DNA from: Macrostomum lignano
Taxonomy: Eukaryota
Direction: 5' to 3'
DNA length: 54,517 nt
Assembly (NCBI GenBank): GCA_002269645.1
Contig: NIVC01004216.1
Span: 1 to 54,517 of the forward strand
Positions 1 through 54,517 of this stretch are shown here, piece after piece. The notes under the pieces are model-generated. The model was not told the DNA's origin and did not search any database. It worked only from the letters and a program-made list of their open reading frames with translations. Position numbers and translations under genes: made by a program. How positions within the stretch are numbered: the stretch's first letter is position 1; each line of letters begins with the position of its first letter.

Positions 1-1036
1 AATAACTCAGCAACTGAGCAGCCCAATAACTCAGAATCTGAGCAGCCCACTCAGCAGCACAGCATCTCAGCTCAGCTCACGTGCTGCACTCCCGTCGCCG
101 TCAAGATCTTCAGAAGACTTGCTGAAGTCCTGCAGTGACTGGGCGAAGACGTCTCTCTGCAGTGCTGCGGGAAGGCTGGCCGGCACTGACAACTGCAGCC
201 GATGAAGACGCGGCAGATCCCGCCGATTGTCCAGGTGCAGAATGTGCAGCAAGTTCTCCTGTGCTGCTGTTGCGTGGGTTCACAGGGAGATGAGTTGACA
301 TTTATTATGCTTTCTCGCATGTACAGCTCAGCATGACAGCACTTACAGCTTGTGATGCAGCGCAGAAGCTGGCTGAATGCGTCTTCGATTGGCAATTGGC
401 CGACAACCTGCAGCAATTCGGACCAACTGCTGGCCGATTCATGGTAATGCCTTGAGTGGGATGAGCTGCATTGGGTGGAAATTCGATCAGGAGCAGACAT
501 TGCTGAGTAACGATAATTATTGTCAATTTCAAGAAATTTATCGATTAGATGAATTACACTTTTTACAGGTTTTCAAAGTTTAGTATTGAGGCACTCACCA
601 TTTTTAATATGATTTTCGTACACAGCCACAATATTGCCAATGTCAATTAGTCCTTCAATGTCGTCTTTAAATATATGGAAAAGAAGGCTAATAAGTCCTT
701 CGAGTTCAACGCTTTCTTCGCCACCGTCCATGGTTGATTGATATTATTTGTTGATAGGCTCAGCCGCTTTTTAGCTTATTTTTAATTAAAAACTAATTGA
801 TTAGTCCACTTGTCCGTTGTCCACTTGTCTTGCATTAACTAACTTAGTAATGCAAAGCAATGCAGTTGCAGTGACAGAGCTGCCTCTATTTTATCACGAC
901 AGGACAGAGCGAAACCGAAAACTGGAAAAGGGAAAGATTTCTTGGAAATTCCAAGCGCCCGCGCGAAGGGTTTAGCCGCCCGTTCTAAAAATAGATTTTA
1001 TTAGGATATAACCAATGTACACTGAGAGTCTACGTT
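1..1036. repeat. Left arm of a large inverted repeat (pairs with ~5710-6730)
   Basis: Visual alignment: 1-1035 is the reverse complement of ~5710-6730 with scattered substitutions and small indels. Homology ends at gtctacgt (1028-1035), the reverse complement of acgtagac (5710-5717). Confidence 0.95.
81..731 (-). CDS. 5' part (exons 1-3, CARD-like region) of an inverted RLR paralog; the gene continues off the left edge
   Basis: Reverse-complement copy of 6005-6657. Exons are 731-599 (ATG; MDGGEESVELEGLISLLFHIFKDDIEGLIDIGNIV...; gtgagt donor), 502-347 (156 nt; gtaagt donor) and 266-81 (gtgagc donor). Phases 1/1/1 give one open frame. It is followed by the same intronic minisatellite seen at 6660 onward. 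Confidence 0.75.
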
Positions 1037-1554
1037 CATCCCGCAAGCTAAATGTACATTTCATTGCGTACAAGAGTGAATTTGAGGTCTCTGCCCTTTT
1101 TCATTTCAAATCTTATTTTTTTGCTCTGGTTCTTTCTATACACACATTAAAGCAGCCTTGCAATAATTTCATTTCCATTTCTGCTTGTGCTTTCCTATCA
1201 AAGTGCTGTGTTACTCTACTCTGTCTATTGTCCTTCCTGACTCCGAGTAAATTATGTTCAGTAGTTTCATGCATGATTTTTGTGTTTGTTTTAGATAACA
1301 ACAAGCTGTTGAAACCCGCGGATTTTGAACCCGGGGAATTTCAATCCCTGGAACTATTTTGCATGTACTCGTATTCTAAAATCTGAGGTCAAACTCAAAC
1401 AAAAACTTGTTAATAGTTAGGTTTGAATTAAACATAAAATAGAGTACATTCGTGAAAAATTAGGATTTGAGGCAAACATTTATATTGTTGGCTGGGGTGC
1501 TGCGAACAGGCAAACTCTGGCCTCTGCCTCTCCTTATGTCCCTTGGATCCTTAG

Positions 1555-2055
1555 AAACTTCGATCTTCTCTTCTGTTTCCTCTCCTCTCTCTCGTCTCTG
1601 TCTCTTCTCTCTCTCCTCTATCCCCTATTCTCTCGTCTATTCCCTCTCCCTTCTATTCTTTTATCCCTCCTCTCCTCCCTCCTCTCTACTCTCTCCTCTC
1701 TCTCCTCTCATCTCTTCTCTTCTTTCCTCTCTCCTCTCTACTCTCTTCTATCGTCTCTTCCCTCACCTCTCTTCTCTCTCGTCTTTGCTCTCTTATCTAT
1801 CTCTTCTTTTATCTTTTCTCTCTTCTCTCTTCTCATTCTTTCTGCATGTTCTCTCCTCTCTCTTTCACTCTCTCTCTCCCTCTCTCTCCTCTCATCTCTC
1901 TGCTCTCTCCTGTACCATCTCTCTTTCTCCTCTAATCTCTCCCCTGTTTCCTCTCCTCTCTCGTCCTTTCTCCTCTTTCCCCTGTCCTCTCGGTTCTCTC
2001 CCCTCCCCTCCTCTCTCCTCTTCTTCCCTTTACTCTATCATCTCTCCTTTCTCCT

Positions 2056-2102
<47 letters not shown>

Positions 2103-2425
2103 TCTTATCTCCTCTCTTCTCACTCCTCTCTACCTCTCTCTCCCCTCCTATCTCCTCTCTGTTCTCTCTTCTCTTCTCACTCTTCTCTACTCTCCTCTCT
2201 CATCGATCCTCTGTCTCATCTCTCCCCTCTTCTCTCTTCCTCTTCTCTCCTCTACTCTTTCCTCTCCCTCCTGTCTCCCCTCCTCTCGCTTCCTCCTCCC
2301 ATATTCTCTGCTCTCTCCTCGTCCTCACCCCACTCGTCTCTCCTGTTATCTTATATCTTTTCTCTTACCCCCTCTCGCCCTTCCTCTCTTTCTAATAGTC
2401 TATTCCTTTTCTTTTTCACTCTCAT
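1555..2425. repeat. CT-rich low-complexity/microsatellite tract, probably a degenerate relative of the hAT MITE at 5069-5709
   Basis: Almost pure C/T on the + strand, including a (CT)n run near 2060-2098. It is preceded by caaactctggcc (similar to caaactccggcc at 5078) and followed by ctcatctggcccgcagccatgagct, nearly identical to 5640-5663. Confidence 0.8.
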
Positions 2426-3049
2426 CTGGCCCGCAGCCATGAGCTGGATTATTTATCTGGCCTTTGAGTTAAAAATCTACCGATCCTGCTTCGAAAGCCA
2501 GTTTGTGGGACGTAGTACTATCATGGTTGTTATCATTTCCCATGCTTTAATCACGTCATCTTTCTGGTCAATTAGCAGCGCTGAGAGAAATTTGTATATC
2601 TCCAGCTCCACCACCACAGTCTGCAGCAGTCAAACAACCATGGAAATACGCATTTCTTAGGAGGCCATTTAAATTTTAAAGTACCTTATACCTTAAAGTT
2701 TTAACCATCCCACATCGCCTTGATTTGCCATCCTTGTTTAACTGCTGCAGACTTGTCTATTCAGAGGAAAGGAAAGTGGTTTAAAATTGAATCTCTCGCT
2801 AAACTCTCTCCTCTCCACGCCTCTCCACTCGCGGGGTACAGAGAAGGCTATTAAAAAGTTATTCCAAAACACTGTACATTCGCAATGTACATTGAGCCCT
2901 ATCGCCTGACCCTTCGTCTGAGCTGGGGGAATGAGTGAGTGAGCGGCACAAACAACAGAAAAAGCAGACAAACTTCACATGCTTACAGTTTCTTTTTCGG
3001 TTGAGTTACAGAGTTGAAACTTTACATTTAGATAGAGAATGGGTTAATG

Positions 3050-3583
3050 AAGAATTGTGTCAGGTTTGAAGTCAATCGCTTTACGTGGAGCAAACTTATG
3101 GCAGCTGAAAGTTAGTCAATTTTGAAACCCATTTTGCACATCTGGGCCCAGATCAGGATCGGGAAAGAGAGGCAGGCGGGCGGAGGTTGGGGTGGTTGCT
3201 ACGCTGAAAAAAAACAGCCTAACTTTAAAAGTGCACAGCACCGCTCAGGATTAACTTTGAGACTCGAAATTTTACATGATCGTGCCAAAATAGTTTAAGA
3301 TTATCTGTGTCAAATTTGAAGAGAATCGGTAGAAGTAGAGCGGCGCTATGGAGGATTAAGTGAAAAAATCGCGCATTTTGAGCAGTTTTTTGTACTTTTA
3401 GGTAGGAAGACTTGAGTCTAGGAAATTTAAAGGTAGCCTAAGACATTCTCCGTAGTAAGTTTAGGGTGGGTGTAAAGTTTGGTGTAATTTGGTTGAGCGG
3501 TTTGGGAGTCCATAGCGAAGTAATTTGTCCACAGACAGACAGACAGACAGACAGACAGAGTTTTGATTTTTATAGGTAGAGAT
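3050..3583 (+). mobile_element. Helitron/Helentron-like non-autonomous element (DINE-1/Lep1-like) with an (ACAG)n microsatellite
   Basis: Contains caaatttgaagagaatcgg, then gtaaagtttggtgtaatttggttgagcggtttgggag, then (acag)n at 3531-3558, ending in ttttataggtagagat. This layout is typical of invertebrate DINE-1/Lep1-like elements. The 5' boundary is approximate. Confidence 0.55.
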
Positions 3584-3744
3584 CAATAAGCGCAATGGCA
3601 CTTAAACTCTAGAATTTATTTGTTAGTAACGAATTCACCGATTGTAATCAAGTTACATGACTTATGACTATGAGTATCTAGTCGTGGAACAGTCAGCTAC
3701 TTTAGGGTGTAGAAACTGGTTGATGTAGGTGCCGGTCCTCCTCT

Positions 3745-4210
3745 CTCCCTACCCTACCTCTCCCTTGACTCCCTACCTCCCTACCTCACTCCATACCTCT
3801 CTCCTACCTACCTCTATCTCTCTCCCTACCTCTCTCCCTACATCTCTCCCTACCTCTCTTCCTAAATCTCTCCCTACCTCTCTCTATCTCTCTTCCTACC
3901 TCTCTCCCTACATCTCTCCCTTACCTCTCTCCTGACCCCCTACCTCTCTTCCTATCTCTCTCCCTACATCTCTCCCTACCTCTCTATCTCTCTCCCGACC
4001 TCTCTCCCTACATCTTTCCCTTCCTACCTCTCCCTACCTCTCTCTACCTCTCTCTATCTTTCTCCCTACATCTCTCCCTACCTCTCTACCTCTCTCTATA
4101 TTTCTCCCTACATCTCTCCCTACATCTCTACCTCTCTCCCTAGCTCTCCCTACCTCTCTCTATCTCTACTTCCCGACATCTCTCCCTACATCTCTCCCGA
4201 CATCTCTCCT
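3745..4210. repeat. Pyrimidine-rich minisatellite built on ctctccctac(a/c)t
   Basis: Degenerate tandem units read directly from the sequence. Confidence 0.9.
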
Positions 4211-5068
4211 AATTGTGTAAACTAATTGTATAAGAACCTGATCAATTTTAATGAAATAGCAAGTATTGCTGTAAGTGTTGAAAAATGGGAACTTTTCCAA
4301 GGAAACTTGGGTATTTTTTAAGAAAGTAGACAAATTTTATCTATCACCGACATGCATTTTAATAGAGAAGTACAACAACTTAGTAAGAACTGGTGAAATG
4401 TACGATTTGGAGAGAAAAATTGGCCGATATGTATCACATGGGCGTCGCCACAGGGGAGACAGAGGGGACATAATCCCCCAGTAGAAGCTAAGGGGGCATG
4501 TCAAATACTTTGTCCCCCCCCCATACGCCATTTCACCTTGTAACTTGCTATGGAAACCAATAATTTTGCTTCAGGGCGCCAAAATATAGCGGCTTCAGCG
4601 CCAAAATGAGTGCCAATCAACACCGATGTTTAGCATAACGTATGAAACCATAGTAGTCTACTTACAGTAGAGATAAGAAATTGGCGTTTTAATCGCAAGA
4701 TTCTGTTTCACTTATACTTCACAAACACCCAGGGATTAAAATTCAATAATATTTCAGCATTTTACACTTAGTAATGCAATTACAATTTAACACCGAGCCC
4801 ACGAAATGTTGGCAGCTTGTCCAAAATGGTGAACAGTTGGCTGGTCTGGTCACCAGAGATTTCTTTTTTAAATGAAAAATCATTTAAAAGCTGTGATTTC
4901 CAACACGGCAGATACATGTAAATTTTATACAAGTTTGGCTGGACACTTTTTGGGGGATTCGGAAAATTTGCAAAACCCTAAACAACCCAAAAATCCTTTC
5001 CCGAACTCCGATCCCGATCCCAAATCCCAACCCCGAAACCTAACCACTCCTAGTGAACGTACGTAGAC

Positions 5069-5709
5069 CGGGGGTCAGCAAACTCCGGCCCGAGGGTCAC
5101 ATGCGGCCCGGCCCGCAATGCCTCCCTATCCGGCCCTCGGGTCCATGCACACTTTAAAATGGCATCCGGCCCGCTCAAGGTTTGTGTCTTCTCAGTTGTC
5201 TCTTCTCTTCTCTTCCCCTTTCTTTCCTCTCAGTTTCTCTCCTCTTCTCTCCTCTACTCTCTCCTCTACTCTCTCCTCTTCTCTCTCCTCTTCTCTCCTC
5301 TACTCTCTCCTCTACTCTCTCCTCTTCTCTCCTCTACTCTCTCCTCTTCTCTCTCCTCTTCTCTCCTCTACTCTCTCCTCTACTCTCCTCTTCTCTCCTC
5401 TACTCTCCTCTTCTCTCCTCTACTCTCTCCTCTACTCTCCACTTCTCTCATCTACTCTCTCCTCTTCTCTTCTCTTCTCTCCTCTCCTCTCATCTCCTCT
5501 TCTCTCCCCTCTCATCTAATCTCCTTTCTCACTAATCTCTTCTCTCATAGCATCTCTCATCTCGCTTCTTACCTCTCCTCTCTCCTGTCATCTCTCATCT
5601 CCTCTTACTTCTCTCTCGCCAATCCCTCTCCTCTCCACTCTCATCTGGCCCACAGCCATGAGCTAGATTCTTTACCTGACCCCCGAGGTAAAAAGTTTGC
5701 TGACCCCTG
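5069..5709. mobile_element. Non-autonomous hAT-superfamily DNA transposon (MITE) with a CT-rich interior
   Basis: 16-bp TIRs cgggggtcagcaaact (5069-5084) and agtttgctgacccctg (5694-5709), with one mismatch. Perfect 8-bp direct repeat acgtagac at 5061-5068 and 5710-5717. An 8-bp TSD and CAGGGG-type termini are hAT hallmarks. Confidence 0.9.
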
Positions 5710-6730
5710 ACGTAGACGCTCAGTGTACATTGGTATGTAGAATCTATTTTTAGAACTGGTGGCCATACCCTCCGCGCGCGCTCGGAATTTCCAAGAAATC
5801 TTTCCCTTTTCCAGTTTTCGGTTTCGCTCTGTCCTGTCGTGATAAAATAGAGGCAGCTCTGTCACTGCAACTGCATTGCTTTGCATTACTAAGTTAGTTA
5901 ATGCAAGACAAGTGGACAACGGACAAGTGGACTAATCAATTAGTTTTTAATTAAAAATAAGCTAAAAAGCGGCTAAGCCTATCAACAAATAATATCAATC
6001 AACCATGGACGGTGGCGAAGAAAGCGTTGAACTCGAAGGACTTATTAGCCTTCTTTTCCAAATATTTAAAGACGATATTGAAGGACTAATTGACATTGGC
6101 AATATTGTGGCTGTGTACGAAAATCATATTAAAAATGGTGAGTGCCTCAATACTAAACTTTGAAAACCTGTAAAAAGAGTAATTCATCTAATCGATAAAT
6201 TTCTTGAAATTTGACAATAATTATCGTTACTCAGCAATGTCTGCTCCTGATCGAATTTCCACCCAATGCAGCTCATCCCACTCAAGGCATTTTCATGAAT
6301 CGGCCCAGCAGTTGGTCCGAATTGCTGCAGGCTGTCAGCCAATTGCCAATAGAAGACGCATTCAGCCAGCTTCTGCGCTGCATCACAAGCTGTAAGTGCT
6401 GTCATGCTGAGCTGTACATGCGAGAAAGCATAATAAATGTCAACTCATCTCCCTGTGAACCCACGCAACAGCCACACAGGAGAACTTGCTGCACCATCTG
6501 CACCTGGACAATCGGCGGGATCTGCCGCGTCTTCATCGGCTGCAGTTGTCAGTGCCGGCCAGCCTTCCCGCAGCACTGCAGAGAGACGTCTTCGCCCAGT
6601 CACTGCAGGACTTCAGCAAGTCTTCTGAAGATCTTGACGGCGACGGGAGTGCAGCACGTGAGCTGAGCTGAGATGCTGTGCTGCTGAGTGGGCTGCTCAG
6701 ATTCTGAGTTATTGGGCTGCTCAGTTGCTG
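5710..6730. repeat. Right arm of the large inverted repeat (promoter and exons 1-3 of the RLR gene)
   Basis: Reverse complement of 1-1035. Confidence 0.95.
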
Positions 6731-9700
6731 AGTTATTGGGGCTGCTCAGTTGCTGAGTTATTGGGGCTGCTTAGTTGCTGAGTTATTGGGGCTGCTTAGT
6801 TGCTGAGTTATTGGGCTGCTCAGATGCTGAGTTATTGGGCTGATCAGTTGCTGAGTTATTGGTCTGCTCAGTTGCTGAGTTATTGGGCTGATCAGTTGCT
6901 GAGTTATTGGGCTGATCAGTTGCTGAGTTATTGGTCTGCTCAGTTGCTGAGTTATTGGGGCTGCTCAGTTGCTGAGTTATTGGGGCTGCTCAGTTGCTGA
7001 GTTATTGGGCTGCTCAGTAGCTGAGTTATTGGGGCTGCTCAGTTGCTGATTTATTGGGCTGCTCAGTTGCTGAGTTATTGGGCTGCTCAGTTGCTGGGTT
7101 ATTGGGCTGCTCAGTTGCTGAGTTATTGGGCTCCTCAGTTGCTGAGTTATTGGGCTGCTCAGTTGCTGAGTTGTTGGGGCTGCTCAGTTGCTGAGTTGTT
7201 GGGCTGCTCAGTTGCTGAGTTATTGGGCTGCTCAGTTGCTGAGTTATTGGGCTGCTCAGATTCTGAGTTATTAGGCTGCTCAGTTGCTGAGTTATTGGGC
7301 TGCTCAGTTGCTGAGTTGTTGGGGCTGCTCAGTTGCTGAGTTATTGGGCTGCTCAGTTGCTGAGTTGTTGGGGCTGCTCAGATTCTGAGTTATTGGGCTG
7401 CTCAGATTCTGAGGTATTGGGGCTGCTCAGTTGCTGAGTTATTGGGGCTGCTCAGTTGCTGAGTTATTGGGCTGCTCAGATTCTGAGTTATTAGGCTGCT
7501 CAGTTGCTGAGTTATTGGGCTGCTCAGTTGCTGAGTTGTTGGGGCTGCTCAGTTGCTGAGTTATTGGGCTGCTCAGTTGCTGAGTTGTTGGGGCTGCTCA
7601 GATTCTGAGTTATTGGGCTGCTCAGATTCTGAGGTATTGGGGCTGCTCAGTTGCTGAGTTATTGGGGCTGCTCAGTTGCTGAGTTATTGGGCTACTCAGT
7701 TGTCAGAAGACTCGCAGACTCGCTGAGGTATTAGAATGCTCAGATGCAGATTTGCTGAATTGTTGAGCTTCTGTGACTGAGTTGCTATCCTTTGTTTGTC
7801 TTTCTGATTCCTGTCACCTGATCCCGTCACATGGTCATGGTGACATGACCCCATCTCCAGATCCCTTACCAGATCTCCCCTTATCGCCTCAACCCACAGA
7901 TGTTCATTGCGTTCTTCACCAGCTTATCAATTGCGCACCTCACGACTGGTTTGAGCACCTCATTCTCGCTGCGATCGCTGACCTCGAGAGCTCAGTCGAT
8001 CTGCTCGACACTATTGCACCGTTCGGCCAAGACTTTGAGTCAGGTGAGAGACCAGATCATTGCATCCGAAATAGCCGGTCAAATCACTGAACAAAAGCAG
8101 CGGAAGACACGCCTTTGCCCAAAATGGGTACTCTAAAATGATCACTTTCATTTTAAATGCATTGCCACCCCTTCATCTCAGAGCTCCCGGCGCTTCAGCC
8201 TAAGCTCTACAACACGGTGTCGAGTCCGGAGTTCAAGGAGGCCAAAAAGTCGGTCGTCGACCAATCGAACCGGTGGTTCGATCTCAACGGACTGAAGTTC
8301 GACTCTGACACTTACAAGCTCGAGCGGGTAGCCAATCAGCAGCCTCCATCGGCGTCTGGGTCTCAGCCGTCTGGCAACAACGAGCTCGTCGGCGGGCAGC
8401 TCCGCGACTACCAGTTGGAGTTGGCAGAGCCGGCCCTGTTAGATCGCAACTCGATAGTGATCGCGCCCACTGGCTCTGGGAAGACTCTGGTAGCCGTTCA
8501 TGTCACTCTGCAGCTGCTCAAGGCCGAGCCCCAAGCGAAGGTCAGTGCTGAAAGCAATAAATTTATCATACCACACAACATAATGGCAGTGGGAATAAAA
8601 TGGAGACAGCGGAGTTCACAATTGCCGTCAGCGCTGGTTTACAAGACGATGTCGCCGAATGCTTTGCGCCAGTGCGCCAAGTGCCATGTTTCATGTTAAA
8701 TGTTTGAACATTTGCCCCATTTTCAAACACCATAATATCTTAGGTGGCACTTCTGGCATCCACTAATCAGCTGGTTCAGCAGCAATACGACAAGTTCAGG
8801 TCCGCCCTGCCCTCACCTTGGCGGGACAGAGTTGACCTAATCCTGGGAGGCAAAGACAACAAGAATCGAAAGCCATTCGCCCTGTCTATGAAGAAAAACT
8901 CCATCGTGGTCATTAGCACCCAAATTCTATTAAACGAGCTTGATAGAAAAACAGTTGCGAACATTTCCGATTTCCGCCTCATCATATTCGACGAATGCCA
9001 CAATTGTGCAAAGAGCCACGCCAGTATGAAAGTGATGATGCACTACCTGCGACTGAAGAGAGATCTGGAACAAGAGAATCAATCGGAAAGCTGTCGAGAA
9101 ACCCGCCTGCCACAGATTCTTGGGCTAACGGCCAGTCCAGGTAAAATGCTAGAAAGGCATGAATTATTAAATTCTTGTTTTTAAGCTATTTCACGTCTAA
9201 CGATGCCTGATCTGTTCATTGTGTCTGATCTGTAAGGACACTCAATGTCCATTGTGTCTGATCTGTAAGAACACAACTGTCCATTGTGTCTGATCTGTAA
9301 GAACACAACTGTCCATTGTGTCTGATCTGTAAGGACACTCAATGTCCATTGTATCTGATCTGTAAGGACACTCAATGTCCATTGTGTCTAATCTGTAAGG
9401 ACACTCAATGTCCATTGTGTCTGATCTGTAGGGACACTCAATGTCCATTGTGTCTGATCTGTAAGAACACTACTGCCCATTGTGTCTGATCTGTAAGGAC
9501 ACTCAATGTCCATTGTATCTGATCTGTAAGGACACTCAATGTCCATTGTGTCTGATCTGTAAGGACACTCAATGTCCATTGTATCTGATCTGTAAGGACA
9601 CTCAATGTCCATTGTGTCTGATCTGTAAGGACACTCAATGTCCATTGTGTCTGATCTGTAAGGACACTCAATGTCCATTGTGTCTGATCTGTAAGGACAC

Positions 9701-12700
9701 TCAATGTCCATTGTGTCTAATCTGTAAGGACACTACTGCCCATTGTGTCTGATCTGTAAGGACACTACTGCCCATTGTGTCTGATCTGTAAGGACACTCA
9801 ATGTCCATTGTGTCTGATTTGTAAGGACACTCAATGTCCATTGTGTCTGATCTGTAAGGACACTCAATGTCCATTGTGTCTGATCTGTAAGGACACTCAA
9901 TGTCCATTGTGTCTAATCTGTAAGGACACTACTGCCCATTGTGTCTGATCTGTAAGGACACTACTGCCCATTGTGTCTGATCTGTAAGGACACTCAATGT
10001 CCATTGTATCTGATCTGTAAGGACACTCAATGTCCATTGTGTCTAATCTGTAAGGACACTCAATGTCCATTGTGTCTGATCTGTAAGGACACTCAATGTC
10101 CATTGTGTCTAATCTGTAAGGACACTCAATGTCCATTGTGTCTGATCTGTAGGGACACTACTGTCCATTGTGTCTGATCTGTTAGGACACTCAATGTCCA
10201 TTGTGTCTGATCTGTAAGGACGCTACTGCCAGTGGACAAAAACGCCAATTAAACACCCAAAACATCCAAACGTCCAAAAAACCTGCACCTCAAGGCACCG
10301 GCAAAGCCAAGGGACCAGAGGATGCCAAGGAGCATCTTGTTCAACTGTGCGCCAATCTTGACTGCCCCTACCCTGTCACTGTGCAGCGCTATCTTCAGTC
10401 ACTATTTAAATTTAACTCAGATCAAGACTGTCAAATCCTCTCGGTACCTGCTAAACAGAGCTCGGAAGACGTATTCATTAAATTTTTAAACGAGCTGATG
10501 GACCTTGGGGAGAAGCTGCTATATAGCAATCGGAGCTCGCTGCTAAACTCAGAGCCGGAAGCCCTCCAGATTGCATCAGCGCCGCCAAGAGGCACTCCAA
10601 CTTACACAAACTACTGCTCCGATGTTAAGTACAAAATTCACCAAGTGGCAGACGAAGAGATGGGCAAAGATCTGTTCGCCTGCAGTCGTTATCTGGACAC
10701 ATTCAATCAAGCGTATATGATTGCGCAGTTCTACAATCCCCGAGGTGCGTGGCGCTACATCAAGAAAGAACTTCGAGCTGTGGACGAACTGGCTAAGTCC
10801 CCAGTCTGCGAGGCGGAGAGTCAACTGCGGCAGCGACTGCATAGCCTGATCGGGCCGCTAGAAAGATTCTGCGACACCAAAGAGGCTTCGGTAAGTTTGT
10901 TATTGAGTGCATTTAGCCAAATGCAACGTTCCATTATTTTGATGACTGGTTTATCGCTTGCAGTCGAGTCCTCCGCTGGACAAATTCGTGGAAATCCTTC
11001 GCAACCAGTTCAACTCGCAAGCCGACTCGCGAGCGATTGTTTTCGTACAACGGAAAATCTACGCTCAGGTGATTACTGAGTTCTTAAACGAGCAACTACC
11101 GCATCTACCGGCTGCCTATGTGACTGGCGCAACTTCAAGCGACGCTTCCGGAGGCACTAATGCTTCTGAGCAGCAGGCTCGCATTGAGGGCTTCCGGCAA
11201 GGCGACTACAAAGTGATTGCTTGCACCAGTATGGCGGAAGAAGGCCTAGACATACCGGACTGCAACCTGGTGGTGCGCTACTGTCACGTGACAAACGAAA
11301 TCGCCATGGTGCAGACCAAAGGCCGGTGCCGGGCCAAAAACAGCGCCTATTACGTGATTGTAGCTGAGACACAGGAGGCGCTGCGTCACAAGGAACGCGA
11401 AAATGAGCTGCGCGATGCAATGATGCAGCAATCAGTGGCGTGCGTTACTGATTTAACGACTGAAGAGTTGGTAGTCAAGGTGAGAATCTTTCAGTTTTTT
11501 TGTCGACAGTTTCAATCGCTGTGTTGACTTAAGGACAACTTTGTTTTTCTCTGTGCTGTGCCTCTTCGAGGGTTATAGCCAGGGACTACTATAACATCGA
11601 GATGGGAAACTAGGCAAATCATGGCAAAGTTTTTACGAGGCTGGTTTGCGAGGTTTACGAGGATCTTTGAGTAGTCCCTGGTTTTATAGCCTAGTGAGAG
11701 GGTTTTAGCTTAGTGTTTAGAGTGTCGGACTCATGACTAGAAGGTCGGGTTTTCGATTCTCTACCCACTCGGAACAATTCTTGGAAAAGATACTTCACTC
11801 TAATTTTTTTTCAGTTCACCCAGCTGTAAGATAGGTGCCAGCATTAGCTGGGGTAATTGAGGGTGTGTGGCGATCTCCCAGTCCTTTGACTGAACAGCCG
11901 TACGCAGCCTTCAGATGCGCCGCGCAATAGCTGCGGCTGAGCTGTCGGTTGTACATCTGCTCATTAGGGCAGGTGTAATCAATTATAGACAATTAAAGTT
12001 ATGAATTCTCTTCTCTGATTCTCTTCTTTACGAGTACTTGAGGTTCGGTTCTTGTGCATTATTAATGTTGGGTGTGGCCATAGACGATTCAGTTGCACAC
12101 ACACCCATGCAGCCATGAGCTAAAGAAGCAATGCTTCAAGCTGGGAAAATATACTTTTTTGCGATTGAATTCGTCCAAACTGCAAAACCTTTCGTCCACA
12201 AATGCTTTTTTAATGGGAGCTAAATTTAGATCATACCATAGACAACTGTGTTCACGCAAAAAGGTTCATCCAGTTTGTAAAACATTTCGTCCCCTAGACT
12301 AGAGACGGAGTGTACTGTTCCTACCATAGTTAACACCCAATTGACTGTTCGCTTTTGCTACCACTACAGCTACAGCAACGCATATCTTCCATTCTGAACC
12401 CGGCAAAACAGTCGAAGATGAACCGAGGCCCCTACCATCCAGTGTCAAACGAAGACCGCAGGCGATTAGCCTTGGCTGTTGAAGAAGGCCGCGATTGGAA
12501 ACAACTGGCCGATATCCTTGGGATCAAGAGAAAGACAGCCAAAACTTAGGCTGTCTGACAGGCTTTGTTCAATATCTCGTGATATCAAATAAAGTCGCTC
12601 CGTTTAGCTGTTAGCTGTTTGGACGAAGGGTTTAGACGAAATGTTTTACAAACTGGATGAACCGTTTTGCGTGAACACAGTTGTCTATGGTATAATCTTA

Positions 12701-14149
12701 ATTTAGCTCCCATTAAGAAAGCGTTAGTGGACGAAAGGTTTTGCAGTTTGGACGAATTCAATCGCAAAAAAGTATATAAAAGATATATAAAAGAAGGTTA
12801 CGATAACATGAAATAAGACGCTCGGTTAAGAGAGTAAATACTTAAGAGGTCTTGGCTCACTGTCTTCCGCTAGAGAAGATGTCATAACAATTAAATTTGT
12901 TAAAATTCTTTTAGCCTTCTATAAGCTTTATACGCTACTGCTATAAGCTTTCAATTGCAGATGCTGGATTACCAGGAAAAGGCGCTGAAAGACGAAGAGG
13001 AAAAACGTGCTAATAATAGCACACCTATCGGAAGTGACGTCATCATTGATAGCGACCACGAAATTCTGTGCTGCAAGTGTAAAGAAAAACTGTCGGATTC
13101 GACTCGACTTCGATTGATTTGCGGAATCCATCGCGTCGTCCTGGATGCCGACATGTTTACTGGAGGCCAACGCATTGTTGGTCAACATGGAGGCGAGATC
13201 AAAAAGGTTCCCGGAATGGATATGATTGGTGTGGATTTGCTGTGCGGCTACTGCAGCTACGGACCTGTGGCTAAAATTGCTCGCTACAAAGGCCAATTTT
13301 TCCCTTTGTTGGACCCGGAATGCGTCTGTTTTCGCCGATTGAATGACAAGGTAAGACTTCTATAGTTGGTATTGAAATTCTGTTCATTTAGAACGCAAAT
13401 GAAATAAAATATGTAAATACTGAGCCTGTAAGAACATGTACGGTCATGTCAAGGCTTACGGGGAGAATTGCTGAGATGTCAAGGCTGATGGGGAGAATTG
13501 CTGAGATGTCAAGGCTTACGGGGAGAATTGCTGAGATGTCAAGGCTTACGGGGAGAATTGCTGAGATGTCAAGGCTTACGGGGAGAATTGCTGAGATGTC
13601 AAGGCTTACGGGGAGAATTGCTGAGATGTCAAGGCTTACGGGGAGAATTGCTGAGATGTCAAGGCTTACGGGGAGAATTGCTGAGATGTCAAGGATGAGA
13701 GGTCAGAAGCTACATGTGGTTTATTCAAAAAATGATTCTATTTTTTGTTGCCTTTTTAAAGGGGGCGCTGATTGCTAGCAGTCACTATCGGCCCTAAAAG
13801 ACGGCCTCAGCATTTCAATAATTTACCCCCATATGAGCCTTGACATCCGAGCAATCCCCCATAAGCTATTGACATCTCAGCAATGAAACAATGCAGCAGT
13901 GAAAGTGTAAAAGCCTAACGAATTACCTCGGAAGGAATCGATCATGGCCGGAAGATAATGGATCGCAACACCTTTCCTCATTTACTTTAGAAATTGGAAA
14001 AACAGGTGAGAAAGTGGAAACATACAAAATCCTTCCTTCGCGATGTTGCTGAGCTGAGCAGTGACGATAGAGACTACTGGCGTCGGGCAGTTCCGCGTCT
14101 GCCCAGACAGTACCGAGCTGCGGCAGTTCGAGGCGGAGCGCATCGTTAA
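6005..14149 (+). CDS. RIG-I/MDA5-like receptor (RLR): tandem CARD-like regions, DExD/H (DECH) helicase, C-terminal Zn-binding regulatory domain; 10 exons
   Basis: Exons: 6005-6137, 6235(or 6272)-6391, 6472-6657, 7900-8043, 8182-8540, 8744-9140, 10295-10890, 10964-11479, 12961-13350 and 13991-14149 (TAA). All have GT-AG ends, and phases match from exon 3 onward. Motifs: Q motif LRDYQLE, motif I APTGSGKT, motif II IIFDECH, motif III GLTASPG, EHLVQLCANLD, motif IV AIVFVQRK, motif V TSMAEEGLDIPDCN, motif VI VQTKGRCR, CTD ILCCKC and LLCGYC, terminal VRKWKH. The CARD-like segments are LISLLFQIFKDDIEGLIDIGNIV and LHQLINCAPHDWFEHLILAAI. The exon 2 acceptor is ambiguous (see findings). Confidence 0.9.
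6660..7702. repeat. 24-25 bp minisatellite (gctgctcagttgctgagttattgg) in RLR intron 3
   Basis: About 40 tandem units. Each contains the dyad CTCAG-ttg-CTGAG. Confidence 0.97.
9215..10222. repeat. 33-bp minisatellite (ccattgtgtctgatctgtaaggacactcaatgt) in RLR intron 6
   Basis: About 30 tandem units. It explains the 11-aa periodic ORFs (MDIECPYRSDT, CLICKDTQCPL). Confidence 0.97.
11575..11688. mobile_element. Short MITE-like element
   Basis: Inverted termini tatagccagggactact and agtagtccctggttttata. Confidence 0.5.
11700..11908 (+). mobile_element. tRNA-derived SINE (copy 1)
   Basis: A-box-like tagcttagtgtt, a tRNA-like loop actcatga and B-box-like ttcgattc. The body ttcacccagctgtaa...gccagcattagctggggtaattgagggtgtgtggcga matches the reverse complement of 43748-43949. 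Confidence 0.8.
12152..12774 (+). mobile_element. Tc1/mariner-superfamily internal-deletion derivative with long TIRs and a transposase N-terminal remnant
   Basis: About 140-bp inverted repeats (12152-~12292 and ~12636-12774) starting tacttttttgcgattgaattcgtccaaactgc, flanked by TA on both sides. The interior encodes an HTH-like stub MNRGPYHPVSNEDRRRLALAVEEGRDWKQLADILGIKRKTAKT*. Confidence 0.75.
13445..13695. repeat. 30-bp minisatellite (atgtcaaggcttacggggagaattgctgag) in RLR intron 9
   Basis: About 8 near-identical units, plus about 2 degenerate inverted units at 13836-13883. Confidence 0.95.
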
Positions 14150-14719
14150 TGTGATCAACTATTTTTGTACTTGGTGGGACTGGGTCCTCATTTTTTAAAT
14201 ATTGTGGACATGATGCTACTTTGGTCAGCTACTACTTACAGACTAGTAATATATATTGGTTCATATTGTTCGCAACGTGCTGCATCGGTGAGCAAAATTT
14301 ATCCTCTAAACTGCAACCGTATGGACTGATTCGTCGTATAAATTACTAAACAATGTAACGACCCTAAGAACAAGCACAGAATATTCAGAAACAATTGTTT
14401 AATGATTATATACCTTCTTTATTATGCATGTAATAACCGAAAATATATGTCGTTCATGGATTTACTGCTAAGCCAAATGTTACGGAGGCAGCTGATAACG
14501 AGTCATGTCATGTTACGAACGTATGATATAATATTTTGAAAAATGGGAACTTTGAAAAAACGATGCATTGAAATTGGTTATGAATCTGTATAATTTTAGT
14601 AGTATTAAATAATATAAGTAGATCTGCTATTATTGTCCATTTAAGCAACATACCAGGTAGCAAAGTCTGTAATCAGTTACAGTAAATAATTAAGTCATGC
14701 ACGGCTATTCCAACCCTGT

Positions 14720-15430
14720 CTATAGTCACCAATCAATCATAGAACACCCTGAGCATGTCTACAGTCAGCAATCAATCATAGAACACCCTGAGCATGTCTA
14801 CAGTCACCAATCAGTCATAGAGATCCTTGAGCATGTCTACAGTCACCAATCAGTCATAGAGATCCTTGAGCATGTCTACAGTCACTAATCAGTCATAGAA
14901 CACCCTGAGCATGTCTACAGTCAGAAATCAGTCATAGAGATCCTTGAGCATGTCTACAGTCACCAATCAGTCATAGAACACCTTGAGCATGTCTACAGTC
15001 AGCAATCAATCATAGAACACCTTGAGCATGTCTACAGTCACCAATCAGTCATAGAACACCTTGAGCATGTCTACAGTCACCAATGAATCATAGAACACCT
15101 TGAGCATGTCTATAGTCACCAATGAATCATAGAACACCTTGAGAATGTCTACAGTCACCAATGAATCATAGAACACCTTGAGCATGTCTATAGTCACCAA
15201 TGAATCATAGAACACCTTGAGCATGTCTACAGCCACCAATCAGTCATAGAACACCTTGAGCATGTCTACAGTCAGAAATCAGTCATAGAACACCTTGAGC
15301 ATGTCTACAGCCACCAATCAGTCATAGAGCACCCTGAGCATGTCTACAGCCACCAATCAGTCATAGAACACCTTGAGCATGTCTACAGTCACCAATCAGT
15401 CATAGAACACCTTGAGTATGTCTACAGTCA
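14720..15430. repeat. 39-bp minisatellite (agtcaccaatcagtcatagaacaccttgagcatgtctac) between the convergent RLR and GPCR genes
   Basis: About 18 tandem units. Confidence 0.95.
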
Positions 15431-15517
15431 GTAATCGGTAATTTGAGCCAGTCTACTTTTTTCCATCGGCAATTCATCTCGTGTCGCCTGGAATTTAACA
15501 AGAGACAGAAGCTCGAA

Positions 15518-18500
15518 TCAAACTCGCCTCATCAGAAACGGCTCCCTGGCAGCAGACGTCAGCCCGTGGCATCGCTGATCTTGCTCGGGTGACAGCTCCA
15601 CTACAGACAGCCGCTTCATCAGTCTGCTGCTGGTTACCAGGCTCTGCTTCATACTGGCCAGAATTGCTTTTAGGTGTCTACGAAAAGTGGCCTGACTGAT
15701 GAATTGAACAATGGGCCGAGCTGACAGCCAGGTCAGCAGCAGCAGATAGACTACAGAATCTACGGTGAAGAACAGATCCTGAAATCGATTGGTTGGTGAT
15801 TGTTTAGAATCCAAACATTTACTGTAAGATCTGCTGGTTCGACAACTGGGGGAGCCGGTATGAAGAGGCGATAGGAAAGATACTGCGAGAGACAGGAGAG
15901 ACGACAGGGGAGAACATGTAGGCAACTGGAGAGAACAGGGAGATAGGAAGTAAGTGTAGTCCAATAGAAAATGTTGACGCGTTCTCGATATTGAATGCGA
16001 ATATGCGAATGGGAGTGGATCCCTGGTTCAACTGCCGCGGTCACATTCGTTTGGACTTTTGTACACGAGAATTTGCCGGTTTGAATCGTTTTTGTGCGAT
16101 TCAAAACCCATGAAGACCAAACCGCAAGGCACAAGTAGTGTACATGCATAACTATAAGAAATTTGAAAAAAGGTACAGTATGGGAGCGCTTGTGTGTTCT
16201 CAGGAGTCTGCGGAATGGCCAGAATCATCTCAGCGCTGGTTGTGAAAACGATGTCGATGAAGTCGTTGCGCCAGAGTTCCCCACAGCTGTTTTTATTTTT
16301 ATACTACACAGAATCGAATATAGGATGCATCTTTGGTGCCACCCTCCCCCCCCCCACCACAAACCTGTCTGTTCTTCCTATCCAGAAAGCTCGCATGCGA
16401 CTGCGTGCCCAGCAGGGAGCGCAGGCTCTGCGGCACGAAGATGTGCTCCTGCATCATGTGGCTGGCGCTGCTCACAAACTTAGTAAAGGTAAAAATCGAC
16501 GTAGGTGCGTTGAACAGCAGCTCGAGACCGACGGTGATCAGACTGGCTCGGCGAATCTCGACGAAGGCGTCGACATCGATTAACACGACTTGGCCGATGC
16601 TCTCTGGCTGCAGCCACTGGAGCTGCCCAGTTCGGCACAGCTGCAGCAGCCTCAGGCCGCACAGAACCGGCACAACCATTGGCAGAAAGTCGCCAATCAT
16701 CAGATCAATCAGTGGCCAGATCACCGCTTTGTACCGAATCTCAACCCACTTGTCGGAGAAGCCACAGTGGTAGCCTCGGTTGGTTTCGCCCGGATTGTCC
16801 AGCCGGGTCAGGGAGAAAGTCCACAGGAACTGGCAGTTCAAGCTCATCAGTATGGCGCAGAACAGGACGAAGCAGTTGAAAACTCGCTCCCGGTTGTACT
16901 TGGGATAGAACTTGTCCAGCCGCTGGTACAGCAGCAGAGTGTCGATGGCGATCGCCAGGAAGCACAGCTGCCTCATGTGCGCAGCCAGGCTGTACACCAT
17001 CGGGTAGACTTGACAGCAGGTCTCGCAAGCGAACAGCAGCATGAAGTTGACGTCCACCCGGGCAACCGAGCGGAGCCAGAGATCGCCTGCGCTGATCAGG
17101 ATTAGCACCGAGTCCAGGCCGGCCACAGCGCTAGAGAAGTAGCACAGCGGTAGGAAATTGCGACCCATCCTGGTGAGCGTGGCCGCGGCCAACAAATTGC
17201 CCGCTCCTCCTAGAAGAAGAAAAACCGGCAGCAAGAAAGCGATGACCTGACGCCACTTGTCCGGCAGGTCTGGTCGGCCTCGGTAGACGGTGCACTCTGG
17301 CAGCAGCTGACGCTCTTCGCCAGCCGGATGCGCCTCCGACTCGGTGTCCGGGTCGTGCGGCGGCGTCAGTTCTGGCCGGACCGTCTGCGGCATGTTGACA
17401 GTTCCGTTGCCTAGCAACGAGTTGAAGAATTTCCGCTGCAGATCGCCGGATCCTTTCTGAACGTCGATCGCTCCGTAGCCTTCGGAGACTGTTGAAGATA
17501 AAAATCAAGTTGAAGACGTTGAAGTAGTTTTTTTCGATGCACTATAATATTTCAAGCGTCTTGAAATGATGCTTAAGATAGGAAAAAAGGCACACCTGAA
17601 ATAGCAGTAATTCCCTATCACTATCTTGAATAAATATATCATAAGTAATGGTATATTTCACTGGGCTTGGGCTGTGTAAACTCGGAATTTATAGTGTGCA
17701 CAATCCGGGTCTCTTGGCAGATATCTTGTAAACAATATAGATATACGATATCTTTCTCTATAATCCAATCCATCTGTGTAGGCTTGACGAACAGGAACTG
17801 TTCCTTCAAGATTTATGAGCCTATAGAATCATTAAGGCACAAAAATATGGAATGCATAAGTATATGACTAAGAATTCCAGAAGGATTATAATTCTTACGA
17901 CAAAGAGTTCACTTAAGTAGTATAGTAATCTTCGGTTGCTCAATATTTGGCGTCTTTCAATCGCAATGTTCTGTTGCACAACAGTGGCATCTGATCTATA
18001 GTCTATGGCAGTCTTCTGTTGCACAAAATTCGGTATTGTCTATGGCCTACATGGTAATCTTCTGTAGAACAACATGTGGAATTGTCTATGGTCTATGGTC
18101 CTATGGTAATTGTCTGTTGTAGAACATGTTGCATTGTCTATGGTCTATGGTAATTGTCTGTTGTAGAACATCGAACATGTGGCATTATCTATGGTCTATG
18201 GTAAATTGTCTGTTGAACAACATGTGGCATTGTCTATGGTCTAATGTAATTGCCGTTGAACAACATTGGCAATTGACTATTGTGGCAATAGACTATTGTC
18301 TATAGTCGATGGTAATTTTAGGTTGTTTAGCATGTAGCATTGTCTATAGCGGCCTATGGCAATCTACCATTGTTTATATTAGATATCACTTGTCATGACA
18401 TGACCAGATAGCCAGCAATAAAAGTCCAACAGGAAATCTTACAGTCCATATTCTCGAAGAAATCGGCGCCCAGTCCAAGTTTCTTGAGATTTTCTTCAAC

Positions 18501-18860
18501 CTTGGCTCCGCCCTTGAAACTGTTGCTCTTGTCTCCAGCGTGGGTGTCAATCCAGTACAAGCAGGAGTAGCGAGTCATCCTGTTGCTGCAGAACCGGGTC
18601 ACATCGTGATCGAAGCATCCGTGTCGAAGTATTTTAAAGATGCTCACATTGGGAAATTGTCTGGCTCGGCCGTCAATCTCCAGATCCGGCGGGAAATTCG
18701 AGTGCTCCGTGTCCCAGCTGCCCAACTCATTGACAGATCGACGACTAACAACAGTCTCTGCGCTTCTCATCTTCCTCTCGGCTTTCGTTTCTATGGCGAC
18801 GCCGAGCACGATTTGAACCAGCAGCAACAGGCAGCTCCATCTAATCAACAATCGAGGCAT
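15518..18860 (-). CDS. Class A (rhodopsin-like) peptide-type GPCR, ~600 aa, with a predicted signal peptide and extended N-terminal ectodomain; 3 exons
   Basis: Exons are 18860-18443 (418 nt, gtaaga donor, phase 1), 17488-16365 (tttttatcttcaacag acceptor, gtttgt donor, phase 0) and 15778-15518 (tttcag acceptor, stop). Seven hydrophobic segments, TM1 GGAGNLL, TM2 GLDS, conserved Cys before TM3, LAIAIDT at the DRY position, DFLP in TM5, LLFNAP in TM6, and TM7/helix 8 RPIVQFISQATFRRHL. The 7TM core is certain. Joining exon 1 to it rests on phase compatibility only. Confidence 0.8.
17990..18370. repeat. Degenerate tandem repeat built on ttgtctatgg in GPCR intron 1
   Basis: Repeated gtctatgg/gcattgtctatggt motifs with irregular spacing. 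Confidence 0.75.
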
Positions 18861-19694
18861 TAGTCTGATTATTCGACAGGAAAAAAGTATACTATATCTT
18901 CGAAGCGCAGAGAGACAGAGAGAGAGAGAAGAATTGGAGAAATGGAGTTATTAGCAGCTGCACTGTTTGGCTCGCGAGCTTAGCCGAGTAGAGGAAGTCC
19001 ACTGTCAAGAGCTGGAATAATGTTGTCCCAGGGGCAGATTAAATTTTGGACTGGCGGTTGCAGTGAGGGGTTGCTGGTGCGGAGCAGCGCCAGAGAGGGC
19101 TGTTGGTGAAAAAAGGGTCAGCCAGTCAGGGGGGGGGAGCTCAATGGGATTTGCCTGTCCCGCTGCTGGTCGAGTAAAGTATTGGAGGGGGAGGAACTTG
19201 TGTGTCTGAGCTCAGTCGCGCACACACACATACACAGAGAGAGGGAGAGTCACACACTCTCTGTAAAAACCAAGCAAGTATCCAGGGTCATAATTACATT
19301 CCGAGCATAAAACTGGAGGACAAGAGGATAAATTATTAATGAGATTTGCCTATCCGCGAAAATCTGAACTTTCTAAGAAATCTACCAGGTTTAAAATATG
19401 AAACTTGAACGCTTATCAACGTTTCCGAAAAAAGGCAATGAGACATTTAAGTCTCCGGTGTGTCGCTCCCGGCTCCTACGACTAAAGTGAGCTATGAGTG
19501 TTTTAAATCGATTATGTGGCTAAACTGGTAGTCAAGATTCTCTTCTAGCAATAGCTAACTCTGAACTCGCTATTGTTGGCTTTGTTGGACTGCTCGTCTT
19601 ATTTTCATTGTTAAATAGCTATGAAACATATTTAATTCGATTCTAGTTACAAGAAGTGATATTTGTGATCCAGTACTCTGCGAACAGCTTTGGT

Positions 19695-20070
19695 TACCTG
19701 ATGTCTCCCCTGTTGTCTTCCCTGATGTCTCCCCTGTTGTCTCTCCTGTTGTCTCCCCTGTTGTCTCCCCTGTTGTCTTCCCTGATGTCTCCCCTGATGT
19801 CTTCCCTGATGTCTCCCCTGTTGTCTCCCCTGTTGTCTCCCTTGTTGTCTCCCCTGTTGTCTCCCCTGTTGTCTCCCTTGTTGTCTTCCCTGTTGTCTCC
19901 CTTGTTGTCTCCCCTGTTGTCTCCCTTGTTGTCTCCCCTGTTGTATCCCCTGTTGTCTCCCTTGTTGTCTCCCTTGTTGTCTCCCCTGTTGTCTCCCCTG
20001 TTGTCTCCATTGTTGTCTCCCCTGTTGTCTCCCCTGTTGTCATCCCTGTTGTTTCCCCTGTTGTCTCCCC
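19695..20070. repeat. 12-bp minisatellite (ctcccctgttgt)
   Basis: About 30 units. It explains the TTGE/LLSP periodic ORFs. Confidence 0.97.
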
Positions 20071-20679
20071 ATACTCACAAAGATTGCTCAAACACTGCAC
20101 TCTATCTGCTTTGAAATGAGCAATGGCATTTGCTGCAAGCTTAAAGACGGAATGAAGTGAATCCTCTGCAAATACTTACTGTGGATTAACTGTAAGAACT
20201 TCTTTGCCCACAGCACAGTGACAGCTGGTGCAATTCTGATTGGGCCAAGGCCCCCCCACACTTGGTAGCATGTAGGCAATAGACACGCTAGTAGCCAGCC
20301 TGTGTATGAGTCCGTGTGACTGAGCCCCAGGGGTGTCCCGCAGCCTTCCTGCAATTATTATATAATCATAATCATAAATTTGGATCTGATGCTGCCAAAG
20401 AGGCTTCCGGATTGAATTCGAGTCTTGCAATTTCCTGGCTGTGATTTTGAGAAATCTCGGGTCAGTTATTACTGAGAAATAGGGTGAATTGAACTTTGCT
20501 ACAATCTGTTTGTGGGATTTTTGAAGTCAGTGTCTTGTATCGGAAGTAGATGGTGGAAGTGCAGTGGCTGGTCACCTGCAGTTTATAATTACACTGGGAT
20601 CTGGCTAAAATTACTATAATTTACAATGCTATATAGGGAAAAACTTCGCTCTGATACGAGAAGTAGAATAAATTAGAGT

Positions 20680-21372
20680 ACAGTAGAACAGAGTAGAGTA
20701 GTGTAGAGTAGAGTAGAGTAGATTAGATTAGATTAGAGTAGAGTAGAGTAGATTAGATTAGATTAGAGTAGAGTAGTGTAGAGTAGAGTAGAGTAGAGTA
20801 GATTAGAGTAGAGTAGAGTAGAGTAGAATAGAGTAGAGTAGAATAGAATAGAGTAGAATAGAGTAGAGTAGAATAGAGTAGAGTAGAGTAGAGCAGAGCA
20901 GAGTAGAGTAGAGTAGAGTAGAGTAGAGCAGAGTAGAGTAGAGCATAGCAGAGTAGAGTAGAGTAGAGTAGAGCAGAGTAGAGCAGAGCAGAGTAGAATA
21001 GAGTAGAGTAGAGTAGAGTAGAGTTGAGTAGAGTTGAGTAGAGTAGAGTAGAGTAGAGTAGAGTAGAGCAGAGCAGAGTAGAATAGAGTAGAGTAGAATA
21101 GAGTAGAGTAGAGTAGAGTAGAGCAGAGTAGAGTAGAGTAGAGTAGAGTAGAGTAGAGTAGAGTAGAGTAGATTAGATTAGAGTAGAGCAGAGTAGAGCA
21201 GAGTAGAATAGAGTAGAGTAGAGTAGAGTAGAGTAGAGTAGATTAGAGTAGAGCAGAGTAGAGCAGAGTAGAATAGAGTAGAGTAGAGTAGAGTAGAGTA
21301 GAATAGAGTAGAGTAGAGTAGAGTAGAGTAGAGTAGAGTAGAGTAGAGCAGACTAGACTAGACTAGACTAGA
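20680..21372. repeat. (AGAGT)n pentanucleotide microsatellite with AGAAT/AGAGC/AGATT variants
   Basis: Read directly; about 135 units. Confidence 0.98.
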
Positions 21373-22145
21373 GAAGCTAGGAGGGAAGGAGTGGAGAAAA
21401 TATGGATTATATATGTACTACTTGTATCAGTAGAGTATCTCAATAATTGCAAGTATAATTGTTGTGACATTGGAGGTTAAAATTGCTAGTTAAAAATGAA
21501 GTCTAGCTACTCTACCATGCGAGTCCTGGCAGTCTCGCATACCAATGAAACTGTTTACACGAACCATGATTTGAAGTACAGCACAGACCCTTCTAACAAA
21601 TGGGATTGGCAAACTGGGAACAATTTGGGAACAGGGTGGCTTCTCCTCGCCAGCCTGCCCCGGAGCTGTGTGGGGTGAGCTGTGAGAAACCATCCGTGTC
21701 ACCCAGCTAAGTAGCTGAGGAGCATTGAGGACTCGGAGTTGTTCTTAGACTGGTTAATGCATATCAGAGCATGCTTTTAGGCCTACACAGCTTCTTTATC
21801 CTTCTGTCTTATAATTTCATCTAAGCTCATTAATTATTTATTATTTGGGAGGGCCATCATCCCACAGCTATTCCGCAGCTTTCGGACTCAAGTTTTACGA
21901 CTCTTATAGAGTTCATTCATCCTATAAGAGAAGCATTCAGCAGCTTGAGTTGGTATCGATGTTCAACTTTATTGAGCAATAAAAATCAGTAAAGAATTCA
22001 GTTGATAATCTTAAGCCAGTGCAAATATGAATATGAGTAGAAGCAGACAGATACTTATTTATGGCCTTAAGCAATGAAGCATAAGAGGCTGCATAAAATT
22101 GAATTTTAAGATGAAGGAATCTATCACAGCATAGCTGCCGCTAGT

Positions 22146-22270
22146 CAGGGCGTAGCCAAGGGGTCAAGGGGGCCGCCCCCCCCAATCGACTAGCAAAGCA
22201 GGTGGCGCCCCCACTTGCCAACAGGCTTGGCGCCCCCCCCCATTTTGCAGAAATCCTAGGTACACCCCTG
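22146..22270. mobile_element. Short GC-rich MITE-like element
   Basis: Imperfect termini cagggcgtagccaag and cctaggtacacccctg around G and C runs. A similar GGGCGTCGCC...GTCCCCCC structure lies at ~4440-4525. Confidence 0.45.
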
Positions 22271-23184
22271 CTCAAACACAAACTCAGACTATAAGAGCCA
22301 TTTACTCATAAGCTCCTCATTGTAGCTTGAGCACAATTCGTTTATTATATATCAAATTGACGGGACTGAAAATACTGTACAAGTTTCCAGCGTTTCTTGC
22401 CTGAATTTCAAGGCTTTAAATTTGTTTCTAGTAAAACTGACAGAGAAATGAAATGAAAAATGTTAAGATGAGTAGTATATATTAATTGCTGTTTATCTAC
22501 ATTAAATGCCACTCTGAAACGCCGGAATTTAGACGTTAGTGAGATTTTTCACACAAAAAAAAATTTCATAATTAGTGCTACATTCAAACAGGTTAATGTG
22601 GTGAAACTAGATCGGGTGACCCAAATAGAAGACACTTAATAATTTACTGGCTATATAGACGTAAAATTTAAACTGGATGGAGCTTCAGATAAAAAGTACA
22701 CTGTTTTTAAGAGTTTACATAAATCCTGTCGACCAATCAACCCACGTTTTATGCGTGTTTTGACCATAGACAGTTCAACACTCTATGGCTGCTCTACACT
22801 TTCTAGTCTTCGGAGCACTTATTTAGTCTATTTTTCACTGAGTGGAGCCATGGATGCAGATGCATCAACAAGAAGCCAACCCTGATGGATCCTCAAGTGT
22901 GCGTGGCGTGTGTACTTCTAAGACCTTGTCCTGGATTCACTGGGACTGAGAAGAACGTCCGACACAGATTCTGTGGCCTCCAAGTGGACGAGTCCACCAT
23001 CGGGCCTTCGTCGTCCAGGGCTGCTTCGAAGTTCGCGTTGGATTTTTCATTGGATGTTGATGCATCCGCATCGAAGGCTCCAGTCAGTGCAAAATAGACT
23101 AAATGAGTGCCCCCCTCCGAAGAATAAGTCCACATTTGGATTACCCAGTACAAACTTCCATTGGATACTGAAACTATTGCGTCA

Positions 23185-24210
23185 TCATCGTCTTAGTCGA
23201 ATACTGGACGCAACTCGTCCAACTGGTCGGCCACCTGACGCTTCTGGACGTAAAGCCTCGGCGCCCGGCCAGCAGCAATGACAAACTTCGGCCAAAACAA
23301 TGCGAAACTTCTCACTCTGCCGAGTGTAGAGCGGAAACTGCATGCAGCTGGCCAACACCTCGAGCGTCAGCGCCAGCGATCGCAGACCTCTGGACACCGA
23401 CGAGCCATCGTCGACGCAACGTCGAGCGGCAGCGCTGAGAAAGATGGCGGGAGTGAGCAGCACCAGGTGTAGGCTGGACATGTACAACAGCATGCAGGTC
23501 GTGCGTCGGTGTCGACGAACAACCGGCGGACAAGCGGCAGGCTGCAGGAGGGCGCGCTGGATGCCCAGCAAGCCAGCCAGTAGGCGTTCTCGCTGACGAA
23601 ACGAATGCCGCAACACTCGAATGGTGCACGCGTTCAGCACTAGAATGGCCGCTAGCGGTAGGCCTCGCATCGCCGCGTCGGCCGCGCCGAAGACCAGGCT
23701 CACCGACTCTGACCCCTGAACTGTGCAGTTCTGATAGCCTCCCATCAGGGTGTACACCGTGCTCAGCTCAGCCGAGTAGACCGCCGCAGGCAGAACCGAC
23801 GAAGCGACCAAAGCTGCAAAGATGATTCGCCTTCTCGAGCTGACCGCCCCAGCCGGTAGTTGCCGGGGCCGTCTAACCGCGCACAATCTCTCGGCGCTGA
23901 TCACCGACACCGAGAGCAGCGACGCTCGGGCCAGCGAGGGCATTGCCAGTCGACGAGTTGCGACGGCAAGCAAGTTGTTGGACTCATCCGGCCACGACTG
24001 CGTGGCCACTATACAGTGAATCAGAGCCAGCGTCAGGAACAGCAGATCAATGATTGCCAGCGCCAGAATGCACCGGTTGATGAGGTGCGGCAGCATCATT
24101 CGATGGACGGTGATTCGAGCGATCACCGCCGAGCTGACGATACCGACGAGACTGCAAGCCGGGATCAGCACGAACTGGCAGGCGAAATCCAGCTGCTCCA
24201 GGCCTCCCAT
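23185..24210 (-). CDS. Intronless class A peptide-type GPCR, 341 aa
   Basis: Single ATG-to-stop ORF with seven hydrophobic stretches. LAIIDLLFL in TM2, SAERLCAV at the DRY position, GLPLAAILVLN in TM5, LVLLTP in TM6 and CMQFPLYTRQSEKFR in TM7/helix 8. Confidence 0.85.
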   Translation of the reverse strand: MGGLEQLDFACQFVLIPACSLVGIVSSAVIARITVHRMMLPHLINRCILALAIIDLLFLTLALIHCIVATQSWPDESNNLLAVATRRLAMPSLARASLLSVSVISAERLCAVRRPRQLPAGAVSSRRRIIFAALVASSVLPAAVYSAELSTVYTLMGGYQNCTVQGSESVSLVFGAADAAMRGLPLAAILVLNACTIRVLRHSFRQRERLLAGLLGIQRALLQPAACPPVVRRHRRTTCMLLYMSSLHLVLLTPAIFLSAAARRCVDDGSSVSRGLRSLALTLEVLASCMQFPLYTRQSEKFRIVLAEVCHCCWPGAEALRPEASGGRPVGRVASSIRLRR

Positions 24211-25319
24211 GGCGATCGATTCTGGTCTACACGGGGAAGCGGTGAAGCGATAGTGCTTTTATGCTTAAAGCCGCGCCCTGCCACCCCAGTCAGGCTGCAT
24301 CTTCCAGCTTCTTTATGCGGGCTCATTTCTTTGCAATTCAGTCCCTGCCCTTCCCAATGCCTCTCCAGCCATCCATCTATACGCGCGCGCTTTGTTGAGT
24401 ACGCGCGCTTACTTGGATGGAGTACAAGCACGGCAGCTGGAGTGGATGGGAGCTTGAGCCGGTGGAGTATTAGGGAAACTCCCTGCGCGGCGGCATGCAG
24501 ATCCCGCGTGGATGGCTGGGTGGATGCGTGGGGGGGGGGGCGCTACATTTTCTAGTGGGTCGCTGAGGGCTGGCAGTGCGGCGCAGATGACATAGAAACA
24601 ATTGGATACAAAGTGAGTGGTGGGGATTCTGCGTGACGTTGCATCCATATCAAACTAGAGAGGCCGGTAGGGGAGGGGGTAGGCACTGCAACGGAGGTGA
24701 CAAAATTAAAAGTATTATTGATTTCTTTGTCGTGCGATATCGGTTTCAATATTTCTCACAACACAAAATGGGTTGTAATAATTTTAATAACGGCTTCTAT
24801 CTTACCACAGTTAACAGAGTGAGTGCGCAAGAAAGGCTATCCTCTACTTCAGATATTGAGCTGTCGAGCTGTCCTTTCCCATTTCTCAGGCCTTGGACTT
24901 GACTATAGTGGCTTTGCAAGCAAACTCGCAATGCTGAATAGCCAATGAAAAATATTGAGTGCAGAAGCACTGCTACATAATTCAACAGCTCACGCTGAAC
25001 TGTCTATATGGTATAGCGTTACCCCTCTGGCAAACTCTATCATAGGCACATCCAAAGCCATTCTATCAGCTCTTTGGCTATAAAGAGCCATAAATTCTCA
25101 GTTTCCATTCTCAGTTTCCCGCCAAATACCCCCGCCCCGTTCACAACTGTAGGCTTTAGGTTTCGTCCAGTATTGAGTTGTAACATCGATTTCATGGGGC
25201 TGAGTAGGGATTGTGGGTGTTGCAGCTGATATTGGCAATCATGGTAACATTCTTTGCGCTTGGTACCTAGCAAATAATAATGCAAATAAGGGTACTCTAT
25301 ATTCACTCTAGGAGTTTAG

Positions 25320-25795
25320 TTGTGCAGTCAGGAACTCTAGGGTTAGTTATTTAGTCGACTCTAGGGTTAGTTGTGCAGTCAGGAACTCTAGGGTTAGTTA
25401 TTCAGTCGACTCTAGGGTTAGTTATTCAGTCGACTCCAGGGTTAGTAATGCAGTCAGGAACTCTAGGGTTAGTTGTGCAGTCAGGGCCTCTAGGGTTAGT
25501 AATGCAGTCAGGGACTCTAGGGTTAGTAATGCAGTCAGGAACTCTAGGGTTAGTAATGCAGTCAGGAACTCTAGGGTTAGTAATGCAGTCAGGAACTCTA
25601 GGGTTAGTAATGCAGTCAGGGACTCTAGGGTTAGTAATGCAGTCAGGAACTCTAGGGTTAGTTGTGCAGTCAGGAACTCTAGGGTTAGTAATGCAGTCAG
25701 GAACTCTAGGGTTAGTAATGCAGTCAGGAACTCTAGGGTTAGTAATGCAGTCAGGAACTCTAGGGTTAGTAATGCAGTCAAGGACTCTAGGGTTC
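25320..25795. repeat. 27-bp minisatellite (gcagtcaggaactctagggttagtaat)
   Basis: About 17 units, each containing TAGGGTTAG. Confidence 0.96.
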
Positions 25796-26373
25796 AGAAT
25801 GAGGTCAGGATCAGGAGGCAAACATTGCATCTATCGTTGGGCTGAGGGGATACAGCGATGAAAAAAAAACATTGGTCGAATTGTCTTCAGATGAGAGTGA
25901 AAGTTAGTAATCAAAAGTACCGATTGGAATCTTAAAAGCCTTTGAAGAGAGCGAGTGTGTGAACTTGAAGTTAAAGTAGTCAAGTGACCTTTTCTTTCGC
26001 TGATCTGCTTGTAATTCAACACCGACATCGGAAACTGGTTTGAATTTCCAAGTTAAATGAAGAACTGCTTAGAACCAGAATGAATTCATATTTTGTTGAG
26101 TTATAAAAGGAGAAGAAAGGCGAATAATTTTAAGGACACGTTGTCTCTCGGTAACTGTTAAAAAAATTCGTTATGAAGATTATCACCATCAATATTTTTT
26201 TCGTGCTTATTGTCTACTCTGGATTCGGTAATTTTCTTGATTAGAAATATTTTGCTTTAGACTTCTAGATTTACAGTTTTAGATGCATCTGCAGGTGCAT
26301 CATTGAGAAGTGGACTTGGCGGACCCTGTCATGTGCCTGGCAGGTTCCAGAGACCCAAGGAGGCCAAACTAGG

Positions 26374-26445
26374 GGGGCCGTAGCCCAGCGGTAGCGCAGC
26401 TGCTCTGGTGTGCCAGCGACCCAGGCTCGATTCCAAGTGCAGTCA
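26374..26445 (+). mobile_element. tRNA-like SINE head or tRNA pseudogene
   Basis: A-box tagcccagcgg and B-box ggctcgattcc at tRNA spacing, with a ctgg/ccag stem. The acceptor stem does not close well, so it is not called as a functional tRNA. Confidence 0.55.
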
Positions 26446-27009
26446 CATTAATTTGGGGCTGAATTGGAATTTCGGCTTGGCTCTGCTCGTGCAATTAACG
26501 GCCTTGAGAGCCAACCCCCAAGGCGCAGTGAAGTGTACATGCCTAACGATAATATAAAGTTAGGGCCGCTGTACACTCCTGTGTGAGTGTGTGCCTGCGT
26601 ACGTATCCGCGCGCTTGTACGAGTATGCCTGCTCAGGGGAGTCGGCGGAATGGGCAGTAATGCCTCTCGCCGGTTGCGTGCCAATGTCGCTTAAAGTGCG
26701 CCAGGGTGCACACAACCCCCCTGCCTCTAATAAAAAAAGGAGGCCAAACTGGAATCCGCTTTGCTGGACTCAACGGAAGACCCAGTGATGTCCTCAGAGG
26801 TCAGCCCAGAGGACCAGCAAGGCGCAATGATGATCCTTCAAGTAGGATGATTGGTGGCTTCAACGGCCTAGGTGGTGTGCACAGCGGTAGAAGCAGACTA
26901 CACTTGAGGCCTTGAAATGAGACAGTTGACTCTTAAACATACAACTAATCAACTGTGAGCGGGGGTTATCCAAGACTACTCAAGTAGAAGGACGAGAAAC
27001 TACATTTCT

Positions 27010-27605
27010 TAGGAAATGTTAATGAGAGGCTGGTTTTCGCCGAAAAAATACACTACGGAGATGGGAACTTTTCTCACTATTTTCATATTCAAATTGTTAT
27101 TGCTTTCGATAGGAAGCAGACCCAGTGTTCATTGTTTGATATGTTTTGCCTTTTTTATAGCTCTATTGATATTCATAAAGCTTTTTGTTCAGAAAATTAG
27201 GATTCTATGTTAGTTTTTTATTCTACATAGAATTGCACATGCCCTGTGCCTAAAAACCATTAAAATGACACGGCTCAGCTCATTGGTTTTATGAGTCTAT
27301 TTTTTGTGATTCTTAGCTGACTGTGTAACAATATGTGCATTAGAGATAATGAAATAGATTCATAAAACCATATTGAGTCCAGCTGTACAATGCATTTTTA
27401 TGATTTTTAGGTACGTAGAATAAAAAATAAAACACAGAATTCTAATTTTCCGAACAAAAGCTTTATGAGTATCGATAGAGCTATAAGAGAGGCAAAGCAA
27501 TAAAAAATGAACATAGGGTAATTTGAATATAAAAAAGTGAGAAAAGTTCCTATCTCCGTAGTGTGTTTTTCGGCGAAAACCAGCCTCCTTAACATTTTCT
27601 CGGAA
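27010..27605. mobile_element. Foldback/MITE element with ~270-bp inverted arms
   Basis: Arms ~27010-27305 and ~27350-27605 are reverse complements (for example gctggttttcgccgaaaaa and tttttcggcgaaaaccagc). A partial further copy lies at ~45490-45665. Confidence 0.8.
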
Positions 27606-28329
27606 ACTTAATTGCCCGTAATTTCCCGGGTTATAATTGCCATGAAATTGTTTCAGTGAAACATCTCCAGAGAATATTGCTTGTGTCGTTAGCTGGGTTA
27701 GCTAATTCTAACTGAGTAGCTTCTGAGATCTGGATGGCTGATCTAACCAAAAAAACACAAGCTTTCAAAAAACCCGTCAAAAATATTTGTAACAATTTAT
27801 AAATCTGTTACTACTTATATTAGGGCAGCTTGGGACAATTAATATTTATAATTAAATTTACTTAGGAATTGAATAGTGGATGTAAGACTATTGCTAGATA
27901 AATACATGTAAATAAATATGCATCAGTATAGAGCACACTAATAATATCCATGCATACTTAGTACTTGTACAGGCTTTGAAGCTGATTAAGAGATTAGCAA
28001 ATAAGTTTCTATGCAAAACGAAAAAAACTACAACATCTATTTAAGCGACAGTTATTGCATTGTAACTGGATTAATGATTCACTGTTTAGCCTATGAAGAC
28101 TAAAAATCTACCGATATCTAAATAAGCTACTTCTAGTAGCGTAGATGTACTGAGCGATGTGAAATGATTTCCTTAAACTAATTAGAAGATATGGAAACAA
28201 GAATATATCAGGGAAAATAAAATTAAACCAACAGCTCTACTACTCACAGTAATATTTTAGTATTTTTGTCAGCAAGTTGATAATCAGGCCGATCAAGTGG
28301 AGAATCTCCGTTCGCTGCAGCAACAGCCG

Positions 28330-28512
28330 CTGCCACAGAACTGCACTCGGCCATAGACAATAAAGCCAATCAAAGCCACACTGCCACAGAACTGCACTCG
28401 GCCATAGACAATAAAGCCAATCAAAGCCACACTGCCACAGAACTGCACTCGGCCATAGACAATAAAGCCAGTGAAAGTCACTGCCACAGAGCTGCACTCG
28501 GCCATAGACAAT
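28330..28512. repeat. 51-bp tandem repeat (gccacagaactgcactcggccatagacaataaagccaatcaaagccacact)
   Basis: About 3.5 units. Confidence 0.9.
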
Positions 28513-28611
28513 ATCCAAGCTGCACTCTCCTACAGACTACAGGCTGTTAAAGGCTCTTCTCTCTGGCTAAAGTACAATCAAGTATCGCTTTTTGCAGTCA
28601 AATTACGAGTA

Positions 28612-28921
28612 TAGTCTATGGCCCAAACCAAAATAGCTAGAAGGCGCAATCAGGTTTCCAACTGAGTCAATCAATTTTCCATATGTTTAAAACCAAAAGA
28701 TCTTGGCAAGTCCTACAGTGTATTTTGCTGTTAAAATGCAAACAATTTAAAAAATGGCCACTGCACCAAAACTAACCTCTTAGAAAAGCTTCTGCATTGA
28801 ATGGTCTCAAGTATAGCTTGGCCATAGACAAAATTCTGCTCCTTTTCCATGGAGTCCTCTGCTCACTGGGTGTGGAAAACTGATTGCGCCTTGCAGCGAT
28901 TTCGGTTTGGGCCATAGACTA
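28612..28921. mobile_element. 310-bp MITE-like element with perfect 18-bp TIRs
   Basis: tagtctatggcccaaacc (28612-28629) and ggtttgggccatagacta (28904-28921). Confidence 0.65.
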
Positions 28922-29330
28922 CTTTTGACTATGCGAAGCCACAAAGTCTCCGCGTCCTCTTTTGAAAGCCCGAGTGGAAAATTGACTGTAAAAAGCGATA
29001 TTGAGAATCTCAAACCAAAGATTCTGGTCATAGTCCTGAATTTTTACTGGAATTATTCACTTGATTGACTAATAGGCTTAGAGATCAACTTCACTGACAA
29101 CAACAATGGTAAGGGAAAAATGTGGATTAAACAAAAAATCGAAGCAAAAAAGCATAAAACTAATTACTGCAGCGTTATCATAACTCAGCTATTTTCAGTG
29201 TTGTACAGAAAATCTTAACAAATCTAAATCATACTTTAGTTTTTTCATAGCATACTATTACAGTTGTACTAAATTCGTAACTATAATGATAATTTTAATA
29301 ATGTTGATTATAATTTTCATGCATCATAGT

Positions 29331-32300
29331 TTAATAGCCTTGATGTCGTTGCGTCACAGCAGTCGGCGGCGGCGGCGGCTGATGGTGCAGACCAGAGTTG
29401 GCGGCGGGCCGAACATCAAAGGGGGCACCACTGGTAGTTTTGCTATCAACCGCCCAGCCATCTCCGTTGGCCCAGCCAGTCGCGGTAGCATCATTGGTGG
29501 CGGTCTCGGCCGCGGCTGTGTAGCCCATGTAGTCCTTGGTCTCGCCGACAATCTCTATGTACTCTTCTGGGACAAAGGTGCCAATCCTGTACCGCCATAT
29601 GGCAGGAATGCCGCCGAACACCAGCACCTGAGCTAGGTACAGGCCGCCGCAAACGAACCACACATCGTCGTAGCTGTGTCGAATGTCGAATATCACGCCT
29701 GCATGCAGTGTTTGGTGTGCGAATGCGATGGCTGACTCTTAACTTGAAGAAAATGCTCTAGTTTGTTCTCTGTCTGACTTACCCCTTTCACTGCGCCACC
29801 TCCCCGCCCCACCTAACTCCCTGCTTCTCCTCACTCCCTGCCCCTCCTCACTCCCTGCCCCTCCTCACTCCCTGCCCCTCCTCACTCCCTGCCCCTCCTC
29901 ACTCCCTGCCCCTCCTCACTCCCTGCCCCTCCTCACTCCCTGCCCCTCCTCACTCCCTGCCCCTCCTCACTCCCTGCCCCTCCTCACTCCCTGCCCCTAT
30001 TCACTCCCTGCCCCTCCTCACTCCCTGCCCCTCCTCACTCCCTGCCCCTCCTCACTCCCTGCCCCTCCTCACTCCCTGCCCCTCCTCACTCCCTGCCCCT
30101 CCTCACTCCCTGCCCCTCCTCACTCCCTGCCCCTCCTCACTCCCTGCCCCTCCTCACTCCCTGCCCCTCCTCACTCCCTGCCCCTCCTCACTCCCTGCCC
30201 CTCCTCACTCCCTGCCCCTCCTCACTCCCTGCCCCTCCTCACTCCCTGCCCCTCCTCACTCCCTGCCCCTCCTCACTCCCTGCCCGTACGAGTACAACTC
30301 AATTCTAAGAAGTCCAAGCGAGCAAATGCGCAGCATATATGTAGTCTGGCGAAAGCATGCACAGCTCACCAGAGAACAGCGGACCAACAAGAACGCCCAT
30401 GCCAGACCAGAGGTTGGTAGCGGACCAGGCCACATCGATAGGCAGCTTGGTGACTTCGCCAGAGGCCGCGTACTGATAAACGATTGTAAGGCCCAGCAAG
30501 CCACCCAGAACTGCAATGGAAAATTTCAAATCATTGTTGACCTTGAGCTTGCATTGTGATCCATAATGTAACGCGCCTCTAACTATCGCACTATGGTTCC
30601 TGGTTCGATTCTGTTCGTGACTAAATTCATGTTGAAAAGTTTTCGTTCGATTCAAACGCATGAGGATCAACCTCTCCATGCAGGTACAGAGAGGTGTACA
30701 TCCCTGACGAATAGATATTTAGGATCGCTGTACCCCTTGTGTGATCGCGTGTGTATGAGCGCGTAGTCTCAGCGGAATGAGCAGTTTTAGTGCGCGTTGA
30801 ATTTCACCAGTGCAGCCAGTGCTCAAAGCCTACTAACAACGATTTGCGACTATTAAGCACGGCTTCGGTTAAATTATGATTCAGAAAGACTTGCCCTGAA
30901 AAATGAACCTGTGCAGTCTATATCGAAGATGTAATACTAAGAGAGCGGTATAAATATGCGGATATTTGGGTGGCCGAGAATGCATAAAAACCAAAGCTCC
31001 ATTTTTTATATTTCGCTTTCGTCTCGCATATTTTATGGACAAAACCGCGAGCAACCACAGTCGGTTTTGGGTGCAAATGATCGAGGCGAGGAGGCTGAAA
31101 AATATGGGTAAATCTCGAACAAATTTTCAGCCTCATCTGCGCCCGCCATCTTTGCACAGGAGGCTGGAGACTTAATTATTCGGCTTAGAACAGCTGTGCA
31201 GAGAATTCGTTCGCGGTGAAAGCGATAAGGGAAATATGGAGGGATTATATTTGAAGGCTTGGGACACCGGAGTGAAAAATGGGGCCACCAAGCCGCACCA
31301 GACAGCTCGAGTTGGTGCCGATCATTAATCTGGAATTCGATTTTCTCATCTTGATAGAGATGTTGTGTCCTGCCCTGCTTTCGGTTGCTTTCACTTTGTT
31401 GAGTACCAAGGTTTTATCCTCGAAAACGCAAGATAAGATGACTAAGAAGGTCAATTGTCAAAGTGTCTGAAGCTGCTGAACTTTAGATTTTTAAGCAGTC
31501 TCACAAACTTCATGCATGCGATTGCATAGTGACGAGTTTTAAATTTGTTCCATCATTGGTTGAGTTCGGTAAATTGAGTTGGCTTCTTGCGGCGTCATTG
31601 ATATTCAGCATAAGATATTTAAACAATAGAGTGAGCTCATCGTTTCTAGGAAAAAAGTATCGAAACTTTTCGTTTATTGTCAACTAAAAAAATAAAACAA
31701 ATTTGTTTATTTACTTATTCATTGCGTTTTGTGGACTTTTGCAAGGTTTATTTACTCCTCAAATTAATGAGTTCTCGTTAAAAAATTATATAATGGGGTA
31801 TTTATTGCAACTAAAAATAATTTAATAGACAAAACTTGCATCTTAGTTTTTGTTGAAACTTGCTAAAGTGTTTAAACGCTTTAATTCCGTACAACGCGGA
31901 CATTTGGAATCAGAAAAGATGTAAAAATTGCATTTTAACCGAAGTTCAATTCTACATACTTCTCAAATTTTCACAGTAATTTTAAGCAGAACACTTCACA
32001 AGTGAAGGGAGGAATTTTCCGGTGTTAATAGGGCAGCGAACTACGAGCGTATTTTCTTGGAAATGCATGTATTTTGCTGATTAATAATTAAGTTTCGCCG
32101 TCTTAGTATTCGGTGCCAATTTTTGTAAACCAACGCGCCGAATCCTGTACGTCAAGATTGAGAACTTACTCCGAACTCACTCACTAAGGATCGAAAATAA
32201 ACTGCACAAAAAGTCTGAAAAATGACTCACTTGCACACGACAGCAAGATTGAATCGAACGAGTTGTCAACAAATGGCCACAGAAAGCATATAGTGGACAG

Positions 32301-35300
32301 ACCAATTGCCGAAATCAGATTAATAATGATCAATCGGCCTTTGAAATGATCGCCAACCACCGATGCGAGAATGTAGGTGACGCACTCGGCCAGAGAGAGG
32401 ATGGTGACCGCCCACTTCGACTGCGACAGTGCGATGTTCTTGCGCTTCATGTAGTAGGCCTGGGAGTTTATAGATAATCAATATCAGTGCACGAAATCCC
32501 AAAAATGGTGTTTACATTGTTGGCAATTTGACAGGCAAGATTGAAGTCGCCAGATTGTAGAGTTTGATTGTAGGCATTCTACATCGAATGCTTATCAGCT
32601 CTATAAAAACTTGTCAAGAAACTTTCAAAAAGTGAACAGATTTTTCGGTTATATTCTGTCTTTAGATAGGCTCGTATTGGCATTCAAACGAATCGTCGTC
32701 CTTTAGTGTCGCGTTCAAATCATGTCACAAAAAAACAGCCGAACACTCACCAAATTGACGAACGGCATGTAAAACCCGATGAAGGACATCATGTTGCCAA
32801 GCAGCCACGGGCCGATCTCTGGTCGAACCATGCACTGCTTAGGATTGCAACAGGAGCCCATGCGCCGTTTGAAATCCCCATAGTCTATGGGATCGTTGGT
32901 GTCCGTCTCCAGTCGGGAGAGAAACGGCAGACAGCAGGGCAGGCCGACGATCAAGATTAGACAGCCGGTGACGCGAAAGGCCACTTCGACGCCGTAAAAA
33001 TCTACGAGCCACCCGTTGATGGGGTTGAAGAGCAGACTTCCTGCGGTTCGGGTGTAGGCTCTAGCGAGTTATAAGGATCGGAGCGGTTCTCAGTGCCTTC
33101 ACTGAGTAAACGGTGCCTAAAACATGCAGGCACTGCTCAATGTGGTGATGACACTCTATACCAAACACTGCTCAATGTGGTGATGACTCTCTATACCAGA
33201 CACTGCTCAATGTGGTGATGATTCTCTATACCAGACACTGCTCAATGTGGTGATGACACTCTATACCAAACACTGCTCAATGTGGTGATGACTCTCTATA
33301 CCAGACACTGCTCAATGTGGTGATGACTCTCTACTCCAGACACTGCTCAATGTGGTGATGACTCTCTACTCCAGACACTGCTCAATGTGGTGATGACTCT
33401 CTACTCCAGACACTGCTCAATGTGGTGATAACTCTCTACACCAGACACTGCTCAATGTGGTGATGACTCTCTACTCCAGACACTGCTCAATGTGGTAATG
33501 ACTCTCTACACCAGACACTGCTCAGTGTGGTAATGACTCTCTACTCCAGACACTGCTCAATGTGGTAATGACTCTCTACTCCAGACACTGCTCAATGTGG
33601 TGATAACTCTCTACACCAGACACTGCTCAATGTGGTGATGACTCTCTACTCCAGACACTGCTCAATGTGGTGATAACTCTCTACACCAGACACTGCTCAA
33701 TGTGGTGATGACTCTCTACTCCAGACACTGCTCAATGTGGTAATGACTCTCTACACCAGACACTGCTCAATGTGGTGATGACTCTCTACTCCAGACACTG
33801 CTCAATGTGGTAATGACTCTCTACACCAGACACTGCTCAATGTGGTAATGACTCTCTACTCCAGACACTGCTCAATGTGGTAATGACTCTCTACACCAGA
33901 CACTGCTCAATGTGGTGATGACTCTCTACTCCAGACACTGCTCAATGTGGTGATGACTCTCTACTCCAGGCACTGCTCAATGTGGTGATGACTCTCTACT
34001 CCAGACACTGCTCAGTGTGGTGATGACTCTCTACTCCAGGCACTGCTCAATGTGGTGATGACTCTCTACTCCAGACACCGCTCAGTGTGGTGATGACTCT
34101 CTACTCCAGACACTGCTCAATGTAGTGATGACTCTTTACTCCAGACACTGCTCAATGCTGTGATGTTTATCTACCCTGATTATCTGATGTTTATCTAGGT
34201 TTTACTACCATGACTTAGTATCCACCACCCAGGAGGAAACTGGAGGACTTTATCCATCGGCACAATGTGATAACCGGTAAAACCCAGACGCTGGGGTTGT
34301 AAATTTTAATTCTCTATATCTGATTAGCATGAATTATGGCTCCTGCAATCCAATCCTCTTTCGATCCCGAGCATGTCTCTCTCGCCCGAATGTCTCAGAT
34401 CAGAGAGTCCTTCCTGTAATCCCTCAAGCTCGGTTCCGCGAAATCTCCATACAGATTGATTGAGCACAATCGAGACTGCCATCATAATCTGTTTTAGGGC
34501 GCATCCCGCCTCCCGTGACCTGCGGCATTTCCCGAGTCGCTGTCACCAGGAAATCTCCGATGACTTGACTGCACTTAGAGACGCACTTAGCTGGCACAGT
34601 AATTATCTTCCTGCAGCGGTGGGTCAACTGCCAAATAAGATAAAATCTGCTCACTCGTTACTTAATCCATTTCCCCTGGTAAACTTTCTTAAAACTTCCT
34701 CGACCTCCGAACCAGCAATTCCATCCATTTTGAGTTGCCAACGAAACAGAATGAAAACTGCCTCCCATACCATAAAGATCATCAAGCTCCAGATTTTTCA
34801 GGCCAAAAAAACAAGCGAAGGTCGTTTCTGGTCGCTAATGAATTAGTCCATATAGATGCTAATGGAGAGCGGCGGTGCAAATAGAGCAGGCGGGTCAGGA
34901 GGGCCACTGCCCAGCTGCTGAATAATTTACATCAACATCGACACATCATCAATCCAGCGCGGAGGTGTCAAGAGAGACTGGCGGAGACTGTGGTCGACAC
35001 TCAGATACAAAAGATGACATTAAACAAGCATAAATATGCTTCAAGGTCATTTGATGAGTCTGCTTGGGACGCCTCTATTAAAGAAACATATAGTGCAATG
35101 TAATGTGCTGATCATTCCCTGCTCTTGTTTTCTTTGGCCTCCCGTCATTAAAGCATATTAATAGACAGAACTCTAATGCGATCTTTAAGGGCTTCTTAGA
35201 TGGATGATGGAATGAATATTTTGCCGTTTCATTAGTCTGCCATTAATTAAATTATCATTTGGTGCGTTTTCTGCACCATGGGCGCTAGCACCAGGGGCTT

Positions 35301-38300
35301 TAGCTCTAGGAGCTTTAGCACCAAGGGGGTTTAGCACCAGTGGCTTTAGCACCAGTGGCTTTAGCACCAGGGGCTTTAGCACCAGGGGGCTTTAGCTCTA
35401 GGAGCTTTATCACCAGGAGCTTTATCACCAGGGGCTTTAGCACCAGGGGCTTTAGCACCAGGGGCTTTAGCTCTAGGAGCTTTAGCACCAAGGGGCTTTA
35501 GCACCAGGGGCTTTAGCACCAGGGGCTTTAGCACCAGGGCCTTTAGTACCAAGGGGCTTTAGTACCAGTGGCTTTAGCACCAGGGGCTTTAGCACCAGGG
35601 GCTTTAGCACCAGGGGCTTTAGCACCAGGGGCTTTAGCTCTAGGAGCTTTAGCACCAGGAGCTTTAGCACCAAAGAGCTTTAGCACCAGGGACTTTAGCA
35701 CCAGGGGCTTTATCACCAGGGCCTTTGACACCAGGGATGCCACCACCAGTATTTATTGCAGTTATACTTATTCACATGGCCATCGCAATACCCGGCATGC
35801 AAGACAAGGCACCAGTGGCAGCTCTTGTTCTCTAAGGCATCTGCATAACATACTAAGTAGCTTATTCCCCTAGCAACAGGTTCATGAATTTATGCATACA
35901 CAATCCAACTGACTGAAACAGCGAGACTTCTTACTGTCTAAACGCTCGAGCGGAATGAAATTGAGTTCCCGTGTCGCATTATTCTCAGTCTAAATCAACG
36001 AACCGAATCAATGTTTGCAATGATTCATAGTTTTACTAACTGAGAATAATAACTGAGAATTTGGTACAGAAACAGCAGTAATGAGCTGAACATCAGACTG
36101 CAAGCCGACTCCCACGCCAACTCAGTTGAGTCAACACTGCATGCACGCCTTCTCCCTTTGCGTCCCAGCGCAGTTTGTCAGGAAGTAACTCGTAGCTGTG
36201 CTTGTAGTTGGCCAGGGAGGGAATCGGAATTGATCGCAGGCGACATCAGTGTGACAGAAATTGCAGACAAATATGGGAATAATCCTACCGGTTGTGTTCG
36301 TCGGCCTTTTTGTTTGTTTGCTACGATGGCAAGTTTCGTGTTAACCTCCGCTGAATAAAAACCCGTTTTTTGGTAAACTTTCTTTCCGGCTTCCCCACTG
36401 AAATAACAGCTTAGCTCCTTGTGTTTGTCTTATTACAGGCTCTGGCCTCATCGCAGCTACAATGGACTCATGGATTTTCATAGAACTACTAAATTATAAA
36501 TTATAATATGGCCTTTTGCAGTCCATTTGGGCTTACACGCATTGAATTGAATCAAAGAAATGTTTGCATTGTGCAATTGTCTATGGTAGCAATTGTCTAT
36601 GGTAGCAATTGTCTATGGTAGCAATTGTCTATGGTAGCAATTGTCTATGGTAGCAATTGTCTATGGTAGCAATTGTCTATGGTAGCAATTGTCTATGGTA
36701 GCAATTGTCTATGGTAGCATTACACAGCTGTAACTCATAATTATAGGTTTCATAGTCGATACGGACCAAATTAAATCCTGCTGTACCAGCCTTGCTACCA
36801 TAGACAAAAGCTGCACTACTTCGGCAAACTTATATTGGATTCAAGTCAATGCTTTTTAAGCTCAAATGAGCTGCAAAAAGCAATACTCTATAGTAACACG
36901 CCAGCCCTTTACCTCAACTCTTACAGCAGCCTTTACAAAATGAATAACACAGCACTAGATGATCCAGTTCTACTCACCCACAGGATAGCCGCACAGCAAA
37001 CTGCTAGTAGCCAACACGTGATGTTTGTGCTGCTTGTCAAAGTACTCCCCGATCACCAAACTCGAGCTCATGTAGGTCAATGACGATCCGATGCCGTACA
37101 GGATGGAGTGAGTCAGGAACATCCACATCTCGTTGGTTTTAGCAACGGTAGCCGACAGGAAACAAGAAGTTGTCAGGACCAGCACACCTGTGACCGCAGC
37201 GATTTGGTATCCATTCTGGCCCATGGTTCGGATGAGCAGAACGGATATGGGAGAAATCCCCATGCCGATTGTGAAGGACAGGGTGCCGATCCAGTCTGCA
37301 GGGCAATGCGTTTGTTTCTGAGTCTTGATTGTATCTGACTCTTACTTGAGTCTGATTCTTACATGAGTCTGACTCTTTCAATTATGCCTGACTATTACTT
37401 GAGTCTGACTCTTACAGTTATGCCTGACTCTTACTTGAGTCTGACTCTTGCAATTATGCCTGACTCTTACTTGAGTCTGACTCTTACTTGAGTCTGACTC
37501 TTACTTGAGTCTGACTCTTACTTGAGTCTGACTCTTACAGATATGCCTGACTCTTACTTGAGTCTGACTCTTACAGTTATGCCTGACTCTTACTTGAGTC
37601 TGACTCTTACAGTTATGCCTGACTCTTACTTGAGTCTGACTCTTACTTGAGTCTGACTCTTACTTGAGTCTGACTCTTGCAATTATGCCTGACTCTTACT
37701 TGAGTCTGACTCTTACTTCAGTCTGACTCTTACTTCAGTCTGATTTTACTTGAGTCTGACTCTTACTTGAGTCTGACTCTTACTTGAGTCTGACTCTTAC
37801 TCGTGAAGTAAAACATGCTACTTTAGTCGTCCTTATGTACTGCCTGTTAAGATATATTTGGCAACACATTTTATTAAATAGTATCACTGAAGCTCCAAGC
37901 TCTATCACCCAGTGAAACTGCATCAGTTGGATGGAGCTTGGTCTGCATCCCCAGCATCTCTCTACTCACTAGTGGCCTCTTAGCGTTTTCCTTTTCAATC
38001 ATTTGCCCCCCTCCCACGTAAAGCCAGTGCTGAGTGCTTTTAGACAAGCGAGCAGAGGCTCGAAGCCTGCATTGCATTCACCTGCATCGGCTGCAGGTAG
38101 GGGACAGATCTGCTACAGCTGGAAACTATCGAGCTGCATGTCTATATGCTCTGGCATTATTCTTCCACTTTTTTGGTATCCCATTTTGTCCGGGAAACTC
38201 CGAACTCCACTTTGTCACTGTCAGTGTCAGAGTTCGTTTAGGCTAAGGAGGGAGTTGACTGAGCTGGACAAACAGAACAGCGTGTTGCTTGCAGGCGAAT

Positions 38301-40231
38301 GAAATAAGAGTGAGATCGCGGCTTTTTTAATTTATAATGCATCTTGTGACTTCATTAGTGAGCTTATGTGTTGAGTTGATGAGTTTGTAGGTTTAGGATT
38401 TTTCCATGAGTGAGTTCACGAGTGACTGACTCAATTTAATGAGTGACTGACTCAATTTGATGAGTGACTGACTCAATTTAATGAGTGACTGACTTAATTT
38501 AATGAGTGACTGACTCAATTTGATGAGTGACTGACTCAATTTAATGAGTGACTGACTCAATTTAATGAGTGACTGACTTAATTTAATGAGTGACCGACTC
38601 AATTTAATGAGTGACTGACTCAATTTAATGAGTGACTGATTCAATTTAATGAGTGACTGACTCAATTTAATGAGTGACCGACTCAATTTAATGAGTGACA
38701 GACTCAATTTAATGAGTGACTGACTCAATTTAATGAGTGACTGACTCAATTTAATGAGTGACTGACTTAATTTAATGAGTGAATGACTCAATTTAATGAG
38801 TGACTGACTCAATTAAATGAGTGACTGACTCAATTTAATGAGTGAATGACTCAATTTAATGAGTGACTGACTCAATTTAATGAGTGACTGACTCAATTTA
38901 ATGAGTGACTGACTCAATTTAATGAGTGACCGACTCAATTTAATGAGTGACTGACTCAATTTAATGAGTGACTGACTTAATTTAATGAGTGAATGACTCA
39001 ATTTAATGAGTGACTGACTCAATTTAATGAGTGACTGACTCAATTTAATGAGTGACTGACTCAATTTAATGAGTGACTGACTCAATTTAATGAGTGACTG
39101 ACTCAATTTAATAAGTGACTGGCTCAATTTAATGAGTGACTGGCTCAATTTAATGAGTGACTGGCTCAATTTAATGAGTGACTGACTCAATTTAATGAGT
39201 GACTGACTCAATTTAATGAGTGACTGGCTCAATTTAATGAGTGACCGACTCAATTTAATGAGTGACTGGCTCAATTTAATGAGTGACTGGCTCAATTTAA
39301 TGAGTGACCGACTCAATTTAATAAGTGACTGGCTCAATTTAATGAGTGACTGGCTCAATTTAATGAGTGACTGGCTCAATTTAATGAGTGACCGACTCAA
39401 TTTAATGAGTGACTGGCTCAATTTAATGAGTGACTGGCTCAATTTAATGAGTGACCGACTCAATTTAATAAGTGACTGGCTCAATTTAATGAGTGACTGG
39501 CTCAATTTAATGAGTGACTGGCTCAATTTAATGAGTGACTGGCTCAATTTAATGAGTGACCGACTCAATTTAATGAGTGACTGACTTAATTTAATGAGTG
39601 ACTGACTCAATTTAATGAGTGACTGACTCAATTTGATGAGTGACTGACTCAATTTAATGAGTGACTGACTCAATTTAATGAGTGACTGACTCAATTTGAT
39701 AAGTGACTGACTCAATTTAATGAGTGACTGACTCAATTTAATGAGTGACTGACTCAATTTAATGAGTGACCGACTCAATTTAATGAGTGACCGACTCAAT
39801 TTAATGAGTGACTGACTCAATTTTATGAGTGAGTTCATAAGTTCACGAGTGACCGTCGAAAATTCACGAGTGACCGACTAAAATTCACGAGTGACCGACT
39901 GAAATTCACGAGTGACCGACTAAAATTCACGAGTGACCGACTCAATATCACGAGTGACTAATTTAAGTTCACGAGTGACTGATTTAAGTTCACGAGTGAC
40001 TGATTTAAGTTCACGAGTGATCGACTCAATTTCACGACTGACCGACTCCTTACTCTGCACAGCCATTGCTGTGTGGTTGTCCTGAGCCTCCAGCTTCACC
40101 ACGAACACCCCGAAGCTGTAGGTGATGCCGCTGCGAACGACAGTCAGCAGCAGCACCGCCAGGCAGATCAGCCAGCCCTGCGTGCCGGTTGGCAGCTTGC
40201 GAAATCTTCGACTAAAAGCAGACACGAGCAT
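29331..40231 (-). CDS. SLC16/monocarboxylate-transporter-like MFS transporter, ~507 aa, 6 coding exons
   Basis: Exons are 40231-40054, 37295-36978, 33040-32751, 32459-32231, 30510-30370 and 29698-29331. All are GT-AG with consistent phases (1,1,0,1,1); total 1524 nt. SLC16-like motifs: GWLICLA...GITYSFGVF (TM1), WIGTL, HSILYGIGSSL, IGEYFDK, FIGFYMPFVNL, and GVIFDIRHSYDDVWFVCG (TM12). Confidence 0.9.
29828..30285. repeat. 17-bp minisatellite (tcactccctgcccctcc)
   Basis: About 27 almost perfect units in SLC16 intron 5. Confidence 0.98.
33132..34158. repeat. 35-bp minisatellite (cactgctcaatgtggtgatgactctctactccaga)
   Basis: About 29 units in SLC16 intron 2. Confidence 0.97.
35285..35740. repeat. 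15-bp minisatellite (ttagcaccaggggct)
   Basis: About 30 units. It explains the LKPLV/APGAK ORFs. Confidence 0.96.
36583..36718. repeat. 16-bp minisatellite (gcaattgtctatggta)
   Basis: About 8 perfect units. Confidence 0.96.
37335..37800. repeat. 17-bp minisatellite (tgactcttacttgagtc)
   Basis: About 27 units, each with the dyad GACTC-ttactt-GAGTC. Confidence 0.95.
38420..40040. repeat. 21-bp minisatellite (gactgactcaatttaatgagt) in the first coding intron of SLC16
   Basis: About 70 units, becoming degenerate toward the donor at 40053. It explains the SQSLIKL ORFs. Confidence 0.98.
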
Positions 40232-40544
40232 CCTGTTGCTGATGAATGAAAGCCGATCAGTCAGTCAGTTTCAGTTGGTCGGGGTATATCTGCAATGCAA
40301 ATCCAGTTGTAGACCGGCTGACACACCAATTTCTATGGAAAGTAGGCTTACTTTGGTCTTCTTAGTTGCGAGTATCTTGTTGTCAAGGCTTTATGAAGAT
40401 ACCCGCACTGGGGAATGGTTAGAGTCCGCTTTCTCTATCTTAAGCGATTTACGACAGTTTAAATTGTATTACCTGGTATTGTTTACTCTTCTAGATATTA
40501 CTCTCAAAATCTCCCTTATTCTGCAATAATACCAATCTCTAATC

Positions 40545-41260
40545 CCACCCAATCTCTAAACTCATAACTCACCCCATTCCTTAACTCTTAACTCGCCCCA
40601 TCTGTAATCTCACCCAATCTCTAATCCCACCTAATCTCTAATCTCACCCAATCTCTAATCTCACCCAATCTCTAATCTCACCCAATCTCTAATCTCACCC
40701 AATCTCTAATCCCACCCAATCTCTAATCCCACCCAATCTCTAATCTCACCCAATCTCTAATCTCACCCAATCTCTAATCTCACCCAATCTCTAATCTCAC
40801 CCAATCTCTAATCTCACCCAATCTCTAATCTCACCCAATCTCTAATCTCACCCAATCTCTAATCTCACCCTATCTCTAATATCACCCAAACTGTAGTCTC
40901 ACCCAATCTCTAATCTCACCGCCATCTGTAATCTCAACCATACTGTAATCTCACCCTATCTGTAAACTCACCGCCATCTGTAATCTCACCATATCTCTAA
41001 TTTCACCGCCATCAGTAATCTCAACCATACTGTAATCTTACCCTATCTGCAAACTCACCGCCATCTGTAATCTCACCCCATCTGTAATTTCAACCATACT
41101 ATAATCTCACTCTATCTGTAAACTCACCGCCATCTGTAATCTCACCACATCTGTAATCTCACCCATCTGTAAACTCACCGACATTTCTAATCTCACCCAA
41201 TCTCTAATCTCATCCAATCTCCAATCTCACCTTATCTGTAATCTCACCCAACCTGTACTC
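40545..41260. repeat. 17-bp minisatellite (aatctcacccaatctct) with degenerate flanks
   Basis: Read directly. Confidence 0.93.
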
Positions 41261-42990
41261 AAACTTATCTCTCTCAAACCTCAATTCCTCCACCTCTTTC
41301 ATCTCTCCCAGTCTTGTCCTCTACAATCTCATTTTTCTGATCCAAAATGTCCACAAGGTCCGAAATGGTCGAATGAGGCTCGATTATGATAGGGAGTGAT
41401 GGAATGTTAGGATCAGACGGAGTTGAAGACAAGGGGATTATGAAAGTTACACTGGAGCGTTACCTAGTAATGGTAACTCATGCCAAAAAGTCCTTATTAG
41501 AGCGAACTGCTAGTTGCAAGCATTTAACCCTAACCGTAAGGTATCAGTACAGCTAATTTGCATCCCGGACTCAAGGCAACTCCTTCAGCTGACCTTCTTG
41601 CCGATGATGGACTAAAAGGTTCCCAAACCCGATGGCTGCAGCGTATATAAAGATCGCAGAGAGCCAGAAAAAAGGGGAGAATTGTGAAAGCGCGGACACA
41701 AAAATCAAGCCATGCAAGCTCGTTGATCGATAAAATATTTATGAGAGGTTGCGGCCCCTGCAATCTCCCAGAGCTCGCTGTCTGCCTTCTTTGCCTCATC
41801 TCTGCTCTCCCTCTGGCCTCTCGAGTTGTCCCAGGTACAAAAAGTCTCGGCGACATCAACTGTAAATCTCGGGGATCAAAACTGGAAAGACAAGAGACGC
41901 TTGGACAGGGGGGGGGGACTGTGAGAGATATGAAGGAACCAAGGAGATGCACGACACTCTTGAGACTTCCCCTGACCGCCAGCAATCCCCACTTGACAAC
42001 CTATAAGGGGAGACGAAATGATGAGCTTTGGGCCCGGGTTGACAAGCCACAGCACCATGTTTATTGGGACCAGATTCGCTTGGGAGGGAAAAATAATAAG
42101 ACCAAAATATGTTCGGAAGGTCGACAGGACAGATGTGGAGCTTCCCAAAATAAAACATCCCCCATACAAGCTCAGGAGATCTTATTTGGCTCGGATTCGG
42201 GGAAATTCACACCGCGAACTCCTGCGACAAAACTAGAGTAGGCTTATTGATTGCCAGGGTCGCGAGTCATGCGTGAGCATAAATCTGGAATCGATTGCTA
42301 GTGTCAAATATGCTTATAAGCTCTGCCCGAAATAAACGAGACTTGTCCGACTTCCTAAAGAACACTGGATTTAAGTTGAGTTCCAACCTTCAATCTTAAT
42401 TTTCAAGTTCTCATTCTGCAACATTTTTCCAAGTTGATCAAACTGAATTTTTACGCTTTTATCGGGTATTACGTTTCAACACAAGTAGGCCTTGTTCGAT
42501 TTCATAGGAAGTTGTCAGTTTGTGTGCATGGAACAATAAAATAATGAGCAAATAAAGCAAAAGGAAATTGAGCTCCAGGACTTACCGGTGGTAACAATTG
42601 TTCGGCCCAAACTTGATCAACGCGATTGTGAAAGCACTGCTCCTTTTCCACGATCAGCAAACTCTCTTAAGCTTGCCTAGAGCAGTTGAATGTTCCGCAT
42701 GAGACGCTGACAGTGCTTGGGATTTGAGATGCGGTTTTTTGGCGGAGGGGGGCTGGAGGGGGGAGGCCTCCGGACTCTGCAGCGGGTTATGGTGGCGGCA
42801 GCGAATCGCTGGGCCAAGATGAGCGGTTGGACGACTTCGCGTCGGCCATTCCTCGGGCGTCAGCTCGGCTGCCTCCCCGACTTGGCCACAAAGCTTTCTT
42901 CTTGGCACCAGCTCATCTTTCCTTCTCTCTCTCTCTTTCTCTCACAGACAGTTTAGCAGGAAATTCAGTCGAAAAATCCGTCACGAAAAA

Positions 42991-44882
42991 ATGGCATCAA
43001 CGTCGAACGTTGGTAAACCGACCATGCTGTGGGCGGTGCCGCGCAGCATCAGCACCGCGTTCTTTCGCGCGATGGAGAACCACCCGAACACTAGGGTGTA
43101 CCTGGAGCCCTACTCCAAGGCCTACTACTTTGGACCGGAGCGGGTCAGCTCCCGCTACGCCGATCAGCCGGTGCAGGAAGAGTGCACCTTTCTCAGCGTG
43201 AAGAACACGCTGGAATCTGCCGGGTCGGCCAGCCCCGACAAGCAGGTGTTCGTCAAGGACATGGCCTACTACCTGTACGGGAACAAGTACGAGCCGAAGG
43301 AGCTCCTGCCTAGCGGTTATCGGCACACCTTCCTGGTGCGAGACCCGCATAAGACTGTGAAATCTCTGTACAAGATGTCAATCAATACGCAGCTCACAGG
43401 TTGGCAGTTTTTGCTGGACTAATTTTTTAACAACTCAGACCATAATATCAGCCACTATGATATGCTTTATCTATATAAAAAAACAAAAATTTACAGGCTG
43501 GGACAGCTTTGACGAGCATGAAATCGGCTTCAAGGAGCTCTGGTCTCTCTACGAACTCATTCAGACTATTGAGGATGAGCCGCCAATAGTGATCGACGCT
43601 GATGATCTGCTTCAGCAGCCGGGTCTGTCTATGATATGCTTTCTTTGCATGCTACTTACCTATGATAAATTCAGTAGAAAGTTGTGCGCATACAACGATA
43701 CTTTTTTAGATCCAAATCCCTCTGGTGTTTTTAGTTTTTTTTTCAAAGCTGCTTACGGCTGTTCAGACCAAGGACTGGGGTCGCCACACACACCCTCAAT
43801 CACCCCAGCTAATGCTGGCACACATTTTACAGCTAGGTGAACACTGAAGCAATGCAGAGTTAAGTGTCTTGCTCAAGTGGGATCGGGAATCGAACCCTCG
43901 ACCTTCAAGTCGTGAGTCGGCCGACGCTCTAACCACTAGGCTGCAACCCTATCTATGCTTCTATGTTCTGCAGGATTCTATAATGTGGAAGCTTCTGTGT
44001 AGAATATGGAAGCTTCTGTGTAGAATGTGCAAGCTTCTGTGTAGAATGTGGAAGCTTCTGTGTAGAATGTGGAAGCTTCTGTGTAGAATGTGGAGGCTTC
44101 TGTGTAGAATGTGGAGGCTTCTGTGTAGAATGTGGAGGCTTCTGTGTAGAATGTGGAGGCTTCTGTATATAATGTGCAAGCTTCTGTGTAGAATGTGGAA
44201 GCTTCTGTGTAGAATGTGGAAGCTTCTGTGTAGAATGTGGAGGCTTCTGTATATAATGTGCAAGCTTCTGTGTAGAATGTGGAAGCTTCTGTGTAGAATG
44301 TGGAAGCTTCTGTGTAGAATGTAGAGGCTTCTGTATATAATGTGGAGGCTTCTGTGTAAGGTAGAAGCTTCGGTGTAGAAGGTGGAAGCTTCTGTGTAGA
44401 ATTTAGAAGGCTTAGCATGTTAACATGCAGTTACAAAAAAACTCAGAATTGTTTCATTCACGTACGAACAGCGACATACCATGACCGAAAACCAATTTCA
44501 AATTTTAAAAGAATCTAACATCCTAACTCTAATCGGTGGTCGCATGACAAAAGTATAGTTACAGTATACAACTAAATGTTGACTTGAATCGCCGCCCGCA
44601 GAGGACTATTTCAAGGCCTACTGCAGCCGTATCGGCCTGCCCTACGAGCCCAGCATGCTGAAATGGGACGCCGCTCGGGATTCGATCGCTGCAAAGGACG
44701 AATGGGCCGGCTGGTTCGAAGGCGTCCTTGGTACAACGTCGTTTGTTAAGCCTCTGGCTAGGAAACGACAACCGTCTATTGATCTGCCGGACTATGTGAT
44801 GCTCAGCATTGAGAGGAACCTGCCCTACTATCACAACTTTCTGGCTGTGAAGACTCGCTTGGAAGACATAGCCGAAGACTGA
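42991..44882 (+). CDS. P-loop sulfotransferase-family protein (type resembling the N-terminal domain of BCAT-like proteins and bacterial sulfotransferase-like proteins), 271 aa, 3 exons
   Basis: Exons are 42991-43399, 43497-43622 and 44602-44882 (phases 1,1; 816 nt). Motifs: LWAVPRSISTAFFRAM (PAPS-binding-loop-like), EPYSKAYY, VFVKDMAY, HTFLVRDP, PIVIDADDLLQQPE, AYCSRIGLPYEPSMLKW and WAGWF. Confidence 0.85.
43748..43949 (-). mobile_element. tRNA-derived SINE (copy 2, better preserved)
   Basis: Reverse complement reads gggttgcagcctagtggttagagcg...gggttcgattccc (A/B boxes), then cttgagcaagacacttaac, a central motif common in metazoan tRNA-SINEs. The body matches 11700-11908. Confidence 0.85.
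43983..44400. repeat. 21-bp minisatellite (tgtggaagcttctgtgtagaa) in sulfotransferase intron 2
   Basis: About 20 units, most with the palindrome gaagcttc. Confidence 0.96.
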
Positions 44883-45489
44883 TTTGATATATGTATGATG
44901 CTTTTCATCATAACTTACGCAAACGTACGGATTTCACTGAAGTTGAAGTTTTTTTTTTACCATGGCTTAAAACAAAACGCTCCATTGTCATGCACCATCC
45001 GTTTACTTGTTGTCTAGGCATACAGCTATCCCACAGTCAGTTTTATTCGATTAACAATCAACATGTTTTGCTTCTAGAAAAATCAGTAGTCAACATTTTG
45101 TTTAGATTCGAGCTTCATTTTATGGCTAATTATTCGTACATAGCTTGTCAAACTTCTTATTCCCCATCATAGCCTTAGTTTAACTCATATTGACGTAGCT
45201 GCTGTTGGTGTAATTATTATTACGAGAAAGTTTCACTATTTTGTTGTATTATATTGATTCTAGCTCGTTATAAAAAAACGCTTCGATATGTAGGTACACT
45301 TCTGCGTTGTCTCACAAGAAAAAATGTTCATTTCATTTATTTATCAAAACTAACAATGAACAAAAAATATACAGCGAACTATATCGTCAGTATACTTTTA
45401 TGTAGTAATCCAAGTCGTAAAAATATACAATTGTTTTCAGGTAAATATTTTAACTGTATTCAAATTAAAGTGAATTTATTAGAAGTTAA

Positions 45490-45665
45490 CACGTACAGAA
45501 TCCTAATTTTCTGAGCGAAAAGCTTTATGAATTATCAATAGAGCTATAGGAAGGCACAGCATATCAAAAGATGAACATTGCGGGTATGAGGAAAAGCAAT
45601 AACATTTTTGTGATAAAAATGAAAAACTTCCTATCTCCGTTAGTGTATTTTTGGCGAAAAGTGGC
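45490..45665. mobile_element. Partial copy of the foldback element at 27010-27605
   Basis: cagaatcctaattttctgagcgaaagctttatgaa...ttcctatctccgttagtgtatttttggcgaaaa matches the right arm at ~27430-27590. Confidence 0.7.
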
Positions 45666-48161
45666 CTCTAGCAAGGCTCGAGCAAGGACGACTTAAGTCG
45701 TCCTTGGGCCCGAGTTGATTGCAAGATTATACGAGCGGACCAAAGCTAAGATTTCAATTTAGCCCTAAATTAATGTGACAATGCTACTGCACTTAGATTC
45801 GAGCCTAGGCCAATGGCGTTAAATCTTTTTGGTAAAAAATGCACAGTTTTCTTTTGCTTTGATTAACTTTTGTTACTCTAGAAATATTAAAATATTTTAA
45901 AAAGTCTTGATTCCAAGACATCAGTTTTCGTTTTCTCCAATTACCACCGTTGTCAATGGTTTAGTTCCTTGTTTAAAATGTTCTAGCAGAAATGTCATTT
46001 TCGCGTTTTGAGTCCTTATTTTGTATTGTATTTCTTCAATTTAATATAGGCCTAACTTTTACATTTTAAATATAAAATATGTTGTTCATTATGACTTGAA
46101 TTATATATTAAAAGCCAACAATTTGCATGTCAACAGTAAACTTGTAACGAGTAAAATTGTTACTTGATTCTATTGATTTACTAATTTATGTATAGTATTT
46201 GTGTCTGCATTATGTGACAAAATGACTATAAACTATAAATTTAAGTAATAATAAATGATTTTTGTCTTCTTTGTGCAAGGGTAGATCTAGACTTTTTTAG
46301 GCCACCCTAAGGCCTAAGCCTAAACGTATTTCTGTGTCTAGTTTCTGGTTATACTTTTAAACTGAAAATTGATTCCAACTTTTATAAATATATAAAATGC
46401 AATATACAAATACAAATCCAATATTAGTTGTGTTAGTAGTAGTAGTATACCATAGTCAAGATCATGGCATGCCTGCGCTAGAATAAATTCTATCAAAAAG
46501 TTAGATTGTGCCATGCGCCAGAACAAATCCTATCAAAGAGGTTTGCTTGCACTGTGCACCAGAACAATTCCTATAAAAAGTTTGATACTAAACCTTTTGA
46601 AAAAAATTCAAAATTAATAATTTTCTAATTGAAAAATACTGGTAAAACTTGTATTTGAATCTGTTTCATAGAAAATTCAATGTTAACATAAATAAAAGCT
46701 GTCAATATAGGCCTACCAGAAAACAAAAAGAAAAGTGCTAATAAAAATAAATAATATTTTTTTGTCTTGCGCTGTACTATGCCAGATTTTTCTTCCTTGC
46801 CTACTGTTATACCAAAATGCATTGGCGTGGCACATGTCTACCCCTTTTTATGCCAGAATTTTCCATAAAAAAGGCCATCTTCCTGACTATGTCTATGAGT
46901 AGTATATTATATAATAATGAAAAAAATCATTATTAGAAGAATGGCATCATTGGCATAGATTATATGAAATAGCTTAGTTAGTCTTAGAATAATATTATAG
47001 ATTGAGTTAAATTTGCAAATTTTGTTTTCAATTTATTTATTATTATAACAATATATTCTTTTTGAAAAACAAATTATTATTGGGAGAATTTAAAAGTATT
47101 ATAAAAAAGTTTAATAGTAAACAAAGGAGGCAAAATGCTATATAATGCTTTAAATAGGCTAATTCTAAAAAATAAAAAATGAAAACTTTAAATAAGAGGA
47201 GATGTTATTTTATACCTAATTTATATAATATTAGTTAAAAGATAGTGAAATATAAGTGCATTATATTTTAGTTGTTCTTATTGACAATTAAAAAAATTTA
47301 ATTTTATTAGTATAAATCTTTTTTTAAATAAAATTATTGTCTAATAGAATTTTTACATTATGGTATTATAATGAATCTTATAAAGCTAGATAATCATAGT
47401 GAATTAGTTCTATTAAAAAGGCATAATAGATAAATAATATAATTATATTTACATTTTTATTTTGCTTAATTTATGTTTTTGTCAGATTTTTTAAAGTAAT
47501 TTATTTATATTAAAAATATATGAGCCTATAGTATAAGGGATTTTATAAAAGTTTTTAGACTTTTTATTATATATAGTTATTATGTATAGGGTTGCTTAAA
47601 TGAATAGAAATTTTTATCAATATTTTCTTTCAATTTATTTTATTGAAATATAAAGTTTCACAATAATACAATTTGCTTGCAAAAAGTTGTGAGCATTTTA
47701 AAGCTTTTCCTAAGATATTTCTATCATAATTTTGAAGTTTTACATTTTTTATATAGGAAAATAGGATATTGGTGCCAAAAATTGTCATGGGTATGACTTT
47801 GCATGGCATTTAACTTAGCTATTAATTGAATAAATTTTCAAATCAATATTTATTGCTTTTTTACTGCTCCTTAATAAAGTTTTACATCAGATGCATTTGT
47901 GTCATAGATAAAAATCATAGACAAAAACCATAGACAAAAGCCATGGACCCTTCAGCAAACTATAAAATCCCATTCATTTTTTGTAAGCAATATAAATGTA
48001 TTTTTATGATTATTCATGCTGCTGTTAGTTACATGGTGCTTAATTATTGTTGGTGACTCATTAGATAGACTGGTAATGGAAAACAAAACTGAATAGAAAA
48101 ATAGAAACCACCTGTCATTATTCCTGATAACTACTTCAGCATATATAATGTAGTAATTAGC

Positions 48162-51100
48162 ATGTCAAGTTGCAATCATCCACCCAATCAGCTGCACAAG
48201 CGATGCACAGCCTGCAGCATTGTGACATCCAAGCTGCATGGCAAATTCTGCTCAGAGTGCCGAGCTCGCGAGTCATTTGAATATTTCTGCGCCCAGTGCA
48301 TCATTGGCACTGTGGTGAACTGCCCACATTCGATTGCCAACTGGCAGAAACGCTGCTCCAAAAAGGATTGCAATGAGGTTGCAGAAAATCTTGGCAGCAA
48401 ATTCTGCTCAGAATGCGGCGCTGAAAGTTCTTTTCAGGTCTTCTGCAATTGCTGCAATGGCCAACAAGTTGCCAATGCCAGTCTGCCTTCAAACAGCCAG
48501 TCAGCTTCTTCATTGCCGCTGCCACCAGAGCAAGCCAGTCTTGTCCCTCCATCTTTGCCTGAAAATAGCAGCTGCACATCGCTGACTCAGGTGCAACTTT
48601 ATCATCCAGAGCTGCTCCAACAGGAGACTGGATTCGGTGCTACATCTGATAGGCCAATGACTAGTGGTAGCAGCTCAGAGCATGGGCAATCTCAGCCTGA
48701 TACTGCTGGGCATAATCCGGTCGCCTCAACTTCGGAGCAGCCAGCCCAGTCACACACATCTGCCATGTTGTTTGGTCCTTTGTCTGACAGTCCATCGGTA
48801 TACCAGCGGCAGCACCAAATGGACGCTGGGATGTCTGCCAGTCTTTTTAGCCAGCAGCTCCAACCAGGCGCTGGGATGTCCGTCAGTCCGTCTGACCAGC
48901 AGCTGCAGCAGCATCAAGACACCCAGGCATCTACCAGTCTGTCTGACCTGAACCAAGTCCAGCAGCAACCAGCTCAGATGTCTGCCACTCCATCTGACCA
49001 GAACCAAGTCCAGCAGCTACCAGCTCAGATGTCTGCCACTCCATCTGACCAGAACCAAGTCCAGCAGCTACTAGCTCAGATGTCTGCCAGTCCATCAAAC
49101 CAGAACCAAGTCCAGCAACTGACTGAGAGTTCATCCAGTCAGCGTCCTCAGGGAGCAGGTGAACTTACACCTGAAGCTGGTAACTCAGTGCCTTCTAGCG
49201 TGTCCGACCAGGGCTCAGAAGTTTTATCACCGCTGATAGATCACCAGAGAAAGCGACTAAGTCCTGCTGTTGAGGCGCAAGTCAAATCTAATGATCCGAG
49301 TCTGATCGAGTCTGGTTCTTCTACAATGCCTGCTTCGAGCAGCACAAGCGCCGACGACGCAAAACGTCAGAAGCTTGACGACGCTTCCCGCAAGTCTGTT
49401 GATTGCGATCTAGACACAAATAAGCAGACCGAGACGGATAAGGGCAGTGTCTCAGGTGTCAGTGGCAGTCTAGCTGAGTCGGTCAGTGGCGCAGGTGACT
49501 GCAGTCGCCATGGCGAAATTAATGCTCAAACTGATGACGCGAACACGTGCCAATCAGAAAATAGCCAAGCTGTGCAGTCACCGAAGACTGCTGGATCAAC
49601 TGATCAACAACAGTCTGAACCAGGTGTAAACTCTAAAATAATCTCTGACTCTGGCAGGAATCAACCTTCAACAGAAAAGAAAAGTGGTTCTGCTAGTACC
49701 ACAGATGACACTTTGACAAGTCAAGCACCAAAAAGTGCTGAACACGGAGAACCAATGGACACAGATGACGATGAAGGCTCTATCAGAGGTCAAAACAATG
49801 AGAATTATACTGGAAAATTCTCGTCCGAGTCTACGGATCAAGCAGTACAAAACTTAGGCGCGAAGCTAGGTGAGATTCAAATGGCCGATGCTAACGGAAA
49901 TGATTCGTTATCCAAGCAACCGGCTTCGCAGCCTACTGAACCTACAGCCAAATCGAAGACAACAGAAAAGCTTTCACAAACTAAAATCCCGAAAAGTGGT
50001 GATGATTATAATCGAATCGTAATGAACGCGTTTCCAAACGATGATCTCATGAAAGTTAAGCTCCGGTTTTTTTTTGGACATTAGGTCGTTAAATTTTAAT
50101 CCTAACAAAGACGAAATCATATTTGTGATTTGCCACGAGTCTCTCGGCGGTGGCCATGCGCACAAGTCTCCTTTTATTATGAGTAGCGATTGCATGAAAG
50201 ATTTTGCTCAAGATGATGCCAAACTTAAACTGATTCAAGTCTCTGCATCGTTTATGCTGCCGAAAAGTCTGTTAAACAAAGGATTTGACTACAAGTATGC
50301 AGTCAAAACAGACAACGCCTGGCAAGAGGCTGGTGAAAAGCGCCATATGCGATCTAAAAGCGAGCATCCGCTTTTTCAGTTTGACGGTCTAGTACAAATA
50401 CCTGATAAGCAATTACAAGAGCGTGTAACCCGCTCTTTCTGCTAGCGTTAATTATGAAAATTGCTTGCTGCATGCAGTATCGCCTAGTGTCCGAAAGTCT
50501 GCTAGCAGAGATGGCCGATAGCAAAGGCTCTGGACCAACTGCTGTGCTTAATACTATCGGCTCAATGCTTGACACTGTAAAAATTGATCAGCACGATCAC
50601 AGGATGAAAGATTTGAAACACGCGTAAGTTTAAAGTTTGTAGATATTGAATTGCGAACTTATAAAGTTTTTCAAAGCTTCTTTAGCAAAAGTCGGTTCTG
50701 GCGCTAAAGGTTCGAAGTTGCGAATAGGAAATTGAAAATAATTTTAAACTATGGAGTTCTGAGTCTTTGACTAATGAACCTAACTTTACGAGTATGGTCT
50801 CAGCAGTAGCTGTATATAGAGTTTTGAAAGTAACATTATATTACTGAAAAATTAAATTCATTAGTAAATGTAGCCCTTGTGTATTCAAGACTTGTGGTGT
50901 GTTCTATGCAAGCATTTTTCGCCTTACCACCATCCTATCTTACTACTTACTTGAGCAGACGCTGAAGAATATGCTGGAGCGAATCGCCGACTCTCCCAGC
51001 AGCTTTGGTTTCTCTGACGACGCAGATAAAACCTGGAATCAGTGGCTCAGTTGTGTCCGGCTATTTCTGTTCGCCTCTTACAACAGAATGCTTCCATTTC

Positions 51101-54100
51101 AGAGGCATTGCTCTTTTCAACTAAAGAAGGATCACGGCATTACAATTTTGAAGCTTATTTTGCCTCCCATCAGATCCTATTCAGAATCATTTCCTTCTAT
51201 TAGCAAGTGAGTGGTTTTCACGTTTTTCGTTTATTGTCAAGCTACTGGCCATCAAGGATACTATAATTACGAGTATTCTGCCCGCAGCAATGTGACTAGA
51301 AGATTTTCGGATGCTATTCAAGCCATATCCGAGTGCAGCGATTTAGATTGTCTCCCCGAGCTGTTGTACCTGGCTCCAGCTTACCATCTTATTGTGCTGG
51401 GCTTGCAACCGTTTGACTCGAGCAGTGTCTATGAAACGTACGGGCTACGGCACAATGCTCCCGATCCTGACTGGTGGGGCCTGCATGGAGTCCCTTTGGT
51501 CTTCGTTGACAAAATGAAAAGACTAAGAGACGGGTAAGAGTTTCCTTCACAAATATTTTTGCGCTTAAATTGTTTTTCCAAAATATATATTTGTATTATT
51601 TTCATATTTGTCTTTTGTGCATTTTTTGCATAAAATTGTATTTATATGCTTCCCACCTGATTTTTTCAGCTTGAACTATCAATGGCTTGAAGAATTTCTG
51701 ACTCGGTACGGCGAATTCGATCCTCTGCTAGACAGATTTTGCTTCGCTGTAGCAAAGGAGAGCGACCTGCCTAATCTGCTGAAGCTAAAATCAGCTAGTC
51801 CGGAAGTTAAACTCGCAGTTTGCCTTTATTTTATGGTTTGCAGCTCCCACGGGATGGGCAGGTACCATGGCGAAATTCTGGTAATTATATATGCATATAA
51901 TTACCATTTGCCATTTGTTAACAATACAATATTTTATATTTATTTTTGCTAATCATTGTTGAAAGCCAAATATAATTCGTGTAAATTGTAGGAACTACTA
52001 GACGTGATTCCGATTCGGCAACTCCAACCTAATTCATTAAGGCTTTGTCTATTTATCGGTGCTGATCTTTGTGAAGTGACACAACGAAAAACTATTTTAC
52101 ACGCGAGATACAGCGATATGGCAAATCAGCTGAGGTATGCATTGGTCAACTTTGTTCTTCAATGCCACCTGGAAATTAAGCGGCGTCTTCGCATGGCACC
52201 TACCGATGATAGTCTTTGCAAAGATGACGAAGTGTCTGGCTTGCGTCTCGTGCAGCTTGAATTTCATAATTTAGTTATTGGTGACAAAACTTTCGTCTCG
52301 GGGCTACTTCAAAACCTCGTTTCGAGTGTTATGGTAATGCTGAAATATGCCCATACGTGCCAATTTTTATTCAACGCATCTAACTTTAATATATCTTATT
52401 AAACTTTCATTTCCTTTAAAGAGGTATAATTATTTTACGGAACGCTAAAGGCATACGAAGAAGTGAATGCATCAGAGTTGACTCAACTTTGCTCCGAGTC
52501 GTTGAGAGAACTCTTGTCTTTGGTATCTAAAGTAAGATTCTGTGCTGTCCTTTTTCCTTTAATTTCATTTGTAGTTTTAATTATTTCAAAAACCTATCTT
52601 TATATTTTAGGACCTCATGATGGATCTTTTTAACACAGAAAATGCTATCTCTCTGCTGGAAGTCACAATGACAGGAATTGTGCTGCAGATTCTCTTGGAA
52701 AAGCTTGAAGGCGGCTCGCATAAAGGAGCTTTTTCAGAAAATTTGGTTTGTTTTTTTTATGTTTCCAAAATATTGATAAGCTTTTAAAAATTTCAGTAGA
52801 AACTGTAAGTCAGGCCACCCCACTTCATCGTCCTGTGAATTCATATATTTTATTGTAGCTACATCGAACAATTTTTAGAAAAAGGCATGGAAGGAAATCA
52901 AGAGCTTCTTTGATAGTAAACACCGCTACTCGACAAAGATCAGCGAAGTTATGTCCAACATGATTGTAACCATGAGTAACAAGTTTAAGCGATCTGAGGC
53001 CCAGCACAGTATCGATCGGTCGCTAGTTTTCGTGCTGGAATGGCCCATTGCAACTCATCTAATCGCTGAGCTCAGTAAGAAATCGATTTTTTATTAGTAA
53101 TTTTCCATTTTTACTCACAAAATCCTTTTGTGAAATATCTTTATTTGCCCATAACTTACTATGCAAGACCATTCTAGGACAAAGGCTGCTTCTATTTTCA
53201 CCAATATTTTGTTTCAAGTACTCTCTTACAGTCTTACACCTGTCTGTTTTGTTCGTTTCCATCTGACGTCTGCTTTATTTGCTTTCTTTCATTGCAGATC
53301 GCGATGGCCTCTCTGATCGATTCTCACCGAAGCGTTGAGTATTCTAAAGCATTGTTCCTCTTCTGGCTCAGCATTCCTGAGGCAGCTCTCCGCCGTTGAG
53401 TTTGTAAACTATGGAGATGTGGAATATCTGTCAAAGCAGCAAGATGCGCTAGAAACTCTTTCGCGGGCTCTCAAAAACAAATCGGACATTAAAAATCTTG
53501 TGGAAACTGCTGTTGAAATGAAGCAACAATTTGATGGTACACTGGAAGTATTAAATAATCTTCTTAATTTTCTACAACAGTTGACCGACTCCCAACTGGG
53601 TAAGCGATAATTTTTTCTTCTCTGTATTTGTTGACTTATTTCTTTTCAGTATTTTAATATCACTAAAATTATTTTTAGTGGATCTGGAAGGATTTCGGAA
53701 TTCACTGTCGTCAAGTAATTTAAAGAGAGTAGGTCTGGGATTTTTGGTAGACCACAGGCGCCAAAAAATGCTTTGCAGTTAAAGTACTTTGGAACTTTGG
53801 AGGAGTTTGAAAGCATAATTATTCAACTTGTGCCGAGATTTGAGCAGTTATCGCGGAGCAAAACCTTTGAACGGACATTTGCCAAAGCAATGCGTCTGCA
53901 ATTTAAGCGAAACAATCAGCAAAGACTGTCAATAGATCTCATTGTAGCGTGCCTCGCTGCCTCAGTTGAAGAGTGGGACGCTCAAGTTAAAAATCTGATG
54001 TCTGATGATGCCACTGTGCACACGGTTGAAACGTTTTTTGGCAACTTGTCGAAAAGCCCAACAGAATTAGCCGAGGAGTTTCGGTGCTTCCAGTGCGGAT

Positions 54101-54517
54101 GGGACCAAGATACTTGGATGGAATACCTGCGCAAGATTTTGTTTGCTCTACGGATGTCCAGCTATTCGAAAACTGCTTCTGCCATTATTAAAGTTTCCGA
54201 AAAATTCGGCATGACAGGTGAACTCCAGATGTTAAAAAGAGTTCTCCAGATGGGTGAGAGAAGCCTGGACACGCCTCTGCGCAGCATCGAGACGGCTCAC
54301 ATCGAGCAGTTCGACTACCTTGAAGAAGTTTCAAAGGACGAAAACTTTGTCCCATTGATGGATGCAATTAGTAAGAGCTACGACTTCTGCATGTGGGTTC
54401 GAACTAATGTTCAGAGACAGGATTTAAAAACATTTTTTGACCTAGCAATGATTTATCTAGGTGATTCTGGCGATATGGAACAGAAGAAAATCGAGACATT
54501 TAATCAAGTAGTCAGTG
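48162..54517 (+). CDS. RNF213: RNF213/mysterin-like giant AAA+/E3 ligase, 5' portion only (runs off the right edge); apparent frameshift at 50067-50075
   Basis: N-terminal CxxC...KFCSEC zinc-ribbon motifs resemble the RNF213 start (CPSC...KFCSQCG). They are followed by a long S/Q-rich linker and then LNFNPNKDEIIF...GGG...KSLLNKGFDYKYAV (similar to the RNF213 N-arm FPFNP...YKYVI). The last exon (~53758-54517, open to the window edge) reads FEQLSRSKTF...FCMWVRTNVQRQDLKTFFDLAMIYLGDSGDMEQKKIETFNQVV, similar to the RNF213 motif ELKVFVDLASISAGEND. Internal coding blocks are near 50478-50623, 50956-51206, 51242-51534, 51670-51881, 51993-52333, 52400-52511, 52611-52742 and 53299-53598; their exact splicing is not fully resolved. 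Confidence 0.85.

Follow-up and report, generated by a model that had tools for sequence, protein, structure and literature searches.

Is the inverted repeat that opens this piece of the Macrostomum lignano genome a young head-to-head duplication of a RIG-I-like receptor (RLR) gene, or do two old genes share only their 5' ends? The window, that is the whole stretch analysed, is an entire contig of 54.5 kb, and the record holds nothing to the left of position 1. When the window was compared with itself by blastn, 1-1035 aligned on the opposite strand to 6737-5710 (96.8% identity over 1037 columns, 22 mismatches, five gap openings, E = 0). A repeat search gave gapless arm blocks of 433, 98 and 439 nt, each 97-99% identical. 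In each arm, exons 1-3 are preceded by ~295 bp of sequence upstream of the ATG, and the two gene copies point away from each other:

1-1035, - strand: left arm, 5' end of the Mlig016200 copy, ending at the contig edge
732-1035: upstream sequence of the left copy, ~300 bp
731-599, 465-347 and 263-81, - strand: exons 1, 2 and 3 of the left copy
1-49: remnant of the left copy's intron-3 minisatellite; the contig breaks in this array
1036-5709, no strand: spacer, unique and non-palindromic, 4674 bp
5710-6737, + strand: right arm as visible in the window, upstream region and exons 1-3 of Mlig021912g1

The initial annotation had placed reverse complements at 1-1035 and 5710-6730, head-to-head across a ~4.7-kb spacer and with duplicated promoters. 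The repeat, the arrangement and the measured spacer bear this out, and the proximal upstream region is present once in each arm; only the right end needs correction, to 6737. The right arm stops there only because the contig begins within the minisatellite of intron 3 in the left copy. On NIVC01004410.1 and NIVC01000679.1, contigs of the other subgenomes that are collinear with window 1-11602, this divergent pair is present again, both genes being full-length. On both of these sister contigs the full arms measure 2.3-2.8 kb and stop ~17 nt past exon 5, equivalent to window position ~8557. Their spacers are homologous to that of the window and in the same orientation, although L001 lacks window 1301-3581. 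The spacer is non-palindromic: its three CT-rich low-complexity blocks (1567-2320, 3769-4212 and 5200-5620) all sit on the + strand.

The right-hand gene is complete in the window:

6005-14149, + strand: BOX15_Mlig021912g1 (PAA48174.1, 999 aa), RLR gene of 10 exons
6005-6137, 6272-6391, 6472-6657, 7900-8043 and 8182-8540, + strand: exons 1-5
8744-9140, 10295-10890, 10964-11479, 12961-13350 and 13991-14149, + strand: exons 6-10
6689-7702, no strand: intron-3 minisatellite, 24/25-nt unit TGGGCTGCTCAGTTGCTGAGTTAT, ~42 copies

The minisatellite is common to both arms, but its array size varies among copies, with intron 3 ranging from 600 to 1242 nt. The SF2 DExD/H helicase core carries motifs I (GxGKT), II (DECH) and VI (QxxGRxxR), found in the product as APTGSGKT (exon 5), DECH (exon 6) and QTKGRCRA (exon 8), and a CxxC...CxxC C-terminal domain (CTD) is encoded in exon 9. 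Pfam matched DEAD, RIG-I_C, Helicase_C and RIG-I_C-RD in both partner proteins, P0001 falling below the cut-off for two of them. DEAD and Helicase_C scored 5e-22 and 3e-18 on P0001 and similarly on P0002. RIG-I_C (PF18119, Hel2i/pincer) gave 27.1 bits for P0002 and 22.7 for P0001, just under the cut-off of 23.2; the CTD family (PF11648) gave 39.3 and 24.4 bits respectively (cut-off 25.6). The four zinc-binding cysteine columns of the CTD are invariant in 10 of 10 RLRs, both partners included; phmmer with the CTD on its own matched no PDB chain. The initial description of a dsRNA-sensor gene is well founded, since LGP2, MDA5 and RIG-I structures were the best phmmer hits (E = 3e-66), in alignments continuous across aa 278-892, and database matches were named DHX58 and IFIH1. 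E-values of 1e-66 to 1e-55 for LGP2, MDA5 and RIG-I, against 1e-25 or weaker for Dicer, indicate at the sequence level that both partners are genuine RLRs, closer to these than to the Dicer/FANCM helicases.

The N-terminus is a different matter. Exons 1-3 had been called CARD-like; the arms do hold the upstream region and these exons, but neither Pfam, phmmer, HHalign nor Foldseek detected a CARD, or a domain of any other kind, within the first 248 aa. No Pfam family matched aa 1-261 at E ≤ 1. An exhaustive phmmer search of the N-terminal ~250 aa against 1.84 billion representatives returned nothing beyond the query's own cluster, apart from one spurious repeat hit, so that this module has no relatives in that search beyond the Mlig021912/Mlig016200 pair. 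HHalign against 20 MDA5 CARD pairs gave a probability of 5.5%, compared with 52% for a Ciona control. Single-sequence AlphaFold2 models contained helices only, six of them within aa 8-110, at pLDDT values of 40 and 45 that make them unreliable, and Foldseek of these low-confidence models against the PDB gave nothing below E = 5. The module is predicted to be lineage-specific and helical. Like RIG-I/DDX58, MDA5/IFIH1, LGP2/DHX58 and DRH-1, both partners combine a DECH-box SF2 helicase with the Hel2i/pincer and a zinc-binding CTD; they differ from the CARD-bearing RLRs in a ~250-aa N-terminus in which no CARD, death domain or DED is detectable. DRH-1 of C. elegans has cryptic CARDs able to elude sequence searches (PMC11260149).

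Comparison of the paralogs along their length reveals a sharp step. In exons 6-10 they are saturated, with dS of 1.58-1.74 and 57% amino-acid identity; copies of the same gene across subgenomes differ there by a dS of only 0.011-0.027. Inside the repeat the paralogs are as close to each other as copies of one gene: exons 1-3 have a dS of 0.01-0.07 between them, exons 4-5 one of 0.017-0.149. Introns 1-3 (94-100% identical) and the upstream region match the exons in similarity, and the paralog introns beyond the repeat are unalignable. At the upstream edge (~5737) identity rises from 33-50% to 92-100%, and past 8540 it falls from ~93% to 55-64%. Paralog-diagnostic biallelic sites follow the same boundaries: 129 of 139 in exon 6, none of 101 in 7750-8540 and two of 36 in 5737-6697. 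The homogenised tract is bounded as follows:

5737-8557, + strand: full homogenised tract in the right gene; proximal upstream region (~270 bp before the ATG), exons 1-5 and introns 1-4
5737-~6700: young zone, 96-100% identical between paralogs
7750-8540: patchwork zone, 84-96% in the g1 and g3 loci, 97-100% in g2

The protein segment encoded by its exons runs from the N-terminal module through a linker into Hel1, of which it takes in the first ~50 residues with motif I. The intron-3 minisatellite separates the two zones. At 31 sites in the patchwork zone (7759-8228), Mlig021912g2 sides with Mlig016200 against its own orthologs, and its dS is 0.017 to its cis partner versus 0.09-0.12 to those orthologs. 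The distal edge of the tract also varies between copies (sites 5757-5783). Exons 4-5 contain private sites in g1 (n = 33) and g3 (n = 20) that interleave every few bases, a poor fit to simple conversion tracts.

These data are very probably explained by an old divergent RLR pair whose 5' inverted repeat has been kept near-identical by repeated gene conversion between the arms. The helicase and CTD bodies (most of Hel1, Hel2i, Hel2, the pincer and the zinc-binding CTD) would have separated long ago, and intrachromosomal exchange between the arms would have homogenised the ~2.8-kb repeat. The tract stops abruptly at both points where the paralogs cease to be homologous, the boundary of the spacer on one side and the unalignable intron 5 on the other, and the length-variable minisatellite would split it into two zones with distinct conversion histories. 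As judged from the grouping of sites among the copies, at least one conversion is shown to postdate the split of the three subgenomes. The locus is a neat but unexceptional instance of concerted evolution, neither a young duplication nor a demonstrated source of dsRNA.

A young inverted duplication of the whole gene, leaving copies that are recent paralogs throughout, was the initial interpretation. It fits the part visible in the window, where 1-1035 and 5710-6737 are 97-99% identical in their aligned blocks. However, the left gene continues as Mlig016200 on both sister contigs, and the saturation of exons 6-10 together with the unalignable introns makes a recent origin of the pair very improbable; only the 5' 2.8 kb are homogenised. 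Even less credible is the idea that strong purifying selection, confined to the N-terminal module and acting without conversion, keeps the 5' parts alike. A module common to two sensors might well be constrained, but selection at the protein level cannot explain the tract because introns 1-3 and the upstream region, like the synonymous sites, are as similar as the coding sites; moreover, dN inside the tract exceeds that of exons 6-10. A false palindrome at the contig end, created by mis-joined haplotypes or homeologs or by a fold-back read, also deserves mention: the left arm meets the contig end within the minisatellite, a contig from the same region (L005) resembles a fold-back, and chimeric scaffolds are known in this assembly (PMC10733133). 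Against it, the assembly recovered this arrangement three times over, from sequences 2-3% apart that also differ by kilobase indels. The left arm and spacer are collinear over 5.7 kb with L002 (10741-5108, 97.3% identity), where they run into a different gene, full-length Mlig016200g3. Variants of Mlig016200 type mark the outer edge of the left arm, among them a 7-nt insertion missing from the right arm, and a fold-back would be expected to give outward-identical arms and no unique 4.7-kb spacer. With three collinear contigs and a different left gene, a haplotype mis-join is ruled out as far as the assemblies allow, and we regard an artefact of any of these kinds as highly implausible. The helicase and CTD exons in question for the left copy are present in full on both sister contigs; the present record ends inside its intron 3.

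An alternative to repeated conversion is one recent inverted copying of the 5' 2.8 kb of one paralog over the other, with no later exchange. The arm divergence from promoter to exon 3 (~2%) is close to that between subgenomes (PMC10733133), and one event just before the genome duplication could produce it. We nevertheless find this improbable. The exon 4-5 zone is more alike in the g2 locus than in g1 and g3, Mlig021912g2 is shifted toward Mlig016200 at 31 sites and the distal tract edge differs by copy; there were therefore at least two events, one of them after the subgenome split. The assembly has been published as representing three subgenomes, and three locus copies differing by ~2% are consistent with that structure (PMC10733133). 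Because all three compared loci come from this one assembly, which relies on a single set of PacBio data, with multi-mapping Illumina reads used for polishing (PMC5730564), and in which chimeric scaffolds reportedly make up 36% of the length (PMC10733133), fine-scale mosaics between copies could be partly an assembly artefact. A hairpin-RNA locus, in which both arms lie on one transcript whose dsRNA yields siRNAs or is sensed by the RLRs themselves and so brings about autoregulation, would be compatible with conversion. A single RNA carrying both arms, which are 1 kb long here, 2.3-2.8 kb when complete and 92-99% identical, would fold into a long stem. The read-through across the spacer that had been suggested is at odds with the gene order: because the genes are divergent, 3' read-through of either heads outward and leaves the spacer behind. 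Upstream antisense from either promoter would cover ~130-160 nt of an arm, which is promoter and not mRNA, and a stem matching the mRNA requires a start inside one gene followed by antisense transcription through its promoter. In annotation tables restricted to protein-coding genes, the spacer has no called gene or transcript on any of the three contigs. We consider such a locus quite unlikely; antisense transcription through one arm, giving a hairpin that would feed RNAi or the sensors, is a more remote variant.

Recurrent arm-to-arm gene conversion is familiar from the palindromes of the primate Y and X chromosomes and from the divergent Drosophila Hsp70Aa/Ab genes. As in those systems, inverted arms surround a unique spacer, exchange has recurred across copies, and arm identity lies far above that of the flanks, equally in coding and non-coding sequence. 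The M. lignano arms differ in being short (~2.8 kb), 92-99% identical and confined to the 5' third of the genes, which leaves two chimeric genes with a common head and diverged bodies rather than two identical genes. The plant NLR sensor/helper pairs RGA4/RGA5 and RRS1/RPS4 are arranged head-to-head, share a single short promoter that works in both directions and show no homogenisation. The M. lignano pair resembles them as divergent, related innate-immune receptor genes, which suggests co-regulation; here, however, each gene has its own promoter copy, the two lying 3-5 kb apart and matched by conversion. Clustered RLR paralogs swap or gain N-terminal modules independently of the body, with seams at exon-intron boundaries, and such grafting has been deduced from the deep phylogeny of the genes or from gains and losses of exons (PMC8998645, PMC4565553, PMC2686710). 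These reports describe neither Macrostomum nor gene conversion, and the exchange at the present locus differs in being recent, in including the promoter and in occurring by conversion between inverted neighbours.

The outcome of repeated conversion would be two different RNA-binding bodies under a common proximal promoter and a common N-terminal, presumably signalling, head. The two sensors would thus share both their regulation and the downstream partner they feed. The current view of RLR evolution, in which signalling modules were repeatedly grafted at the N-terminus of a conserved helicase/CTD body, comes from deep phylogenies. The pair would then provide a recent RLR case in which promoter and N-terminal module are swapped by conversion between genes with saturated bodies, independently in three subgenomes of a neopolyploid. 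Whether the repeat is itself selected and not a neutral by-product, conversion keeping one promoter and one signalling head (possibly a cryptic death-fold) on two sensors, is more doubtful, and we offer it as a tentative idea; if true, domain grafting would be caught live, with two sensors co-evolving with one downstream adaptor. As transgenesis is possible in M. lignano, the locus offers a concrete gene pair with which to study the role of a non-CARD RLR head. Reads, probes or dsRNA directed against exons 1-5 cannot separate the two sensors; only exons 6-10 are paralog-specific.

Exon 2 of the left copy is 119 nt long owing to a 1-nt frameshifting deletion (GG versus GGG at ~432-433). No other copy shares this deletion (alignment column 615), which may be real or a homopolymer error. 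The shared upstream region contains a cluster of motifs:

5784-5850, + strand: motif cluster
5784-5792, + strand: GGAATTTCC, left-arm mirror 944-952
5813-5825, + strand: AGTTTTCGGTTTC, left-arm mirror 911-922
5841-5850, + strand: GATAAAATAG, left-arm mirror 886-895

We take AGTTTTCGGTTTC to be ISRE/IRF-E-like and GATAAAATAG to be TATA-like, and regard the cluster as a lead to candidate regulatory sites.

Six-frame translation placed helicase motifs I (APTGSGKT), II (DECH) and VI (QTKGRCRA) and a Cys-rich C-terminus on the plus strand between 8.2 and 13.4 kb. The spliced model matches the structures of LGP2, MDA5 and RIG-I (E = 3e-66 to 1e-55, residues 278-892), and Pfam assigns DEAD, RIG-I_C (the RLR pincer domain), Helicase_C and RIG-I C-terminal domains to it. 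The C-terminal domain (CTD) alone gave no match when used as a phmmer query against the PDB; its cysteines were then examined by alignment, in which the four zinc-binding residues are conserved. These results bear out the RLR identity proposed in the initial annotation. In the protein database the product is BOX15_Mlig021912g1 of Macrostomum lignano (PAA48174.1, 999 aa), and mapping this annotated protein back onto the window gives ten exons, from 6005 to 14149. It replaced our own nine-exon model, the annotated one having an acceptor at 7900 and an extra last exon. No publication turned up in a literature search for the gene identifiers.

Exons 1-3 had also been read as CARD-like, and this we could not substantiate. 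Pfam gave no family for the N-terminal 248-261 aa, even at a threshold of E <= 1. phmmer, run exhaustively over 1.84 billion cluster representatives, returned only the protein's own cluster and one spurious outside match, P0130, rejected as a low-complexity repeat match. When the module was compared by HHalign with 20 aligned vertebrate MDA5 CARD pairs, the probability was 5.5% (52% for a Ciona RLR as positive control), and comparison with the N-termini of other flatworm RLRs revealed no resemblance. Two AlphaFold2 runs produced all-helical models with six helices in residues 8-110; they are unreliable (pLDDT 40 and 45), and a Foldseek search of the PDB with them found nothing. By these searches the N-terminal module is an orphan, possibly with a cryptic death fold such as that reported for C. 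elegans DRH-1 (PMC11260149). Lophotrochozoan RLRs carry diverse grafted N-terminal domains (PMC8998645).

Aligned with itself, the window pairs 1-1035 with 6737-5710 on opposite strands at 96.8% over 1037 columns (22 mismatches, five gap openings); a repeat search resolves the core into three gapless blocks of 97-99%. The minus strand of the left arm carries an ATG at 731 and, mirroring the right copy, three exons whose splice sites are canonical GT/AG, so the coordinates first proposed for the inverted duplication, with exons 1-3 mirrored in its arms, were essentially correct. The spacer (1036-5709, 4674 bp) is non-palindromic: each of the three low-complexity, CT-rich blocks within it is on the plus strand. 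No copy of it was found elsewhere within the window, and for this reason we name no transposon. The window shares a 2.3-kb part of the spacer (1301-3581, with the first of the CT-rich blocks) with L002, the record from contig NIVC01000679.1; L001, the record from NIVC01004410.1, lacks this part. A 72-nt direct repeat (2404-2475 and 5623-5694, 81%) comes after two CT-rich blocks and suggests an internal duplication or a repeat-element fragment.

The second-best database match is Mlig016200g2 (P0002), 67% identical overall with a nearly identical N-terminus. NIVC01004410.1 and NIVC01000679.1 each carry a Mlig016200 copy head-to-head with a Mlig021912 copy, with gaps of 3.7 and 5.6 kb respectively between the called genes and ∼ 3.1 and 5.0 kb between the arms. 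Window positions 1-11602 are entirely collinear with both sister loci, the spacer having the same orientation, and 1-5646 aligns with L002 10741-5108 at 97.3%. Variants at the outer edge of the left arm are of Mlig016200 type, among them a 7-nt insertion missing from the right arm. Collinearity and edge variants together identify the left arm as the 5′ end of the Mlig016200 copy belonging to this subgenome, the contig stopping in the intron-3 minisatellite. The initial annotation had sought sequence to the left to see whether the left copy is complete; the window is itself a complete contig of assembly GCA_002269645.1, and it is on the sister contigs that both genes are seen as full-length ten-exon RLRs. 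Three locus copies at ∼ 2% divergence match the published finding that the assembly holds three homeologous subgenomes, whose SNP divergence is 2.2% overall and 1.1% within coding regions (PMC10733133). Canu produced the assembly from PacBio reads, and Pilon polished it (PMC5730564). As the source of the head-to-head arrangement a mis-join or fold-back is very unlikely, given that diverged sequences were assembled into it three times, that a unique spacer separates the arms, and that the arms run on into two different genes. So far as assembled sequence can show, the duplication therefore stands against a mis-joining of haplotypes by the assembler.

Exon 2 of the left copy has a 1-nt deletion at window 432-433 (GG, as against GGG in the other five arms) that shifts the frame and is private to the window contig; it may reflect pseudogenisation or, alternatively, an error of the PacBio-based assembly in a homopolymer. 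P0126 (Mlig006916g1) was considered as the left gene's missing remainder and rejected, being part of a large fold-back in the interior of another contig and having no join with the window contig. The record concerned (L005, NIVC01001153.1, 14799-37422) contains a near-perfect palindrome (1-8718 versus 21264-12662, 98.1-99.7%). At its centre only exons 7-10 of a Mlig016200 copy are present, which the annotation names Mlig006916g1 (484 aa), and RRM_1 and RNase_P_p30 genes stand in its arms in mirror image. With NIVC01004410.1 the sequence shares 99.2-99.4% identity, and the palindrome is either a product of chimeric assembly or a real fold-back duplication whose breakpoint lies in intron 6.

Divergence was estimated by the Nei-Gojobori method from a codon alignment of the five complete genes. 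In exons 6-10 the paralogs differ by a dS of 1.58-1.74 with 57% amino acid identity, as against dS 0.011-0.027 between copies of the same gene. Paralog dS is 0.017-0.149 in exons 4-5 and 0.01-0.07 in exons 1-3, the latter the same as between same-gene copies (0.02-0.05). Identity between the paralogs, taken per exon, falls from 96-99% in exons 1-3 to 90-95% in exons 4-5 and 71-77% in exons 6-10. In 100-nt windows it jumps from 33-50% to 92-100% at ∼ 5737 and drops from ∼ 93% to 55-64% directly past exon 5 (8540). On the sister contigs the inverted repeat spans 2.3-2.8 kb, past which only a 475-bp helicase stretch aligns (73.7%). Between the paralogs, introns 1-3 and the upstream region match as closely as the exons do, which rules out protein-level selection as the source of the 5′ likeness. 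On sequence evidence, then, the RLR pair is old, with only its front end homogenised; the initial annotation had taken the 5′ likeness for that of a young paralog pair.

Individual sites point to recurrent gene conversion. In exon 6, 129 of 139 biallelic sites split the three Mlig021912 copies (g1 in the window, g2 and g3) from the two Mlig016200 copies. None of the 101 sites in 7750-8540 does so, and in 5737-6697 only two of 36 are paralog-separating, both at the extreme edge. Mlig021912g2 has the Mlig016200 state, unlike its own orthologs, at 31 sites (7759-8228), and its exons 4-5 show a dS of 0.017 to the cis partner versus 0.09-0.12 to g1 and g3. The distal edge of the shared tract also varies among copies (sites 5757-5783). 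Taken together, these observations place at least one conversion after the separation of the subgenomes. Among the copies intron 3 ranges from 600 to 1242 nt, and its minisatellite divides a uniformly young zone from a patchwork zone; we infer that the length heterogeneity of this array limits conversion tract extension, and the array may be a conversion initiation site. The gene contains three minisatellites:

6689-7702, intron 3: 24/25-nt unit, ∼ 42 copies, each unit with a short palindrome CTCAG...CTGAG
9213-10221, intron 6: 33-nt unit, ∼ 31 copies
13446-13694, intron 9: 30-nt unit, ∼ 8 copies

Exons 4-5 (7750-8540 and the matching parts of records L003 and L004) hold 33 g1-private and 20 g3-private sites, interleaved every few bases, a pattern that simple conversion tracts explain poorly. 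Among the three Mlig021912 copies these exons have dS 0.09-0.18 and dN 0.04-0.06, with dS about ten times lower (0.011-0.019) in exons 6-10. Unsampled donors, mis-polishing or fast evolution are possible sources of the excess. Amino acid differences between the arms were at one point considered paralog-specific, a reading dropped because they are private to the window's right copy in the six-arm alignment. Their recurrence in protein P0123 from the older assembly shows them to be real.

The most likely reading is that of two sensors with different RNA-binding bodies that share a proximal promoter and an N-terminal head, both kept alike by conversion inside the 2.8-kb inverted repeat. The comparisons document the structure of the locus and the evolutionary mechanism; co-regulation and shared downstream signalling of the two sensors are what we would infer. 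Here a process already described, interparalog gene conversion in an inverted repeat, acts on a known gene family; the value of the locus lies in being a recent case of RLR-to-RLR N-terminal module exchange.

The suggestion that read-through across the spacer yields a dsRNA stem matching the sensor mRNA is, judged from the geometry, unlikely. Transcription of the two genes diverges, so read-through past the 3′ end of either heads away from the spacer. Upstream antisense transcription, whichever promoter it came from, would take in just ∼ 130-160 nt of arm, all promoter sequence. In the two sense mRNAs the common sequence has the same orientation, and the molecules do not pair. An mRNA-matching stem requires a start inside one gene and antisense transcription across its own promoter and the spacer.

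Three motifs lie within ∼ 70 bp, 155-221 bp upstream of the ATG, in the upstream region common to both arms:

within 5784-5850, mirrored within 886-952: GGAATTTCC, kB-like 9-mer, found only at these two places in the window
within 5784-5850, mirrored within 886-952: AGTTTTCGGTTTC, ISRE/IRF-E-like
within 5784-5850, mirrored within 886-952: GATAAAATAG, TATA-like box

The ISRE/IRF-E-like pattern GAAANNGAAAMY has six matches in the window versus 0.87 expected. The 10-mer kB pattern GGRWWTTYCC has no match in the arms, where the site is the 9-mer. The three motifs presumably resemble immune-gene promoter elements and are offered as a lead only.

Further features of the contig are as follows:

16302-17504, minus strand: 401-aa ORF, no Pfam match
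32718-37341, minus strand: exon-like fragments of an MFS transporter
42823-44879, plus strand: exon-like fragments of a sulfotransferase (Sulfotransfer_5, weak)
48105-50081, plus strand: 659-aa ORF, no Pfam match

Intron 8 of the right gene measures 1481 nt in the window and just 84 nt in Mlig016200. A short ORF within it (12334-12546, plus strand) has a weak homeodomain-like HTH match (HTH_23, E = 0.003) and is probably a transposase remnant. A 220-nt inverted match (75%) between 11696-11911, in the same intron, and 43745-43953 is probably a dispersed repeat.

What the first reader, a model, noticed from the sequence alone, without database searches (positions are those of the whole stretch)
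16365..18860. Class A GPCR with a secreted-precursor-like N-terminus: possible tethered or self-released ligand
Seen: ORF 18860-18443 has a signal peptide (MPRLLIRWSCLLLLVQIVLG), basic cleavage-type sites RKMR and SRRS, and three Cys (GCFDHD, FCSN, SCLY). Its gtaaga donor joins the 17488 acceptor in exactly the right phase, giving about 210 residues before TM1. Established: most peptide-type class A GPCRs have short N-termini; RxxR is the furin consensus; PARs and adhesion GPCRs use tethered agonists. Inference: this may be an undescribed receptor type carrying its own prohormone-like or ligand-binding ectodomain.
Basis: partly seen in the sequence, partly recalled or inferred. Interest (0 to 1): 0.7.

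Follow-up and report, generated by a model that had tools for sequence, protein, structure and literature searches.

The report
Flatworm orphan receptor with conserved N-terminal cap
This is one intact three-exon gene of the flatworm Macrostomum lignano for a very divergent rhodopsin-type receptor whose first exon encodes a small cysteine-stapled extracellular module shared by related receptors across flatworms; it is an unstudied orphan receptor, not a hormone precursor fused to a receptor.

Summary
On the minus strand, exon 1 (18860-18443) joins exon 2 (17488-16365) in phase. The window is Macrostomum lignano.

The seven-helix part matches no Pfam family or solved structure directly. It matches lophotrochozoan class A receptors at E down to 1e-27, and their profile hits TRH, neurotensin and ghrelin receptors at about 1e-25.

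The fused layout is real:
- Trematode, cestode, monogenean and Macrostomum orthologues carry the same gapless 35-residue N-terminal motif (N-x-S/T, G-x-F, C-x2-R-x5-C-x2-W) ahead of the seven helices.
- The Fasciola and Schistosoma genes also put it on a separate first exon joined in phase 1.

The RxxR and RR sites are not conserved and lie upstream of the motif, so a released ligand is unsupported. The module most likely forms a disulfide-stapled hairpin cap on the extracellular face; this is inferred. A tethered-agonist role is not excluded.

The clade lacks R3.50 and NPxxY. The Fasciola orthologue was catalogued in 2018 as an orphan, with a mispredicted N-terminus. Verdict: new variant of a known kind, moderate interest.

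The parts
18443..18860 (-). Exon 1 (418 nt, ends in phase 1): start codon, signal-peptide-like segment, basic stretch, conserved N-terminal module and start of the linker (residues 1-139 plus one base).
   Evidence: GC3 is 0.64. Residues 21-215 hit the N-termini of homologous receptors at E 4e-10 to 7e-5.
18801..18860 (-). Signal-peptide-like segment, residues 1-20 (MPRLLIRWSCLLLLVQIVLG).
   Evidence: Hydropathy peak 2.27. Confident helix in the AF2 model of exon 1. The monogenean orthologue P0025 also has a 20-22-residue hydrophobic leader, while trematode and cestode orthologues start at M-G/V-R-G-G without one. No SignalP run was possible.
18735..18776 (-). Basic stretch with RKMR (residues 29-32) and SRRS (residues 39-42).
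   Evidence: Present. It aligns with the conserved basic, Gly-rich N-terminus of orthologues, but the R-x-x-R spacing is not conserved.
18552..18650 (-). Conserved N-terminal module, residues 71-103: N71-V-S73 sequon, G81-C82-F83, C91-S-N-R94, Y98, C100, W103.
   Evidence: Gapless in 13 flatworm proteins. G, F, C, R, C and W are invariant; N, S and Y are at least 90% conserved. No Pfam hit. In the full-length AF2 model of orthologue P0025 it forms helix, beta-hairpin, helix at pLDDT 83-93.
17489..18442 (-). Intron 1 (954 nt, GT..AG, phase 1), containing a degenerate 45-52-bp tandem repeat.
   Evidence: (GC 0.36). The intron after the module exon is also phase 1 in Fasciola hepatica (L001) and Schistosoma rodhaini (L002).
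16365..17488 (-). Exon 2 (1124 nt): linker (residues 140-217) and TM1-TM6 (residues about 218-477, 17255-16476). An internal ATG at 17393 (M172) is a possible alternative start.
   Evidence: phmmer against 1.84 billion representatives gave 134 hits, best 1.7e-27. hhalign of the flatworm clade against the Pfam-positive group gave E 1.3e-39. Hydropathy.
15779..16364 (-). Intron 2 (586 nt, GT..AG, phase 0).
   Evidence: The junction is as in database fragment P0001. Its position is not shared with the trematode genes.
15518..15778 (-). Exon 3: TM7 (about residues 516-541), helix 8 (F-R-R-H-L), C-terminal tail and stop codon (15518-15520).
   Evidence: P0001 is 100% identical across the exon 2/3 junction. 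The exon 3 ORF matches positions 282-343 of the family HMM (which includes the window protein as 1 of 106 rows) at E 2e-5.

Best explanation
A single three-exon gene of Macrostomum lignano encodes a 600-residue orphan receptor. It is a highly derived class A (peptide-receptor-like, beta-group) GPCR.

It belongs to an orthologous group found across flatworms. The group's hallmark is an N-terminal extracellular module of about 35 residues: a glycosylation sequon, a short helix and a beta-hairpin closed by a C-x8-C disulfide and followed by Trp.

How it most likely works, step by step:
- Shown: the leader and module are encoded in frame with the seven helices, and the module is conserved.
- Inferred: the hydrophobic leader directs the N-terminus to the outside.
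- Inferred: the module stays attached and packs with the ECL2 hairpin as a cap or vestibule over the binding pocket. There it shapes or gates ligand access.
- Inferred: a still-unknown, probably peptide, ligand binds there.

The clade has replaced R3.50 (AIDT instead of D/E-R-Y), W6.48 and NPxxY (window R-P-I-V-Q). Coupling inside the cell is therefore probably non-canonical and cannot be predicted.
For: Organism and gene model:
- P0001, a UniRef M. lignano fragment, is 100% identical over exon 2/3.
- All splice sites are GT..AG, the reading frame is intact, and GC3 is coding-like across exon 1 and the linker.

Fused architecture:
- The module precedes the seven helices in Cichlidogyrus, Echinostoma, Fasciola, Trichobilharzia, Heterobilharzia, three Schistosoma species, Spirometra, Mesocestoides and two M. 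lignano paralogues.
- These proteins form one clade in the NJ tree.
- The Fasciola and S. rodhaini genes have the same three-exon layout, with a phase-1 intron after the module exon.

Class A identity:
- Homologues P0002, P0003, P0005 and P0006 pass the Pfam 7tm_1 cut-off.
- hhalign of the clade against that group gives probability 100%, E 1.3e-39.
- The family profile hits TRHR, NTSR1, OX2R and GHSR at about 1e-25.
- The AF2 model of orthologue P0025 (pLDDT 80, pTM 0.80) matches NTSR1, NMUR2, OX1R and TRHR at target-normalised TM-scores of about 0.64-0.75 for receptor-only chains (job, results).
- N1.50, D2.50, the C3.25-ECL2 cysteine pair, P5.50 and P6.50 are kept.

Cap reading:
- The module is at pLDDT 83-93 in the full-length model but about 40 when exon 1 is modelled alone.
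- The N-x-S/T sequon is conserved.
Against: - No transcript evidence for the exon 1/exon 2 junction was available. The exact 600-residue product is not in the 15-billion-protein collection.
The structural inference comes from a 25%-identical orthologue with a shallow alignment over the module.
- I could not read coordinates, so contact between the module and ECL2 or the pocket is inferred, not seen.
- The contrast between the full-length and isolated models compares two different sequences.
- Trematode and cestode orthologues lack the signal peptide, so the leader is not a family constant.
- No ligand, expression or signalling data exist.
Confidence: 0.6

Rival explanations
1. Tethered agonist or inverse agonist. 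The conserved hairpin, or the conserved extreme N-terminus, occupies the receptor's own pocket and sets its activity, with or without a trimming protease. It would be a built-in ligand in the manner of PARs, adhesion-GPCR Stachel peptides or self-activated orphan class A receptors.
For: - The module is invariant at six positions and gapless from Macrostomorpha to Neodermata.
- It is confidently modelled only in the context of the whole receptor.
- The distance from Met1 to the first module cysteine is fixed at 48 residues in all trematode and cestode orthologues. It is 48 plus a 22-residue leader in the monogenean.
- The classic activation microswitches R3.50, W6.48 and NPxxY are lost.
- No ligand is known.
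Against: - The RxxR sites of the window protein are not conserved.
- No coordinates were available to show insertion into the pocket.
- Conservation equally fits a ligand-binding cap.
- Loss of microswitches is shared with the wider annelid and nemertean family, which lacks this module.
Confidence: 0.2
2. Two separate genes. Exon 1 would be a small secreted protein (155-residue read-through ORF 18860-18393), and the receptor would start at ATG 17393 with a short 46-residue N-terminus.
For: - The exon 1 ORF reads 16 codons into the intron and stops.
- An in-frame ATG exists at 17393.
- There is no transcript evidence for the junction, and neither product is in the protein collection.
Against: - The same module sits on the same polypeptide as the seven helices in independent annotations of more than ten species.
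- The two trematode genes examined use a phase-1 intron at the same place in the architecture.
- Donor and acceptor are strong and in frame.
- The 95 nt between 17488 and 17393 have coding-like GC3 of 0.69.
- The exon 1 model alone is disordered.
Confidence: 0.07
3. Prohormone-receptor fusion. Furin-type cleavage at RKMR and/or SRRS would release a peptide that acts as a diffusible ligand.
For: A signal-peptide-like leader is followed by R-K-M-R and R-R within 42 residues.
Against: - The sites are absent from all orthologues, including the two M. lignano paralogues.
- The released pieces (about residues 21-32 and 33-41) are the least conserved part of the N-terminus in the window protein.
- There is no Gly-basic amidation signal and no repeated peptides.
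- The conserved module would remain on the receptor.
Confidence: 0.04
4. Decaying or non-functional receptor copy in a recently duplicated genome, with the motif losses reflecting loss of function.
For: - R3.50, W6.48 and N7.49/Y7.53 are absent.
- There is no Pfam hit.
- The M. lignano paralogue models P0007 and P0059 are incomplete.
Against: - The 600-codon frame is intact across three exons, with high GC3.
- The same substitutions are fixed across the clade. Orthologues were found in every trematode and cestode species recovered, and these are lineages with reduced GPCR sets (PMC11886862). That pattern argues for selection.
Confidence: 0.05

Closest known systems
Flatworm orphan 'rhodopsin' receptors catalogued in genome inventories: Fasciola hepatica D915_06590, clade 'Peptide-6', in McVeigh et al. 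2018 (PMC6114109). Related concepts are fwRhod and PROF1/Srfb (Zamanian et al. 2011, PMC3261222).
   Same: D915_06590 covers the same Fasciola gene as orthologue P0155 (identical sequence from the linker onward). Its listed motifs are IATLD / DTL / RPYVH, against window AGLD / DTL / RPIVQ. It has no InterPro domain and no non-flatworm BLAST hit. It is an orphan.
   Different: - The published model has a wrong first exon and lacks the N-terminal module. It is not in the final fwRhod list.
- PROF1 genes are described as intronless, with D-[R/K]-[C/M] in TM3 and [N/S]-[F/G]-x-x-[Y/F] in TM7. This gene has two introns, D-T-L and R-P-x-x-Q.
Beta-group peptide class A GPCRs: TRH receptor, neurotensin receptor 1, ghrelin/GHSR, neuromedin U and orexin receptors.
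   Same: These are the best sequence-profile matches (E about 1e-25) and the best fold matches (target-normalised TM-scores of about 0.64-0.75 for receptor-only chains). Shared features are N1.50, D2.50, the C3.25-ECL2 disulfide pair, P5.50, P6.50, an ECL2 hairpin and a helix 8 F-R motif.
   Different: - Only 11-14% identity in the fold alignments.
- R3.50, W6.48 and N7.49/Y7.53 are replaced.
- The N-terminus is about 217 residues long and carries a conserved module those receptors lack.
Protease-activated receptors and adhesion GPCRs (tethered agonists).
   Same: A class of GPCR whose own N-terminal sequence can act on the seven-helix bundle. A signal peptide and basic residues sit near the N-terminus.
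   Different: No conserved protease site precedes a conserved agonist sequence, and no GAIN/GPS or other Pfam domain is present. The resemblance is only an idea and was not demonstrated.
Class A receptors whose N-terminus forms a structured lid over the pocket, such as the N-terminal hairpin stacked on ECL2 in rhodopsin and the N-terminal caps of lipid receptors (from general knowledge, not tested here).
   Same: The predicted N-terminal beta-hairpin plus ECL2 hairpin in the orthologue model.
   Different: There is no sequence relationship. Here the hairpin is disulfide-stapled, about 115 residues upstream of TM1 in the window protein, and restricted to flatworms.

Membership tests
Class A (rhodopsin-like) GPCR superfamily | Seven transmembrane helices with the N-terminus outside. 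| tested here: met
   Seven hydrophobic segments follow the leader. Basic residues cluster in ICL1, ICL2, ICL3 and the tail (read from the sequence). The AF2 model of orthologue P0025 shows seven long helices plus helix 8.
Class A (rhodopsin-like) GPCR superfamily | A significant match to Pfam 7tm_1 or to a solved class A receptor. | tested here: inconclusive
   The direct searches fail: no Pfam hit, no PDB hit, and the clade profile finds nothing in PDB. The indirect chain succeeds: exon 2 matches P0002 at E 1.7e-27, P0002 scores 40.6 bits on 7tm_1 against a cut-off of 30.5, hhalign gives E 1.3e-39, and the family profile hits TRHR at E 2.5e-25.
Class A (rhodopsin-like) GPCR superfamily | Conserved microswitches: N1.50, D2.50, D/E-R-Y, CWxP, NPxxY. 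| tested here: not met
   N1.50 (GAGNLL), D2.50 (AGLD), D3.49, P5.50, P6.50 and P7.50 are present. R3.50 is T, W6.48 is N, N7.49 is R and Y7.53 is Q. The mapping uses the TRHR alignment.
Class A (rhodopsin-like) GPCR superfamily | A TM3 (3.25) to ECL2 disulfide pair. | tested here: met
   The C in E-T-C-C-Q and the C in Y-H-C-G-F are nearly invariant in the 93-sequence alignment.
Flatworm N-module receptor orthogroup (defined here) | A gapless N-x-[ST]-x-[FL]-x2-[LVI]-x2-G-x-F-x7-C-x2-R-x3-[YF]-x-C-x2-W motif upstream of TM1. | tested here: met
   Window residues 71-103, alignments A3 and A4.
Flatworm N-module receptor orthogroup (defined here) | The module is encoded on its own first exon and joined in phase 1 to the exon carrying TM1-TM6. 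| tested here: met
   Seen in the window, in Fasciola hepatica L001 and in Schistosoma rodhaini L002.
PROF1 (platyhelminth rhodopsin-like orphan family 1) | Intronless genes, TM3 D-[R/K]-[C/M/L/V], TM7 [N/S/D]-[F/G/I]-x-x-[Y/F/M/L] (PMC3261222). | tested here: not met
   This gene has two introns, TM3 D-T-L and TM7 R-P-I-V-Q.
Protease-activated / tethered-agonist receptors | A conserved protease cleavage site immediately N-terminal to a conserved agonist sequence. | tested here: not met
   RKMR and SRRS are not conserved in orthologues or paralogues. Whether the module acts on the pocket could not be tested.
Adhesion GPCR | A GAIN/GPS autoproteolytic domain and class B-type seven helices. | tested here: not met
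   No Pfam domain in the N-terminus. The seven helices match class A.
Neuropeptide or prohormone precursor | A signal peptide followed by conserved peptides flanked by dibasic sites, often with Gly for amidation. | tested here: not met
   Only a signal-like leader is present. The basic sites are not conserved, there is no G-[KR]-[KR], and the conserved part is a Cys hairpin that stays on the receptor.

The most novel reading that the evidence does not exclude
The disulfide-stapled N-terminal hairpin is a built-in tethered agonist or gate of a class A receptor lineage that has dispensed with the R3.50 and NPxxY switches. The lineage is conserved from free-living Macrostomum to flukes and tapeworms. 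That would make it a flatworm-specific self-regulated receptor type with its own activation logic.
Probability: 0.15. Interest if true: 0.65.

Novelty: new variant of a known kind. Interest (0 to 1): 0.4.

Why it matters
- If the module is functionally required, this is a phylum-wide receptor with an N-terminal element that matches nothing in Pfam or the PDB and that standard annotation has missed. In Fasciola and Schistosoma the first exon lies 29-37 kb upstream, and the published Fasciola model replaced it with a spurious exon.
- Receptors restricted to flatworms and unlike host receptors are of interest as selective anthelmintic targets. That argument is made in PMC6114109.
- Macrostomum lignano is a tractable laboratory model in which the function of the orthologue could be studied.
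- Practically, the finding corrects the gene model to three exons and 600 residues. The public M. lignano entry is only a 150-residue fragment, auto-named 'ABC transmembrane type-1 domain-containing protein'.

Tried and rejected
- The word-indexed protein search with the spliced protein and with the clade alignment found nothing. It even missed the identical fragment P0001, probably because low-complexity Leu-rich words filled the candidate list. The exhaustive phmmer search was needed.
The window protein was therefore never modelled whole.
- Its exact sequence, the ATG-17393 product and the exon 1 read-through product are all absent from the collection.

TM7:
- I first looked for it just after 16365. 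The acceptor at 16287/16286 gives an 18-codon tail, and another frame has a weak 'ALPYC' motif. I rejected both once P0001 showed the real exon 3 at 15778.

Neighbouring ORF:
- I tested whether the class A-like ORF at 23185-24210 is a paralogue. BLASTP gives E above 1 and the family HMM only E 2e-4, so it is not the same family.

N-module comparisons:
- The module profile against PDB gives only a weak look-alike to antibody VH FR3-CDR3-FR4 (E 0.01-0.08). I regard this as chance or convergence.
- The module is absent from the annelid and nemertean relatives. The only hit was a weak one in a Lineus isoform (E 0.005).

Introns and literature:
- The intron 2 position is not conserved with the trematode genes.
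- Searches for the Fasciola locus tag and for tethered flatworm GPCRs found nothing relevant.
Full report
**What is in the sequence**

On the minus strand an ATG at 18860 opens a 418-nt exon. Its first 20 codons are signal-peptide-like (MPRLLIRWSCLLLLVQIVLG). They are followed by RKMR (residues 29-32), SRRS (39-42) and cysteines at positions 82, 91 and 100.

The exon ends in phase 1 at ACT|GTAAGA (18443/18442). The acceptor TTTTTATCTTCAACAG|TC (17489/17488) continues the frame into the long ORF, reading ...FFENMD-F-SEGYG.... TM1 starts near residue 218.

An exhaustive phmmer search returned a 150-residue database fragment, P0001, that is 100% identical to the end of exon 2. It then continues DLFFTVDSVVYLLL...FLMRRV. 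That continuation is a third exon at 15778-15518, behind the acceptor GATTTCAG|GAT, and it encodes TM7 and helix 8.

The full coding sequence is 1803 nt, or 600 residues. GC3 is 0.64 in exon 1, 0.69 in the linker, 0.78 in the rest of exon 2 and 0.60 in exon 3. Overall GC in intron 1 is 0.36.

**Organism**

P0001 is UniRef A0A1I8G0Y4 of Macrostomum lignano, a free-living flatworm. The neighbouring genes fit a metazoan genome: a RIG-I-like helicase, a sulfotransferase-like ORF and many minisatellites.

**Is it a class A GPCR?**

Not by direct search:
- Pfam gives nothing for the spliced protein or for exon 2.
- PDB phmmer gives nothing.
- A profile of the flatworm clade alone finds no receptor in the PDB.

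The indirect chain is strong:
- Exon 2 finds 134 proteins at E no greater than 1e-3 among 1.84 billion representatives, with non-self hits down to 1.7e-27.
- Several of these, from the annelids Owenia and Capitella and from unnamed assemblies, pass the curated 7tm_1 cut-off.
- hhalign of the flatworm clade against that group gives probability 100% and E 1.3e-39 over TM1 to helix 8.
- The 93-sequence family profile hits TRH receptor, neurotensin receptor 1, orexin-2 and ghrelin receptors at about 1e-25.
- An AlphaFold2 model of the monogenean orthologue P0025 (mean pLDDT 80, pTM 0.80) matches NTSR1, NMUR2, OX1R and TRHR at target-normalised TM-scores of about 0.64-0.75 for receptor-only chains.

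The TRHR alignment and the clade alignment let the motifs be mapped.
- Kept: N1.50, D2.50, D3.49, the C3.25-ECL2 cysteine pair, P5.50, P6.50 and P7.50.
- Replaced in the window protein: R3.50 is Thr (AIDT), W6.48 is Asn, and NPxxY reads R-P-I-V-Q.

Loss of R3.50 and a basic residue at 7.49 are shared with the wider lophotrochozoan family, whose consensus is E-G/T-F and K-F-F-x-Y.

**Is the N-terminal exon part of the receptor?**

Three independent lines say yes.

1. Residues 21-215 of the window protein, searched on their own, hit the N-termini of nine homologous receptors at E 4e-10 to 7e-5.
2. Thirteen flatworm proteins carry, ahead of TM1 and without a single gap, the motif N-x-[ST]-x-[FL]-x2-[LVI]-x2-G-x-F-x7-C-x2-R-x3-[YF]-x-C-x2-W. 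G, F, C, R, C and W are invariant. The species are Cichlidogyrus, Echinostoma, Fasciola, Trichobilharzia, Heterobilharzia, three Schistosoma species, Spirometra, Mesocestoides and two M. lignano paralogues. In a neighbour-joining tree of the seven-helix region these proteins and their N-terminally truncated gene models form one clade with the window protein.
3. Gene structure agrees. In Fasciola hepatica (L001) and Schistosoma rodhaini (L002) the module is also on its own first exon. It is joined in phase 1, across introns of about 29 and 37 kb, to the exon that carries the linker and TM1-TM6. A third exon carries TM7. Intron 2 differs in position and phase from the window gene.

No transcript evidence was available. 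The exact 600-residue product is not in the protein collection.

**What the N-terminus is not**

- RKMR and SRRS are not conserved. Orthologues have M-G/V-R-G-G-x-R-x-K at the aligned place and the M. lignano paralogues have R-I-R-F-R. Neither is R-x-x-R.
- Both window sites lie upstream of the conserved module. Cleavage would only trim the N-terminus.
- There are no repeated dibasic-flanked peptides and no Gly-basic amidation sites.
- No Pfam domain is found in any family member.

A prohormone-like or self-released ligand is therefore not supported.

**What it most likely is**

In the full-length model of P0025 the module is confident (pLDDT 83-93). It forms a short helix, a beta-hairpin whose loop is bracketed by the two invariant cysteines, and a second helix. 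A second hairpin precedes TM1, and ECL2 also forms a hairpin.

Exon 1 of the window protein modelled alone is disordered apart from the leader helix, with pLDDT about 40-48.

Together with the conserved N-glycosylation sequon, this points to a small disulfide-stapled element that is structured only in the context of the receptor's extracellular face. In other words, it looks like a cap or vestibule.

Caveats:
- The two models are of different sequences.
- The alignment over the module is shallow.
- I could not inspect coordinates, so contact with the pocket is inferred.
- A tethered agonist or gate role is not excluded. It is made somewhat attractive by the fixed 48-residue distance from Met1 to the first module cysteine in all trematode and cestode orthologues and by the lost microswitches.

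**Signal peptide**

The window protein and the monogenean orthologue have a hydrophobic leader. Trematode and cestode orthologues, and paralogue P0059, begin at the conserved M-G/V-R-G-G. The leader is therefore lineage-variable, and the module is the constant feature.

**Comparison with the literature**

- The Fasciola orthologue is D915_06590 in McVeigh et al. 2018 (PMC6114109). It is listed in clade 'Peptide-6' with no predicted domain, no non-flatworm BLAST hit and the motifs IATLD / DTL / RPYVH. Its first exon is spurious, so the module is missing, and it is not in the final fwRhod list.
- PROF1 receptors (PMC3261222) are intronless and keep D-R/K. This gene does not fit them.
- I found no paper describing the module.

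**Verdict**

The fused gene model is well supported. The receptor is a divergent orphan class A GPCR of a flatworm-wide orthogroup. The 'secreted precursor' reading is rejected. The role of the conserved N-terminal hairpin, as cap or as tethered modulator, is open.

Novelty: new variant of a known kind. Interest is moderate.

Noticed in passing
window 8157-13365 (+): A multi-exon RIG-I-like receptor gene. The ORF pieces match DEAD/ResIII, Helicase_C, RIG-I_C and RIG-I_C-RD.
   Followed up: partly
window 23185-24210 (-): A second, single-ORF, 341-residue class A-like receptor. Its 7tm_1 match is E 5.6e-5 at 23.2 bits, below the cut-off, and it has an E-R-L motif. It is not in the same family as the finding (BLASTP E above 1, family HMM E 2e-4). 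The exact sequence is not in the protein collection.
   Followed up: partly
window 1-963 and 5773-6737: A large inverted repeat: arms 1-433 / 6305-6737 and 525-963 / 5773-6211, 98-99% complementary, flanking about 4.8 kb. Each arm carries a 142-151-residue ORF (72-500 minus strand, 6211-6666 plus strand). It could be a transposon or a palindromic duplication.
   Followed up: no
window 14717-15430: A 39-bp minisatellite of 18 copies at 92% match begins about 90 nt downstream of the receptor's stop codon. No AATAAA or ATTAAA lies within the roughly 420 nt after the stop.
   Followed up: no
window 17980-18283 (inside intron 1): A degenerate tandem repeat with a 45-52-bp unit (96-bp higher-order unit), 73-81% match.
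   Followed up: no
window 13446-13694; 19697-20070; 20662-21373; 25305-25810; 38393-39838; 43978-44418: The window is unusually rich in mini- and microsatellites: a 30-mer x8, a 12-mer x31, the pentamer AGTAG x142 and a 27-mer x19. Long repeat-derived ORFs such as SLIKLSQ... create spurious reading frames on both strands.
   Followed up: no
window 18861-18885 (-): A pyrimidine tract plus CAG (TTTTTTCCTGTCGAATAATCAG) ends 5 nt upstream of the start ATG. It looks like a splice acceptor and could be a spliced-leader trans-splice site or the acceptor of a 5'-UTR intron. This was not tested.
   Followed up: no
window 42991-43422 (+) and 48162-50084 (+): A sulfotransferase-like ORF (Sulfotransfer_5, E 4.6e-4, below the cut-off), and a 640-residue Ser/Gln-rich ORF with N-terminal CxxC pairs and no family match.
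   Followed up: no
L001 3001-39155 (Fasciola hepatica); L002 1001-42306 (Schistosoma rodhaini): In the trematode orthologues the module-encoding first exon lies about 29 and 37 kb upstream of exon 2. This explains why several deposited models (P0023, P0037, P0047, P0151 and D915_06590) lack or mispredict the N-terminus.
   Followed up: yes
alignment A4 (module residues 63-111 of the window protein): The module profile weakly resembles the FR3-CDR3-FR4 stretch of antibody heavy chains (L-N-S-L-x-F-E-D-x-x-x-Y-Y-C-A...Y-W; E 0.01 and 0.08). This is probably convergence on a strand-loop-strand pattern.
   Followed up: partly
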